Source: an uncultured Phascolarctobacterium sp. (GTDB taxonomy: Bacteria > Bacillota > Negativicutes > Acidaminococcales > Acidaminococcaceae). From it: 64,000 bases of DNA. This document shows positions 1 through 64,000 of the stretch, in pieces (the stretch's first letter is position 1; every line of letters begins with the position of its first letter). Location of the stretch: the NCBI GenBank assembly GCA_905200645.1, contig CAJKLD010000002.1:24917-88916 (forward strand), written 5' to 3'. A program made the position numbers and the translations under genes. The notes under the pieces are model-generated. The model saw only the letters and a program-made list of their open reading frames with translations. It did not search any database and was not told the DNA's origin.

Positions 1-1174
1 TGTCGCGGGTGTGAACGTTACTAATCGCCTCTCCGCCTCTAAAATCAAGGCAGCCTACGTTCATCCACGCCAAACCCACAGCCAAGGTTTGCTTTTTATC
101 GTGGTACTGTGCGCCGATACCATAGGTAGTGCGGGTGCCGGTAGGAATCATAAAGTCGCCTCCGTCATAGGGGATGGAGGATTTATCGTGGGCATAACCC
201 AGCATACCGGAATACTTGTCGCTGAATTTATGCTCTAAGCCAACAGCAAAGCGCTGACCGTTGGACCAATTTTTAGGATTTTTATGCAAACCATTAAGAG
301 GATCAACATTGCTAAAAATCATATCTAAATTTTCATAACGGTCCCAACGAGTCCAAGTATATCTAGCCTCAATACGAGTTTTATCGTTAAATTTATGGCT
401 GTAGCCCACGTCAATGCTTTCAGGCAGCGTTACTACGCCGTAAGCGTCGCCATATAATCCTGGCATACGAGGAATATGTGCATCAATATCTGCTTCCATA
501 GAATGGGTAATTTTGCTGCGGTAAACTACGCCCATTTCGTTCTTTTCGTCAAAGGTGTAATTAGCGGCAGCATTCCAGCCCAAGGCATAGCTTTCACCCT
601 CAATATGTAACGGAGATTTACCAAAATAAGGTACAAGCTGATTTTTATCCAACTGCAAACCAACATAGTTTACCTCTGCGCCTAAAGCAGCAGTCCATTT
701 TTTATCAAATTTGTGCGCGTAGTTTACGCCCAAAGAAATACCGTTAAGCTTGGAGCTGAATGCGTTAGTACCGGCAACAGAATCACGCTCAAACTGGGAA
801 ACCATGCCGAAACGGCTGTAGGTACCCATGCCCAGCCATTCCTTATCGTTGATTTGACGTACATAGTACATACCGGGAGCCCATGCAGGATGCACGCGGT
901 TGTGACCGGATTCGGGACCATAATCAGAATCCAAATCGTATTTTCCGTGGGGGCTTAAATAGGTAGCGCTGATTTTGGCAGCTTCGCCTTTTACCTTGGT
1001 AATAGAAGCGGGGTTGTAAGCCATGTTGGCAGCGTCATCCTCGGCAAACATACGCGCGCCGCCCATTGCCAAGCCTTCGGCGGACCATTCATAAATAGCA
1101 AAGCCCTCTGCGCCCACCATTTGCGGAGCCATAAGCACAGCGGCAGCAGTAAAAGCCAATAATTTTTTCTTCAT
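1..1174 (-). CDS. FadL/OmpP1-family outer-membrane transporter for hydrophobic compounds (3' end lies beyond window start)
   Basis: Reverse-strand translation from ATG at 1172-1174 gives MKKKLLAFTAAAVLMAPQMVGAEGFAIYEWSAEGLAMGG... A signal peptide is followed by an FadL-like N-terminus (compare E. coli FadL [22 protein letters not shown]). The frame stays open to position 1. Confidence 0.7.
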   Translation of the reverse strand, partial: MKKKLLAFTAAAVLMAPQMVGAEGFAIYEWSAEGLAMGGARMFAEDDAANMAYNPASITKVKGEAAKISATYLSPHGKYDLDSDYGPESGHNRVHPAWAPGMYYVRQINDKEWLGMGTYSRFGMVSQFERDSVAGTNAFSSKLNGISLGVNYAHKFDKKWTAALGAEVNYVGLQLDKNQLVPYFGKSPLHIEGESYALGWNAAANYTFDEKNEMGVVYRSKITHSMEADIDAHIPRMPGLYGDAYGVVTLPESIDVGYSHKFNDKTRIEARYTWTRWDRYENLDMIFSNVDPLNGLHKNPKNWSNGQRFAVGLEHKFSDKYSGMLGYAHDKSSIPYDGGDFMIPTGTRTTYGIGAQYHDKKQTLAVGLAWMNVGCLDFRGGEAISNVHTRD

Positions 1175-1379
1175 TATATTTTATACATCCTTTCCCAAAA
1201 AACTTACAAAGTTCATCTGCTATACATTGTACCAGTTTTCCGCAAAAGGCGTACAAAATTCTTTAATCACTTGTTTTAATCAAACAATTAAAAACATGCT
1301 TTTTACTTTATTTTTTGTCAACAACTCACACATATAAAACAAGGAGCCTGCACAAAGCAGACTCCTTGGCACAGCTATC

Positions 1380-2204
1380 TTATTCTTTCAACTGATCCAG
1401 TAAATCATTCACTTCGTCGGTGCCGCAGTTACCTTTGGCTGCCGCTCTTTTGCGATAATTTTCTTCCTGCAGACGACGCACTTCTTCCAAAGTAGGCACA
1501 TTGTCACGCTCCCAGGGCTGATACTGAATGGTTGTGCAGTGCAGATATTTTTCATAACGCTCCTGCGGATTTTCCTCGGCAGCAGCTTCTGCCAAATCGC
1601 GCTTAGTTGCTTCATTGCAAGGGAAATATTGGTAGGCTTCTTCAATTAAAATACAAGCCTTCAAATAATCTTCCTTTTCCGCTAAGGCTTCCGCCATAAA
1701 AATCAACGCCCGGAAACAGTAAGGATTGATTTTTTCGCCGTTCCTCTCGCTTTCCAGCATAGCGGACGCTTCCTGCAATGCCTTATCTGTCAAGCCGCAG
1801 CTACGCATAATTTCCAACCGGCGCACCCAAATTCTGCCCCTGTCGGCAGCGCGGAACACCTTATCGTAAGCGCGGCACAGCTTGTAGGCTTCTGCCAAAT
1901 AAAAGGCCGGAGCATCACCGGTACCGGTCAAGCCCCAAACAATTTCTGCCAAATCACGCAGGCACAGCACCTTATGCTCTGCCTCGCTAAAGCCATATTC
2001 CGGCGCATCCTCTAAATTAGGCTGCACATCGCGCACCGTAGCCAGCACCGTCATTGCGCCTTCAATATCCTTCATCAAGAACAGTGATCGTCCCACAATA
2101 CTGCGGCACTTCCAATCTTCATAATTATTGATTAAATTCATGGGAATAGGAATATCCCAGGTTGCGACCTTATGTACATAGCCGCTCCATTCTAATTTAT
2201 CCAT
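1380..2204 (-). CDS. hypothetical protein (274 aa)
   Basis: Complete ORF with an imperfect hairpin downstream at about 1350-1378. No family recognised. Confidence 0.4.
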   Translation of the reverse strand: MDKLEWSGYVHKVATWDIPIPMNLINNYEDWKCRSIVGRSLFLMKDIEGAMTVLATVRDVQPNLEDAPEYGFSEAEHKVLCLRDLAEIVWGLTGTGDAPAFYLAEAYKLCRAYDKVFRAADRGRIWVRRLEIMRSCGLTDKALQEASAMLESERNGEKINPYCFRALIFMAEALAEKEDYLKACILIEEAYQYFPCNEATKRDLAEAAAEENPQERYEKYLHCTTIQYQPWERDNVPTLEEVRRLQEENYRKRAAAKGNCGTDEVNDLLDQLKE

Positions 2205-2220
2205 GTTCTCGCCTCCCTAC

Positions 2221-2907
2221 TTATTCAAAGCTTGTCAAAAAGAATTCCATGCACTCGGTTACGCCGCGCTTGACCGCCTTGGCTCTGCTGGGCTGACCGA
2301 TTTTCCAAAAGTTGATGGAACTGGAAGAACCAATACCCTCAACATTTTGGTTGAACAGAAACTTTTCTTCATTTACATCTACGCATTTCAGCTTCATCAT
2401 TACGGTAGCGCTGTAAGTCTGCGTACCGGCAATCACCATAAAGCCGGTTTCCTTTTCTCTAGCAGGCAGCACGCTGACAAAAATAACTCTATCAGCGCCG
2501 CAGGCTTCGCCTATGCGCACCAGTTCGGACAAAGTCGGCATCTCCGCATTTTCCATAGGATTATCAAGAATTGCCTTCTGCACAGCGTTATTACTGATAA
2601 TTTTAGTCACGCTGGTTTTTTTCGCCGGATATTTTTTCTTCAAGCTATCTTTAATTGCACCAACTGCCATTTCGCGGCTGCGTCCCTCTAAGCCGGAAAC
2701 GTCAACAAAGGGCAGCACCGCCACCGCATAAGGCTGCGTACATTCCGTAAGCTTAACTTCACCTTTGACAAAATGGGTTTCGCCCGTATCCGCAACCCCT
2801 TGATCAATAGCGTCAATAGAGCTAATTTCTTCTTTTGCGTCAGCCTGCACACTCAGGGGAGCTACGCATAACAGTATACAAAACAAACATAAAAGTAGTT
2901 TTCTCAT
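2221..2907 (-). CDS. hypothetical secreted/periplasmic protein (228 aa, signal peptide)
   Basis: The N-terminus has a signal peptide (MRKLLLCLFCILLCVAPLSVQA). The segment AVAVLPFVDVSG resembles CsgG/LpoB-like periplasmic proteins, but assignment is uncertain. Confidence 0.4.
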   Translation of the reverse strand: MRKLLLCLFCILLCVAPLSVQADAKEEISSIDAIDQGVADTGETHFVKGEVKLTECTQPYAVAVLPFVDVSGLEGRSREMAVGAIKDSLKKKYPAKKTSVTKIISNNAVQKAILDNPMENAEMPTLSELVRIGEACGADRVIFVSVLPAREKETGFMVIAGTQTYSATVMMKLKCVDVNEEKFLFNQNVEGIGSSSSINFWKIGQPSRAKAVKRGVTECMEFFLTSFE

Positions 2908-2934
2908 ATTTTCACCCCTTACAATTTTTCCGGT

Positions 2935-7241
<4,307 letters not shown>

Positions 7242-7473
7242 GTTCGAAAAACCTCCAGCTGTCTTGCCGCCACAACGGTAGCTTTAATTTGCAAATTATT
7301 TATATAACATTCATATTATACCATAAATCTCCCCAGCTTAGCGAGATGCAGGCAAGCAGTTTGCATATTCATCACAATCTGAAAAACATCTGCTGCCACG
7401 CATATTGAGTACAGGCACAGAATATGCTAGAATAAATTTAAATTTTAAGCGCAGACAAGGAGTAAAAAAGAAA

Positions 7474-8289
7474 ATGTCTAAAAATATTCCCTTCGTCCCG
7501 GCAGAAGCCTTAAGCAAGCTGTGGCGGGCGATTATTGAATTTGATATGCTGTCTGCCGGCGACCGCATTTTGATAGGACTAAGCGGCGGCAAGGACAGTA
7601 TGCTTTTGACTGCCATGCTGGCGGAAATAAAAAAATTTTCGCCCATTCCCTTTGATTTGGCCTGCTACACGGTTAATCCTATGTTTGCCGATAATTTTCC
7701 AAAAAAAGAGTTGACCGGATTCTGCGCACGCTACGGCTTAGAGCATTACAGCGACGATATAGATGTTATGGCAGCTTTCGCCCAAAAAGGCGGCAGCCCC
7801 TGTTTTACCTGCGCCTATTTCCGCCGCGCTGCCACAAACCGCAAGGCGAAAGAGTTAGGCTTTAATAAGGTTGCGCTGGCGCACCATAACGATGACGCCG
7901 TAGAAACATTTTTTATGAATCTTATGACCAGCGGCCAGCTGCGCACCTTTTTGCCTGTAACGCCCTTGTCGCGCAGCGGCATTACGGTGCTGCGTCCCCT
8001 GCTGTATTATCGTGAGCAGGAAATTAAAGAGCTAGTTGACAAATTACAGCTGTCGCCGTTAAAGAACCCCTGCCCCTACGACGGTCACACCATGCGGCAG
8101 GAAATTAAAGAACATATCTGCAAGCTGGATAAGCGTTATCCTGAGGCTTACGAGCATTTAGCAGCAGCCATGCGCTGCTCGGATAAGCAAGAACTGTGGC
8201 CCGCCAAGCCTGCCGACAAAGAGATGGTCGCCAAATTCCGCAGCTTTTGGCAACGCACGACCAAAAATACAAGCGAGGTAAAAAAATGA
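7474..8289 (+). CDS. ttcA: tRNA 2-thiocytidine synthase TtcA-family PP-loop ATPase
   Basis: PP-loop SGGKDS and downstream Cys pairs. The region CFTCAYFRRAATNRKAKELGFNKVALAHHNDDAVETFFMNL matches the TtcA pattern. RBS AAGGAG sits 10 nt before ATG 7474. The ORF-track start at 7405 is an upstream in-frame extension. Confidence 0.7.
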   Translation: MSKNIPFVPAEALSKLWRAIIEFDMLSAGDRILIGLSGGKDSMLLTAMLAEIKKFSPIPFDLACYTVNPMFADNFPKKELTGFCARYGLEHYSDDIDVMAAFAQKGGSPCFTCAYFRRAATNRKAKELGFNKVALAHHNDDAVETFFMNLMTSGQLRTFLPVTPLSRSGITVLRPLLYYREQEIKELVDKLQLSPLKNPCPYDGHTMRQEIKEHICKLDKRYPEAYEHLAAAMRCSDKQELWPAKPADKEMVAKFRSFWQRTTKNTSEVKK

Positions 8290-9155
8290 AATCCCGTTCC
8301 TATTTATATATTATTACTGCAGCCGCACTTTGGGGTCTTATCGGCATCTTTGTCAAAACCATCGCTGCCCAGGGTTTTACTTCCATGCAGATTGTCGCCC
8401 TGCGTTCCCTGGCCTCCGCCGCCTGTATCACTCTGGTAGTGCTGTATAAGGGCACGGACAACCTGCATATAAACTTTAAAGATTGCTGGATGTTTATCGG
8501 CACCGGCATTTTCAGTTTAGTTTTTTTCAATTTCTGCTACTTTAACTGTATTCAGCGCAGCAGCTTAGCCGTAGCCGCGCTTTTGCTGTACACCGCGCCA
8601 ATTTTCGTTATGCTTATGTCATTGTTATTTTTTGGAGAAAAATTTACCGGCAAAAAGGCTATCGCGCTCGCAGCTACCTTTAGCGGCTGCGCCTGCGTCA
8701 CGGGAGCCTTGTCCAGCAGCGTCAGCCTGACGGGCGACGGACTGGCCTACGGTTTAGCCAGCGGCTTTGGCTATGCCTTATACAGCATTTTCGGCAAATT
8801 TGCCGTGCAAAAATATTCCTCGCTGACGATTACTGCTTACACCTTTTATTTTGCGCTGCTGGCCGCTGTGCCTTTGGCAGCCTTTGACAGCGCAGCCATA
8901 GCCAAAATTAATTATGTCACCATGCTTGCCAGCCTGGGATTGGGCTTGGTCTGCGCCGTAATTCCCTATCTGCTTTATACGAAAGGTTTGGAAAAGGTAG
9001 AGCCGGGGCAGGCATCTATTTTAGCTACCATTGAACCCTTTGTGGCAGCGGCTATGGGCATGCTGCTGTTTGCCGAGCCCATGACCGTAAGCAAAGTCAT
9101 GGGTATGCTGTTGATTTTCTGCTCTATTATTATTTTGAACGTGAAAGGAAAATAG
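8286..9155 (+). CDS. EamA/DMT-family transporter
   Basis: About 10 predicted TM helices in two repeats, typical of EamA. ATG 8286 overlaps the ttcA stop (ATGA). The ORF-track start at 8196 overlaps ttcA and is unlikely. Confidence 0.75.
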   Translation: MKSRSYLYIITAAALWGLIGIFVKTIAAQGFTSMQIVALRSLASAACITLVVLYKGTDNLHINFKDCWMFIGTGIFSLVFFNFCYFNCIQRSSLAVAALLLYTAPIFVMLMSLLFFGEKFTGKKAIALAATFSGCACVTGALSSSVSLTGDGLAYGLASGFGYALYSIFGKFAVQKYSSLTITAYTFYFALLAAVPLAAFDSAAIAKINYVTMLASLGLGLVCAVIPYLLYTKGLEKVEPGQASILATIEPFVAAAMGMLLFAEPMTVSKVMGMLLIFCSIIILNVKGK

Positions 9156-9156
9156 A

Positions 9157-9768
9157 ATGTATAACGAGGCCGATAATTTTATCGTCAAAAATTTTACCCA
9201 ACAGGATATCGCCGAGGCCGCACAGCTGACGCTGCTCACCTGGGGAGAAGAAATAGCCTTACACGACGATATGCTAAAGAATGTGCTATACGAAGCGATG
9301 GTGCGCTATTATTTTCGCAGCAGCGAATTTTCTTTTAAGCTTGCGGATGCGCAAAGCGGCATAACACAGGGCTTTTTACTGGCTGCACCGCTAAGTGAGC
9401 GCGACTGCTCGCAAAAATGGCTACGGCAGACGCTGGCAGATTTTGCGCCGGAAGAACAGGATTTAGTTTATAACTATTTGCGTTATCTAAGCTATAACGG
9501 GCAGCAGGTGCGCCGTTACGCCAAGCCGCAGGATTTGCTGCTGTGCCTGTTTTTAAGCCGCAAGCCCGGCGTAGGCGCCAAGCTGCTGCAAAATATCGAG
9601 ACGGTGGCAAAGGAGCATCAAATAAGCAGCCTGTATTTGTGGGCGGATGCCACCTGCGATTACAGCTACTACCGCCGCCGCGGATATGAGGAAGCCTGCC
9701 GCTTTACAAATACGATCCTGCCGGAATTAGGAGCGCAGGAGACGTGGATTTACAGGAAGAAGATGTGA
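9157..9768 (+). CDS. GNAT-family N-acetyltransferase (putative)
   Basis: 203 aa. The C-terminal segment RKPGVGAKLLQNIETVAKEHQISSLYLWAD resembles an acetyl-CoA-binding GNAT fold. The gene is tightly coupled to the upstream transporter. Confidence 0.5.
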   Translation: MYNEADNFIVKNFTQQDIAEAAQLTLLTWGEEIALHDDMLKNVLYEAMVRYYFRSSEFSFKLADAQSGITQGFLLAAPLSERDCSQKWLRQTLADFAPEEQDLVYNYLRYLSYNGQQVRRYAKPQDLLLCLFLSRKPGVGAKLLQNIETVAKEHQISSLYLWADATCDYSYYRRRGYEEACRFTNTILPELGAQETWIYRKKM

Positions 9769-10280
9769 AGTAAAGCAAGGATAGGCGTGACTGCGTTACG
9801 CCAGCGTCTATTTAATTCAACTTCTTTTGTTGCCAAAAGAAGTTGCAAGAAAAGCACGCGATTTTGAAAATCGCGGCAAACTATCGCTTTTCCGTGCCGG
9901 AAAAGCTTAGCAAAAGGGCTTTTAATACTCCATTTGTTAGACATTCTTGATTTTGGATACTGCTTTTGTGTTCGTAGTTCCAGGTTGTTTCGGCTCGCAA
10001 TGCAAGGCTTTGGCGGTCTGCCGCAAAGTGGGTTGTGCGCCAGCGTGCTGTTTGTACTTGCCTGCACCTAAAATATTCACCGTTGCATGCTGAATTTTGG
10101 TTAGAGTTGCGAGTAGTTTTTAGCAGCTAGCACCAAAAACACTCACCATTGCGTAGATTTTAGTAGCAAAAGTAAGCAAGAAGCTTAGTTATCGTTCGTT
10201 CATCGCGCTAACGTAGTCATTGTTGCTATGGTTGTTTGTTTTGCGAATTGACGTTATCATGCCGAAGCTCGTGGGACTTA

Positions 10281-10453
10281 CTGCCTGCAAGTAAGGGTTC
10301 TTTTGGATACTTTTACCCTAAAGGGCACGCGTCTTGACCACAAGAAAAGTATCATAACAAACGCTGCGCGTGCGCTTGCACGCCTGCAATTAAAGGCTCT
10401 TTTTGCATACTTTTTACCCTAAAGGGCACGCGTCTTGACCTAAGAAAAAGTAT
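10281..10453. repeat. two copies of a roughly 72-bp direct repeat (about 85% identical, 100-bp period)
   Basis: Copy 1 at 10281-10352 reads ctgcctgcaagtaagggttcttttggatacttttaccctaaagggcacgcgtcttgaccacaagaaaagtat. Copy 2 at 10381-10453 reads cgcctgcaattaaaggctctttttgcatactttttaccctaaagggcacgcgtcttgacctaagaaaaagtat. Confidence 0.8.
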
Positions 10454-10497
10454 GAGTAGTCCTTCACAGAGCAAAACGTGCTAGGAATAACGGTCGC

Positions 10498-10540
10498 ACA
10501 AAAAATTGGCAGTCCGCACAGCGAACCGCCAATTTTTTTA
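10498..10540. terminator. putative bidirectional intrinsic terminator
   Basis: Imperfect hairpin TTGGCAG...CCGCCAA flanked by an A-run upstream and a T-run downstream. It lies immediately 3' of the minus-strand dCMP deaminase gene. Confidence 0.45.
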
Positions 10541-10549
10541 ATTTAATAT

Positions 10550-11008
10550 TTACTTTTGGTGAAAAACCTCAATCTTAATCCCGGAAGCCTGCATCATATC
10601 TTCCGCCAGCTTATCAGGATAAGGATTAGCGTAGACAATACGCTCAATCCCGGCATTAAGCAGAATTTTGGTACACACTACGCAGGGCTGATGAGTACAG
10701 TACAAGGTGCCGCCGGAAACGGAAACGCCGTGATACGCAGCCTGCACCACTGCATTTTGCTCCGCATGAATACCGCGGCACAGCTCGTGGTTTTTACCGG
10801 AGGGAACATGCAGCTGCTCCCGCAGGCAGCCCACCTCGCTGCAGTGCGGTAAATTTTTGGGCGTACCATTGTAGCCGGTAGCAACAATCTGCCTGTTTTT
10901 GACAATCACTGCACCTACGCTGCGCCGCAAACAAGTGGAACGCTTAGACACTACCTGCGCAATTTCCATAAAATAACTATCCCAATCGGGACGTTCAAGC
11001 TCTGCCAT
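10550..11008 (-). CDS. deoxycytidylate (dCMP) deaminase, ComEB-like
   Basis: Zn-binding signatures HAEQNA and PCVVCTK (cytidine/dCMP deaminase family). Start set at the internal Met ([10 protein letters not shown]) so that it does not overlap upp. The ORF-track start is 11104. Confidence 0.8.
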
Positions 11009-11012
11009 AATT

Positions 11013-11633
11013 TTAAACCGTGCCAAAAATACGGTCGCCTGCATCGCCAAGGCCGGGAACGATGTAGCCTTTTTCGTTAAGGTGATCGTCCAAAGCGGCA
11101 GCAATGATTTTTACGTCGGGATGCGCTTCGTTCAAACGCTTTACTCCTTCAGGAGCAGCAACTAAACACATAAAAAGAATATTTTTCAAGCCGCGTTTTT
11201 TCAGCTGATTGATAGCCGCCACAGCGCTGCCACCGGTTGCCAGCATAGGGTCGACTACAATATTATAAGCGTTCAAATCCCTAGGAATCTTGCAATAATA
11301 TTCTACGGGCTCCAGCGTTTTTTCGTCACGCGCCATACCGATGGGTCCGACATTTGCTTCCGGCAGTACGCTCAGCACTCCCTCCAAAAAACCCAAACCG
11401 GCACGCAAAATAGGAATAACGTTAACAGTGCCTTTTATACTGTGTCCAACTGTTTCTGCCAAAGGAGTAGTAACACTATGAGTTTCCAACGGAATATTTT
11501 TAGCGGCTTCAAAGGTCAGCAGCATAGCCACTTCGCCAATAACCCGGCGAAAGGTAGGACAATCAGTATTGATATCACGCAAAACGCTCATTTTTACCTG
11601 CAAAAGCGGATGATGGACAACTGTAATCTGCAT
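11013..11633 (-). CDS. upp: uracil phosphoribosyltransferase
   Basis: 206 aa. Conserved UPRTase segments ([31 protein letters not shown]). Confidence 0.95.
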
Positions 11634-11661
11634 GGCAATCTTCCTTTCGTTTTTACATCAA

Positions 11662-12915
11662 TTATTTAATATTAGGATACAAAGGATATTTAGCACACAA
11701 AGCCGCCACGCGCTGAGCAGCTTCGGCCTGCTTGCTTTCATCCTCCGGCGCATTGAGCACCAAAGCCATGATTGCGGCCACCTCCTTAAAATCCGCCTCT
11801 TTAAAGCCGCGAGTAGTAGCGGCAGGAGTGCCCAGGCGAATACCGCTGGTCACAAAGGGGCTGGCAGGGTCGAAAGGGATGGTATTTTTATTGCAGGTAA
11901 TGCCAACATTATCCAGCAGATGCTCGGCAATTTTGCCTGTCAAATTTTTATTGCGCACGTCCACCAAAACCAAATGATTATCGGTGCCGCCGGAAACGAG
12001 GCGGAAACCTTCAGCCTTTAAAGCTGCGGCAAAGGCTTTGGCATTTTTCACAACGTTTTCCTGGTACTCCTTAAACTCCGGCTTCAAGGCTTCGCCAAAA
12101 GCAACGGCTTTAGCGGCGATAATGTGCATCAAAGGGCCGCCCTGCAGTCCGGGGAATACGGCCTTATTGATTTTTTTAGCATATTCCTCGTTGTTGGTCA
12201 GAATAATGCCGCCGCGAGGGCCACGCAAAGTTTTATGAGTAGTGGTGGTAACAAAATCAGCATAAGGCACCGGGGACGGATGCAGTCCGGCAGCGACCAA
12301 GCCAGCAATATGCGCCATATCTACCAGCAGCAGCGCGCCGTTAGCATGAGCAATATCGGCAATGCGCTCAAAATCAATAATACGCGGATAAGCGCTGGCA
12401 CCGGCAACAATCAGCTTAGGATGATGTTCTTTTACCATTTTTTCCAGGCCTTCGTAATCCAGCATTTCGCTTTCCGGGTCAACGCCGTAATGCACTACGT
12501 TATAATAGGTGCCGGAAATATTTACCGGAGAACCGTGGGACAAATGACCGCCTTGAGATAAATCCATGCCCATCATGGTGTCGCCTGGTTTTAAAAAAGC
12601 GAAATAAACAGTCATGTTAGTGCTGGCACCGCAGTGAGGCTGAACGTTAGCAAATTTGGCGCCAAATAATTTTTTGGCACGCTCAATAGCCAAAGTTTCA
12701 ACCTTGTCCACATATTCGCAGCCGCCGTAGTAGCGGTGTCCGGGATAGCCCTCGGCATATTTGTTGGTTAAAACAGTACCCGCAGCCTCCATTACGGCCG
12801 GAGTAACAAAATTTTCCGAAGCAATCAGCTCTATCTTATTACGCTGACGGTTCAGCTCCTCTTGAATAATCCCGTTAAGTTCGGAATCAACTGCTGCTAA
12901 ATTTTCTAAATTCAC
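11662..12915 (-). CDS. glyA: serine hydroxymethyltransferase
   Basis: 417 aa. SHMT PLP-binding region [14 protein letters not shown] and a typical N-terminus. Confidence 0.97.
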
Positions 12916-12943
12916 TGGAAGTACCTCCTAAAATAATGATATG

Positions 12944-13510
12944 TTATGGACGATTTTCCTCATAACAAGCTCGCGGTCCACCTACAAGCGGAGGACGGGT
13001 TTTAGCGGCAGTCAACACCGCTTCGCCAATTTTTTTATATTGCAGACGCACGGGCACTGCAACTCTTTTTAAGTGCATCCCGATAAGCGTCTGTCCGATA
13101 TCCAAGCCCAAATGAGCGGTAATGCCCGCAACCATTACAGGCTCGATAAAATTTTCATAAGCAGCCGACCCCATAGCGCCGCCTGCATGAGCAACAGGGC
13201 GCACGGTTACTTCTTCCAAATTATAGCGTTCGGCCGTTGTAGCTTCCACTACCAAGGAACGGTTCAAATGCTCGCAGCACTGCACAGCCAAATATAATCC
13301 GTGAGCGTCGCACACTGCTTTAAGCGCCTTAAACATAGCCACAGCTGCTTCGCTGCTGCCGCCGGTGCCTATTTTATTGCCCAGCACCTCGCTGGTGCTG
13401 CACCCTAAAACAAAAATCTGTCCCAGACGCGGTTTAGCTATGCTGATAAGCTCCTCTGCAGCGCCGGTAAGCTCCTGCACTGCTTTTTTGATTAATTTTT
13501 TATTTTCCAT
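12944..13510 (-). CDS. UPF0340/DUF436 family protein (YwlG-like)
   Basis: 188 aa conserved protein lying between glyA and rpiB, the same position as B. subtilis ywlG. Confidence 0.7.
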   Translation of the reverse strand: MENKKLIKKAVQELTGAAEELISIAKPRLGQIFVLGCSTSEVLGNKIGTGGSSEAAVAMFKALKAVCDAHGLYLAVQCCEHLNRSLVVEATTAERYNLEEVTVRPVAHAGGAMGSAAYENFIEPVMVAGITAHLGLDIGQTLIGMHLKRVAVPVRLQYKKIGEAVLTAAKTRPPLVGGPRACYEENRP

Positions 13511-13546
13511 AGCTGTCCTTCTAAACTGCTGCCGATAACGCAGCTT

Positions 13547-13996
13547 TTATTTTTCCAGCGCCATAATTTTATCTACACGGCGTTCATGCCTGCCCCCGGC
13601 AAATTCTGTCTCCAGCCAGGTGTCGGTAATCATTTCCGCAAGGCCTACGCCGGTAGTGCGCTCTCCCATGCAGAGTACGTTGGCATTGTTATGCTCGCGG
13701 CTCATTTTTGCAGAAAAAACGTCGGCGCACAAAGCGGCACGAATACCCTTACATTTGTTGGCAGCAATAGAAATACCAATACCGGTACCGCAGATTAAAA
13801 TACCGCGTTCAGCGCCGCTCTCGCCGCTGATAATATCCTTGCACAGCTTTTCCGCAAAATCCGGATAATCCACACTGTCTTCGTTATAGGTGCCGTGGTC
13901 GACAATTTCTACGCCTTTTTCCGTTAAATACTTTTTGATGTGCTCCTTTAAATGGAAGCCGCCGTGATCACAAGCCATTGCAATTTTCATAAACAA
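13547..13996 (-). CDS. rpiB: ribose-5-phosphate isomerase B
   Basis: RpiB/LacAB signature MACDHGGFHLK and catalytic Cys region ILICGTGIG. Start may be at the third codon (MKIAMA). Confidence 0.9.
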   Translation of the reverse strand: MFMKIAMACDHGGFHLKEHIKKYLTEKGVEIVDHGTYNEDSVDYPDFAEKLCKDIISGESGAERGILICGTGIGISIAANKCKGIRAALCADVFSAKMSREHNNANVLCMGERTTGVGLAEMITDTWLETEFAGGRHERRVDKIMALEK

Positions 13997-14061
13997 ATTC
14001 CTCCCGTCAGATTAGCACGGCAGCGCATTTTTTGCGCTCTCTGCTCATCCGCATTTTTAAT

Positions 14062-15117
14062 TTATTTTATCATAAAAGCAGGTAATTGTTTACCGTTTTT
14101 TAATTGGAACGCACTATTTTCCCAAGTAATTATCTGATAGCCTGCCGCCTTGCGCAAACGGTTCATAATTGCCAGGCCGATGCCGTCTTCTGCAACTCCC
14201 TGCGCCAAAATAACGTCGGGTTTAGTGCGGTCAAAATCGCGCAGCAGATAAAAAAGCTCTGCCGCCAGTTTTTCGCGGCTGCCGCCCCAACAGGACAGCA
14301 AAATATTTTTTTGTTTAGGCAGCTTCGCGCTCATGGCAGCGTCACACAGCACGCCCACCTTCAAGCCATAAGCCACCGCCTGCTCCGCCGCCAGCGGCAG
14401 ACGCTCCGCCGCCTCGCCCTCCAGAAGATATACCGGCTCCTGCGGCGCATAATGGCGGTATTTCATGCCCGGAGCTTTAGGCTTAAAATTTTTGTCGCCC
14501 AATAAAGCCGGGTCTATTTCTACAACGCCTAAAACCTCCGTAAGCATTTCGTAGGTTACGCCGCCCGGCCGACAAATTGTAGGCACGGGACTAGTCGTAT
14601 CTACCACCGTGGACTCCAAGCCTACGCCGCAGCTGCCACCGTCCAAAATGCCGGCGATTTTACCGTCCATATCCTCCAGAACATCCTGTGCGTTAGTAGG
14701 ACTTGGTCTGCCGCTGATATTGGCCGACGGCGCGGCAATCGGGCAGCCGCAGGCGCGGATAAACTGCTGTGCATATTCGTTGACAGGAAAACGCACGCCT
14801 ACAGTTTCCAGTCCGGCGCTGGTTACGTCGGGAATGATTTCTGCCTTCGGCACAATCATGGTCAAGGGGCCGGGCATAAAATGCTCCATAATTTTTTTAG
14901 CGTTGGCGTTCAAGCCCGTGGTCAGCTGCGCAATATCCTCCTTGCGGGCAATATGTACAATGAGAGGATTATCCTGCGGTCTGCCCTTTGCGGCAAAAAT
15001 TTTTGCCACCGCCGTAGGATTTAAAGCGTCGGCGCCCAAACCATAAACGGTTTCCGTGGGAAAGGCCACTACCTCTCCCTGACGGATAAGCTGCGCTGCC
15101 GCTTGGTAAGCCGCCAT
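14062..15117 (-). CDS. tsaC: L-threonylcarbamoyladenylate synthase (Sua5/YwlC type, with C-terminal Sua5 domain)
   Basis: YrdC domain motif VVAFPTETVYGLGADAL plus a C-terminal extension. Start chosen at the internal Met (MAAYQAAAQL) to avoid overlap with prmC. The ORF-track start is 15204. Confidence 0.85.
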   Translation of the reverse strand: MAAYQAAAQLIRQGEVVAFPTETVYGLGADALNPTAVAKIFAAKGRPQDNPLIVHIARKEDIAQLTTGLNANAKKIMEHFMPGPLTMIVPKAEIIPDVTSAGLETVGVRFPVNEYAQQFIRACGCPIAAPSANISGRPSPTNAQDVLEDMDGKIAGILDGGSCGVGLESTVVDTTSPVPTICRPGGVTYEMLTEVLGVVEIDPALLGDKNFKPKAPGMKYRHYAPQEPVYLLEGEAAERLPLAAEQAVAYGLKVGVLCDAAMSAKLPKQKNILLSCWGGSREKLAAELFYLLRDFDRTKPDVILAQGVAEDGIGLAIMNRLRKAAGYQIITWENSAFQLKNGKQLPAFMIK

Positions 15118-15145
15118 ATCTAAATTATTTTTTGCTGCGTCAGTC

Positions 15146-16075
15146 TCACAGCTCTTTTGCAGCCTCCAATAACAGGTTTGCATACTTTTCTTCGTCTCCT
15201 TCACACGCTGCCTTTACGGCAAAAACCATGCGCTCAACGCCTGCATAATCTTTGCGCACGCTGGTTTTGCTAAAGCCGTTGGCTAAGCATAGCTTCGCTA
15301 CCTCGTCCGCTTGGTTGATGCCTACTTCAAAAGCCAGCAAGCCTTCGTCGGCCAAATGCGCAGCAGCCTCCGCCGTAATGCGGCGATAAAAATCAAGACC
15401 GTCATCACCGCCGTCCAGCGCGCCGCGCGGCTCCTGCTGCACATCCTTATCTAACCCGGCAATATCCGCCGCCGGAATATAGGGCGGATTAGATACTATA
15501 ATATCAAATTTTTTCTCTAAGGGCAGCTTGCCGAAAACATCGCTGCGTACAAAGCCAATGCGTCCGCTGACGCCAATTTTATCGGCGTTTTCTTTAGCTA
15601 CTATTAACGCGTCCACGCTGATATCCACGCCAACGCCCTTCGCCCGGGGCAGATAATCCAACAGAGAAACAATAATCGCGCCGCTGCCTGTGCCGATATC
15701 GAGAATTTTTACGTCGCCGTCTGGTCTCAGCACATTTGCCGCCCGCACGATACTTTCTACTAAAAGCTCCGTTTCCGGACGCGGAACAAGGGTAGCCTGC
15801 GTAACCTTAAAGGTGTTGCGCATAAAAGCTTTTTCACCCAAAATATACGCCAACGGCTCAAAATTGCCACGTCGCTGCACATATTCACGATATTTTGCCA
15901 GCTCCTCTTCGCTTAAGGGACGCTCAAAATCCACATACAATGTAATGCGCTGGCACTTTAAGACAGCACAAAGCAGTACCTCCGCATCCAAGCGCGGATT
16001 TTCCACGCCCTTTGACTCGAAGTACTGCTTCGTCCAATTTAAAATTTTCATGATTGTCCAGACAGACTTAGCCAT
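15146..16075 (-). CDS. prmC: peptide chain release factor N5-glutamine methyltransferase PrmC (HemK)
   Basis: NPPY motif (SNPPYIP), SAM-binding DIGTGSGAI, located immediately downstream of prfA. Confidence 0.9.
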   Translation of the reverse strand: MAKSVWTIMKILNWTKQYFESKGVENPRLDAEVLLCAVLKCQRITLYVDFERPLSEEELAKYREYVQRRGNFEPLAYILGEKAFMRNTFKVTQATLVPRPETELLVESIVRAANVLRPDGDVKILDIGTGSGAIIVSLLDYLPRAKGVGVDISVDALIVAKENADKIGVSGRIGFVRSDVFGKLPLEKKFDIIVSNPPYIPAADIAGLDKDVQQEPRGALDGGDDGLDFYRRITAEAAAHLADEGLLAFEVGINQADEVAKLCLANGFSKTSVRKDYAGVERMVFAVKAACEGDEEKYANLLLEAAKEL

Positions 16076-16076
16076 A

Positions 16077-17144
16077 TTATTTCACCTGTCTTAGTTGCTC
16101 GCTTTGCTTGGCGGTAATCAGTGCATCCAAAAGCTCGTCCATATCCCCGTTGACGATAGTTTCCAGCTTATGCAGTGTCAAGCCGATACGGTGGTCGGTA
16201 ACGCGGCCTTGCGGATAATTGTAGGTGCGGATACGCTCGGAACGGTCGCCGGTGCCAACCTGGCTCTTACGGTCCTCGGCGGTAGCTGCGCGCTGCTCTT
16301 CCTGCGCCTTTTCCAAAATGCGGGCACGCAGCACGCGCAAACATTTTTCGCGGTTTTTCAGCTGGGATTTTTCATCCTGGCATTGCGCCACAATGCCTGT
16401 GGGAATATGCGTCATACGCACTGCGGACTCGGTTTTATTTACATACTGGCCGCCTGCGCCGCCGGCACGATAGGTGTCGATACGCAAATCGGCAGGATTT
16501 ATTTCCACATCCACTTCCTCTGCTTCGGGCAGCACAGCTACCGTAACGGTGGAAGTGTGCACGCGGCCTTGGGATTCCGTTTCGGGCACGCGCTGCACGC
16601 GGTGCACGCCGCTTTCAAATTTCATGCGGCTGTAAACGGCGTCGCCGTTAATTTGGAAAACCACTTCCTTAAAGCCGCCCAGCTCCGTAGGACTGGAATC
16701 CATAACCTCCACCCTCCAGCCGCGAGCTTCTGCATAGCGCAGATACATGCGGAACAAAACTCCGGCAAACAGCGCCGCTTCCTCGCCGCCTGCGCCGCCG
16801 CGAATTTCGACAATAACATTTTTATCGTCATTGGGGTCTGAGGGCAGCAGCAAAATAGTTAAGCGCTGCTCGTATTCTTCAATTTGCGGCTTAATTTCTT
16901 TAAGCTCCTCCCGCGCCATTTCCGTCAGCTCATCATCCTCGTTAGCGTGCAGAATTTCTTCTGCCTCGTCGCGAACGCTGCACAAATCGCGGTATTCGCG
17001 ATACGCGGTAACGATTGGCTCCAACTTAGCATGCGCTTTGGTAGCCTTCAGCCAATTAGCTTGGTCAGCAATTACATCAGGGTCGCTGATTTTTGCTTCT
17101 AAATCTAAATATCTGTCCTCTATAGCCTGCAATTTGTCGAGCAT
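16077..17144 (-). CDS. prfA: peptide chain release factor 1
   Basis: 355 aa. GGQ motif in [18 protein letters not shown] and a class-I RF fold. Confidence 0.97.
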
Positions 17145-17195
17145 AAAAATCTCCTTTAAGCGTCAATTTATAAATCTAAAATATTTTTGCCGAAA

Positions 17196-18098
17196 TTATT
17201 CCTCAATAATTTCTTCCGGCGGCAGCACAGCTTTCAAAGAAGCAATGGCCACCTCAATTTGGCTGTCGTCCGGCTGACGGGTGGTAAGCTTCTGCAAAAG
17301 CAGTCCCGGCATAATTGCTATATGCACCAGACGGTTGTCCGCATGTGCGCCGGCAAAACGAATCAGCTCGTAGCTGACACCTGCGATAACGGGCATTAAA
17401 ATAATGCGGGAGGCAATGCGCTCCAACAGATTTGGCCAGCCCAAAAAGGTAAAAATAAACATGCTGATAAGCATAACAATCATTAAAAAGTTAGTACCGC
17501 AGCGAGGATGCAGGGTACTGAACGGACGCACATTTTCTACCTTCAGCGGCAGCCCGGCCTCATAGGTATAAATAGTTTTGTGCTCTGCGCCATGATATTG
17601 GAAGACACGCTGAATATCTTCCATAGAAGAAATAGCGGCAATATAACTCAAAAAAATTATCATACGCAGTACGCCCTCTGCCAAATTCAGCAGCATTGGG
17701 TCGTCTGTCAGCGAATGCAGCAGATGCATGGACCAAGTAGGCACGACGATAAACAGGCCTATGGCCAAAGCTACCGAGGTCAAAATAGTCAGCACCATTT
17801 CTTTATCAGAAAGCTGTTCGTCTTCATCGCCGCTGATTTGAGCGGAATAAGCCAAGGCTTTCATGCCGTCATGTAAGGATTCAAATAAAGCAATAACGCC
17901 GCGCAGCAGCGGTTTTTTCAAAATTGGATATTTATCGCGGATGCTGTTGACAGGATTTACGTCCACCGAAATTTCTCCGTCGGGCTTGCGCACAGCTACG
18001 GCAACCTTATCCGTACCGCGCATCATAACGCCTTCAATAACAGCCTGTCCGCCTACGTTAGGTTTTTTACAGGTCATAACTAGTCTCCTAAATTCCAT
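17196..18098 (-). CDS. DUF1385-family membrane protein
   Basis: Conserved N-terminus PNVGGQAVIEGVMMRG. The family typically lies between rpmE and prfA in Firmicutes. The true start is possibly at Met8. Confidence 0.7.
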   Translation of the reverse strand: MEFRRLVMTCKKPNVGGQAVIEGVMMRGTDKVAVAVRKPDGEISVDVNPVNSIRDKYPILKKPLLRGVIALFESLHDGMKALAYSAQISGDEDEQLSDKEMVLTILTSVALAIGLFIVVPTWSMHLLHSLTDDPMLLNLAEGVLRMIIFLSYIAAISSMEDIQRVFQYHGAEHKTIYTYEAGLPLKVENVRPFSTLHPRCGTNFLMIVMLISMFIFTFLGWPNLLERIASRIILMPVIAGVSYELIRFAGAHADNRLVHIAIMPGLLLQKLTTRQPDDSQIEVAIASLKAVLPPEEIIEE

Positions 18099-18210
18099 AA
18101 TTCTAAAAATTGCAGTTTAGGAATTGTACAATCTAATACACAGCAAACAGCATGTTTTAAAACATACTGTGGCATTTTCCGGCACGCCAAAAATTTTACA
18201 CAAACTTTTT

Positions 18211-18253
18211 CTGAAAAATAAATACAGCAGAGCGACATAAAGCTGCTCTGCTG
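18211..18253 (-). terminator. intrinsic terminator downstream of rpmE
   Basis: Hairpin CAGCAGAGC-gacataaa-GCTCTGCTG with a T-run on the minus strand. Confidence 0.55.
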
Positions 18254-18265
18254 TAGATATAGAGA

Positions 18266-18469
18266 TTATTGTTCTTTGTTGTAGCGCTTGTTGAATTTTT
18301 CAATGCGGCCGCGAGCAGCAACGTTACGTTGTTGACCAGTGAAGAATGGATGGCATTTAGAGCAAACATCCACGCGAATCTCTTTTTTAGTGCTACCAGT
18401 TACAAAAGTCGCACCACATGCGCAGGTAGCGGTAACTTCACCGTATTTCGGATGAATCTTTTCTTTCAT
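18266..18469 (-). CDS. rpmE: 50S ribosomal protein L31
   Basis: 67 aa. Zn-ribbon cysteines CxCG...CSKCHPF and the typical MKEKIHPKY start. Confidence 0.95.
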
Positions 18470-18562
18470 TCTTTACACCTCACTTTACTTTAGAACAGAT
18501 TAGTTTCATCATTAAGATATTAACACTAGATGATTGTATCATATAGTTTAATGCAAAGCAAG

Positions 18563-19879
18563 TTATTTTTTTGCAAATTTCTTAATACCCTGCATATAGT
18601 TGATAAATTGCCGCGCCGTGCGTCCGGAAATGCCGCCGTGATGCAGTTCGAATCTTTTAGCTTCCAAATGCAGCTCTTCCTCGGGAATTTCCAAGCCTTC
18701 CCGCCGCGCCAGCTCGCTGACAATAGCAAAATATTCCTTTTGGTCTGGCTGTCCGTAATAAATGGTACAGCCAAAGCGATTGACCAACGAAAGCTTTTCC
18801 TGCATGGTATCTGATTTATAAATACCTTCTTCATTAGTTACGTCGTTTCTGTCTTTCCAGGTTTCATTGATTAAATGGCGGCGGTTGCTGGTGGCGTAAA
18901 TTAAAATATTATCCGGGCGCACCTCTAAGCCGCCTTCGATAACGGCTTTCAGATATTTGTATTCCGTTTCAAATTCCTCAAAGGATAAATCATCCATATA
19001 AATTACAAAACGGTAGTTACGGCTTTTAATTTGGGCAATAATCTCTGACAAAGCCTGAAACTGGTGCTTATAAATTTCAATGAGCCGCAAGCCTTGGTCA
19101 TAATATTCGTTAATCAGCGCTTTAATGCTGCTGGATTTACCCGTGCCGCTATCGCCGAAAAGCAGCACGTTATTGGCAGGCCGTCCGGCTACAAAGGCTT
19201 CGGTATTTTCCCGCAGAGCCTGCTTCTGCCGCTCATAGCCGACTAAATCAGCAAAAGTTATAGCTTCGGTATTAGCAATGGGGACTAGTTCTGCCGTGAT
19301 TCCCTCCTGCGCCAGGCGAAAGGCTTTGTTCAAGCCTAATTTGCCCACGCCGTAGGCCTTATAAAAAGCGGTCACTAATTCATAAAAAGCTGCCGCAGTT
19401 TGCGCGTTGGCTAAAGCTTCGCTTAAACGCTGCACCTTTTCGCTGATATTTTTATTGTAGCGCGTTTCCTTTTTGCTCACCGCCTGATAATTGGTTATTA
19501 CGCTAAAGCAGTTGATGCCCAGTTCCCTTTCCAAGGACGCAAAATCATAAGCAAAAAGCTGTTGGAAAACAGCAAAATCGTTTAACACCAAAATATTGAC
19601 GCTGCCCTCGCAGGCACCCTCTTTTTCGCAGGTAATGGCAAAGGGCGTTTCCACGCTGACTAAAAGATAGGTCAAATAATTGTGCCACAAATTTTTATTG
19701 AAGCCGTACACCGTAGCAATATCCAGTAAACGGTGAATTTGGTCGTATATTTTGCTGATGACTGCCTCTTTATTATAGCTGCCGCTCTCCACTTGAGCGC
19801 AAACGTCGGCCAAGGGCTGCAGCAGATTATCCTCCGGCAGATTGCGATAAACAATTAGTTTTGACACAAGCTTGTGCAT
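18563..19879 (-). CDS. DUF815-family AAA-type ATPase
   Basis: 438 aa. Walker A in LLFGDSGTGKSSSIKAL and an architecture typical of pfam05673-like ATPases. Confidence 0.6.
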   Translation of the reverse strand: MHKLVSKLIVYRNLPEDNLLQPLADVCAQVESGSYNKEAVISKIYDQIHRLLDIATVYGFNKNLWHNYLTYLLVSVETPFAITCEKEGACEGSVNILVLNDFAVFQQLFAYDFASLERELGINCFSVITNYQAVSKKETRYNKNISEKVQRLSEALANAQTAAAFYELVTAFYKAYGVGKLGLNKAFRLAQEGITAELVPIANTEAITFADLVGYERQKQALRENTEAFVAGRPANNVLLFGDSGTGKSSSIKALINEYYDQGLRLIEIYKHQFQALSEIIAQIKSRNYRFVIYMDDLSFEEFETEYKYLKAVIEGGLEVRPDNILIYATSNRRHLINETWKDRNDVTNEEGIYKSDTMQEKLSLVNRFGCTIYYGQPDQKEYFAIVSELARREGLEIPEEELHLEAKRFELHHGGISGRTARQFINYMQGIKKFAKK

Positions 19880-19917
19880 AATTCCCCTCCATTTATTGCA
19901 CTTATTTAGCTAAAATT

Positions 19918-21636
19918 TTATTTTATAAACTGAAAATGCTCCGCGTCAAACATGCCCATATCCGTAATGCGCAGGCGCGGAATCACCGGCAGCGCCATAA
20001 AGCTTAGAGAAACAAAAGGGTCAACGCCGTCAGGCACGCCCTGTCGATGCGCCAGTCTTTGAATTTTCTCCAAGTCGTCGATAAGCTTTGCAGGCGTATC
20101 GCTGCTCATTAAACCGCAGATATTCAGCGGCACCGTACCGACAACACTGCCGTTTTCTACCAAGGTATAGCCGCCCTGCACGCGCACCAGCTCGCGGGCG
20201 GCAATCTCCATATCCGCAGGATTAGTACCGATAACAATTAAATTATGTGAATCATGCGCTACGGTAGTAGCCGCTGCACCGTTTTGCAGACCGTAGCCGC
20301 TCAACAGTCCCAAGCCTAAATTGCCCGTGCCTTGATGACGCTCCAGCACCGCAATCAAATGCAGTTCGCCTTTAGCTAATGCAGCCTTGATTTCGCTGCC
20401 CTGAATACTGCCGCGCTCCGTAAAAATTTCGCCCGGCAGCATTTTTATCACGGGATATTCCTTAGCCGCAGCAAAATTTTCCGGTGCAAAATCGGCGGCA
20501 GAAAAAGGCGCAGGACGCACGCTGCCACGCAGCTGCGCCGCAGGTATCAGCGGCGTAATATTTTCACAGGCCGTCCAAGCGTCCACGCCCTTATGGAAAA
20601 CATGCAACGGCACAAAATTTTCTAAATCCTGCAACACAACCAAATCTGCCTGCCAGCCGGGAGCGACAGCGCCCAAACGACGCAGGCCGTAAATCTGCGC
20701 GGCGTTGATGCTGGCCATAGCCAAAGCCTTAAGCGGCGACAGTCCCAACCGTACCGCCTTACAGATACAGTGGCGAACAGTTCCCTCGCGGCGCATATCT
20801 GCCAAATGCTTATCGTCAGTACAAAACGCCATATTGCGGGTGGAAATATTTTCGCGCACCGCGCCCTCGATAATAGCTGTTAAATTTTTCGACGCGCTGC
20901 CTTCGCGCACCAAAACCGCCATACCGGCGCGCAGCTTTTCTTTGGCTTCCGTCCAGCTGATGGATTCATGATCGGTAGCAATGCCGCTGGCGGCGTAGGC
21001 CTGCAGCTCCCGCCCCGAAAGCATGGGCGCATGGCCGTCGATAATGCGGCCGTCGTCTAAAAATAATTGTAATTTTGCCAGCACGCCTGGAGCGTTGTTA
21101 AGCACTCCCGGTACGTTCATCATTTCGCCCAAGCCCAAAACCTGCGGCTCCGTCATCAACTCCGTCAGCGCCGCCGCGTCCATTACGCAGCCTGCGTGCT
21201 CAAAGGGCGTAGCCGGTACGCAGCTGGGCAGCTCCACATAATAATTTATCGGCATGTGCCCGCCTGCGCGCAGCATATAGCGAATGCCTTCCGCGCCCGC
21301 CACGTTGGCAATTTCGTGAGGGTCGGTAATCAGTGTAGTGACGCCCCAGCGCAATTCTTCCGCCACATAACTTTCGGGAGCGGCCATACTGCTTTCTACA
21401 TGGCAGTGCGCGTTGATAAAGCCGGGAGCAATATACGCGCCGTCCACGTCAATTATTTTTTTCGCTGCAAAATCAGATGCAGAATTTTTTGGCAGCACAG
21501 CGGCGATAACACCGTCCGCAACGGCAATATCAGCTTCATAAACAGTTTCGGTCAACACGTCAACGACCCTGCCGTTTCTTAGCAGAAGGTCAGCAGGGTC
21601 ATTGCCTAATGCGACCGCCCGTACACGGTCGTTCAT
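19918..21636 (-). CDS. ade: adenine deaminase
   Basis: 572 aa. Amidohydrolase metal motif INAHCHVESS. Length and N-terminal region match adenine deaminase. The adjacent gene is a purine permease. Confidence 0.85.
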   Translation of the reverse strand: MNDRVRAVALGNDPADLLLRNGRVVDVLTETVYEADIAVADGVIAAVLPKNSASDFAAKKIIDVDGAYIAPGFINAHCHVESSMAAPESYVAEELRWGVTTLITDPHEIANVAGAEGIRYMLRAGGHMPINYYVELPSCVPATPFEHAGCVMDAAALTELMTEPQVLGLGEMMNVPGVLNNAPGVLAKLQLFLDDGRIIDGHAPMLSGRELQAYAASGIATDHESISWTEAKEKLRAGMAVLVREGSASKNLTAIIEGAVRENISTRNMAFCTDDKHLADMRREGTVRHCICKAVRLGLSPLKALAMASINAAQIYGLRRLGAVAPGWQADLVVLQDLENFVPLHVFHKGVDAWTACENITPLIPAAQLRGSVRPAPFSAADFAPENFAAAKEYPVIKMLPGEIFTERGSIQGSEIKAALAKGELHLIAVLERHQGTGNLGLGLLSGYGLQNGAAATTVAHDSHNLIVIGTNPADMEIAARELVRVQGGYTLVENGSVVGTVPLNICGLMSSDTPAKLIDDLEKIQRLAHRQGVPDGVDPFVSLSFMALPVIPRLRITDMGMFDAEHFQFIK

Positions 21637-21652
21637 AATTGTACCTCTTTCG

Positions 21653-23047
21653 TTACATATAAATGTATTTCAGAATAAAGATAACTGCCAGCACACAAAC
21701 CAAAAGATTTACTTTTTTCTCCTTCAATTTGCCGGTCAGCATATTTAAAGCTACATAAGAGATAACGCCCATGGCGATACCTTCGGAAATAGAATACATA
21801 AACGGCATAGCAATGGTAGCAATAAACGCTGGAACAGCCTCGCTATAATCGTTCCAGTCAATTTTTACAATGCCGCTAAGCATCATAAAGCCAACAACAA
21901 CTAAAGCCGGAGCAGTTGCAAACGCTGGAATCGCTAAAAAGATAGGCGCAAAGAACAGGCTCAACAAAAAGAGCACTGCCACCGTCAACGCCGTCAATCC
22001 GGTACGTCCGCCCGCAGCAACACCGGCGCTGCTTTCCACAAAGGTTGTAACCGTAGAAGTACCAAGGCAGGCGCCCACAGCAGTGGCAGTGGAATCTGCC
22101 AGCAGCGCGCCTTCAATTTTGGGCAGCTTACCGTTTTCGTCCAGCATTTCCGCTTTGGAAGCTACGCCAATCAAGGTTCCCAGCGTATCGAAAAGGTCAA
22201 CAAACATAAAGGATACTACTATTGTAATAAAATTAAAGGAAGCAATGGCTCCGAAATCCATCTGCATTAACGTAGGCGCTAAGCTGGGAATGGAAATACC
22301 GTTGGCAAAATTAGGCATTACCGAAAAAGCTCCTAATTTAGGATTGGGAATGTAAAGGCCGGTAAGCTCGCAAATCATACCTAAAACCCAAGTAGTCAGA
22401 ATACCCAACAAAATACCGCCGGGAACTTTTTTCGCCAGCAGCGCAGCCGTAAGCAAAATGCCAATCAATGCCAACAGCGCGCCGATACCCGTAGAAGCAA
22501 AGCTGCCGTCGGCTAAAGCCGCTCTAAAATTATATAAGCCAACCAAGCACGGCCCGTCTACAACAACCTTCGCGTTTTGCAGACCGATAAAAGCAATAAA
22601 CAGACCGATACCTCCGGTCACGCCTAATTTTAAAGACAAGGGAATACAGTCAAACAGCGCCTCGCGCACTTTAGTTAAGGATAATAAAATAAAAATTAAG
22701 CCTTCTACAAAAACCGCAGCCAGCGCAACCTTCCAGGAATAACCCATTGCGCCGCAGACAGTATAAGCAAAGAAAGCATTTAAGCCCATGCCCGGAGCCA
22801 AAGCGAAAGGATAATTGGAAAGCAAAGCCATTAAAATGGTACCAATCGCCGCGCCTAAAGCAGTCGCCGTAAATACCGCGCCTGCGTCCATGCCGGAAGC
22901 GCTTAAAATGCCCGGATTAACTGCCAAAATATAGGCCATGGTCATAAAGGTAGTTAGACCGGCTATCACTTCTTTTTTAACACTGGTATGATTTTCTTCC
23001 AACTTAAAGAACGCTTTTAAACACTCCATGACAATCCTCCTTAACAA
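21653..23047 (-). CDS. NCS2-family purine permease (AzgA/PbuG-like, probable adenine/hypoxanthine-guanine transporter)
   Basis: 464 aa polytopic membrane protein. The N-terminal region KLEENHTSVKKEVIAGLTTFMTMAYILAVNP is characteristic of AzgA/PbuG/PbuO. Confidence 0.85.
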   Translation of the reverse strand: MLRRIVMECLKAFFKLEENHTSVKKEVIAGLTTFMTMAYILAVNPGILSASGMDAGAVFTATALGAAIGTILMALLSNYPFALAPGMGLNAFFAYTVCGAMGYSWKVALAAVFVEGLIFILLSLTKVREALFDCIPLSLKLGVTGGIGLFIAFIGLQNAKVVVDGPCLVGLYNFRAALADGSFASTGIGALLALIGILLTAALLAKKVPGGILLGILTTWVLGMICELTGLYIPNPKLGAFSVMPNFANGISIPSLAPTLMQMDFGAIASFNFITIVVSFMFVDLFDTLGTLIGVASKAEMLDENGKLPKIEGALLADSTATAVGACLGTSTVTTFVESSAGVAAGGRTGLTALTVAVLFLLSLFFAPIFLAIPAFATAPALVVVGFMMLSGIVKIDWNDYSEAVPAFIATIAMPFMYSISEGIAMGVISYVALNMLTGKLKEKKVNLLVCVLAVIFILKYIYM

Positions 23048-23070
23048 GTTACGCTAAAAAATATTTTTAT

Positions 23071-23937
23071 TTAATAGGTCAGAATTTCCGGCCCATTTTC
23101 CGTAATTAAAATGGTGTGCTCCCATTGAGCGGAAAGACTGCCGTCCTCGGTGTAAACGGTCCAATCATTAGCCGCATCAACATACACATTTTTGCGCCCC
23201 ATATTGATCATGGGCTCGATAGTGAAAATCATGCCGGGAACTAAAACCATACCGGTTTTGCGCTTGCCTACGTGGCAGACAAACGGCTCCTCGTGAAAAT
23301 CCACACCGACGCCATGACCGCCAAATTCGGTTACTACGCTGTAACCGTGCTTGCGTGCCAACTGCGCAACAGCCGCGCCCACGTCGCCCAAATAAGCCCA
23401 AGGCTGCGCAGCTTCAATCCCCCGCAGCAGGCATTGCTTGGTAATAGCCACTAAATCAGAGGCAGGCTTGCGCACCTTACCCAGCATAAACATCCGGGAA
23501 GCGTCGGCATAATAGCCCTTATAAATAGTGGAAACGTCAACATTAACAATGTCGCCGCTTTTTAAAACGTCATGCTCACTGGGAATACCGTGGCACACCT
23601 GATCGTTCACCGAAGTACACACAGATTTAGGAAAGCCGCAGAAGCCCAAAGGCGCGGGTGTAGCACCATGAGCAATGGTAAAATCATAAACAATGGTATT
23701 GATTTCCTCCGTAGTCATACCTACTTTAATATGCTTTGCCACTTCATCCAAAACGGCCGTATTTATTTTACAGGCCTCGCGAATACCGGCAATCTGCTCC
23801 GGAGTTTTAATCATCTCGCGGTCAGGAACCTCTTTTCCTTGCGCGCGCAGCAGCTCAATTTTTGCGTCAATCATTTGGTGGCAGTCGGCATAAGGCTTGC
23901 CGCTGCCGCACCAACATAATTCTTGTTTTTCTTCCAT
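23071..23937 (-). CDS. map: type I methionine aminopeptidase with N-terminal SEC-C zinc motif
   Basis: CWCGSGKPYADCH SEC-C motif followed by a MetAP-I core (metal ligands D, D, H, E, E in conserved context). Confidence 0.9.
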   Translation of the reverse strand: MEEKQELCWCGSGKPYADCHQMIDAKIELLRAQGKEVPDREMIKTPEQIAGIREACKINTAVLDEVAKHIKVGMTTEEINTIVYDFTIAHGATPAPLGFCGFPKSVCTSVNDQVCHGIPSEHDVLKSGDIVNVDVSTIYKGYYADASRMFMLGKVRKPASDLVAITKQCLLRGIEAAQPWAYLGDVGAAVAQLARKHGYSVVTEFGGHGVGVDFHEEPFVCHVGKRKTGMVLVPGMIFTIEPMINMGRKNVYVDAANDWTVYTEDGSLSAQWEHTILITENGPEILTY

Positions 23938-24106
23938 AAGTAATCTATGCTCCTTATCTAAAATTTTTTACCTTTATATCTTATATGTCTTCTATTTTAC
24001 CACATTTAAGCTCTTTTTCACATTTTCACCGGAAAATATTATTACCAAGCTTGGCTTTTTATGTTAAAATATTTGCATACGACTAAAAAGAAGAAAGGAA
24101 AATTAC

Positions 24107-24757
24107 ATGGAACAATACGCATTATATTTTCTCGACATCATTCTGCATTTAGACAAGCATCTGCCGGAAATTATGGCGGCCTACGGTCATTTTATTTACG
24201 CTATTTTATTTTTGGTAGTTTTTTGCGAAACAGGCTTAGTAGTTACGCCGTTTCTGCCTGGCGATTCTCTGCTCTTTGCCTGCGGCGCTTTGGCTGCCAC
24301 CGCGCCCGAGGGCATGGATATTAAACTCATCACGCTGATTTTTCTCGTATCGTCCATTCTCGGCGACGCCTGCAATTATATGATAGGCGAAAAGCTGGGG
24401 CTGGCCATGATTAACTCCAAGCACAGCCTGATAAAAAAAGAGCATGTAGATAAAGCCAGCGCTTTTTATGCCAAGCACGGCCACAAGGCTATTTTTCTCG
24501 CCAGATTCGTGCCCATCGTCCGCACCTTCGCTCCCTTTGTGGCAGGCATTGGTAAAATGCACTACCTAACCTTCGCTCATTACAATGTTATCGGCGCAGT
24601 AGTTTGGGTAACGTTGTTCGTAGGCGGCGGCTATTTCTTCGGCAATATTCCTGTGATTAAACAAAACTTTACCTTAGTAACCTTAGGTATCGTTATTTTC
24701 TCTGTGCTGCCAATACTTTGGGAAGTGGTAGGCAAAAAATTATTCCACAAAGCCTAA
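24107..24757 (+). CDS. DedA-family membrane protein
   Basis: DedA/SNARE-associated signature in VVFCETGLVVTPFLPGDSLLFACGALAA. Confidence 0.85.
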   Translation: MEQYALYFLDIILHLDKHLPEIMAAYGHFIYAILFLVVFCETGLVVTPFLPGDSLLFACGALAATAPEGMDIKLITLIFLVSSILGDACNYMIGEKLGLAMINSKHSLIKKEHVDKASAFYAKHGHKAIFLARFVPIVRTFAPFVAGIGKMHYLTFAHYNVIGAVVWVTLFVGGGYFFGNIPVIKQNFTLVTLGIVIFSVLPILWEVVGKKLFHKA

Positions 24758-24781
24758 ATTTTTTGAGAGGGGATTTTTATT

Positions 24782-25816
24782 ATGTATCGTTTTAATTCTG
24801 ATTATACGGAAGGCTGTCATCCAAAGATTTTAGAAAAGCTAATCGCTACCAATATGGAGCAAACCGACGGTTATGGTCTCGACCCATACTGCGACGAAGC
24901 GCGCGGCAAAATCAAAGAATATTTTTGCTGTCCCAATGCCGACGTGCATTTTCTTGTGGGCGGTACGCAGACTAACCTGACTGTTATCTGCGCGGCGCTG
25001 CGTCCTCATCAAGCCGTTTTCGGCGCTGTTCCCAGCCACATCAATACTCACGAAGCCGGCGCTATCGAGCATGTTGGTCACAGAGTTCTGCCCCTGCCCA
25101 GCGACGACGGCAAGCTGACTGCCGCACAAATTAAAGCTGAATGGAAAAAATACGCCACCGACCCCAGCCGCGAGCATTGGGCGCAGCCAAAAATGGTGTA
25201 TATTTCCCAGCCTACGGAAATCGGCAGCATGTACAGCAAAAAAGAATTAACAGATTTATATGCAGCCTGCCAAGAATGCGGCCTTTATCTTTTTATTGAC
25301 GGCGCTCGTCTTGGTTACACCCTCGGCGCGCCTGCGAACGATATTACTCCCGCCGATTTAGCAGCTAACTGCGACGTTTTTTATATTGGCGGCACTAAAT
25401 GCGGTCTGCTTTTTGGCGAAGCAGTTGTTATTTTAAACGACGCTCTAAAGCCTGATTTCCGCACGATCGCTAAGCAATGCGGCGCGATTATGGCCAAGGG
25501 TCGTCTTTTAGGCGTGCAGTTCGGCGCAGCTTTCACCGATAATCTTTATACAAAAATCTGCGCGAAAGGAACCTTGCAGGCACTAAAAATCCGCCAAGCC
25601 TTACTGGACTGCGGTTTTAAATTTGTTACCGATTCGCCTACTAACCAACAATTTGTCATTATGACGCCTGCGCAGTTTGCCAAGCTCAGCACCGAATTTG
25701 CTTTAAGCCATATCGCTTATCTGCCCGACGGCAATTACAGCGTGCGCATCTGCACCAGCTGGGCTACGGACGACGCGCAGGTTGATAAGCTCATTGCTAT
25801 GATTAAAGAACTGTAA
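24782..25816 (+). CDS. threonine aldolase family PLP enzyme (beta-eliminating lyase fold)
   Basis: 344 aa. Collinear with E. coli LtaE: FNSDYTEG aligns with DLRSDTVT, FLVGGTQTNL with FLPTGTQANL, and FIDGARL with HVDGARI. Confidence 0.65.
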   Translation: MYRFNSDYTEGCHPKILEKLIATNMEQTDGYGLDPYCDEARGKIKEYFCCPNADVHFLVGGTQTNLTVICAALRPHQAVFGAVPSHINTHEAGAIEHVGHRVLPLPSDDGKLTAAQIKAEWKKYATDPSREHWAQPKMVYISQPTEIGSMYSKKELTDLYAACQECGLYLFIDGARLGYTLGAPANDITPADLAANCDVFYIGGTKCGLLFGEAVVILNDALKPDFRTIAKQCGAIMAKGRLLGVQFGAAFTDNLYTKICAKGTLQALKIRQALLDCGFKFVTDSPTNQQFVIMTPAQFAKLSTEFALSHIAYLPDGNYSVRICTSWATDDAQVDKLIAMIKEL

Positions 25817-25879
25817 AAAATTTTCTACAATATACTAAAGCAAAAGGCCGCCGTTTAGGCGACCTTTTTTTCAGCTATT

Positions 25880-27157
25880 TTATTTTTTTAACACAGGCAC
25901 AGTCAAGCTGCCTTGGGGCATCAGCAGAATTTTATAGTCAGAGCCGACAATTTCTTCCGCCCTAGCGATAGCTGCGTCCACATCATCCACTGCTTCAAAA
26001 AGCAAATCCTGCGCCAGCTTTTTATCTAATGCAGATACCAAAATAAATTTAGCTTTTTTCATCAAGCGGGTAATAGCAAAGGCCTTATGCGCGCCGATAA
26101 CAAATTTTTTCGCCAAGGCTGCTTTAATGGCGTCGGGAGAAGGATTTTCCTGCAAAGCTTTTTCTAAAGCCGCGCTGCCGCTGCCCTCCTCGCATTCGCC
26201 TAAAATAATTACTACGCCGCCCTCACGCACAGCGCACCAAGCGTTGTCCATGGTTTTTTGCAGCTGATAAATGTTAATATCTTTCGGATAACCGCCGCAG
26301 CTGGCGATAACAATATCCGCAGGCTGACTGATAGGCGCTCCGTAAACCTGCTCCACAAATCTACAGGCGTCTAAATGAGATTGCCGCCAATCGCCAGCGA
26401 AAATTTTTAAGAAACGTTTTTGCGCGTCTAAAATTGCGTTGAAATTAAATAATCTATGCTTTTGCGCAAATAAAGCCACGCCCTCCATTTGATCCTCATA
26501 AACAGGATTGCCGTCCAGCCTGCCTAATTGAGAATTAGGGCTCATCATCAGGCTGTGATTGCGGCGCACAGTTTCCATAGCCGCCACACCCGGCAGCACA
26601 GCCTTGCGTCCGCCGCCAAAGCCGCTGAAAAAGTGATATACCACTGTGCCGGTCATAATTACTAAATCAACATCGCAGATAAGCTTATTGATTAAAACCG
26701 GCGTACCAAAGGAAGTAGCGCCAAAATAATTAAAATCTTCATGCTTATTGCAATCGCTGTTATACATGGGCAGACGGGCAGCCACATTTTCGCTGACCTG
26801 CTCCACCATTTCCTCATGGCTCATGGCGCGGTGAGTGCCTAGAGCAAAAACTATTTTCATGTCCTCGTCTTTTACGCCCAGCTTATTCATTTCGTCAACC
26901 AAAATCGGCATAAAATCGTGAGTATTAGCTACACGCGTAGAATCATTGCAGATAAAAGCAATTTTCATGCCTGGTTTCACCAATTTATCAATGGGTTCGC
27001 TGTCAATCGGATGATAAATAGCATCTAAAACCTCAGCCTTTAAATCTGTCAGCGGCGGCAATTCCGCAATTTTAATTTCGTCCAACACATGCTCCTGCTC
27101 TAAAGAAAAATGCTTGTAACCATGTCCATACTTATATTTGTATTCCACTGTAGTCAT
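25880..27157 (-). CDS. LarA-family (nickel-dependent lactate racemase-like, DUF2088) protein
   Basis: 425 aa, the same length as LarA. Conserved segments FICNDSTRV and HFFSGFGGGRK. Confidence 0.6.
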   Translation of the reverse strand: MTTVEYKYKYGHGYKHFSLEQEHVLDEIKIAELPPLTDLKAEVLDAIYHPIDSEPIDKLVKPGMKIAFICNDSTRVANTHDFMPILVDEMNKLGVKDEDMKIVFALGTHRAMSHEEMVEQVSENVAARLPMYNSDCNKHEDFNYFGATSFGTPVLINKLICDVDLVIMTGTVVYHFFSGFGGGRKAVLPGVAAMETVRRNHSLMMSPNSQLGRLDGNPVYEDQMEGVALFAQKHRLFNFNAILDAQKRFLKIFAGDWRQSHLDACRFVEQVYGAPISQPADIVIASCGGYPKDINIYQLQKTMDNAWCAVREGGVVIILGECEEGSGSAALEKALQENPSPDAIKAALAKKFVIGAHKAFAITRLMKKAKFILVSALDKKLAQDLLFEAVDDVDAAIARAEEIVGSDYKILLMPQGSLTVPVLKK

Positions 27158-27213
27158 TGCGACACCTCCATAATAAATATATTGCTTTATTTTTACATTG
27201 CTATGATTACAAA

Positions 27214-27657
27214 TTACGCTTTATTGACTGTTAACAGCAAAATATTTTTTTCATCCCTGCGCTCGTAAGCGGCAGCATCTGTAAATTTGCGCAGCATTAC
27301 CAGCCCCCAGCCTCCGGCGCGCCGTTCGTCCAAAGCCGCTTCAGCGTCAGGCTGCACGTCAGCGTTCAGCATATTAAAAGGTATACCGGCATCCTCCAAG
27401 TACAGCGTTACCGCATTGTTTGCTTCAATAAAATCAAGCTGAAGATATTTTGCACCGGCAAATCCGTCGTAAGCGTAATTAATAATATTTGCCACCGCTT
27501 CTTCCGCCGCCAGCTGCAAACGCATAGCTAAAGGCAAGGGCAACATTTTTTCGCTCTCCTCTCTAATCCACGCCAGCACCAGCGGCAGCTCCTGACCGGT
27601 AGCAGCAAAACGCTTACCGCTTTTTTTTATTATTTCAGCCGTTTGCATAGCCATCAC
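27214..27657 (-). CDS. anti-sigma regulatory factor, HATPase_c-type Ser/Thr kinase (RsbW/SpoIIAB-like)
   Basis: 147 aa. GHKL ATPase motifs including EAVANIINYA and RAGGWGL. Confidence 0.75.
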   Translation of the reverse strand: MMAMQTAEIIKKSGKRFAATGQELPLVLAWIREESEKMLPLPLAMRLQLAAEEAVANIINYAYDGFAGAKYLQLDFIEANNAVTLYLEDAGIPFNMLNADVQPDAEAALDERRAGGWGLVMLRKFTDAAAYERRDEKNILLLTVNKA

Positions 27658-27672
27658 ATCCAGCTGCCGGCC

Positions 27673-27969
27673 TTAATCCCGAATAGTAAAAAAGGAATCG
27701 AAGCCGGACATCTCCAAAACCTCGCGCACCAAATGCTGCACATTACAAAGTACAACTTCCGTCTGCCTGCGCTGCGCGCAAGTTGCCAAAACTAAAAGTG
27801 CGCGCAAACCCGCGCTGCTGATATATTCCAGCCCCTCCAGCTCCAAAATCAGCTTGTCGCCGACAGTTTCCAGCGCCGCCAAAGCCTGCTGCTGAAATTC
27901 GCCGCAGGTTAGCGTATCAATGCGTCCTGTTACCTTTACGATATCTTTATGTACAACTTCTATTTCCAT
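27673..27969 (-). CDS. STAS-domain anti-sigma-factor antagonist (RsbV/SpoIIAA-like)
   Basis: 98 aa. The phosphorylatable Ser lies in YISSAGLRALL. Confidence 0.8.
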   Translation of the reverse strand: MEIEVVHKDIVKVTGRIDTLTCGEFQQQALAALETVGDKLILELEGLEYISSAGLRALLVLATCAQRRQTEVVLCNVQHLVREVLEMSGFDSFFTIRD

Positions 27970-28111
27970 GACGTTCTCCTCACTGTTTAAGCCAAATTTG
28001 CTGCTACTTTATCTTATAATAATTCGCCTTACTGCAAATAAAATCCTGCCGCCGTTTCGTAAAATAAAAATTTATGTTAGAATATAACTAACATGTAAGG
28101 AGGTTTCCGTC

Positions 28112-30016
28112 ATGGATATTTTTAACCGCCAACAATATCTCGCCGCATTGCCTAAAATTCTATTGACGGCGCTTTTATATGGCTTATCCATTCTTCCCGG
28201 CAAAATGCTGCTCATGCTTGTACCAGGAGCCGAAGTGCGTTTCGCAGCCTGCATTCCCGTAATCACAGGCTTTTTGTGGGGGTCTGCCGGAGCTATCGGC
28301 AGCGCGCTGGGTAATTTTATCGGCGATTTTTACAGCGGCGACCCGCTTTTTGTCTGCTTTTGGGGCGCTGTATGTAATTTTTTTTTAGCGCTTCTGCCTT
28401 ACAAGCTCTGGTACGGCGTGCGCGCCCAAAATGCGCCGCTTTTTATTTATGATACGCAAAGCTGTATTAAATTTTTTGCGATAATTTTTCTGACGGCGCT
28501 GAATTTTGCCGCGCTGCTCACCGGTATTACCATCAGTGCGGGAATGCTGGAAAACTCTCGCAGCTTTTTCATTTTCTTTTCCAGCAATTTTAATTTTCCC
28601 CTGCTCTTCGGCCTGCCAATTTTGCTGTACCTGCGCCGCAAAATAAATTTTTCGCTGCCGGCCCTGCCCCCGGCAGCTGCTCAAAAATACTCTTGGCAAA
28701 TATATATTTTAGCTTTAGCCAGCCTTAGCAGCAGCAGCTTTTTATTATACGCTTTTAACGGCGCCAAAGCAGAAACTGCGCTTGTTTTTTTAGTGGTCAA
28801 CGCTTTACTATTGGCTTATGTGTGCACGCTTCCGGCGGCTTACAACCCGTCACTGCTCAACTTACAGCCCAAAAATTATCATTCCATCAGCGCTAAAGCA
28901 GCCTCGCTGCTGATGCTGCTGGCGGTAGCAATTATCTGCTTTACTATTTTGCTGGCATATTTCATTCAGCGCAAAGCTTTTCCCGACGAGGCCGGCTTAT
29001 CCTTATGGCAATCCTTATTCACCACGCTGCTTATCAGCAGCAACATTATTTTTTTAGCGATATTTTTACTGCTGCATCGCATGGAGCAGGCTTTAGTGCT
29101 GCCGTTGCGCCAACTCACTCACGCGGCCACTAATTTAGTTTCCAGCGGTTATTTGGAGCAGCAGCCTTGCCGGCAAGCTGCCCAAGCTTACGAAAAAAAT
29201 CAAGACGAAATCAGCGACCTCTGGACCTCTTTTAATCAAATGTCCTGCGATATCCGCAGCTATATAGACAATATGGCCGCCGCTATTGCCGAAAAAGAAA
29301 ATATAGCGGCGCAGCTTAGCGTAGCCTCGCAAATCCAGCAAAGCATTTTGCCGAACATGATACCAATTAACGAGCAGCTAAAAAATTATACTGTTACTGC
29401 GGGAATGTTTCCGGCCAAAGAAGTTGGCGGAGATATGTACGACTGCTTTTTCCTGCCGGACGGACGACTGGCGATTCTCATTGCGGATGTTTCCGGCAAG
29501 GGTATGCCTGCCGCGCTGTTTATGATGGCAGCCAAAACACTATTGAAAAGCAACGGCAGCTTAGGCGACCCGGCAAAAATTTTAAGTGCCGCTAATGACA
29601 GCTTAGCAGAAAATAATACTAATATGATGTTTGTCACCGTCTGGCTGGGTATTGTAGATTTAGCCAGCGGCAAAATGGTTTATGCCAACGCCGGACACAA
29701 TTACCCGTTATTACAAGAAGAAAACAAGCCGGGCATATGGCTGCGCCAACGTTCAGGTCCGGCCTTGGGTATCATTGCAGACCACGTTTATAAAAATTAT
29801 GAGTTTACGCTGCCTTTCAACAGCAAGCTGCTGCTGTATACGGACGGCATCACGGAAGCAGAAAATCCGCGCCAAGAATTTTATGGCGAGCAGCGGCTGG
29901 AACGGCGCTTTCAGCGCGCGCATATCCCGGAAGACATTCTTTTTTCCGTTTTGGAATTTTCCGAAGATTGTCCCCAAAGCGACGATATTACCTTTTTATG
30001 GCTTAGCCGCAAGTAA
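28112..30016 (+). CDS. membrane-bound PP2C-type serine phosphatase (RsbU/SpoIIE family) with N-terminal polytopic sensor domain
   Basis: 634 aa. About 9-10 TM helices, then a linker, then a PP2C/SpoIIE domain (ADVSGKGMPAALFMMAAK, YTDGITEAEN). Confidence 0.8.
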   Translation: MDIFNRQQYLAALPKILLTALLYGLSILPGKMLLMLVPGAEVRFAACIPVITGFLWGSAGAIGSALGNFIGDFYSGDPLFVCFWGAVCNFFLALLPYKLWYGVRAQNAPLFIYDTQSCIKFFAIIFLTALNFAALLTGITISAGMLENSRSFFIFFSSNFNFPLLFGLPILLYLRRKINFSLPALPPAAAQKYSWQIYILALASLSSSSFLLYAFNGAKAETALVFLVVNALLLAYVCTLPAAYNPSLLNLQPKNYHSISAKAASLLMLLAVAIICFTILLAYFIQRKAFPDEAGLSLWQSLFTTLLISSNIIFLAIFLLLHRMEQALVLPLRQLTHAATNLVSSGYLEQQPCRQAAQAYEKNQDEISDLWTSFNQMSCDIRSYIDNMAAAIAEKENIAAQLSVASQIQQSILPNMIPINEQLKNYTVTAGMFPAKEVGGDMYDCFFLPDGRLAILIADVSGKGMPAALFMMAAKTLLKSNGSLGDPAKILSAANDSLAENNTNMMFVTVWLGIVDLASGKMVYANAGHNYPLLQEENKPGIWLRQRSGPALGIIADHVYKNYEFTLPFNSKLLLYTDGITEAENPRQEFYGEQRLERRFQRAHIPEDILFSVLEFSEDCPQSDDITFLWLSRK

Positions 30017-30072
30017 ACGCATTTACACTTTATGTAGAATATTCGTTCCCAGCGCACTTCACGCAGGGAAGC

Positions 30073-30107
30073 AAAAACGCCCCGAAATTTCGGGGCGTTA
30101 ATTTTTT
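30073..30107. terminator. bidirectional intrinsic terminator
   Basis: Perfect hairpin AACGCCCCG-aaattt-CGGGGCGTT flanked by an A-run on one side and a T-run on the other. It separates the convergent phosphatase gene and precursor-peptide gene. Confidence 0.75.
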
Positions 30108-30426
30108 AACGCAGCCTGCCGGCGATATCCAGTGGAACAATACTATTGCCGCGGCTCTTTTGTGTTTCAAGATAATCATCAATTTTATCAACGCTTACCG
30201 ACATAGCGCTTTGAAAGCCGCTGGTTCCTATACTAATTTTTTTGGTTGCAAGATCATAGGTGGCAGTACCGCTTACATATACAGTATCTACTACTAATTT
30301 GCCATATTGATTAGTAAAAGGCTTGCCATAATAAAGAGTCCCGGCGCCGCCTGCTACATTTTCCAGTTCTTCTTCCGTCAATTGTTCAATTTTTGCCTTG
30401 TCGATAAATTCTTTGTTCTTATCCAC
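30106..30426 (-). CDS. double-glycine-leader precursor peptide C (106 aa; leader about 27 aa, core about 79 aa)
   Basis: Leader MDKNKEFIDKAKIEQLTEEELENVAGG fits the GG-leader consensus (L-12, E-8, L-7, V-4, GG). GTG start with RBS GGAAGGAG. The core has no Cys. Confidence 0.7.
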   Translation of the reverse strand: MDKNKEFIDKAKIEQLTEEELENVAGGAGTLYYGKPFTNQYGKLVVDTVYVSGTATYDLATKKISIGTSGFQSAMSVSVDKIDDYLETQKSRGNSIVPLDIAGRLR

Positions 30427-30452
30427 GTTGTTTCTCCTTCCGTTATTTAATA

Positions 30453-30623
30453 TTACTTATTTCTACAACCTTGCCATCTCGTCTTCCCAGGTTTAAAGCT
30501 ACTTCCTCCTCCGACAGCCTGTTCCAGTTCCTCATCCGTAAGCAGTGCTGCTTTTTCTTTAACAGAAAATTTATGTTCATCATTATCAGCAAGCTTTTTC
30601 TTCTCAAAAGAATTTTTCTTCAT
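30453..30623 (-). CDS. double-glycine-leader precursor peptide B (56 aa; core only about 16-17 aa)
   Basis: Leader ...KAALLTDEELEQAVGG followed by GSSFKPGKTRWQGCRNK. RBS AGGAG sits 7 nt upstream of ATG 30623. The ORF-track start 30641 is an in-frame extension. Confidence 0.55.
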   Translation of the reverse strand: MKKNSFEKKKLADNDEHKFSVKEKAALLTDEELEQAVGGGSSFKPGKTRWQGCRNK

Positions 30624-30640
30624 ACTTACTCCTTCTTTCA

Positions 30641-30877
30641 TTATTTATTTGCCAAAGATTTTACTTTCCCCACAACAGCATAATATTGCCCCGGTGCTTT
30701 TATCACTGTCTGATTAGCAGAACCTGAATTATTTACTTCCATTTGAAACCTCACAGCTGCTTCATCCATGATTAAGGCCGGCAGGGGAACTAACTCTATC
30801 AGCGGACTTTCGCCGCCGCTGGCCTGCGCCAGATCTTCATCCGTCAGCTTTTGCTTATTTATATCAGTCTTAATCAT
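30641..30877 (-). CDS. double-glycine-leader precursor peptide A (78 aa; leader 22 aa, core 56 aa)
   Basis: Leader MIKTDINKQKLTDEDLAQASGG. RBS GAGGAG sits 9 nt upstream of ATG 30877. The ORF-track start 30976 lacks an RBS and overlaps the upstream ABC gene end. Confidence 0.65.
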   Translation of the reverse strand: MIKTDINKQKLTDEDLAQASGGESPLIELVPLPALIMDEAAVRFQMEVNNSGSANQTVIKAPGQYYAVVGKVKSLANK

Positions 30878-30984
30878 AATAAATTCTCCTCGTAACAAGC
30901 AAGCTAATTTTATTCGCCAAGTCATAAGCATTTTATAATTTCTTCGACAACGCGCAGAAAAAATCCTGCTTGGCAAATTTTATT

Positions 30985-33693
30985 TTACGTCAGCTGCCTG
31001 CGCGCCAATTCGGCAAAACTGCCGTTTCTATCCATCAGCTCCGCGTAGCTGCCTTCTTCCACAATGCGCCCCTTATCCATCACCAAAATACGATTCACAT
31101 TTTTTATCGTGCTCAAGCGATGCGCAATAATCAACCGCGTGCAGCGCATTTCATTAAGACTTTTGCTGACAACAGCTTGCGTAGTATTATCCAACGCGCT
31201 GGTTGCCTCATCCAGCATCAGTACTCTAGGATTATGAACAATACTGCGCGCCAGCAAAATACGCTGCCGCTGCCCGCCGGAAATATTGCCGGAACCTTCA
31301 CTTATCATAGTGTGCATCTGCATGGGCATTTCCCGAATATCCTGCGCCAACCCGACGCGCTCCGCAGCCTTCCACGCATCATCTATGGTTAAGCCGCCCG
31401 ACGCACCGATAATATTTTCAAAAATAGTTCCGGCCATCAGCTTGCCATTTTGCAAAACTACGCCCAGTTGACTGCGTACAGAAGCTACATTCAGTTCCGC
31501 CAAATCCATATTATCGTAATACACAGCGCCGCGCAGAGGTTTTTCAAAGCCTAAAAGCAAACGCAGCAACGTAGATTTACCGCAGCCGCTGCGGCCTACA
31601 ATAGCCACCGCTTCACCGGCATTGATAAATAAATTCAAATCTCGCAGCACCTCCGGGCCATCTTTGGAATAAGCAAAGCTTAAATGCCGCAGCTCCAACT
31701 CGCCGGAAAGGCGCCCTGCCTCCAATTTTTCGTCTGACTGTTCGGGCACGGCTTCCAATAAAGGACGCAGATTTTCAATCTGCGGCTGCACGCTGAAAAA
31801 GCTGGCAGCTAACGGCACCATGTTTAACAGCGTAGCGTTAAAAGCAGAATACGCCGCCTGAAAAGCGATAAACTCCGCATAGCTCATAGCAGCCTGCGCA
31901 AAATTTGCGCCGCCCGCCTGACTTTCAATACCGTGCATAGCAATGTAATACAAAAGTAAGCTTAAAAGCAAGGGCTGCCCCATATTGATAATGGCGCTGA
32001 AATTATTTTGCCAGCGCAGCTTTAAATTCCACTTCCATTGCTCGCCAAAGCATTTGGCCCACAAATAAAAAGCCTGCTCTTCTGCGCCCTGAATGCGGAA
32101 TTTGGCTAAGCCGTTAAAAATTTGCACCACCTTAGCCGAGGTTTTATTATCTGCGTTAATCATGTGCCGCTGAAAGTTGATAACGCGCCGATAAATAAAC
32201 GCCGTGATGATAAAATATACCAGCCATAGACACAATGCGGTCAGCGTCAGCTTGAAGCTGTAATAGCACATCAAAAAAACGCTCCACAGCGAAAAAATCA
32301 CATTAAATACGCTGCTGATAAAATCGCCTGTGACAAAAGTTTTGATGGCGTTAATGCCCTGCATTCTGCCTAACAGCTCGCCTGTTTCATATTTTTTGAA
32401 GAAATCGGCGGGCATAGCCAAAAGGCGCGACCACAACGCCGCTTCCGTAGCGATATTCAAATGGTTAGAAATACGCAGCACGGCGATAGAACGTACTAAG
32501 GACAACGCCGCCGTAGTAAAGCCAACCACTAAAATAACCTGCGTAAGCGTAGTTAAGCCCTGGCGGTCGCCAATAGGAATAACATCGCTGAAAATAGATT
32601 TGCTGATAATAGGCGTAACCAGCGGCGTGAGCCCTGCAAAAAAGCTGGCCAGCACAATGGTTATATAATCGTTACGCCAGCATTGGCGCAGCATAAATTG
32701 CAGTAAATCCTTAATTCTCAACGCGCGCTGGGGAAATCCCGCATAGCAGGCGTAAGCTGCGTTGCTCAATTCAGCCGCCAGCTCTGCGTTCAGCTCGGTT
32801 TTGCTGCCGTCGGCTGCATATAAATAATATTTTTCGGGAGTTTCCGGCAGAGCCGCCAGCCATTCCTTATCGCGCTGCACCAACAACACGCCGCTGTCGC
32901 GGCTAAACCATTCTTCCTCTAAAACCACACGGCGCAGCCGCACGCCGCCTTTGACCAGCAAACGTTTAAGAATTGCAAAATCACTTTGCCGCTGCTTCAA
33001 TTCCTTAGGCAGCGTCATACCCTCTATTTCCATTTGAAAATGCCCGCCTATGCGTCTGGCCAGCTGTGTTAAACCGTCGCTGTCGCCATAAATCGGCGCA
33101 AAAGCGTCTTCCTCGCCTGTCAAAATATTGATGGACGCATCTATCAGCTTTTGCTTTTTCTGACGGCGCACTTCCAAACGCTGCGAAAAATATTTGCGCA
33201 GGGAATTAAACTGTCCGCTTAAAAACATTGCCAAAATATTTTCATGCTCCAAAAAGGTAAGCCATAACTGCTCGTCTTTCACATGCAATAAAAAATCTGT
33301 TTTGTTCCAGCCGCCAACATAGTCGTCATTACGCACAGCAAAAAAACGCAGCCACGGCAGCACCAGCAATGATTTAAACCAATCGCGCATACCATCGCGC
33401 AAACCGGCAGCGTCGCCGATACAATTTTCCGCAGCATCAGCAGCGTTGTAAATTGCCAGCTCTACTGGTTTTTTGGCATATAAAAAGATTTCTAATTTTT
33501 GAAACTCATCATAAAGGCCAAACACATACTGCCCTTTGCCGCGTTCCAGCAAAAACATGCGTTCTCTGCCGTCGCCGGTCGCGGCATAAACGTCTACGGC
33601 GCCTCTCAAAACTACAGCCACGGCGCCCTCTTGTTCCAACTTTAGGCATTGCCCGGAAGCGAGCGTCATTTGTTTTGCTTTACTTAAACTCAT
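30985..33693 (-). CDS. ABC exporter (TMD+NBD) with N-terminal cyclic-nucleotide-binding-like domain, NHLM/bacteriocin-system type, no peptidase domain
   Basis: 902 aa. A roughly 300-aa N-terminal extension precedes six TM helices. Walker A GRSGCGKST, ABC signature LSGGQRQR, Walker B LMLDEATSALD. The gene overlaps the upstream ABC gene by 4 nt. Confidence 0.8.
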   Translation of the reverse strand: MSLSKAKQMTLASGQCLKLEQEGAVAVVLRGAVDVYAATGDGRERMFLLERGKGQYVFGLYDEFQKLEIFLYAKKPVELAIYNAADAAENCIGDAAGLRDGMRDWFKSLLVLPWLRFFAVRNDDYVGGWNKTDFLLHVKDEQLWLTFLEHENILAMFLSGQFNSLRKYFSQRLEVRRQKKQKLIDASINILTGEEDAFAPIYGDSDGLTQLARRIGGHFQMEIEGMTLPKELKQRQSDFAILKRLLVKGGVRLRRVVLEEEWFSRDSGVLLVQRDKEWLAALPETPEKYYLYAADGSKTELNAELAAELSNAAYACYAGFPQRALRIKDLLQFMLRQCWRNDYITIVLASFFAGLTPLVTPIISKSIFSDVIPIGDRQGLTTLTQVILVVGFTTAALSLVRSIAVLRISNHLNIATEAALWSRLLAMPADFFKKYETGELLGRMQGINAIKTFVTGDFISSVFNVIFSLWSVFLMCYYSFKLTLTALCLWLVYFIITAFIYRRVINFQRHMINADNKTSAKVVQIFNGLAKFRIQGAEEQAFYLWAKCFGEQWKWNLKLRWQNNFSAIINMGQPLLLSLLLYYIAMHGIESQAGGANFAQAAMSYAEFIAFQAAYSAFNATLLNMVPLAASFFSVQPQIENLRPLLEAVPEQSDEKLEAGRLSGELELRHLSFAYSKDGPEVLRDLNLFINAGEAVAIVGRSGCGKSTLLRLLLGFEKPLRGAVYYDNMDLAELNVASVRSQLGVVLQNGKLMAGTIFENIIGASGGLTIDDAWKAAERVGLAQDIREMPMQMHTMISEGSGNISGGQRQRILLARSIVHNPRVLMLDEATSALDNTTQAVVSKSLNEMRCTRLIIAHRLSTIKNVNRILVMDKGRIVEEGSYAELMDRNGSFAELARRQLT

Positions 33694-35894
33694 AACGCCG
33701 CACCTCCTTGAGTATCTTCATTATCCGCTATCAAACCTGCGTAAACACCGCCTTGGGCCAACAGTTCTTCATGCCGGCCGCGTTCCACTGCCCGGCCATG
33801 GTCAATAACTATAATTTCGTCACAGTCGCGTATAGTGCTCAAACGGTGAGCTACCACAATACAGGTACAGCCTCTGCGTCTGATATTTTCCATTACTTCC
33901 AGTTCTGTCAAGGGGTCTAAAGCGCTGGTAGCTTCGTCCAGCACCAAAATAGAGGGATTGACTGCCAGCGCGCGGGCAATTTCCAAGCGCTGACGCTGAC
34001 CGCCGCTGAAATTAAATCCGCCCTCGCCCACATGATGCTCGTAACCGCCGTCTAAGCGCAAAATATCATCATGGATGCACGCATCCTTAGCGGCGCGGAT
34101 AACGTCACTGCGGCGGATGGAGCTATCAAACAAGGTCAAATTTTCTTCAATAGTTCCCGACAGCAAAAAAATATCCTGGTCAACAGCGGCAAGAGAATTG
34201 CATAACACCTCGTGAGGAATCTTCTCTCTGGCGTAACCGTCAAACAGCACTTGTCCGCTCCACTCTTTATAAATGCCCGTTATCAGCTTAGCGATAGTTG
34301 ATTTGCCGCTGCCGCTGCCGCCAACCAGCGCCACCCAGGCTCCCGGCTCTAAATGCAAATCAAAATTATTTACTAAGGGCTTCGCCAAAACGCTATAACC
34401 AAAAGCGATATTGCGCAGCTCTACCTCACCCCATAGTCTGTCTCTGCCGATGGAAGCAGGCTGCTGCTCGGGATAATTCAAGCTGTCGCGATTATAACGC
34501 ATAACGTCATCCAAACGCTTCATCTGCATTTCTGTATTTTGCAGCGTATCCGCCAAGCCTAAAAGCTTGTTAAAGGGCTCCTGAAAATTTCCCATCAAGC
34601 CCTGAAAAGCTACAAAAATACCGGCTGTCATAGCGCCGTCCATAATGGAAAAACCGCCGACAGTCATAATCAACGCAGAATTGATACCGCCTAAAAGCAA
34701 CGGCAGCATTTGTACCGACATATTATATAAAGCCATTTTTTGGCTGCCGTCCAGCACGCGGCTGCGATAGCCCACCCATTTCGCAAAAAATTCGTCCTCT
34801 GTGCCGTTGGCTTTTAAGGTTTCCATCATCTGCAGGCCATTCATAGCTACGCCATATTCTTTGGCAGCATCCTGCTGTACCTTCATGGCCATTTCCAAAA
34901 GATGCGGTCTTACAATAAAAAACACCAAAACACTGATTAAACTGAAGCCTACGCCAATAATGGTCAGCACTACATTATAATGTAATAATAACACCAAAAA
35001 GAACAGCGCTATAAAAAAATCCAATACAGCCGTAGCCGCCGAGCCGGTAAGCACCTCCGCTACGGTTTCAACATAGCTTACGCGGGAAGCAACCTCGCTG
35101 CTAAAACGCTGTTGAAAAAAATCCATGGGCAGTCTAAGCAAATGCCAAAAAAATCGCGAGGACTCAGCAATAGTTAAGCGTGCCTGCCATTTAGTCAAGC
35201 ACCAGCAGCGCAGCCACACTAACAGCGCTTCAATGACAAAAACCACCAGCATCAGCAGCGTTACGTCTGTCATCCATTCCTTATGCTTACCCGACAAAAT
35301 ATCATCTAAAAACACCTGCGTAAATACAGGCTGCGCCAGCTGCGGTACAATCAAAAACAGGCAGATAAGCATCACAAAAAGAGCAGGCAGCTCTTCGCCT
35401 TTAAGACGTTTTATAACTTCCTTGTAAATGCTGTATTTTTCTCCGCTGGGCTGAAAATTTTCGGTCGGAGTTATTTCTAAGGCTATGCCGGTATAGCTGC
35501 CATAAAAGCTTGCAAAAGATATACGGCGGTGTCCCACTGCCGGGTCATTAATGTAAACCGTATCTCCCTTGATACCTTCTAAAACCACAAAATGATTAAA
35601 CTCCCAGTGTATCAGCATGGGATAAGCTGCGTCGCGCAAGGCTTCCGCCGGATAACGATAGCCGTTGGCATTAAATCCCCAGCGGCGCGCAGCCTTAACA
35701 ATATTCGCCGCCGAAACGCCGTCGCGGTTGACACCGCACTCCTGCCGCAGCTTTTCCAGCGGCAGCCACAAACCGTAATAGGCAAAGATCATGCACAAAG
35801 AGGCAGCGCCGCATTCCACTGCTTCCATTTGCAGTACGGTCGGCGTTTTTACACGCTTTCCTTCTGCTTGCTTAAAAATATTATCCATTTTCAA
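33690..35894 (-). CDS. peptidase-C39-domain ABC exporter (bacteriocin/microcin processing-secretion ATPase)
   Basis: 734 aa. N-terminal C39 domain with catalytic Cys in QMEAVECGAASLCMIFAYYG and His in HFVVL. The TMD and NBD follow (GGSGSGKST, SGGQRQR, LVLDEATSALD). Confidence 0.9.
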   Translation of the reverse strand: MKMDNIFKQAEGKRVKTPTVLQMEAVECGAASLCMIFAYYGLWLPLEKLRQECGVNRDGVSAANIVKAARRWGFNANGYRYPAEALRDAAYPMLIHWEFNHFVVLEGIKGDTVYINDPAVGHRRISFASFYGSYTGIALEITPTENFQPSGEKYSIYKEVIKRLKGEELPALFVMLICLFLIVPQLAQPVFTQVFLDDILSGKHKEWMTDVTLLMLVVFVIEALLVWLRCWCLTKWQARLTIAESSRFFWHLLRLPMDFFQQRFSSEVASRVSYVETVAEVLTGSAATAVLDFFIALFFLVLLLHYNVVLTIIGVGFSLISVLVFFIVRPHLLEMAMKVQQDAAKEYGVAMNGLQMMETLKANGTEDEFFAKWVGYRSRVLDGSQKMALYNMSVQMLPLLLGGINSALIMTVGGFSIMDGAMTAGIFVAFQGLMGNFQEPFNKLLGLADTLQNTEMQMKRLDDVMRYNRDSLNYPEQQPASIGRDRLWGEVELRNIAFGYSVLAKPLVNNFDLHLEPGAWVALVGGSGSGKSTIAKLITGIYKEWSGQVLFDGYAREKIPHEVLCNSLAAVDQDIFLLSGTIEENLTLFDSSIRRSDVIRAAKDACIHDDILRLDGGYEHHVGEGGFNFSGGQRQRLEIARALAVNPSILVLDEATSALDPLTELEVMENIRRRGCTCIVVAHRLSTIRDCDEIIVIDHGRAVERGRHEELLAQGGVYAGLIADNEDTQGGAAL

Positions 35895-35898
35895 CGCC

Positions 35899-36858
35899 TC
35901 ATCTGCTTCTCAGCCAATGACTAAGCTTGTAAAAAACCTTTTCAATCGGCGGCTTACGGTCCACCACTACAAAACCGCTGCATACGCTGCCGGAAGTTAT
36001 TTTTTTATGCTCCCCCAAACGAGAGGTCCACAAAAAACCGGATTTAGATTTAGGGTCTTTTACTAACTCAAAGGTTACCTCGCTGACAGCTCCATCATTT
36101 TTTGCCAGCAGCCACTGCACCAGCTGCTGATTGCCCAGCTTGTTAATCATGCCTTCGGCGGAAGCCGGATAGCGTGATACTGAGCGCACTACAGCCACCA
36201 TGCTGCCGTTTTCGCCGGCATTGCTGCCATTGGGCGAAACCTGCATAGTCATACCGGGAATAATGCGCTTGCCATCCATAACCGGAACATACAGCACGCC
36301 CTGCAAATCATCGCGACCCTCGTCACGGCGCAAGGTACAAATCGTTCCGCCAGCCGATAAAATTGCTTCGGGCATCACCAACACCTCGTCTACAATACCG
36401 TCGTAGCCGCTGACAATAATTTCGCTGATATTTTGCTGATAACGCTTGGCATCATAATTAGCGGCGCTGTTGACAGCCTCGCGCTCATTTTCTGCCAAAA
36501 ACATACCGGAGCGGGCAATTTTACTTTCTACATCCTGCGAAGGCTGCTCCAACGTAGCGATAACGTCGCCCTTGCGCACCTGCGTGCCGGGGGCAACCAA
36601 CACGCGCTCCACCTTGCCGCCGACCACGGACGAAACGTTAGCTACGCCGCCTGCGTCCAGCAATATTCCCGTTCCTTCCACTTTATCTATAATCGCGCCG
36701 AAAATTGACCACATTAACAGGGAAAAAATCATGATGCCCAAAGCAGCCAAGCCTATCCAGCTGATAGGCGTAGTTACCTGCAGCAGCTTATCGATATTTT
36801 CCGGACTGCGCTGCTTATCCATAGCCGCCTTACTGAAAATATCTTTATTTTGCGCCAT
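35899..36858 (-). CDS. HlyD-family secretion adaptor (short, biotin-lipoyl-like type; NHLM-system-like)
   Basis: 319 aa. N-terminal TM anchor and a lipoyl-like motif VVGGKVERVLVAPGTQVRKGDVIATL. The long coiled coil of classic HlyD is absent. Confidence 0.7.
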   Translation of the reverse strand: MAQNKDIFSKAAMDKQRSPENIDKLLQVTTPISWIGLAALGIMIFSLLMWSIFGAIIDKVEGTGILLDAGGVANVSSVVGGKVERVLVAPGTQVRKGDVIATLEQPSQDVESKIARSGMFLAENEREAVNSAANYDAKRYQQNISEIIVSGYDGIVDEVLVMPEAILSAGGTICTLRRDEGRDDLQGVLYVPVMDGKRIIPGMTMQVSPNGSNAGENGSMVAVVRSVSRYPASAEGMINKLGNQQLVQWLLAKNDGAVSEVTFELVKDPKSKSGFLWTSRLGEHKKITSGSVCSGFVVVDRKPPIEKVFYKLSHWLRSR

Positions 36859-38041
36859 CAGAAATCCCCCCTTCTATGCTGATTTCGGCCTTCATGCCGC
36901 TTGCCAGGCCTTCTCTGCCGGATACTACTACTATTTCGCCAAGCTGTATACCGCTTTGCACCTCGGTATAACTGCCGTCGGACGCGCCAATAATTACCTT
37001 GCGCTCCGCCAATTTGCCGTCAGAAGTCCACACAAAAACACTGGAACGCTTAGCATCCACTGCCTTGGCAGGCACCGCCAGCACTCTGCGTTCGGCAGTT
37101 TCCTGAAAACGAACCTGCTGATAACGTTTTGGCTCCAAAAGACCGGAGCTGTTGTCAACCTCCCAGCTTACGCTGCGCAATGAAGCCGCTTGTCCCACAG
37201 GCGGTTCTACCTTGACAATATGCGCGTTAAAGGTTTGCGCGTAACCGCGGTTACTGCCGCCATAGCTGCCGCTGTAAATTTTTTCCAAATCTCCCTGTTC
37301 AACAGAAAGCTCCCATTCCTTACCGATAGGCAGCAAGCTCTGAAAATCATCCTCGCTGATGGTTTCTGTAAAACGCAGCTTGGTAAAATTACCAATCAAC
37401 GCCACGGAAGTCCCGGCCTGTAAAAAAGCTCCTTCTTTTTTATAAAGCATCAGCACTTCACCGTCAAGCGGCGCCGTTACTGTTAATCGGTCACGCAAGA
37501 GCTCGTATTGCTGCTTTTCCAGGCGCAGAGTTTCCAGCTCTGCCATAGCAGATTTATGCTGGGTTTCTATATCCTCATACTGCTCCAAAGAAACTGCACC
37601 TAAGCCGATAAGCCGCTGATAGCGGGACAGTGAATTGGCATAACGCGCCGCCACCGTCTGCGCCTTGGCAATATTTACGTCCGCCTGCACAATTTTCATA
37701 TCAATATCTTCATTAACCACATGGCAGATGGGCTGTCCCTTGACAACCCTGGCGTTGGGCTGCACGTAGATTTTCTCTAGGGTTCCTTCTAAGCGGGAAA
37801 CTGCATCCGTCATATTTTCGGCCTCCATGCGCACATCCTTGCGCTCAAAGCCGCCGCGCAAAGCGCGTATTTCCGCCTTGGCGCCCACTAATCTGATGAT
37901 GCGGTTGGACAATCTCGCCGCAATATTTCCTTCATCTGTATAATTTAAAAACGTTCCGTAGCCAACTAACAGCAGCATCATGGCAATAACGACAGCTACA
38001 GCGATAAAAAATATCTTTTTCACCAAAAGTACCTCCAGCAA
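36845..38041 (-). CDS. HlyD-family membrane-fusion/secretion adaptor
   Basis: 398 aa. N-terminal TM anchor, lipoyl-like hairpin (VVKGQPICHV), coiled-coil segment, and C-terminal beta-barrel domain. The gene overlaps the downstream adaptor gene by 14 nt. Confidence 0.75.
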   Translation of the reverse strand: MLEVLLVKKIFFIAVAVVIAMMLLLVGYGTFLNYTDEGNIAARLSNRIIRLVGAKAEIRALRGGFERKDVRMEAENMTDAVSRLEGTLEKIYVQPNARVVKGQPICHVVNEDIDMKIVQADVNIAKAQTVAARYANSLSRYQRLIGLGAVSLEQYEDIETQHKSAMAELETLRLEKQQYELLRDRLTVTAPLDGEVLMLYKKEGAFLQAGTSVALIGNFTKLRFTETISEDDFQSLLPIGKEWELSVEQGDLEKIYSGSYGGSNRGYAQTFNAHIVKVEPPVGQAASLRSVSWEVDNSSGLLEPKRYQQVRFQETAERRVLAVPAKAVDAKRSSVFVWTSDGKLAERKVIIGASDGSYTEVQSGIQLGEIVVVSGREGLASGMKAEISIEGGISDGAK

Positions 38042-38212
38042 TATAAAATAAGTCTATTTTGCCTATTATAATTTTAATTATAAACTAAAAGACAACAAAT
38101 TACTACTTTATTCTTGGTAATGCTGTGACAAGCGCCTCTAAACTCTGCGTTGTGTAAAAAGCAGCGATAGAAAAATTTTTGCACATAACTTGCTGCCACC
38201 AAACGCAAAATA

Positions 38213-38260
38213 GTTACAAAAAAAGCGGACGCTCACAAGCGTCCGCCAAAAAAGATTTTT
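38213..38260 (-). terminator. intrinsic terminator after Mrp-like operon
   Basis: Hairpin GCGGACGC-tcacaa-GCGTCCGC with flanking A-run and T-run. Confidence 0.65.
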
Positions 38261-40008
38261 TACATTGTAGCAATAAAATATGCAATACTGCTTACCAAAA
38301 CCGTCAGCGTAATCATCATCGGGTCGGCAATAGAGGTACGATAGTTCTCCGGATTGTAATGGTTGCGTTTACGAAAGGGTTTCGCATCCAAGAAATCCAT
38401 GGGATTAGACGTTAAATCCATAAACTTTTCATACAGAACCTGCCATGCGTTGCCCAAGCCGTTGCACAGTGCGCACAGCAATGCGCTCAGTCTGCCAATC
38501 AGCAGAGCAAAGGGTCCGCGATAGAACCAATCCGTATCCAGGCTGATGGCAGTGTGCGGTTCCATTTTATTGAGGTACATCATAAACGGAATCATAGCCA
38601 TACCCAGCATTTGTACAGGCTGCAATAAATGCGGCGCGGTAAACGGCTGGTAGGGAGTCATCTCAAAGGGCAGATGACTGTACAGCAAATCCGGACATAC
38701 GCCGTAAAGGAAGCACAGGAAACCGCTGATGCTCATAGCAATTTTCATATTGATAGGCAGCGGCTTGATAATCTCTGCGCCTTTATCGTCCTTGCGCAGA
38801 AAAATAAAGTAACCCATTTTTAAAGGAATTGATAAAAACGTACCGATAGCAGCCAGCTCCAGTAAAGTGAATACCATGGGCAGACCGGCAGCCGCAGCAG
38901 CGTTTACCGTAATATTTTTACTGATAAAGCCGTTGAACAGCGGAATACCGGCGATAGAAAACGCAGCCGAGAAGAAGCATACAGCAACCAGCGGCAGCTT
39001 TTTCGCCATGCCTCCAACCTTGTTTATATGCTTAATGCCCGTAGCATAAATTACTGCGCCGGCGCACATAAAGAGCAAGGATTTAAAAAGAATATCGCAG
39101 AAGGCATGAGCGGTAGCACCGTTCATAGACATAGCAGTGCCAATACCTGCGCCGGCAACCATAAAGCCGGTCTGGGAAATAATATGGTGCGCCAAAAGCT
39201 TACGCATATCGTTTTCCATAATCGCATAGCATGCGCCATACAAAGCCATAAGCACGCCGCCCCAAATTAACAGCTCGGTACCTGCAAAAACTCTGATTAA
39301 GGCGTAGACAGCAACCTTAGTAGTCAAACAGCTCATAAACACGCCGCCAGTAAGAGTGGAGTTAGAATAAGCGTCTACCAGCCAAGCGTTGACCGGAGGC
39401 ATAGCCACGTTGACGCACATACCCAACATGACAAACCAATAGGCCCAATCGTGAGGTCTGTTGGTAAAGCTGTGCATCATTAAATCACCGTTGCCTGTAT
39501 ACCAGGTTACAAAAATACCTGCCAGCAGAACGCCTCCGCCCAACATATGCACCAGCATATAGCGGAAGCCTGCACGGCGCGCTTCGTGAGTAGGATTACA
39601 CCATACCAAAAACAAAGAAGTAATAGCCAAAGATTCCCAAAAGAAAATGAAGGTCAGCCAATCCTTAGCTAAGCAGACACAGATTGCTCCGCCTGCATAA
39701 GCCATGGAACAAAGCGCTTCCATGCGATTGGGATTGTGAGCAGCATAAATACCGCTTACTAAAGCCAATACGGAAAAGATAAAGGCAAAAATCCACGCCA
39801 ATTTATCAACATACATAATATGCAGCTGTAAATCATGAACGAAAGGCAGAGTAACCTCCGTTCCCAAGGGCAGATTATATGCCGCAGCGACGGCAGCCAG
39901 CGGTCCTAAAGCCAGGACAAATTTTCTGATTACCTTAGGAGCAAGCATTGCTAAAATGCCTACTGCCCACAAAATCAGACCGGGATGAAGCATTAACTCA
40001 TTCATCAA
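38260..40008 (-). CDS. NuoL/MrpA-MrpD-like proton-conducting antiporter subunit (582 aa)
   Basis: 14-plus TM helices. Complex-I antiporter-like (proton_antipo_M) fold. Last gene of the Mrp-like cluster. Confidence 0.7.
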   Translation of the reverse strand: MMNELMLHPGLILWAVGILAMLAPKVIRKFVLALGPLAAVAAAYNLPLGTEVTLPFVHDLQLHIMYVDKLAWIFAFIFSVLALVSGIYAAHNPNRMEALCSMAYAGGAICVCLAKDWLTFIFFWESLAITSLFLVWCNPTHEARRAGFRYMLVHMLGGGVLLAGIFVTWYTGNGDLMMHSFTNRPHDWAYWFVMLGMCVNVAMPPVNAWLVDAYSNSTLTGGVFMSCLTTKVAVYALIRVFAGTELLIWGGVLMALYGACYAIMENDMRKLLAHHIISQTGFMVAGAGIGTAMSMNGATAHAFCDILFKSLLFMCAGAVIYATGIKHINKVGGMAKKLPLVAVCFFSAAFSIAGIPLFNGFISKNITVNAAAAAGLPMVFTLLELAAIGTFLSIPLKMGYFIFLRKDDKGAEIIKPLPINMKIAMSISGFLCFLYGVCPDLLYSHLPFEMTPYQPFTAPHLLQPVQMLGMAMIPFMMYLNKMEPHTAISLDTDWFYRGPFALLIGRLSALLCALCNGLGNAWQVLYEKFMDLTSNPMDFLDAKPFRKRNHYNPENYRTSIADPMMITLTVLVSSIAYFIATM

Positions 40009-40283
40009 TCATCACCTCTGCCATCTTCATCAAAATCATCATCGTAATAATCCTTATCACGCTGCAATAGCGGCGCCATAATCATTTTAGAAACGATAAT
40101 CAAAACCCAAGCACCCACAAAGCCAAAGAAAATATCGTAGCCAAAGGGCAGTGGCCACCAAGACGCAGCGTGCATATGTACGCCGGCGATTTCGGCAGCG
40201 GCCGCCAGCACCAAAACTACAGCTACAAGCATATAGACTGTTTTCTTAGTCATTAAAGCCACCCCCCGTGCCAGCCTGCGCAA
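40005..40283 (-). CDS. small membrane protein with acidic C-terminal tail (92 aa)
   Basis: Two predicted TM helices and the tail DKDYYDDDFDEDGRGDD. The gene overlaps its neighbours by 4 nt and about 30 nt inside the Mrp-like operon. Confidence 0.45.
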   Translation of the reverse strand: MRRLARGVALMTKKTVYMLVAVVLVLAAAAEIAGVHMHAASWWPLPFGYDIFFGFVGAWVLIIVSKMIMAPLLQRDKDYYDDDFDEDGRGDD

Positions 40284-41758
40284 ACTGCGTTAGAGGCCAT
40301 AGTCGCCAATTTGTAAAAATGCGGATACACATCTGGAAAACAACCAAGCACAATGGCTATTAAGGTTGTAATACAGATAGGAATCAGCATAGCGTAGCTG
40401 ATTTCACCGTAGGAACGGAATTTCTCCTGCGGGTCCTTTACGAAAAAGGCCATCTGCGAAACAGGAATTAAATATGCCGCAGCAAGCAGACCGCTGGCTA
40501 CCCAAAGCAGCACATACAAGGGCTTGCCGGCCTGCAACGCGCCTAAGCACAAATTCCATTTGCTGATAAAGCCTACTAAGAAAGGTACGCCTGCAATACC
40601 CAAGGACGCAATAGTGAAGCAGGCCATAGTTACCGGCAGCTTTTTACCAATACCATAAAGCTCGCTGATATTGTTGCGGTGAGTACGGGCGATTATCAAA
40701 CCCGCACACATAAAGAGGGTAATTTTCATTACAGCATGCGCCACTAAATGCAGATAGGCACCTTTAATACTGATAGGAGAAATCAGCGCTGCGCCTAAAA
40801 CAATGTAGGACAGCTGACCGATAGTAGAAAATGCCAGTCTGCGTTTTAAATGATCCTGGCGCAGAGCTATCAAGGAAGATACCAAAATACTGATGGCGGC
40901 AGCCCAAGCCAAAACGTCGGTTACGCCAATTTCTGCCAACAGCTTAGGTCCAAAAACGAAGCCGATAATACGCAGCACGGCGAAAACGCCGGTTTTAACA
41001 ACCGCAACCGCATGCAACAGTGCAGAAACCGGAGTCGGCGCAATCATTGCTGCGGGCAGCCAGCCATGCAGCGGCATGACAGCCGCCTTTACGGAACCTG
41101 CCAAAATCATCAGCACGAATACGGCCTGCAAAACCCATTTTGGAGCCATGCCCAAGGTTAAGAAACCGCCGGCAGTAAAGTCCATGGTACCGCTGATGCA
41201 GTAAACGGCAATCAAGCCTGCCAGGAAAAACTGACCGGAAATCAAGGTATAAATTAAATATTTACGACTTGCCATCAAGGCTTCCTGGTTACGTTTATGC
41301 AGTACCAAGGGATAGCTTGCCAAAGTCAGCAGTTCATAAAAGATAAAGAAGGTCAACAGATTAGAGGCCATGGCAATGCCCATAACGGCGCTCATGCACA
41401 CGGCGAATGCTGCAAAATAACCTGTCTGCTCGCGCTCCTGGTTGCAGCGCATATAGCCTATGGAATAAAAGTTCATAGGTACCCACAGCATGGAAGCCAG
41501 CACAGCAAAAATCATACCTGCCGGATCTGTGCGCAGTGTTAAGCCTACGGTATCAGTAATTTGGCACAAGGTCCATTGATATACATTACCGTCCAACACT
41601 GCAGGCAGCATGGAAAGGATAATTCCAAATTTCAAAACGGAAGCAATAACGCTCCATGTCTCACGCAAATTAGGCCAACGTCTGCTGAAAGCAATCAGCA
41701 CAGCAGCAATAAAGGAAACTCCTACTGCCAGAAATGGTCTGCAATCTATAATCGTCAT
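40253..41758 (-). CDS. MrpD/NuoN-like antiporter subunit (501 aa)
   Basis: Polytopic, proton-conducting membrane transporter family. Confidence 0.7.
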   Translation of the reverse strand: MTIIDCRPFLAVGVSFIAAVLIAFSRRWPNLRETWSVIASVLKFGIILSMLPAVLDGNVYQWTLCQITDTVGLTLRTDPAGMIFAVLASMLWVPMNFYSIGYMRCNQEREQTGYFAAFAVCMSAVMGIAMASNLLTFFIFYELLTLASYPLVLHKRNQEALMASRKYLIYTLISGQFFLAGLIAVYCISGTMDFTAGGFLTLGMAPKWVLQAVFVLMILAGSVKAAVMPLHGWLPAAMIAPTPVSALLHAVAVVKTGVFAVLRIIGFVFGPKLLAEIGVTDVLAWAAAISILVSSLIALRQDHLKRRLAFSTIGQLSYIVLGAALISPISIKGAYLHLVAHAVMKITLFMCAGLIIARTHRNNISELYGIGKKLPVTMACFTIASLGIAGVPFLVGFISKWNLCLGALQAGKPLYVLLWVASGLLAAAYLIPVSQMAFFVKDPQEKFRSYGEISYAMLIPICITTLIAIVLGCFPDVYPHFYKLATMASNAVCAGWHGGWL

Positions 41759-43248
41759 CTCAGAAACACCTCCGGCAAGCCTAATTTAATGATATCCATA
41801 ACAATGTCCACACTGTAGAAGCCTAATACCAAAATGCCAATACCCATTACAAAAATCGGCAGCGCCATAGCGAATGGCAGTCCCAGCTTACCCTTGTGAG
41901 GGTGAACCTCCGTAAGCGAAGCTTCACGCTGCACAAACATCTGCTCAATGATACGGAAGAAGTAAATTGCATTTAAAAGAGAGCTGATTACCAGCACTGC
42001 AATGTAAAAATATTGCTGCCCGGTGTAAGCGCCCAGCATCAAATACCATTTACTGAAGAAACCGGCAGTGGGAGGCAGTCCAATCATAGAAAGCGCCGCC
42101 AGCGTTACAGTAATGGTGCTGATGGTCATTTTCTTATTCATGCCGCCCAAGCGATACAGATTAACTTCGCCGAAGCGATGCTCAATACCGCCGATAACCA
42201 GGAACAGGCTGCACTTCATAAAGGCGTGGTTGATAATGTGCAGCACAGCGCCGATAAAGCCGTACATATTTCCCATAGCCATACCGATGGCAATATAACC
42301 AATCTGCGCTACGGAAGAGTAAGCCAGCATACGACGGAAGTCATATTGAGCCATAGCCATGATGGAGCCAATCAAAATACCGGCTACGCCAAGAATGCCC
42401 AAAACGTTCAGCGCACTGTGCATTACGGGGCTGTCAACCTTAAAGATATAGTACATAAAACGAATCATGGCATAAGCCGGAGCCTTACTCATGCAGCCCG
42501 CAATAAAAGCAGCAGCGCCGGGATGCGCAAAGGTGTAAGCGTCCGGCTGCCAGCCATGCAGCGGGAACAGCGCCATTTTAATACCAAAGCCAATGATAAA
42601 GCAGGCAACGGCAATAGCAAAGAGCGGCGAATTAAGATGAGGCACAACTCTCTGCGCCAAATCTGCCATATTCAAGGTGCCGGTCAAAGCGTATAAATAA
42701 CCAACGCCCAATAAATACAAGGAAGCGCCGATAGTGCCGATAAGCAGATAACGGAAAGCCGCCAGCATAGATTTTTTGCCGCCCAAAGCAATCAAGCCAT
42801 AACCGGATAAGGACATGATTTCCAGATATACATACAAGTTAAATACGTCGCCGGTGATAATCATGCCGCACAAACCGACAGTCAAAAGACCAAACAAGGT
42901 ATAATAGCCGCCTACATGCAGCCAATCTTCCTCTTTAACGAAAGGTCTACTGTATAAAGCTACCATCATAGAAATAAAGGTTACTAAAACAGCCAAAACG
43001 CTGTTCAGAGGGTCTAAAGCAAATTCAATGCCGATAGGAGGCTGCCAGCCTCCCATCCAATAATGCCAGGTTTGGCCGCCGCTGGTGATAACCCTGTGCA
43101 GCACCGTGCAGGCGCTCAAGAATGCACCCACGATAGAAGCCATAACTATCCAAGCGCCAAGATCTCTCTTAATACGACTGAACAGCATACACAAAAGCGA
43201 AGCCGTCAAGGGCAAAAGTACAATGAAAATTGGAGCATGCTGTGTCAT
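41755..43248 (-). CDS. MrpD/NuoM-like antiporter subunit (497 aa)
   Basis: Polytopic, proton-conducting membrane transporter family. 4-nt overlaps with both neighbours. Confidence 0.7.
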   Translation of the reverse strand: MTQHAPIFIVLLPLTASLLCMLFSRIKRDLGAWIVMASIVGAFLSACTVLHRVITSGGQTWHYWMGGWQPPIGIEFALDPLNSVLAVLVTFISMMVALYSRPFVKEEDWLHVGGYYTLFGLLTVGLCGMIITGDVFNLYVYLEIMSLSGYGLIALGGKKSMLAAFRYLLIGTIGASLYLLGVGYLYALTGTLNMADLAQRVVPHLNSPLFAIAVACFIIGFGIKMALFPLHGWQPDAYTFAHPGAAAFIAGCMSKAPAYAMIRFMYYIFKVDSPVMHSALNVLGILGVAGILIGSIMAMAQYDFRRMLAYSSVAQIGYIAIGMAMGNMYGFIGAVLHIINHAFMKCSLFLVIGGIEHRFGEVNLYRLGGMNKKMTISTITVTLAALSMIGLPPTAGFFSKWYLMLGAYTGQQYFYIAVLVISSLLNAIYFFRIIEQMFVQREASLTEVHPHKGKLGLPFAMALPIFVMGIGILVLGFYSVDIVMDIIKLGLPEVFLR

Positions 43249-43628
43249 TTACTTGCCCTCCTCAATACCTCTACTTCTTCTACGGAGCCATAAATTTCTT
43301 TAATGCGCATTAACAGCGCAATAGCTACGCCGGTGGTACCAAGGCTGACTACAATAGCGGTCAGCATCAGACCATGAGGAAGCGGATTGATATAAGCGTT
43401 AGGATCGGTAGTAATACCGTTTTGAATAGGTATCATTGCTCCGTCCTTTTGAGCAAAGCACAGATAAAAATAAATAACTGCCACCTGCATAACGTTCATA
43501 GCCATCAGCTTTTTCATATAGTTTTTGCTTAAAACCATGCCGTAAACGCCTAAGAAAAAGAGGATCATCACTAAGGAATAGATGCCTTTAGTCTTTAAAA
43601 ACTCATTGAGCACTTCCATCATCTTCAC
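43245..43628 (-). CDS. MrpC/NuoK-like subunit (127 aa)
   Basis: Three TM helices. The size and position match MrpC/MbhG. Confidence 0.65.
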   Translation of the reverse strand: MKMMEVLNEFLKTKGIYSLVMILFFLGVYGMVLSKNYMKKLMAMNVMQVAVIYFYLCFAQKDGAMIPIQNGITTDPNAYINPLPHGLMLTAIVVSLGTTGVAIALLMRIKEIYGSVEEVEVLRRASK

Positions 43629-44058
43629 CCCTTTTCACAATTGCGTCTAAAAGATTTATAATGGTCATCATAACGCAGATAGCAACGCCGATTTCAATAA
43701 GGAAAATGCCCATAGCGTGCATTTCGTGCTTTGGCTCCAAAACAATCGGCATATAATCATAATTCAGGAAAAAATCTGCGCCGCCAAAAATTGTCAGCCA
43801 GCCTGTAAAAGCATACAGGAAAGTGCCGACGCCGGCCAAAACCACGGATGTTTTGCCCAAAACATTAAATTTTGTATCAAAGCCCAAAATCAAACGAGCT
43901 AACAGCACGCCCACCGCCAAGAGCGCACCGGCCTGGAAGCCGCCGCCCGGAGAATATTCGCCCAAGCATAAGACATATACGCCGTACACGATAGTAAAGG
44001 GCACCAGCATACGAAAGGCCACATTAAGGATGAGGCCACCAAATGGTTCTTTCATCAT
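43603..44058 (-). CDS. MrpB-like subunit (151 aa)
   Basis: Conserved MnhB-domain motif SPGGGFQAG. Confidence 0.65.
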   Translation of the reverse strand: MMKEPFGGLILNVAFRMLVPFTIVYGVYVLCLGEYSPGGGFQAGALLAVGVLLARLILGFDTKFNVLGKTSVVLAGVGTFLYAFTGWLTIFGGADFFLNYDYMPIVLEPKHEMHAMGIFLIEIGVAICVMMTIINLLDAIVKRGEDDGSAQ

Positions 44059-44381
44059 TTGATAATCTCTCCTTCCTCCGGATCCTCCGGTTCCTCTTCA
44101 GGACGGCGGCCAACCGGATTGCTGGTCAAAACCAGCACTGTGGTCAAGCCTGCCAAAAACATTACCGAAGTTTCCCACATGGTATCAAAGCCTCTGTAAT
44201 CGATGATGACACCGGTTACAATGTTAGGTGAGCCTGTATCTTCCGCACTGCGGGAAATATAGGTTGGGGTAACATGCTGGTTAGGCGCCGTATTGGCATC
44301 ACCAATTTCCGGCAGATAGGTTACAACGGAACAGAACATGCCTGTCATAACCGCAAGAATAACTGCTACTAAGCCACGCAT
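44055..44381 (-). CDS. MnhB-related small subunit (108 aa, MbhE-like)
   Basis: Motif IVTGVIIDYRGFDTMWE, typical of MrpA-C-terminal/MnhB-related domains. Confidence 0.55.
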   Translation of the reverse strand: MRGLVAVILAVMTGMFCSVVTYLPEIGDANTAPNQHVTPTYISRSAEDTGSPNIVTGVIIDYRGFDTMWETSVMFLAGLTTVLVLTSNPVGRRPEEEPEDPEEGEIIK

Positions 44382-44623
44382 TATTTACACCACCTGTCAA
44401 TTTTTTTCAAAGAAGCTACGAAAAAGATCGTAGAAATAGTACCGATAACCGCTTCTGTAAAAGCCACGTCGGGAGACCCCATCATCAAATACAACAGCAC
44501 CGCGCAGAAGCTGAAGCCGCTGTAAATAATAGCCGCGCTCAAAATATCCTTACAGAAAATTACCGCGCAGGTAATCAAGATAAGGAAGATCAATAAAATC
44601 GCTTCAACTAAATATATCTGCAT
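44381..44623 (-). CDS. small membrane subunit (80 aa, DUF4040/MbhD-like)
   Basis: Two to three TM helices. The position and size match MbhD. Confidence 0.5.
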   Translation of the reverse strand: MQIYLVEAILLIFLILITCAVIFCKDILSAAIIYSGFSFCAVLLYLMMGSPDVAFTEAVIGTISTIFFVASLKKIDRWCK

Positions 44624-44624
44624 C

Positions 44625-45038
44625 TTATTTTTCCTCCTTTGTTCTTATATGCCCGACCGGTTCATCGGCGCTGTGATTATTTTTTTCCAACCCTACCAGT
44701 TTTTTAGCGCCCTTACTCTTTAATGTCCAAACAGGATGTCCGGATTTATAAGCAGCCTTGCTCAAAATATGAGAACCAATAGGGTTAGCCATAAAGACAA
44801 TCAGGAAAGCAAACGCCATCTTCACTGCTGTCAGCGTCGGACCTTCATAAATGATAAGGCCGATAAAAGAAAGAGTACAGCCAAGCGTTTCACTATTGCC
44901 GGAGGCATGAATTCTGCTGTAAAAGTCCGGCAGGCGCAGCATACCAATAGCAGAACCGATAAAGAAAATTAAGCCGCCAAAAATAAATAAAGCCGCTATA
45001 ACCTCTCTGAGAGAATTAAGACCGAATACCTCAATCAT
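44625..45038 (-). CDS. MrpG-like subunit (137 aa)
   Basis: Motif LRLPDFYSRIHASG, characteristic of MnhG/MrpG. Confidence 0.7.
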   Translation of the reverse strand: MIEVFGLNSLREVIAALFIFGGLIFFIGSAIGMLRLPDFYSRIHASGNSETLGCTLSFIGLIIYEGPTLTAVKMAFAFLIVFMANPIGSHILSKAAYKSGHPVWTLKSKGAKKLVGLEKNNHSADEPVGHIRTKEEK

Positions 45039-45304
45039 ATATTTTTACCTCCCAGATATTTTGCTACAATTACAGAACCTATAAAACCTAAAAAAGCATA
45101 AGAAATGGCGATATCAACATACATATCGGGGCGTCCGTCGATATAACCGAACAGCACCAGCAGCAAAATCGTGTCGGCGCCGATAACGCCTAAGCCATTC
45201 ATTCTGTCATAAATTGTCGGCCCATAAAACAGGCGCTGCAGCATAGTGCCAATCACAAAGATAATGGAAACCATTAGAATAAAAAATATCGTATTCATAA
45301 TCAT
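45035..45304 (-). CDS. MrpF-like subunit (89 aa)
   Basis: Three TM helices. MrpF-like size and position. Confidence 0.6.
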   Translation of the reverse strand: MIMNTIFFILMVSIIFVIGTMLQRLFYGPTIYDRMNGLGVIGADTILLLVLFGYIDGRPDMYVDIAISYAFLGFIGSVIVAKYLGGKNI

Positions 45305-45885
45305 TCCTCACTCTCCGCTACAGCAAAATCAAATTTTTCTCCATACAAATCGGCAACCTTTTTCTGCATAGAGCCGTCAAGCACACCGGCAGCCGCGCCC
45401 GTAGTCAGAGCGTGGATTTCGTACAAACCGTCGTCAGTAACATTGATTGTTACCGTACCCGGTGTCAATGTAATGGAGTTGGCCAATACCACTGCCGCCA
45501 TTGGGTTATCCGTTTTAAAATAAAAACGCACAACCTTGGGATCAATTTGCAGCTCCTGTGCCGTAGTTGCCACTAAAACATCAACATTAGCTACAATCAA
45601 CTGCCACATAAGCCAAAAGAAGTACATGATGAATTTAGGAATAGATACGCCAAAAACAAAGTACCTCTTACTGCCATCCTTATTTGAGACCAGCAGCAAA
45701 GGATATGTCAGCCAAACAGTTATAATTGCAGTAATAATGCCATAAACAACAAATTTGGTTTCCGTTCTTCCCGACAAAACCATCCAAAACCCAAAAAGCA
45801 CCAAACCAAGGGTCAGCTTATGTACTAAAGGCGAGCCCACAATATTATTGTTATTTAATACTCCCTGCTTTTCCACAGCTACCAC
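45301..45885 (-). CDS. MrpE-like subunit (194 aa)
   Basis: Motif LANSITLTPGT, characteristic of MnhE/MrpE. First gene of the cluster. Confidence 0.7.
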   Translation of the reverse strand: MVAVEKQGVLNNNNIVGSPLVHKLTLGLVLFGFWMVLSGRTETKFVVYGIITAIITVWLTYPLLLVSNKDGSKRYFVFGVSIPKFIMYFFWLMWQLIVANVDVLVATTAQELQIDPKVVRFYFKTDNPMAAVVLANSITLTPGTVTINVTDDGLYEIHALTTGAAAGVLDGSMQKKVADLYGEKFDFAVAESEE

Positions 45886-45985
45886 CTTTCTTTATATTAT
45901 TTTGTATAATCATCATACATATATACATTTGACAAGAAATTGTTTTTCCCTGCAAACATTGCCCTTGAAAATAAATTTATTTACA

Positions 45986-46789
45986 TTATGGCAATACAAG
46001 GCTTATTTCCCTAAATTCACAGTGCTCTACCGGCAGCATTCTCCCAGCCAAACGCTGTACACGCTCAATATCCGCCGTAGCGCAAACCGTAACCCTGCCC
46101 CTGCCTACTGCTTTAGCCAGCCCGGCCTCGTTTAAAGCCTGCATAGCCAAACGACTGGTAGCCTCCGCCGGGTCGATAACCGTTACTCCCGCGCCCAGCT
46201 CTGCCTCTATCTGCTCTTTGATAAACGGATAATGAGTACAGGATAAAATCAGCGCATCTACTCCGGCTTTTTTCAGTGGCGCCGCATATTCCGTAATCGC
46301 TTCCTTAAGCTCTGCGCTGTCAAACTTTTCGCCCTCAATTAATGGCACAAACTTTGCGCAGCCCACAGGAATGACCTCCGCCTTAGGGTCAGCCGCCAAA
46401 ATAGCTTTTTTGTGCGCTTCCGTGCCGATAGTAAAGGGCGTGGCAAAAACGCCGATTTTTTTCTTTTTGCTGGCCGCCAAGAGCAGCTGCTCGCCTTTAA
46501 ACATGCCTATGACAGGAAAGCCGTGCCCGCCCTTGAGGCTGTCAATGCCCAGCATGGTCAAGGTGTTGCAGGCCACAACTACTTCCTTAACGCCCTGCGC
46601 CGCGAGCCAGTCCAAAATCTCGCCCACAAAACCGCGGATTTCGCTTTCCGGCCTTGTACCATAAGGAGTTCGGGCCGTATCGCCCACATATATAAAATCC
46701 TCGTGGGGCAAAAGCTGATGCAGGCATTTCAAAACCGATAAGCCGCCCACGCCTGAATCTAACACGCCGATAGGTGCATTATTTTTCAT
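45986..46789 (-). CDS. murI: glutamate racemase
   Basis: 267 aa. N-terminal IGVLDSGVGGLSV and catalytic Cys motifs (VVACNT, ILSCTHYP). Confidence 0.95.
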   Translation of the reverse strand: MKNNAPIGVLDSGVGGLSVLKCLHQLLPHEDFIYVGDTARTPYGTRPESEIRGFVGEILDWLAAQGVKEVVVACNTLTMLGIDSLKGGHGFPVIGMFKGEQLLLAASKKKKIGVFATPFTIGTEAHKKAILAADPKAEVIPVGCAKFVPLIEGEKFDSAELKEAITEYAAPLKKAGVDALILSCTHYPFIKEQIEAELGAGVTVIDPAEATSRLAMQALNEAGLAKAVGRGRVTVCATADIERVQRLAGRMLPVEHCEFREISLVLP

Positions 46790-46948
46790 AATGAAAAACC
46801 TCCTTTACACGCTAGTATTATTATAGCACTAATAAACTGTCAAGCCAACAAATACCGTAGAAAATTAAAAACCGCCGATAAAACATCGACGGTTCTGTAT
46901 ATTAAGAGCAAAATTATTTTTGACAGTCAATGGCTTGACAAATAAATT

Positions 46949-47815
46949 TTACACAATGGTTCTGAGATACTCCATAAATTTATCACGCAAATCGTCGCGG
47001 CGCAGAGCGTATTCTACCGTAGCAGTTAAATAACCCAGCTTATCGCCCACGTCGTAACGGCGGCCCATAAAATCATAGGCATACATAGTCTGCTCTTTAG
47101 CCAGCACCTTTAAAGCGTCGGTCAGCTGGATTTCACCGCCGCGTCCCGGCTGAGTCTGCTCCAGAATATCAAAAATTTCCGGCATGATAACATAACGTCC
47201 CAAAACAGCCAGCTGACTGGGAGCTTCTTCTAAAGCGGGCTTTTCTACCATATCGTTCACTTTAAAAATACGCTTGTTGTCCGTCGGCACGCTGTCAACA
47301 ATGCCATAGGAAGAAACCTTTTCCTTAGGTACGGTCTGACAGCCCAAAACACTGCCGCCTGTGGCTTCATAAACGTCCATCAGCTGGCGCAGGCAGGGAT
47401 ATGCGTCGTTATAAACTACGTCATCGCCTAAAAGCACAGCAAAGGGCTCGTGCCCGATAAAAGCCTTCGCGCACAAAATTGCATGTCCCAACCCCCGCGG
47501 CTCTTTTTGCCGGATATAATGAATGTTGATGTCGGCAATATCTTTAACTTGTTGTAAAAGCTCCAGCTTACCGTGCTCTTCTAAATTCATTTCCAACTCC
47601 GGACTGCGGTCGAAATGATCCTCAATAGCGCGTTTAGTACGCCCGCTGATAATCAAAATATCGGTAATCCCGCTGGCCAGTGCTTCTTCGATAATATATT
47701 GAATAGTAGGCTTATCTACAATGGGCAGCATTTCTTTAGGGCAGGCTTTAGTGGCAGGCAAAAAGCGCGTACCCAACCCGGCAGCAGGAATAACAGCCTT
47801 CGTAATTTTTTGCAT
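46949..47815 (-). CDS. galU: UTP--glucose-1-phosphate uridylyltransferase
   Basis: KAVIPAAGLGTRFLPATKA...KEMLPIVDKP signature. Start set at MQKITKAV with RBS GGGAG. The ORF-track start is 47890. Confidence 0.9.
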   Translation of the reverse strand: MQKITKAVIPAAGLGTRFLPATKACPKEMLPIVDKPTIQYIIEEALASGITDILIISGRTKRAIEDHFDRSPELEMNLEEHGKLELLQQVKDIADINIHYIRQKEPRGLGHAILCAKAFIGHEPFAVLLGDDVVYNDAYPCLRQLMDVYEATGGSVLGCQTVPKEKVSSYGIVDSVPTDNKRIFKVNDMVEKPALEEAPSQLAVLGRYVIMPEIFDILEQTQPGRGGEIQLTDALKVLAKEQTMYAYDFMGRRYDVGDKLGYLTATVEYALRRDDLRDKFMEYLRTIV

Positions 47816-47911
47816 AATTTTCACTCCCAAAATTTTTTGCACAAGCTTTATATTGTATATTATTATACCACAGCGGCCAACATTAAACAAATAAAAGCAC
47901 TGCTGACTCTC

Positions 47912-48718
47912 TTACAAATAATTTAAGATTTCCTTAGCATGAGGCAAAATAATATCCGGTTTAATAGAACCATTATTCACATCCTCCATAGTTGCCTCTC
48001 CCGTAAGCACCATAATGGATAAAATGTCATTATTTAAACCAAAGGCAATATCCGTTGCCAAACGGTCGCCCACCATAGCAATTTCATCCTTGGCAAAGCC
48101 GGTTTTTTCCAGTACCACATCCACCATATATTGGTAAGGCTTGCCAAAAATCAACTGCGGCTCTTTGCCCGTAGCCGTTTTTATCAGCTCCAGCATAGCT
48201 CCAGTATCGGGAATAAATTCACCGCTCTCAATAGGACAACGCACATCCGGATGCGTAGCTACATAAGGCACGCCCTTGTCAATCAACCGGCAGGCAACAG
48301 CTAAGCGTTCGTAGGTCAGCGTTTGGTCAAAACCTACAACTACAAAATCCGTCGCGTCATTTACATTTTGCGTCAAGGTAAAGCCTGCTTCGCCGACGGT
48401 TGCTAAAAGCTGCGGCGTTCCCAAAACAAACAAGCGCGCCTGCGGTTTATTTTTTTGCAGCCAATTAGTCAGAGCATCGGAAGAAATCAAAATTTCTTTA
48501 CGTGTTACGGGAACGCCCAACCCATTCATCTTCTGCACATAATGCTCGTGACTGCGGGAAGAATTATTGGTCAGTAGATAATATTTTCTTCCTGCCGCTT
48601 TAAGCTTATCAAAAAAGCCCTCCATACCAGGAATCAGCTCGTTGCCTAAATTGATAGTTCCGTCCATATCAAACAAAAAACATTTTATTTTACGCATACG
48701 CTCATAAGCATAAATCAT
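47912..48718 (-). CDS. HAD-superfamily hydrolase, subfamily IIA (NagD/YutF-like)
   Basis: Motif I FLFDMDGT and IIA-type cap. Start set at MIYAYERM with RBS GGAGGT. The ORF-track start is 48766. Confidence 0.7.
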   Translation of the reverse strand: MIYAYERMRKIKCFLFDMDGTINLGNELIPGMEGFFDKLKAAGRKYYLLTNNSSRSHEHYVQKMNGLGVPVTRKEILISSDALTNWLQKNKPQARLFVLGTPQLLATVGEAGFTLTQNVNDATDFVVVGFDQTLTYERLAVACRLIDKGVPYVATHPDVRCPIESGEFIPDTGAMLELIKTATGKEPQLIFGKPYQYMVDVVLEKTGFAKDEIAMVGDRLATDIAFGLNNDILSIMVLTGEATMEDVNNGSIKPDIILPHAKEILNYL

Positions 48719-48879
48719 TAATAAATTACCTCCGTTCAGCTGACAGATTTTTCTTGTTAGGTACAATTATATAGCATTTCGCAGAATTTACCAATATGCG
48801 AGCGGGAAAACATCCCTATTGAAAAAAAATTATGCCGCCCTTCTTTTACAAACGACGGCATAATTTTTTAATATAAATT

Positions 48880-50127
48880 TTAAACATAATTTAAAGGATT
48901 AACCTGCTGCCCGCTTTTAATAACCTCAAAATGCAGATGCGGCCCGGTGCTGTAACCGCTGCTGCCTACATAGCCGATAATTTCACCCTTTTGCACATAG
49001 CTGCCTGCGCTCACCGCCAAACTGCTCATGTGGCCGTAGGCAGTTTTGATACCGTAATCGTGGCTGATAAGAATATATCTGCCGTAACCGCCATACCATT
49101 CCGCCTGCTGCACATAACCGGAAGCCGCCGCATATACGGGCGCTCCGTAATAATTGGCAATATCAATACCGGGATGCCAGTCGCTGCCGTAACCGCCAAA
49201 GGGATTGGCACGGCCGCCAAAATAAGAGGTAATCTCGCCGCCGGCGGTAGGCCACTGGCTGGGCGTAACATCCCTGCGGTAATTTTCATTTTCAATAGCC
49301 GTTAAAAGCTTTTCAAAATCAGCCTTTTTCGCCTTGGCCTCATTATGAATATTCTTTTCCTGCTCCAGCATATAACCCATGGGTGTACTGTCGCCTAAAG
49401 CAGGACCGCCTTTACCGGCATAAATACTGGCGTCGCTTTTTGGAGGCAGCTCGGCACCGTTTTTAGCCATTTCCTTACGCACCTTATCCTCTAGCTTAGA
49501 AAGATAAGCCAGCTGCTTTTGGTTCTTTTCGGCAATTTTCTGCAGCTCCTGAATAGTCTGTTCCTGCGCCTGCTTAGTTGCTTTATATTCGGCAATTTCC
49601 CGCATCTGCGCTTCGTTGCGAATAGCAAAATGCGCCAAAACGCCAATAGTTACCGAAACAATAACCACTAAAGCAGCCACGCCGCTGAAAGCATATTTTA
49701 ACTGCGTTTTTTTAACATGAGTTTTGGCAATATGGGAACCGTCGGCAGGAATCAGCCAAAAAGTAAAATGCTGGTTGTAGTGCCACATTTTGCGCCACAA
49801 AGCATAACGCTGCTGTAAGCGTACAGAATAATCCCTGGCATAAGCGTCAGCACGGTCTATCGCAGCCTGCATATGCCAACGCATCTTTTCATAAAGCTCG
49901 CACCACTTGGCGCTGATAAACTGCCGGGCGGCAGACATTTTTCTATCGGCACGCACGCGCAGCATGGCAAATTGCAGTTTAGCAACCGCCAGTAATATTT
50001 GCAGCTTTACTAAAAGCTGCTGCCAAACCGCATCGATTTTACCCTTGCATAACAGCTTTGCTTCTTGTATTTTTTGTGTAGACAATTGTATAATAAAATT
50101 AATTTGCCGAGCAATCTTTTCCTGCAT
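48880..50127 (-). CDS. M23-family peptidoglycan metalloendopeptidase with coiled-coil N-terminal region (EnvC-like)
   Basis: C-terminal LytM/M23 domain (HxxxD...HLHFE). TM segment near residue 150 and coiled-coil. The true start is uncertain and may be internal. Confidence 0.75.
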   Translation of the reverse strand: MQEKIARQINFIIQLSTQKIQEAKLLCKGKIDAVWQQLLVKLQILLAVAKLQFAMLRVRADRKMSAARQFISAKWCELYEKMRWHMQAAIDRADAYARDYSVRLQQRYALWRKMWHYNQHFTFWLIPADGSHIAKTHVKKTQLKYAFSGVAALVVIVSVTIGVLAHFAIRNEAQMREIAEYKATKQAQEQTIQELQKIAEKNQKQLAYLSKLEDKVRKEMAKNGAELPPKSDASIYAGKGGPALGDSTPMGYMLEQEKNIHNEAKAKKADFEKLLTAIENENYRRDVTPSQWPTAGGEITSYFGGRANPFGGYGSDWHPGIDIANYYGAPVYAAASGYVQQAEWYGGYGRYILISHDYGIKTAYGHMSSLAVSAGSYVQKGEIIGYVGSSGYSTGPHLHFEVIKSGQQVNPLNYV

Positions 50128-50336
50128 TACAAATCTCCTTAAGCGCTTATCACACCATTTCGCGCTCTACAACCCTTGTTAACAACAATATCAGCACTAT
50201 TTAAAAAAATGACAGTGATATTATACTACTTTCAGCAGCTTTAGTCAAAATTTTTTGCCAAACTCTGCCTGCGTTACAGCAGCCGTCTTTTTTCTATTTT
50301 TAGTAAATATATCTATAAAAGTTATAGCTTTCAATC

Positions 50337-50378
50337 AAAAAATTTATAGCCACGGGAGCAAACATATCCCGTGGCTAT
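50337..50378 (-). terminator. intrinsic terminator downstream of sigma-54 activator gene
   Basis: Hairpin AGCCACGGGA-gcaaacatat-CCCGTGGCT. Confidence 0.5.
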
Positions 50379-50397
50379 ATTGTAAAATTTTTACTTC

Positions 50398-52281
50398 TTA
50401 TTCACTTTTAGGTCCTAACCCGTATTTTTTCAGATAACGATACAAGGTTACGCGGCTTACATCCAACATAGAGGCCAGTTTGCTGATGTTGCCTCCCGCA
50501 GATTTCCAAGCGGCAATAAAGGCTTCTTTGTCGTATTTCCAAGAACGCTCCAAGGTTTTATCGCCGGGCAGCTTAATATTTTCCGCTTCGATAATGCTGC
50601 CGGGAGTATGGAAAAAGGCCTGCTCAATAACGCCCTGTAATTGCTTAATATTTCCGGGCCAGCTGCAATTAAGCAGCAAAGCAACTGCCTCCGGCGACAG
50701 ACGTTTCTGCGGCAGATTATGCTGCGCGCTCATCTCTACCAAAATATGTCCGGCAATAACCTCGATATCCTTTACACGTTCCCGCAGCGGCGGTACGCGC
50801 ATGGTAGTATCCAGTACCAGCTCATATAATTTGCGGCTGAAAAGTCCTTTATCTGCCAAACGTTTCAAGTTGGAATCGCAGGCAGCAATTACGCGCACGT
50901 CAAACATTCGGGGAGCACCGCCTTTTTTCACAGGCGGCAAGCCGTGAGTAAGTGCCTCTGCCAGCTTATCGCCCATTTCCAACGGCAGTTTTTCTACCTC
51001 GTCCAAGAATAACGTACCGCCAATAGCCAGCTCCAGCTTACCTGCCGACTGCTGCTCGCCCTCGTCGGCGCCAAAAAATTCTGTTTCCAGCTCCTGCAAG
51101 GAAGCGTTGCGGCATTTTACGGCAATCAGCGGCGCCGCAGCGCGGGGACTGGCCTGATGAATACCGTGAGCCAAACGCTGCTTTCCGGTACCCGGCTCGC
51201 CCTGCAAAAGAATATTGTTATCTGTGCGGGCAACGCGGCCTGCTTTATGCTGCAAAGCCAAAAATTCATTGGTTTCGCCCACCATGCTGTACAGGCTGTA
51301 ACGGCTGCTGTAACCGGTTGCGTGAGCGATAGTAGTTTTCAAATCTTCAATAGACATGGACAGCACTAACGCGCTTTCCACCTCGCTGCCTACTTTAATA
51401 GGCATAACGGTAGTGATGTCTTCGTAAGTTCTGTCCTGCGTAATCCAGGTAATTTCACGGCGTTGGGTAGGCACGCCCTTCAACGCTTTTTTAATGGGAA
51501 TATGCTCGTAATTTAAAAACACATCCTGCAGATGCTCGTGTCCGTCAAGACGCTTGCGCCCGTTTTCATTGCAGTATTTTACAGCGCCGTCTTTACCCAG
51601 CCAATATACTGTCACCGGCAGCTGCTCCATCATAATGCGGTTAATGGTCCAGGATTCCAGCATAGCCATGTGCTGCTCGATAGAATATTTCATAGTCAGC
51701 AGCAAGCTTAACAGCAAATCATAGGGCAAATCGTTTTGGTCCAAAGAAAAAAACGAAATAATATAGCGGATTTTGCCGTTAATGCAGATAGGCGCGCTAC
51801 AGGCGTCTCCGCTGTGGCTGTCCTTAATCCACATTTCGGGACCGAACATCAAAAACGGCACATTGTGCTCGCGGGCAACACTGATGCTGGAGGTGCCGAC
51901 ATCCTCTTCCAAAACGCGCATTCCTTGAATATCTTCAATAATGCGCTGGAAAAACGGCATGGCGTAATTTTTAATAACGTAACCGCTTTCGTCGATAAGC
52001 AGCATACTCAAATTATGAATATTAAAATGCTGCTTGCTCTGCTCATACAAGCCGTCCACATATTTAACAATAAACTCATGCGTTTTTTGGTGCTCGGCAA
52101 TCTCCTCGCGGCTCAGCTTATGAATTTTCGGCATAGTTTCATGCGGCAGATTCATCGCGCGGCAGCGAAGCCAGCTTTCTGCTACCCATGGATGCACATT
52201 GGGATCAACTATGCCCTCTTCCATAAACTTCTTATAATATGAAGCAAGCTTTTCTTTATTACGTCTTTCTCGAATCATCAA
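50398..52281 (-). CDS. sigma-54-dependent transcriptional activator (AAA+ enhancer-binding protein, Fis-type HTH)
   Basis: 627 aa. N-terminal sensory region, sigma-54 interaction domain (LLQGEPGTGKQRLA...), C-terminal HTH_8 (VSRVTLYRYLKKYG). No receiver domain. Confidence 0.85.
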   Translation of the reverse strand: MMIRERRNKEKLASYYKKFMEEGIVDPNVHPWVAESWLRCRAMNLPHETMPKIHKLSREEIAEHQKTHEFIVKYVDGLYEQSKQHFNIHNLSMLLIDESGYVIKNYAMPFFQRIIEDIQGMRVLEEDVGTSSISVAREHNVPFLMFGPEMWIKDSHSGDACSAPICINGKIRYIISFFSLDQNDLPYDLLLSLLLTMKYSIEQHMAMLESWTINRIMMEQLPVTVYWLGKDGAVKYCNENGRKRLDGHEHLQDVFLNYEHIPIKKALKGVPTQRREITWITQDRTYEDITTVMPIKVGSEVESALVLSMSIEDLKTTIAHATGYSSRYSLYSMVGETNEFLALQHKAGRVARTDNNILLQGEPGTGKQRLAHGIHQASPRAAAPLIAVKCRNASLQELETEFFGADEGEQQSAGKLELAIGGTLFLDEVEKLPLEMGDKLAEALTHGLPPVKKGGAPRMFDVRVIAACDSNLKRLADKGLFSRKLYELVLDTTMRVPPLRERVKDIEVIAGHILVEMSAQHNLPQKRLSPEAVALLLNCSWPGNIKQLQGVIEQAFFHTPGSIIEAENIKLPGDKTLERSWKYDKEAFIAAWKSAGGNISKLASMLDVSRVTLYRYLKKYGLGPKSE

Positions 52282-52322
52282 CTAACCCCTCCCCTGCTTA
52301 AGCAAGCAGATTATTTTTGCTG

Positions 52323-53042
52323 CTAAATTTCACCGTTAACTACTAAAACTCTGCGCGCGCCATAATAGCGCGTTTTCCAATAGCTGTCGCTTAAAGAGCA
52401 CAGCATAACGCCCTTAGACGAGGTCGCATTCCAAAATCTACCCTTGCCGGCATAAATGCCAACATGGGAAGCTCCCGGAGCATAAGTAGTAAAAAACACC
52501 AAATCGCCTGCTTTGAGCTGCTTTTGCGTAACAAAAACGCCCTCCAGCACCTGCGCATCCGCCGTTCTGGGCATGGACGCCTTACAGTTCTTAAACACAT
52601 ACTGCACATAACCAGAGCAGTCAAAGCCCTTAGGCGTAACGCCGCCAAATTTATAAGGCACGCCCTTATATTTAGCAGCCTGCTTAATTATGTCCTGTCC
52701 TTTGACATTGTTAATGCCGTTTTTGGCAAAAGCCTCCCAATTCAGCTTGCGGTAGGTAGCGTCGTCCAGCTTGCCGTGAGCCTTCAGCTTATACTGCTGC
52801 TGAAATTTTTTGAGTGCCGTTTCCGTAGCCGCGGTCATTTTGCCGCTGGGCTTTTCTTGATACAGCCCCAAAACCTGCAGCTTTTGCTGGGCAACCTTCA
52901 GCTTCCAGTTGCTTTGCTGCACTGTCACCTTGGCGGCAGACTTATGTGAAGTTTTCTTTTTGGCTTCTGCTCCAACCGGCAGCCAGCACAGCACAGCCGC
53001 CAAAGTCAGCAGCGCAATAAGCCTTCTGTGCATAAGCATCAC
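52323..53042 (-). CDS. NlpC/P60 (C40) peptidoglycan peptidase with peptidoglycan-binding domain
   Basis: Signal peptide, PG_binding_1-like repeat (LKKFQQQYKLKAHGKLDDATYRKL), and NlpC/P60 catalytic Cys in FDCSGYVQYVF. Confidence 0.85.
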   Translation of the reverse strand: MMLMHRRLIALLTLAAVLCWLPVGAEAKKKTSHKSAAKVTVQQSNWKLKVAQQKLQVLGLYQEKPSGKMTAATETALKKFQQQYKLKAHGKLDDATYRKLNWEAFAKNGINNVKGQDIIKQAAKYKGVPYKFGGVTPKGFDCSGYVQYVFKNCKASMPRTADAQVLEGVFVTQKQLKAGDLVFFTTYAPGASHVGIYAGKGRFWNATSSKGVMLCSLSDSYWKTRYYGARRVLVVNGEI

Positions 53043-53093
53043 ATCTTTCTCGAACGAGCGGCTAACCTACAAATAAATTAGCTTATTTTATCA

Positions 53094-53993
53094 TCAATAC
53101 TCTGTATTATTATAAACATCCCAGGTTTTCAGCTTACTAAGGCTCTGCGCGCCGGCTTCTACCTGACGCAGCAAGCGTTCCTTATCGCGGGGCAGCGTTC
53201 CCGCCAGCTGCACATAATTAGATACATGATTGCTGCGGAACAGGCAATGCTTATCCGCAGGCAAATTTATATTTTCCAACATTAAATGCAGTTCCTGCAT
53301 TAAGCCTGCCGGAGACAAGGGATTGAACTTGCCCTCCTCAAACTGCTCCAACAGCTCGCTGCCGCGATAGAGCATTAAGCACAAAGCGCTTAAATGCGTA
53401 GGCTGAATAATGTTGATGGCTTTTGCCGTAGCCAAAGCGTGACGGGCGCTGCCCTCCACACCGGCCAAGCCTAAAATAACCATTAACGAAAGCTTCATGC
53501 CGCTGGCAGTTACGCGACGGCCAGCTTCAATAGCTTCTTCGGCGTTAACGCCTTTATTAACGGCTTTCAGCGTAATATCGTCGCCTGTTTCCATGCCGTA
53601 ATACAAAAGCTGGAGTCCCGCTTCCTTTAATTGGCGCAGCTCCTCCTCGCTTTTACGCAGAATATCCTTGGGCGCAGCATAGCTGGCAACTCTTTGCAGC
53701 TTCGGAAACTGCTCGCGCAAGGCCTGCAAAATTTTCAGCAGCTTCGCCGTAGGCAGCACAAGCGCGTCGCCGTCTGCTAAAAAGACACGGCGCACCTTAT
53801 CCTTGCCGTAATAAGCCGCCATAGCAATTTGACGGGAAATTTCCTCGTCCTTTAATATTTGAAAGGGAACGCCTCTATACATATTGCAATAGGTGCATTT
53901 ATTATGGGCGCAGCCCCTGGTTACACGTAAAATAAAACTGCGTGCCTCGCTGGGAGGACGAAATACTGGTGTGTCATAAGAATCAAAAAACAT
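53094..53993 (-). CDS. radical SAM protein, function unknown
   Basis: 299 aa. CxxxCxxC motif at the N-terminus (CAHNKCTYC). No SPASM or TRAM domain. Subfamily not recognised. Confidence 0.6.
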   Translation of the reverse strand: MFFDSYDTPVFRPPSEARSFILRVTRGCAHNKCTYCNMYRGVPFQILKDEEISRQIAMAAYYGKDKVRRVFLADGDALVLPTAKLLKILQALREQFPKLQRVASYAAPKDILRKSEEELRQLKEAGLQLLYYGMETGDDITLKAVNKGVNAEEAIEAGRRVTASGMKLSLMVILGLAGVEGSARHALATAKAINIIQPTHLSALCLMLYRGSELLEQFEEGKFNPLSPAGLMQELHLMLENINLPADKHCLFRSNHVSNYVQLAGTLPRDKERLLRQVEAGAQSLSKLKTWDVYNNTEY

Positions 53994-54340
53994 AGTTACC
54001 TCACTTCAAAAAAATCAAAATTCAAAACAAAAAATACATAGCGCCAGTATTTATAGCCAAAGCAGGCAGCGTCGCGACCGGCTGTAATTCCTGTTTGGCG
54101 AATAGTGTTAACAATAAAACACTTTTAATTATATTATAACCGATTTTCGCCTTTTTGTAACGTCTATATGAAAACTTTTTGTAATTTTTTTACAAAGTTT
54201 TGCGTAAAAATGGCAAGAGTGTAAAAGCAAACAGAAAAATTTCCGCTAACTTTATTGCTTACAAAAAAAAATCATACAAATGCCTTTTTTCGCGTTATAA
54301 TGCTATAATAGAAAAAGAAAATTACATCCGAGGTTAAATC

Positions 54341-55039
54341 ATGCAGATAAAAAGCTCTAAACTTTTTTCAGCAATACTGTTGCTACTAGCAGCAGTATTG
54401 CTTAGCGGTTGTCAAACAAACACAGATAAAGCCGGTGAGGAAAATACTGTTCAACCAACAAATCACAGTATTAAAGCTCCCGCCGCAGGCAAAATTATCG
54501 GCCTGATTGCGGAACCGGGCGAGCGTATCAGCCAAGGCCAGCCGCTTTTTGCCATCAGCGACGAAAATTTAGACCAGCAGGTAAAAAATTTACAGACGCA
54601 GCTGGCTAAAGCCGAAGCCGAGCGCAAACGCATGGAGCAAGGCACGGTGAATGCCGCTCCCGCAGGCGACATCCAAGCAGCGCAGGCCAAGGTTGCCATA
54701 GCGCAGCAAAAAGCGGCTAAACTGAATCAACTGCTGGCGCAGGGAGCAGTTTCCCGCAATCAAGCGCAGGCTGCGCAAGCAGAGTTAGCGCAGGCTACAG
54801 CCCAAATGCAGGCCGCCGCGCAAATAGCGGTCAGCTCACAGCCTGCCAGTCCGGAAGCAAAAGCAGCGCAGGCAAAAATAATTGCACGGCTCAAAGAGCA
54901 ATTAGCACAGGCGCAAGCTTTACAGCAGGCTAACGAAGCAATCAGCCCCTGCACCGGCATCATCACCGAAGTCAAAGCCGCCAACAATACAACAGTGACG
55001 TCAAGCCAGGAAATTATTATTATAAAGGAAGAAAAGTAA
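54341..55039 (+). CDS. lipoprotein with biotin/lipoyl-like (HlyD-type) domain and Ala/Gln-rich coiled coil
   Basis: Lipobox LLSGC. The segment IKAPAAGKIIGLIAEPGERISQGQPLFAISD, then a long AQ-rich helical region. Confidence 0.55.
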   Translation: MQIKSSKLFSAILLLLAAVLLSGCQTNTDKAGEENTVQPTNHSIKAPAAGKIIGLIAEPGERISQGQPLFAISDENLDQQVKNLQTQLAKAEAERKRMEQGTVNAAPAGDIQAAQAKVAIAQQKAAKLNQLLAQGAVSRNQAQAAQAELAQATAQMQAAAQIAVSSQPASPEAKAAQAKIIARLKEQLAQAQALQQANEAISPCTGIITEVKAANNTTVTSSQEIIIIKEEK

Positions 55040-55052
55040 AGGAGCACCAGCC

Positions 55053-55766
55053 ATGCCAGACCAATTTTCCCGCACAGCGCGTTTAATCGGACAAGAAGCC
55101 ATAAAAAAATTACAGGCCAGCCGCGTAGCCATTTTCGGTATCGGCGGCGTAGGCGGCTACACGGCAGAAGCGCTCGCCCGCAGCGGCGTAGGCAGCTTTG
55201 ACCTTATTGATAACGATACCGTAGCGCTTAGCAATTTAAACCGCCAGATTATCGCCACGCATGCCACCCTTGGCCTACCTAAAGTGCAGGTTATGACAGA
55301 GCGTATTCACAACATCAATCCAAAAGCAAAGGTGCAGCCGCATCAGTGCTTTTTCTTACCGGAAAATGCTCATGAATTTGATTTCAGCCAATATGACTAC
55401 GTAGTAGATGCCGTAGATACGGTTGCCGCTAAAATTACCATTATTTTAGCGGCACAGGCAGCCGGAACGCCTGTTATCAGCAGTATGGGTGCAGGCAATA
55501 AAATGGAGCCTGCCAAATTTCAGGTAGCCGACATTTATAAAACCAGCGTCGACCCTTTAGCGCGTGTTATGCGTCAGGAATTAAAAAAACGCGGCGTTAA
55601 AAAGCTGAAAGTAGTTTATTCCACCGAGCAGCCCTTAATTCCTTTAGAAGAAGCAGATGAAGCGTCAGCCAAACGCGCACTTCCCGGCAGTACCGCGTTT
55701 ACGCCCTCCGTTGCCGGTCTTATTCTTGCTGCCGAGGTAGTGAAAGATTTGATAGGCTGGCAGTAA
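55053..55766 (+). CDS. tcdA: tRNA threonylcarbamoyladenosine dehydratase (ThiF/MoeB-type E1-like)
   Basis: Collinear with E. coli TcdA/CsdL. Nucleotide-binding GIGGVGG and LIDNDTVALSNLNRQ. Confidence 0.85.
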   Translation: MPDQFSRTARLIGQEAIKKLQASRVAIFGIGGVGGYTAEALARSGVGSFDLIDNDTVALSNLNRQIIATHATLGLPKVQVMTERIHNINPKAKVQPHQCFFLPENAHEFDFSQYDYVVDAVDTVAAKITIILAAQAAGTPVISSMGAGNKMEPAKFQVADIYKTSVDPLARVMRQELKKRGVKKLKVVYSTEQPLIPLEEADEASAKRALPGSTAFTPSVAGLILAAEVVKDLIGWQ

Positions 55767-55815
55767 CATATTTTTACTGCTGCAAAGCAGTCGGCACTAA
55801 ACAATAAATCATATA

Positions 55816-55858
55816 ACAAAAACGTCCTTGACCCCATGGCCAAGGACGTTTTACTTTG
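55816..55858. terminator. bidirectional intrinsic terminator
   Basis: Hairpin AACGTCCTTG-accccatggc-CAAGGACGTT followed by a T-rich run, with an A-run upstream. Confidence 0.7.
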
Positions 55859-55864
55859 TTTAAA

Positions 55865-55933
55865 TTATTCAAATATGCACATAACAGTCAACGCGAATAA
55901 AAATACTAAGCTAACACCTACAGCGCTAAACAT
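55865..55933 (-). CDS. putative 22-aa hydrophobic small protein
   Basis: The ORF reads MFSAVGVSLVFLFALTVMCIFE, with RBS GGAGGTG 8 nt upstream of the ATG. It ends at the bidirectional terminator. Not in the ORF track because it is shorter than 60 aa. Confidence 0.4.
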   Translation of the reverse strand: MFSAVGVSLVFLFALTVMCIFE

Positions 55934-56137
55934 AGTGTATTCACCTCCAACCTTTGCCCTTTATCTTACTTAGACTTTGCAGTCTTGCTGTATTTCTTAC
56001 TACGCCTTTATTATACCACCTTTTTGTATTTTGTATACAGTATTCTCAAGATTTTTTTGAAAATTTATGTTATCTTTTGTGAATTTAAAAAGACATTTGT
56101 ATATCATGTCTGCTAATCCTATTATAAGCAACCAGAA

Positions 56138-56166
56138 TTGTTAAAGAATGTACTTTTATCTATAAT
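56138..56166 (+). promoter_or_regulatory. putative sigma-70-type promoter of porin gene 1
   Basis: TTGTTA-N17-TATAAT. The same hexamers and the flanking AGAATTGTTAAA recur upstream of porin gene 2. Confidence 0.5.
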
Positions 56167-56339
56167 ACAAATAAGTTATTTTATTTTTTTAGGGGTATAA
56201 ATCACCTTCAAGGTAAGCAGCAGGCTGTTATTAAACAGCAGAGGAAACATGGCAACTCTTGCAGGCTTTAATCGCAGTTTAGAGCAGTCCTTAAGGTGTT
56301 TTATAAAATATATTATATTCCTTAAGGGGGAAAAGAAAA

Positions 56340-57554
56340 ATGAAAAAATCCTTAGTATTAGCAATGGCTATGGCTCTTGGCGTAACTGCCAGCGCTTATG
56401 CTGCAAATCCGTTCTCTGATGTTCCTGCCGGCCACTGGGCATATGACAGCATTTCCAAATTGGCTGCTGCCGGCGTAATCGAAGGCTATGGCGACGCTAC
56501 CTTCGGCGGCGACAAACTGATGACCCGTTATGAAATGGCTCAAATCGTTGCCAAAGCAATGGCAAAAGGCGCTAACGTTGACAAGCTGGCTGCTGAATTC
56601 GCTGACGAACTGGATAACCTGGGCGTTCGCGTAGCTAACCTGGAGAAAAAAGCTGACAACGTAAAAATCACCGGTCAGGTTCGTGCTCGTTACCAATCCC
56701 ATGATATTAAAGGTATAGACGCAGCAGACCTTCGTACCCGTTTGTGGATTACTGGTCAAATCAATGATGACTGGACCGCTACTGCAATGCTGCAAAATCA
56801 ACAAAACTTCTTAGATAGCAACGCTGGTGAAGAAGATACTGAACTTAAACGTGTTTATGTTGATGGTCGCGTAGGCGGTTTGGCAGTTCATGCTGGTCGT
56901 TGGGACGAAGTAACCGCCACCGGTTCCATTTTAGATTCTTACATTGACGGTGTTAAAGTTTCCTATGGCGATAAAGTAAAAGTCTGGGGTATTGCAGCCA
57001 AAGCTGGCGGTAACGATGCGGTAGATGGCGGCTTATTTGAAGAATCCAATGACCGTCTGTATGTTGCCGGTTTAGAAGCACAAGTTGGCGTTGTAAACGG
57101 TTATTTCAATTACTTCAAAGCTAGTGGCGTAGATGCTACTTATGGTGCTGAAGCAGATGGCAACAAAGAAGTTTACAATGTTGGTTTAAGCTTTGACGTA
57201 GCTAAAGATTTGAACCTGGCATACGAATATATGTGGGGCGACAAAAAATACAACAAGGAAGTATCTAAAGACGGTTTTGTAGCTACCTTGGCTTACAAAG
57301 GCGCTGACGCTGCTACTCCGGGTTCCTATGGTCTGCATGTAACTTATTATGATCAACCGATCAATGCTATTCTTACTCCGACCTATGACGCTACCATGTT
57401 CCTTGACAAAGGCGGTTACAAAGGCTTCAACGTAGGCGCTGATTATGCACTGGCTAAAAACATTACCTTGGCTGTTAACTACTACGACACCGAAGCTAAG
57501 GTTGGCAGCGAAGACGATCAATCCATCTTCACCGAGCTGTTCTTCCAATTCTAA
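56340..57554 (+). CDS. SLH-domain outer-membrane porin (OmpM/Mep45-like)
   Basis: Signal peptide, N-terminal S-layer-homology domain (FSDVPAGHWAYDSISKLAAAGVIEGYGDATF), beta-barrel with C-terminal F. This family is characteristic of Negativicutes. Confidence 0.9.
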   Translation: MKKSLVLAMAMALGVTASAYAANPFSDVPAGHWAYDSISKLAAAGVIEGYGDATFGGDKLMTRYEMAQIVAKAMAKGANVDKLAAEFADELDNLGVRVANLEKKADNVKITGQVRARYQSHDIKGIDAADLRTRLWITGQINDDWTATAMLQNQQNFLDSNAGEEDTELKRVYVDGRVGGLAVHAGRWDEVTATGSILDSYIDGVKVSYGDKVKVWGIAAKAGGNDAVDGGLFEESNDRLYVAGLEAQVGVVNGYFNYFKASGVDATYGAEADGNKEVYNVGLSFDVAKDLNLAYEYMWGDKKYNKEVSKDGFVATLAYKGADAATPGSYGLHVTYYDQPINAILTPTYDATMFLDKGGYKGFNVGADYALAKNITLAVNYYDTEAKVGSEDDQSIFTELFFQF

Positions 57555-57579
57555 TTTAATAAGTAAATATTTACTTACC

Positions 57580-57619
57580 AACAACATCGAGGCTCAACTC
57601 CTCGATGTTGTTTTATTTT
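57580..57619 (+). terminator. intrinsic terminator of porin gene 1
   Basis: Hairpin AACAACATCGAGG-ctcaact-CCTCGATGTTGTT followed by a T-run. Confidence 0.8.
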
Positions 57620-57826
57620 GCAGGCAAACTTTGTGAACTTGACAAAGCATCGCACATTATATTGACTCGTGAAAGCTGAAAACTCTCAACGAATAATAAT
57701 TATTGATTATATTGAAAATACGCAAATTATAGTATATACTATGGTTGGTAGGTTGCACAAAGCTTTATTTTTGTAAGACTTTGGCTTTGAAAGGGATTTT
57801 TTTATTAAATATTGGAGGAAAGAAAT

Positions 57827-59227
57827 ATGTCCAAGCATGAATTTACCAGCATCCGCGTCCCCATTGCAAAAGATAATCCGTCCATTCAGCGCCTAGAATT
57901 TAAATGTATCAAATGCGGCGCCTGCAAAATGGTCTGCACTAACGACATCGGCGTGTGCGGCACTTACGATTTAGCTAAAACCAACGACGTGCCTGTATGT
58001 ATCTACTGCGGCCAGTGCGCCAATGTATGTCCGGTAGATTCCATTACAGAAAAAATTGAAGCGTATGAGGTTTTAGAAGCCATTAACGATCCGGAAAAAA
58101 TTGTTATTGTCAATACTTCTCCTTCCGTGCGCGCTGCTTTAGGCGAAGAATTCGGCATGGCTGACGGCAGCTTTGTTGAGGGCAAAATGGTTGCACTTCT
58201 GCGTAAATTAGGCGTAGATTATGTTTTAGATACTTCCTTTGCGGCAGATTTGACTATTGTGGAAGAAGCAAGCGAGCTGATTGAGCGTATTACCACAGGC
58301 AAGCTGCCCTTGCCGCAGTTCACCAGCTGTTGCCCTGCCTGGGTAAAATTTGCAGAAATTTATTATCCTGAAATGCTGCCCCATATTTCTACGGCTAAAA
58401 GTCCTATTGGTATGCAGGGGCCTACTGTAAAAACCTATTTTGCGAAAAAAATGGGGATTGACCCCACTAAAATTGTCAATGTAGCGCTCACTCCCTGCAC
58501 AGCTAAAAAATTTGAAATTCGTCGCGAAGAAATGTGCGCCGCAGGCAAATATTTAGGTATCGAAGGACTGCGTGACATGGATCACGTTATCACTACCCGC
58601 GAGCTGGCTATGCTGGCAAAGGATGCCAATATTGATTTTGCCGCTTTAGAGGATTCTCCTTATGATAAGCTGATGGGTGAAGCTACCGGCGCGGCAAAAA
58701 TTTTTGGCAACACCGGCGGCGTTATGGAAGCAGCCATTCGTACTGCTTATGCCTATATCACCAAAGAACCCGTGCCTGCAGATTTGCTCAACCTAGAGCC
58801 TGTACGCGGCTTGGACGGCATTAAAGAAGCTACTGTTAAAATTAAGGATTTGGAAGTTAAGGTCGCAGTTGTTTATGGTACCGCTAACGCCCGCAAGCTG
58901 ATTGAAAAAATTAAGGCAGGTAAAGCAAATTATCATTTCGTTGAGGTTATGACCTGCCCCGGCGGCTGCATTGGCGGCGGCGGACAGCCTAAAGACAGAG
59001 AATATAAGGGCGACGCTTTACGCGCTAAACGCATTGCTAGTCTGTATAATAATGATAAGGAAATGCGCGTGCGTCTAAGCCACGAAAACCAAGAGCTTAT
59101 AGAATTATACAAAGAATTTTATGGCAAGCCCTTAAGTGAGCTGGCAGAAAAAATGCTGCACACCGGCTATCACGATTGCAGCGAGCTGTTAGGCGGAGGC
59201 AATATCTCTGCTGATTTCAAATTATAA
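57827..59227 (+). CDS. hydA: monomeric [FeFe] hydrogenase (two ferredoxin-like 4Fe-4S clusters plus H-cluster domain plus C-terminal small-subunit-like domain)
   Basis: H-cluster motifs TSCCPAW (L1), TPCTAKK (L2), EVMTCPGGCIGGGGQP (L3). N-terminal CIKCGACKMVC and CIYCGQCANVCP. RBS GGAGG sits 8 nt before ATG 57827. The ORF-track start 57812 is a TTG. Confidence 0.9.
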   Translation: MSKHEFTSIRVPIAKDNPSIQRLEFKCIKCGACKMVCTNDIGVCGTYDLAKTNDVPVCIYCGQCANVCPVDSITEKIEAYEVLEAINDPEKIVIVNTSPSVRAALGEEFGMADGSFVEGKMVALLRKLGVDYVLDTSFAADLTIVEEASELIERITTGKLPLPQFTSCCPAWVKFAEIYYPEMLPHISTAKSPIGMQGPTVKTYFAKKMGIDPTKIVNVALTPCTAKKFEIRREEMCAAGKYLGIEGLRDMDHVITTRELAMLAKDANIDFAALEDSPYDKLMGEATGAAKIFGNTGGVMEAAIRTAYAYITKEPVPADLLNLEPVRGLDGIKEATVKIKDLEVKVAVVYGTANARKLIEKIKAGKANYHFVEVMTCPGGCIGGGGQPKDREYKGDALRAKRIASLYNNDKEMRVRLSHENQELIELYKEFYGKPLSELAEKMLHTGYHDCSELLGGGNISADFKL

Positions 59228-59303
59228 AAAGCAAGTAACCCTTAATCTCTGCTCTTGCAAGAGATTAAGGGTTATGCTATAATGAACAAATAAAATTGCA
59301 TAC

Positions 59304-59378
59304 GCGGGTATAGTTCAGTGGTAGAACAATAGCTTCCCAAGCTATGTGTCGCGAGTTCGAATCTCGTTACCCGCTCCA
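59304..59378 (+). tRNA. tRNA-Gly (anticodon CCC)
   Basis: GCGGGTATAGTTCAGTGGTAGAACAATAGCTTCCCAAGCTATGTGTCGCGAGTTCGAATCTCGTTACCCGCTCCA. 7-bp acceptor stem, anticodon loop TTCCCAA, T-loop TTCGAAT, encoded CCA. Confidence 0.9.
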
Positions 59379-59387
59379 GCGTAATCC

Positions 59388-59425
59388 CCGCCTCTAGAGT
59401 TAATCTGGAGGCTTTCTTTATTTTT
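59388..59425 (+). terminator. intrinsic terminator after tRNA-Gly
   Basis: Hairpin GCCTCTAGAG...TCTGGAGGC followed by TTTCTTTATTTTT. Confidence 0.6.
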
Positions 59426-59613
59426 GGCTATAGTTAGAATAATACAACGCACAATAAAATAGCAATGCGAACTTTTTTCACATTACAAATAAGGCAGTTT
59501 CGTTATAAGTTTTTCTAATTTTTAGCTGCATTTTTTCTAATTTGTTATTAGCCAAAGTAAGGTTTACAATAAGTATAACTAAACTAAAAGTAAAATATAA
59601 AGGTGGTTTTGTT

Positions 59614-60519
59614 ATGCTTCTGCGCCAAATGAAATATTTTTTAGCGGTTGCCGATTGCAAAAGCTTTAGCGAAGCGGCGGTACAGTGCTTTATATCCCAA
59701 TCCGCTATTTCCCAGCAGATTAAAATTTTAGAGGACGAATTAGAAATTGAATTGATTCAGCGCAGCAACCGTCGCTTTCAATTAACGCCTGCCGGAGAAT
59801 ATTTTTATCTTAAAAGCAAAAAAATCGTACAGGAGGCCAACGCCCTCAAGCTGGCGCTCAAGCAGATAAAACAGCACGAGCAGGGAGTTTTTCGTCTTGG
59901 CTGCCTTAACGGTTATCAGTTAGAAACTATCTGCACAGCTATTAACGAAATTTTAGCAGCACATCCCGATTTTAATATCGCCATTTTTTGGGGAGAGCAT
60001 GATGAGCTGCTGGCAAAGCTACAGCAAAAAGAGCTGGATTTAATAATATGTGATGTGCGCGCTGATGATAATACAGAAGCACTAGAAAAATGCTTCTTAG
60101 CCGAAGAACCTATCTTAGCCGCCATTTCCACTCGTTCGCCACTGGCAAAGCAGCCGGCCATTGATATTCAACAGCTGGAAGACTTGGAATGTGTGCTTTT
60201 GCTTCCGCCTAAAGCACGCGAAAAAGAGGAGCAGCACTACCAGAAATTGTTGAAATTTTGCGGCAAATACTTTTACCCCCCCCGGATCTCTACAGCCATT
60301 TCGCATATAATTAACAGTCCGGCATTTTTACCCTTGCTTTACAGGGCAGCCAATATTACCGCATACAGCAGCTTTATCAAAGCGCTGCCGCTGCAAGCAG
60401 AAAACGCGGTGCTTACCAACCAATATAACGCTTTTTGGCAGGCAGAAACCAAAGCTACCGAGCAAACAAAAATCCGCCGGCTTATTTTAAGCAAATTACA
60501 AGAAAAAATTTCTTCATAA
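59614..60519 (+). CDS. LysR-family transcriptional regulator
   Basis: N-terminal HTH LRQMKYFLAVADCKSFSEAA...SQSAISQQIKILE. RBS AAAGGTGG precedes ATG 59614. The ORF-track start 59542 is a TTG extension. Confidence 0.85.
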   Translation: MLLRQMKYFLAVADCKSFSEAAVQCFISQSAISQQIKILEDELEIELIQRSNRRFQLTPAGEYFYLKSKKIVQEANALKLALKQIKQHEQGVFRLGCLNGYQLETICTAINEILAAHPDFNIAIFWGEHDELLAKLQQKELDLIICDVRADDNTEALEKCFLAEEPILAAISTRSPLAKQPAIDIQQLEDLECVLLLPPKAREKEEQHYQKLLKFCGKYFYPPRISTAISHIINSPAFLPLLYRAANITAYSSFIKALPLQAENAVLTNQYNAFWQAETKATEQTKIRRLILSKLQEKISS

Positions 60520-60660
60520 AATTTACTGTCTCGTTTTTTTACGAGGCAGTTTTTTGTTACAAAGCTAAAAAAACAAAACTGCAGCATAAAGCTATTGTAA
60601 CAAAATTCATCTGCCGCGCCGTAACATAATATGTACTTATTTCAGTATAAGCAATTAGAA

Positions 60661-60689
60661 TTGTTAAAAACTTTGCACTATTCTATAAT
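60661..60689 (+). promoter_or_regulatory. putative sigma-70-type promoter of porin gene 2
   Basis: TTGTTA-N17-TATAAT within AATTAGAATTGTTAAAAA, paralleling the promoter of porin gene 1. Confidence 0.5.
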
Positions 60690-60960
60690 GAAGCTATGAA
60701 AAAAGAGGAGATGAAGCAAGGATTTACCTCAGGGGTGGGGTTTTAAAGCTTCGTCAGCGAGTACCCTCTTTTTTACGCGGGGTTTGGGCTTGCCTATTCC
60801 AAGCCCTGCAACACACGTTATAAATCACTGTAAGGCGATACAGCTTCTACTAAAACAAGCAGAGGAAACAAGGCAACTCTTGCAGGCGTTTCAGTACCTA
60901 GCCAAATCTCCTGAAGGTGTTTTATAAAATATAACACTTTTTCCAAAGGAGGAAAAAACA

Positions 60961-62175
60961 ATGAAAAAATCTTTAGTATTAGCAATGGCTATGGCTCTTG
61001 GCGTAACTGCTAGCGCTTATGCTGCAAATCCGTTCTCTGATGTTCCTGCTGGTCACTGGGCTTATGACAGCATCTCCAAACTGGCTGCTGCCGGCGTAAT
61101 CGAAGGCTATGGCGACGCTACTTTCGGCGGCGACAAACTGATGACCCGTTATGAAATGGCTCAAATCGTTGCAAAAGCAATGGCAAAAGGCGCTAACGTT
61201 GACAAACTGGCTGCTGAATTCGCTGACGAACTGGATAACCTGGGCGTTCGCGTAGCTAACCTGGAGAAAAAAGCTGACAACGTAAAAATTACCGGTGAAA
61301 CTCGTCTGCGTTACTGGGATTATGACGGAGACAACAGCGACGGTAGCAAAACCCAACTGCGTACCCGTATTTGGATTAAAGGCCAAATCAACGAAGACTG
61401 GTCCGCAACCGCTATGTTAGAAAACATTCAAAAAATCGCTGGCGAAGACACCAAATCTGGCGAAGAAGACACCAACTTCCAACGTGCTTATGTAAACGGC
61501 CGTATCGGCGGTTTAGCAGTTCAAGCCGGTCGTTATCAATTCACCGACTTCAACGAAGCTATGATTTACGATGACCGTATGGACGGCGTTCAAGTTTCCT
61601 ATGGCAAAGACGTTAAATTAGTTGCTGGCTTCGGCAAAGGTTCTGACCAAAACAAAAAAGATGCCAAATATGCAAACAATGCAGAAGATATGTACTATGC
61701 ACAATTAGGCGCTAAACTGGGCGTAGTTGACGCTAAAGTTGGTTATTACAAATTTGAAGACCAAGCAGTTCTGAAAGATGACAACGAAATTTGGACTGTT
61801 GGCGCAGCTTTGAATGTTGCTAAAGATTTGAAATTGAGCGGCACCTATTACATGTCCGATTATGACACTAATGACGTTGATGATGACGGCTTCATCATTG
61901 GTCTGAAATACAAAGGCGCTAAAGCTGCCAAAGCTGGCACTTGGGGTCTGTGGGCTAACTACTATGACATGGCAAGAGGAACTTATGTAGCTCCTACTTT
62001 TGAAGCTGACTATGATTTCGGTCTGAAGTCTGAAGGCTTCAAAGGCTATGGCGTAGGCGCTGATTACACCTTCGCTAAGAACATTGTTGGTCAAGTTAAA
62101 TGGTATGATTTGGAAGGTAAAGAAGGCGACAAGGACGAAAGCACCCTGTACGCTCAAGTTAACTTCGCATTCTAA
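60961..62175 (+). CDS. SLH-domain outer-membrane porin paralog (OmpM-like)
   Basis: The first roughly 107 aa are identical to porin 1 at protein level and about 96% at DNA level. The barrel region is divergent, with a C-terminal NFAF. Confidence 0.9.
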   Translation: MKKSLVLAMAMALGVTASAYAANPFSDVPAGHWAYDSISKLAAAGVIEGYGDATFGGDKLMTRYEMAQIVAKAMAKGANVDKLAAEFADELDNLGVRVANLEKKADNVKITGETRLRYWDYDGDNSDGSKTQLRTRIWIKGQINEDWSATAMLENIQKIAGEDTKSGEEDTNFQRAYVNGRIGGLAVQAGRYQFTDFNEAMIYDDRMDGVQVSYGKDVKLVAGFGKGSDQNKKDAKYANNAEDMYYAQLGAKLGVVDAKVGYYKFEDQAVLKDDNEIWTVGAALNVAKDLKLSGTYYMSDYDTNDVDDDGFIIGLKYKGAKAAKAGTWGLWANYYDMARGTYVAPTFEADYDFGLKSEGFKGYGVGADYTFAKNIVGQVKWYDLEGKEGDKDESTLYAQVNFAF

Positions 62176-62202
62176 GATTAGCTTGCTATAAGTTAATAAC
62201 TA

Positions 62203-62232
62203 AACAGGACAGCAGCCGCTGTCCTGTTTTTT
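62203..62232 (+). terminator. intrinsic terminator of porin gene 2
   Basis: Hairpin AACAGGACAGC-agcc-GCTGTCCTGTT followed by TTTTTT. Confidence 0.8.
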
Positions 62233-62262
62233 ATAAGATGGCTTTACGCCATGGAGGTTACT

Positions 62263-62847
62263 ATGAAAAAGCTTATGCAATTATTGGCTGCCGTTTTTGT
62301 AGCATTAGGCTTCTGCACCTTTAGCACTGCTTCTGTTGAAGCTGCCAACGTAGCTTTGCTGCCGCTCATCAACAACGTGCAGGACGACCAGCTTGCCAGC
62401 CAGGTTTATTTTAAAGAAGCTTTGAACGCTTTAAACGCGCAAAAAGGCTTTATGCTGGTGGATAACGATAATTTGACTGCTGCTATTGAAGCAGAAAAGA
62501 TTGGCAATACCCTTCCCGACCAAGCTACTCTTGCCAATATTGCCAAAAACGGTAATGTAGATATTGTTATTGCTATGCAATTAGATAAATTAGACGATAC
62601 TGCTCTGCGCTCCAGCGAAGGCGACAGACTGCAATTAGATTTGCAGGGCTATGCTGTTGCTTATAATAAAATTACCGGCGAATACTACAAGCACAGAATT
62701 TATAACGATACCATTATTCCCGAGGCCTTTTCCTCCCGTTGGGATTGGACTCACGAAGAATGGGGCAAAACCGTAAAACGTGAAATCAACAGTATTCTTA
62801 AAGTTAAAAAAATTATGATTGAAGCTCCCAGAATGAGCAAGCTGTAA
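62263..62847 (+). CDS. hypothetical secreted protein
   Basis: Start MKKLMQLLAAVFVALGFCTFSTASVEA (signal peptide) with RBS GGAGGT. A terminator hairpin (CTCCGC...GCGGAG) follows at about 62881-62926. Confidence 0.5.
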   Translation: MKKLMQLLAAVFVALGFCTFSTASVEAANVALLPLINNVQDDQLASQVYFKEALNALNAQKGFMLVDNDNLTAAIEAEKIGNTLPDQATLANIAKNGNVDIVIAMQLDKLDDTALRSSEGDRLQLDLQGYAVAYNKITGEYYKHRIYNDTIIPEAFSSRWDWTHEEWGKTVKREINSILKVKKIMIEAPRMSKL

Positions 62848-63000
62848 TCACAGCAAATTAAAATTAAAAAACGAAATGCTAAAATCTCCGCTGAAAGCAG
62901 CAAATGTTGTTTTCGGCGGAGGTTTTTGTATTGTATTGCATAAAATCTGTATTGATAATAGAAAGCTACAATAGCAGGCAGCCACCAAAGCTTATTTTTA

Positions 63001-63200
63001 TAGGAAGTAAAACGTTAATATTTTCGGAAGTGAAATGTCTTTTTTATCGGAAGTAAAGCTTCAATATTTTCAGAAGTGAAAAATCTAATAAATTAGGAAG
63101 CGCGTAATTGTAAAAAGTTGTAAAATGTTGTATAATAAACTAGAAGTTGTAAAAGGTTATATAACAAAGGAAAAGTTATAAAAAGTTATATAAGGAGTTG
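63001..63200. repeat. AT-rich iteron-like direct repeats upstream of the terminal ATPase gene
   Basis: GGAAGTRAAA-type motif repeated 5 times at about 22-24-bp spacing (63003, 63026, 63048, 63071, 63095). TTGTAAAA repeated 4 times at about 10-bp spacing (63108-63150). AGTTATA repeated 2 times. Confidence 0.7.
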
Positions 63201-63207
63201 GCTTGTT

Positions 63208-64000
63208 ATGAAAAATCCGTTTTCTCTAACCTTTGGCAAAGAACCGCTCAGCTTAATAAATCGAAATCTGCAAAATGAAGAAATAATAGCAAGCTTTAAA
63301 GCAGATAATCCGGATTTTCAGGTGTGTATGATTACGGGAGTAAGAGGCTCCGGAAAAACTGTAGCTATGACTACTATTGCCAATAGCTTAAGAAAAGATG
63401 AACACTGGCTTGTAGTAGACCTAAACCCCGAAAGGAATTTACTTAATACATTGGCAGCAGAGCTTAGCAATAACAGGAATATCGTTGACTATTTTAAAAA
63501 TACGCAAATAAATAATATTTCTGCTTTTGGCTTTGGCATTGGCGTTAGCCAAAGTAACGATATAAAGGATGTTACAGTACAATTGAATGTAATTCTTGAG
63601 AAATTGACAAAAGAACACAAAAAGCTTCTTGTTACTATAGACGAAATAAGCGCTAACCAAAACGTTAAAGAGTTTGTTAGTCAATTTCAGATTTTTATCC
63701 GCAAAAACTATAATGTGTTTCTATTGATGACCGGTCTTTATGAAAATATTTATGATTTGCAAAATGAGAAAAGCTTAACCTTCCTTTACCGGGCTCCCAA
63801 AATTGAGCTTAAACCTTTAAGCATACCTTTGATAATGCAAAAATATAAAGAAATATTTGCTTTAGAAGACAGCAAAGCTTTGGATATGGCAAAATTTACA
63901 GAGGGTTATCCTTTTGCATATCAAGTTTTGGGTTATTTATGCTTTAAAAACAAAACCTCTTATGAAAAGGTAATTTTTGAATTTGACAGTTATCTTGAAG
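63208..64000 (+). CDS. AAA-family ATP-binding protein (COG1373-like; 3' end beyond window)
   Basis: The frame is open from ATG 63208 (RBS AAGGAG) to the window end. Walker A GVRGSGKT. GC content is markedly lower than the rest of the window. Confidence 0.6.
   Translation, partial: MKNPFSLTFGKEPLSLINRNLQNEEIIASFKADNPDFQVCMITGVRGSGKTVAMTTIANSLRKDEHWLVVDLNPERNLLNTLAAELSNNRNIVDYFKNTQINNISAFGFGIGVSQSNDIKDVTVQLNVILEKLTKEHKKLLVTIDEISANQNVKEFVSQFQIFIRKNYNVFLLMTGLYENIYDLQNEKSLTFLYRAPKIELKPLSIPLIMQKYKEIFALEDSKALDMAKFTEGYPFAYQVLGYLCFKNKTSYEKVIFEFDSYLE

Follow-up and report, generated by a model that had tools for sequence, protein, structure and literature searches.

A proteusin-less NHLP/NHLM-type export locus with three candidate double-glycine-leader cargo proteins in Phascolarctobacterium

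Introduction

The 64-kb stretch of DNA analyzed here, which comes from an uncultured gut Phascolarctobacterium and is referred to throughout as the window, carries seven minus-strand genes in which two ABC exporters and two adaptors are followed by three small open reading frames. This raises the question of what the transporters export and what the exported products do. An earlier note, made from the letters of the sequence, had read the locus as a microcin-like peptide system in a diderm Negativicute; the host assignment agrees with membership in Phascolarctobacterium and with two SLH-porin genes within the window. The reading we favor, with a probability of about 0.72, is that the locus cleaves and exports double-glycine peptides in this diderm host by a system of the NHLP/NHLM type. 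It appears to be a new variant of a known two-pump export system, one that is without the modified toxin of its relatives and carries three unmodified small proteins.

Results

Operon structure and gene calls

All seven minus-strand open reading frames named in the earlier note exist at the positions it gave, and the same seven genes, A and B included, were called independently on metagenome contigs bearing this locus. Start codons were chosen using the positions of ribosome-binding sites (RBSs) together with these external gene calls, resulting in revised starts for five of the genes (Table 1). The overlaps of 4-14 nt that had been described for the run as a whole were found at two junctions, adaptor/HlyD (14 nt, 36845-36858) and ABC1/ABC2 (4 nt, 33690-33693). 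The other junctions are gaps of about 10 nt (HlyD to ABC1), about 107 nt (ABC2 to peptide A), 17 nt (A to B) and 26 nt (B to C). The operon extends from about 38224 to 30076 with a strong hairpin-and-T-run terminator at each end. The downstream terminator is common to the peptide operon, which ends 7 nt before it, and the convergent phosphatase gene. The RBSs and terminators together indicate a single transcription unit. Beyond the upstream terminator an AT-rich stretch of about 180 nt with TATAAT boxes is a putative promoter region; a promoter was statistically unsupported there, with 11 promoter-like matches found against 11.9 expected. Consistent with the earlier description, neither the operon nor its flanks held a modification or immunity gene, and no unassigned open reading frame with an RBS was found in the operon or in the 17-107-nt gaps between ABC2, A, B and C that could serve as one for immunity. 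A Pfam scan of 27 window open reading frames detected no OEP/TolC outer-membrane factor.

Table 1. Features of the export locus and its neighbors, in window coordinates
Feature	Coordinates	Strand	Revised start	Assignment or remarks
Terminator of upstream Mrp antiporter operon	38224..38247	-		Hairpin and T-run; upstream operon boundary
RND_mfp/YknX-type periplasmic adaptor, 392 aa	36845..38023 (ORF to TTG 38041)	-	GTG 38023, not TTG 38041	TIGR01730
Short NHLM-type HlyD membrane-fusion protein, 319 aa	35899..36858	-		TIGR03794
ABC1, PCAT with C39 protease, transmembrane and nucleotide-binding domains, 732 aa	33690..35888	-	ATG 35888	TIGR03796, Peptidase_C39
ABC2, ABC exporter without peptidase, 902 aa	30985..33693	-		TIGR03797
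Peptide A precursor, 78 aa	30641..30877	-	ATG 30877	Leader M1-G22 (...KLTDEDLAQASGG), predicted core 56 aa; RBS AGGAG
Peptide B precursor, 56 aa	30453..30623	-	ATG 30623, not the 62-aa form from 30641	Leader M1-G39 (...LLTDEELEQAVGG), predicted core 17 aa; RBS GAAGGAG
Peptide C precursor, 106 aa	30106..30426	-	GTG 30426	Leader M1-G27 (...QLTEEELENVAGG), predicted core 79 aa
Bidirectional intrinsic terminator	30076..30099	.		10-bp stem, 7 GC pairs, T-runs on both strands
Membrane PP2C (SpoIIE-type) phosphatase, convergent with operon	28112..30016	+		PF07228, 157.7 bits
STAS-domain anti-sigma-factor antagonist	27673..27969	-		TIGR00377, 66.1 vs 53.45; PF01740, 62.4 bits
RsbW/SpoIIAB-like anti-sigma serine kinase (HATPase_c_2)	27214..27657	-		PF13581, 65.3 vs 27.4; RsbW matches weak

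The transport genes encode NHLP/NHLM-type export machinery

The earlier note had likened the transporters to the NHLM export machinery, and profile searches bore this out. HlyD matched TIGR03794 with 246.0 bits against a cut-off of 156.2, ABC1 matched TIGR03796 with 985.6 bits against 853.3, and ABC2 matched TIGR03797 with 760.0 bits against 709.4 over residues 212-901. All three scores exceed the curated NCBIfam cut-offs, and the three families define the transport cassette of Haft, Basu and Mitchell 2010 (PMC2887384). On sequence grounds the assignment of the export machinery to the NHLP/NHLM type is well supported. The four transport genes are also under purifying selection, with dN/dS values of 0.10-0.17.

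ABC1 was expected to be a PCAT with a C39 domain, and its N-terminus matched Peptidase_C39 with an E of 5e-35 and LahT150 (6mpz) with an E of 4e-48. Gln22, Cys28, His101 and Asp117 align with the catalytic residues of LahT, PCAT1 and ComA, suggesting an active-looking peptidase. The Walker A, signature, Walker B and H-loop motifs of ABC1 are canonical, as are the nucleotide-binding-domain motifs of ABC2. No C39 match was found in ABC2 using Pfam, and BLASTP of the ABC1 C39 domain against ABC2 residues ~190-350 showed no similarity.

ABC2 instead begins with an extension that had been put at roughly 300 aa and described as cyclic-nucleotide-binding-like. It measures about 211 aa beyond the TIGR03797 model, which begins at residue 212, and its likeness to cNMP-binding domains was seen in predicted structure and not in sequence. 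Pfam and PDB sequence searches with residues 1-339 were without match, PF00027 did not match residues 1-204 even at E<=10, and a profile search against PDB sequences was likewise negative. Judged by eye, the region GQYVFGLYDEFQKLEIFLYA appears to lack the R-[ST]-A of the phosphate-binding cassette (G-E...R-[ST]-A). AlphaFold predicted eight strands followed by a helix, with a pLDDT of 64-87 over residues 1-100 and a low pLDDT of 46.8 for the model overall. The top 50 Foldseek matches of this N-terminus in the PDB were all CRP/FNR-type proteins (CprK, CRP, CooA, Vfr, CLP, HcpR), with E values of 1e-5 to 3e-4 and typically 109-130 aligned columns. With moderate confidence, the model suggests that residues ~1-110 form a CRP/cNMP-binding-like beta-roll, followed by a helical linker and then the TIGR03797 body. 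HetC, whose cNMP-binding domain binds ppGpp, sets a precedent for the regulation of a peptide-exporting ABC transporter by a cNMP-like domain (PMC10986499).

Both adaptors had been taken for HlyD proteins, which stands for the second; the first is of the RND_mfp/YknX type rather than an NHLM-type HlyD. It matched TIGR01730 with 135.6 bits (cut-off 94.9) along with Pfam HlyD_D23 and HlyD_3, and the identical gene on the metagenome contigs carries a YknX_C match. Its RBS, GGAGG, lies 8 nt before the GTG start, and the protein is anchored in the membrane at its N-terminus and contains about 80 residues of coiled-coil hairpin. The RND-type adaptor was kept upstream of the NHLM HlyD in all relatives examined. 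HlyD itself matched the 421-position TIGR03794 model in two stretches, the best pairing residues 141-312 with model positions 249-419. About 100 central model positions appear to be missing from this sequence, and these probably correspond to the hairpin.

Three candidate precursors share a double-glycine leader

The three small open reading frames all carry the leader claimed for them, with a common pattern of L(-12), T(-11), acidic residues at -10 to -8, L(-7), A/V(-4) and GG. A six-frame regular-expression scan of the 64-kb window found this pattern only in A, B and C. By eye the three leaders fit the L(-12)/E(-8)/L(-7)/GG consensus; with the TIGR01847 GG-leader model C scored 14.6 bits against a cut-off of 15.7, and A and B were unmatched. 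None of the three matched TIGR03793 or TIGR03798, in keeping with short GG leaders in place of NHLP/Nif11 leaders.

The cores had been thought to be without recognisable homologs, which proved incorrect for A and C. A has homologues in the related loci L010 and L011, where the C-terminus is replaced in frame by another version, giving two A alleles. A candidate DUF2589-like segment in the A core scored 22.6 bits with DUF2589 (PF11655), just under the cut-off of 23, and the L011 homologue scored 32.3, with only about 35 of 154 model positions matched. C has about 11 distant relatives and so belongs to a small family, in which leader and core are both kept across ~36-74% identity. The gene is single-copy, and dN/dS values of 0.14-0.24 indicate purifying selection in the family. 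The C core was predicted to form a compact beta5-alpha-beta domain (pLDDT 84-96), for which no convincing structural match was found. C scored 19.3 bits with the CTB family bacteriocin model NF038167, below its cut-off of 32. Weak matches to this model were found in 8 of 11 C-family members (best E 5e-5), and in the window C the match covers the leader and the first 22 core residues.

B has a cationic predicted core, GSSFKPGKTRWQGCRNK, with a pI of 11 and is confined to near-identical strains. In L010 and L011 a CAG-to-TAA nonsense codon ahead of the GG makes B a pseudogene, and C is missing from these two close relatives, suggesting that not every cargo gene is indispensable. All three cores are hydrophilic. 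Judged from sequence, a microcin-like antimicrobial role fits this cargo poorly because there is no immunity gene, the cores are hydrophilic and C is a conserved, predicted folded domain of 79 aa under purifying selection. A, B and C are atypical as bacteriocin material.

A partner-switching module adjoins the exporter

A PP2C phosphatase gene converges on the operon, with genes for a STAS antagonist and an anti-sigma kinase beside it (Table 1). The linkage of this trio to the exporter and the proteusin cluster of the relatives are context absent from the earlier note. The phosphatase begins with a polytopic membrane domain of about 300 aa and continues through a HAMP-like linker into its PP2C domain, with weak SiaA-like and HAMP matches. 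The four transport genes adjoin the trio in 10 of 10 relatives with readable flanks. Wherever the sequence downstream was readable, the trio lies directly beside cargo genes; the exceptions are L014/L015, whose cargo gene is followed by an IS200, and L023, where the gene order is permuted and the phosphatase is not beside any cargo gene. The exporter-module linkage was found in both search directions and with varying flanks, and the loci recovered by searching from the phosphatase membrane domain all also carry the exporter. No sigma-factor gene was found beside the module in the window or the related loci, nor does another output gene adjoin it, and in the literature searched no paper linked GG-peptide exporters to partner switching. 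The module most likely regulates the export system.

It is also conceivable, though unlikely, that cargo and module form a signaling circuit. Exported C, and perhaps A, would act as an autocrine or quorum signal sensed by the polytopic membrane domain of the phosphatase, which would dephosphorylate STAS; STAS would then capture the kinase/anti-sigma and a target would be switched on; proposed targets are the exporter, a sigma factor and, in the relatives, the proteusin cluster. Such a circuit would accord with the placement of the trio next to cargo genes outside L014/L015 and L023, with the recovery of exporter-bearing loci only from the phosphatase search, and with C being single-copy, under purifying selection and unaccompanied by an immunity gene; the 17-aa cationic core of B has the size of a GG-leader pheromone. 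However, L010 and L011 retain the phosphatase, STAS and kinase despite having lost C and inactivated B, and in L023 the phosphatase is separated from the cargo. The sensor domain appears to lie almost wholly within the membrane, leaving little space for a protein-binding domain in the periplasm, and neither an adjacent output gene nor a precedent in the literature searched speaks for the circuit. When L010/L011 are compared with the window, the cargo region is inherited together with the SpoIIE/STAS genes as a haplotype separate from that of the transporter genes, which would favor a circuit, yet chance is expected to link adjacent segments in three mosaic genomes. We regard as improbable the specific proposal that the C-family mini-protein, PP2C, STAS and kinase form an undescribed cell-cell or autocrine circuit in which an NHLM-exported GG-leader protein is read by partner switching. 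If true, the readout of a GG-leader signal would run through partner switching in place of a two-component system, and peptide or proteusin export in gut Negativicutes would be under the control of this circuit.

Related loci and the proteusin cluster

The four transport genes occur in conserved order in the loci that span all four (L007, L010-L012, L016, L020-L022), and partial loci hold matching parts of the block. The related loci all seem to belong to a single narrow clade, and shared ancestry could therefore account for part of the conserved synteny. The more distant L016, L018, L020, L021 and L023 carry an NHLP precursor (TIGR03793 64.1 against a cut-off of 50.9 in L016), a PoyD-type epimerase and a pair of TIGR03975 C-methyltransferases close to the exporter. 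Tblastn with the L016 NHLP and radical-SAM genes found nothing in the 64-kb window. The window carries a proteusin-less derivative.

These loci could be taken to mean that the window's exporter and regulators are remnants of a proteusin (NHLP plus radical-SAM) cluster whose toxin genes disappeared from this lineage, with A and B as decaying or incidental hitch-hikers and little function beyond C. The proteusin genes of those five loci, missing from the window, and the variable cargo, with B pseudogenised and C deleted in close relatives, would fit such a history. We consider it a poor bet, as the four transport genes are intact with canonical catalytic motifs and low dN/dS, the operon retains good RBSs and terminators, and the complete block persists together with C in at least four lineages that have no proteusin genes (window, L007, L009, L012). 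An efflux pump for drugs or lipids beside chance open reading frames, suggested by the RND/MacA/YknX type of the first adaptor and by the resemblance of the ABC bodies to MsbA/ABCB1-type exporters, is hardly credible and is effectively refuted by top-scoring families that are peptide-export equivalogs all above cut-offs, by a C39 GG-protease, catalytically intact as judged by its residues, fused to ABC1, and by small open reading frames with RBSs, a common leader motif and conserved homologues under purifying selection.

Discussion

A proposed export route

Under the preferred reading of an NHLP/NHLM-type cleavage and export system, the precursors of A, B and C would each carry an acidic leader 22-39 residues long. 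The C39 domain of ABC1 (Cys28/His101/Asp117) would bind each leader and cut after the GG, and the cores would be pumped out by ABC1 and ABC2, probably as a heterodimer. The short-hairpin NHLM HlyD and the RND-type adaptor, which has a normal hairpin, would carry the cargo across the periplasm, and the last step would take an outer-membrane channel whose gene presumably lies elsewhere. Export is probably gated by the CRP-like domain at the ABC2 N-terminus with a small ligand as the cue, with the adjacent PP2C/STAS/kinase module as the most likely regulator of the system. The products would be unmodified, with C, a conserved 8.5-kDa mini-protein predicted to fold, as the core cargo of the locus family and A and B as variable accessory cargo. 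Most likely the cargo acts extracellularly in competition or interaction between related bacteria.

Comparison with known systems

The relatives L016, L018, L020, L021 and L023 resemble proteusin (polytheonamide-type) clusters in having, beside the same exporter and regulators, an NHLP-leader precursor whose core is rich in Asn/Val/Ala/Gly, together with a PoyD-type epimerase and two B12-radical-SAM C-methyltransferases; the window has none of these proteusin genes. The regulatory module has the PP2C phosphatase, STAS antagonist and HATPase_c_2 kinase of RsbU/V/W, SiaABC (Pseudomonas) and BtrUVW (Bordetella), and its phosphatase shares a membrane and HAMP-like N-terminus with SiaA (weak NF038263 match), whereas it has neither a cognate sigma-factor gene nor another output gene next to it. 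Like class II microcins and bacteriocins (colicin V, CvaAB-TolC), the locus has apparently unmodified GG-leader precursors, a C39-ABC with a membrane-fusion protein, a diderm envelope to cross, several cargo genes placed after those of the transporter and a strain-variable repertoire. Unlike them it has no immunity gene, its hydrophilic cores are not Gly-rich or membrane-active-looking, and C is a conserved domain of predicted fold under purifying selection.

With LahT, PCAT1 and ComA (6mpz, 4ry2, 8hf4) the window shares the aligned Gln/Cys/His/Asp of the ABC1 C39 domain and leaders that by eye follow the L(-12), E(-8), L(-7), GG pattern recognised by these enzymes. Those transporters are homodimers, mostly of monoderms, whereas the window has a second, peptidase-less ABC, two adaptors and a diderm host. 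HetC (Nostoc PCC 7120, PMC10986499) likewise has an N-terminal cNMP/CRP-like domain on a GG-peptide-type ABC exporter in a diderm, but there the domain is Pfam-recognised and sits on a peptidase-bearing transporter, while in the window it is a predicted fold on the peptidase-less ABC2. With the NHLP/NHLM cassette (PMC2887384) the window shares the three families, the gene order and the arrangement of C39-ABC, peptidase-less ABC and HlyD-like protein in one operon; in the distant relatives the cassette stands beside a true NHLP precursor and radical-SAM maturases. The window differs in having no NHLP/Nif11 precursor or modification enzyme, and cargo with class-II-type GG leaders. Its HlyD is about 100 residues shorter than the model, its ABC2 has a 211-aa extension with a predicted CRP-like fold, and it adds a translationally coupled RND_mfp-type adaptor upstream.

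Results

Seven consecutive ORFs, all on the minus strand, occupy 30106-38041 of the window, and the same seven genes were recovered by independent gene calls (about 18 metagenome contigs with the same locus). Gene starts were set from RBS positions and external gene calls. Overlaps of 4-14 nt had been proposed for the junctions of the operon; these were confirmed at two junctions only (14 nt and 4 nt), the remaining gaps measuring about 10 to about 107 nt. Sigma-70 promoter-like sites did not exceed their frequency in shuffled sequence and no promoter is claimed. An Rfam search of the operon and its surroundings detected no RNA element, riboswitches included. Directly upstream lies a multi-subunit Mrp-type Na+/H+ antiporter operon (38260-45885), which is missing from that position in two related loci, L012 and L016.

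Positions of features in the window and, where a locus is named, in related metagenome loci
Feature	Position	Strand	Basis or remark
Adaptor start	GTG 38023	-	RBS and external calls
HlyD start	ATG 36858	-	RBS and external calls
ABC1 start	ATG 35888	-	RBS and external calls
ABC2 start	ATG 33693	-	RBS and external calls
Peptide A start	ATG 30877	-	RBS and external calls; leader …KLTDEDLAQASGG
Peptide B start	ATG 30623	-	RBS and external calls; leader …LLTDEELEQAVGG
Peptide C start	GTG 30426	-	RBS and external calls; leader …QLTEEELENVAGG
Strong terminator	38247-38224		ends upstream Mrp antiporter operon
Bidirectional terminator	30099-30076		ends peptide export operon
Membrane PP2C (SpoIIE-type) phosphatase	28112-30016		convergent; directly after operon
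STAS antagonist	27673-27969
RsbW-like kinase	27214-27657
DUF815 AAA ATPase	18563-19879		no obvious link to locus
Sigma-54-dependent activator	50398-52281		no obvious link to locus
Small radical-SAM protein	53094-53993		no obvious link to locus
tRNA	59304-59375		no obvious link to locus
Proteusin cluster	L016:14228-20114
Proteusin cluster	L018:4267-10157
Proteusin cluster	L021:2241-8060
Proteusin cluster	L023:2324-8143

Three of the transport proteins scored above the curated NCBIfam cut-offs of the models with which Haft et al. defined the NHLP/NHLM cassette (PMC2887384): HlyD (TIGR03794, 246 vs 156), the C39-bearing exporter ABC1 (TIGR03796, 986 vs 853) and the peptidase-less exporter ABC2 (TIGR03797, 760 vs 709). 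The C39 domain of ABC1 matched LahT150 (PDB 6mpz, E 4e-48), and the catalytic residues of PCAT1 and ComA aligned with its Gln22, Cys28, His101 and Asp117. The nucleotide-binding domains of ABC1 and ABC2 each carry canonical motifs (Walker A, signature, Walker B and H-loop). The first operon gene encodes another kind of adaptor, of RND_mfp/YknX type (TIGR01730, 136 vs 95), with a normal coiled-coil segment. As the NHLM HlyD is 319 aa long, the model has 421 positions and the match is split into two stretches, most of the helical hairpin of this HlyD appears to be missing. No TolC-type gene was found among the 27 window ORFs scanned.

The TIGR03797 model begins at residue 212 of ABC2. Residues 1-204 gave no Pfam match at E<=10 and residues 1-339 gave none in a PDB sequence profile search. 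A word-indexed homologue search with residues 1-339 returned only two proteins, so that AlphaFold was supplied with a shallow alignment (three sequences; overall pLDDT 46.8) and its model is of low quality past residue 110. Residues 1-100 were modelled at pLDDT 64-87 as eight strands followed by a helix, and the top 50 Foldseek PDB matches were without exception CRP/FNR-type effector domains (E 1e-5 to 3e-4), namely those of CprK, CRP, CooA, Vfr, CLP and HcpR. The earlier note had called this N-terminus cNMP-binding-like, a description that Foldseek supports for the predicted fold but that the Pfam and PDB searches do not bear out for the sequence. HetC of Nostoc is a precedent for such a domain on a peptide-type ABC exporter: this PCAT needs its N-terminal cNMP-like domain, which binds ppGpp, in order to function (PMC10986499). 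A recognisable degenerate C39-like domain on ABC2 was also considered and dropped, as a BLASTP comparison of ABC2 residues about 190-350 with the C39 domain of ABC1 detected no similarity.

A six-frame scan of the whole window for the leader motif returned peptides A, B and C only. Their predicted cores of 56, 17 and 79 aa are hydrophilic (GRAVY 0.09, -1.67 and -0.18, respectively) and none is Gly-rich; after cleavage at GG they would begin with ESPL…, GSSF… and AGTLYY… and have masses of 6001, 1937 and 8543 Da. Homologues of A are present in the close relatives L010 and L011, and the N-terminus of the A core resembles DUF2589 (22.6 bits in the window and 32.3 in L011; threshold 23). Literature searches on the function of DUF2589 and of the CTB bacteriocin found nothing. 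Peptide B is restricted to near-identical strains, and its gene in L010 and L011 carries a nonsense codon shortly before GG. C is the only cargo of L009, L012 and L016, and L007 carries C plus three different small GG-leader genes. The four L007 cargo genes have near-identical leaders and unrelated cores, and the C homologue there (L007:8207-8563; P0002, P0004) has a 12-residue tandem duplication at the N-terminus of its leader (MEKNKEFFGNAKMDKDKEFIGNAK…). Weak PFK, Muc_B2 and L-PSP matches of C were rejected as noise.

Identity between the window and L010 was 99.5-100% over most of the transport genes, fell abruptly to 68-80% within the cargo region and was 83-92% beyond it as far as LarA, the genes for phosphatase, STAS protein and kinase included. 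Gene A has the same nucleotides in both up to …EVNNS and then an in-frame alternative tail of 26-27 aa. The breakpoints between strains are sharp, at about 30713 (the middle of gene A, where identity to L010 changes from about 100% to 68-88%) and about 27700; L010 and L011 have a common cargo and phosphatase haplotype, and identity of the window to L011 is regained at 99-100% from the kinase gene onward. Because identity falls so abruptly there, the cargo region is, judged from these alignments of three genomes, a recombination boundary. The cargo region is likewise a recombination boundary in many bacteriocin loci.

Beside the operon stands a partner-switching trio of phosphatase, STAS antagonist and kinase. 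The phosphatase N-terminus consists of a polytopic membrane domain, which contains the highly conserved motif PGAEVRFAAxIPVxxGxxWGxxGAxGxAxGN, and a HAMP-like linker; no sigma factor adjoins the trio. In 10 of 10 relatives with readable flanks (L007, L009, L010, L011, L012, L016 and L020-L023) the trio adjoins the transport genes, and in the shorter fragments L008, L013, L017, L018 and L019 the phosphatase directly follows a cargo gene. The exception is an IS200/Y1 transposase instead of the phosphatase directly after the C-family gene (L014:1089-1541 and L015:698-1150). Outer flanks vary by locus (Mrp/LarA, MATE/cupin, LepA, Peptidase_C15). In the reverse test, a metagenome scan with the phosphatase membrane domain, five loci were recovered and exporter genes were present in all four that were informative. 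L023 has the genes in a permuted order (phosphatase, STAS, kinase, NHLP, radical-SAM genes, adaptor, HlyD), which speaks for a functional neighbourhood of trio and exporter and against frozen synteny. A literature search found nothing that connects partner switching with GG-peptide exporters.

Five relatives (L016, L018, L020, L021 and L023) also encode a proteusin cluster beside the exporter and regulators. Its products are a 181-aa NHLP precursor (TIGR03793, 64 vs 51), two radical-SAM C-methyltransferases (TIGR03975, 560 and 504 vs 282) and a PoyD-type epimerase (TIGR04517, 401 vs 325). The precursor core (NVNGVANVNYAVNVNAGAAVNVGAGVNF…) is rich in Asn/Val/Ala/Gly and looks polytheonamide-like. 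No counterpart of these genes was found in the window by tblastn. A conserved 291-aa protein (L016:13256-14131; also in L020, L021 and L023) is encoded on the opposite strand in the interval that separates the kinase gene from the NHLP precursor. It is not present in the window and gave no family match, apart from a faint one to GNAT in L018. The source of L023 is a human-gut metagenome. The polytheonamide-type proteusin clusters that the related loci bring to light in metagenomes, at least one human-gut sample among them, are of natural-product interest.

Among species-representative genomes the nearest are two MAGs of uncultured Phascolarctobacterium, and a scan of the genome contigs with very strict patterns returned two loci only. 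Phascolarctobacterium is common in the human gut and turns succinate into propionate; to our knowledge almost nothing is known of what it secretes. Elsewhere in the window, 56340-57554 and 60961-62175 encode two paralogous OmpM-type proteins of 404 aa with an SLH domain, the second with a weak porin match; such proteins are typical of the outer membrane in Negativicutes. At 54341-55766, a 232-aa protein that contains a barrel-sandwich segment of biotin-lipoyl/HlyD-like kind is encoded ahead of a ThiF-family protein; the 232-aa protein appears unrelated to the operon.

Discussion

We consider the locus an export system for GG-leader peptides, with a probability of about 0.72, leaving the function of the cargo aside. 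Based on established PCAT and type-I-like knowledge and the family memberships, the leader would be recognised and then cut after GG by ABC1, export would be ATP-driven by ABC1 with ABC2 as a putative heterodimer, and the adaptors, with a channel encoded at an unlinked site, would provide the route through periplasm and outer membrane.

A competitive, bacteriocin-like role is a candidate for the cargo and fits both the variable cargo repertoire and the toxin-exporting ancestry of the machinery, but there is no immunity gene and the C core is conserved, hydrophilic and predicted to be folded. A signalling circuit is unlikely; the invariant phosphatase neighbour fits it, but L010 and L011, which are without C yet keep the switch, count against it. 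That the locus is a remnant is quite improbable, and unrelated efflux is scarcely credible.

The locus is of interest for gut Negativicute biology and PCAT mechanism, with no categorical surprise. It offers three concrete handles on little-understood sides of these exporters: on the role of the second ABC subunit, which has no peptidase, and of its CRP-like domain, on PCAT passage across a Negativicute outer membrane with two different adaptors, and on partner-switching modules as possible regulators of peptide export. The cargo includes the conserved 8.5-kDa C domain, which has a confident predicted fold and no convincing structural relative.

The machinery itself belongs to a known kind. This transporter class is known from modified RiPP toxins and is here kept, under selection, for unmodified GG-leader cargo. 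New or unusual are the proteusin-less cassette for short-leader, unmodified cargo, the extra adaptor alongside a short HlyD, the probable cryptic domain of CRP-like fold on the ABC that lacks a peptidase, and the conserved partner-switching module next door along with the C mini-protein family.
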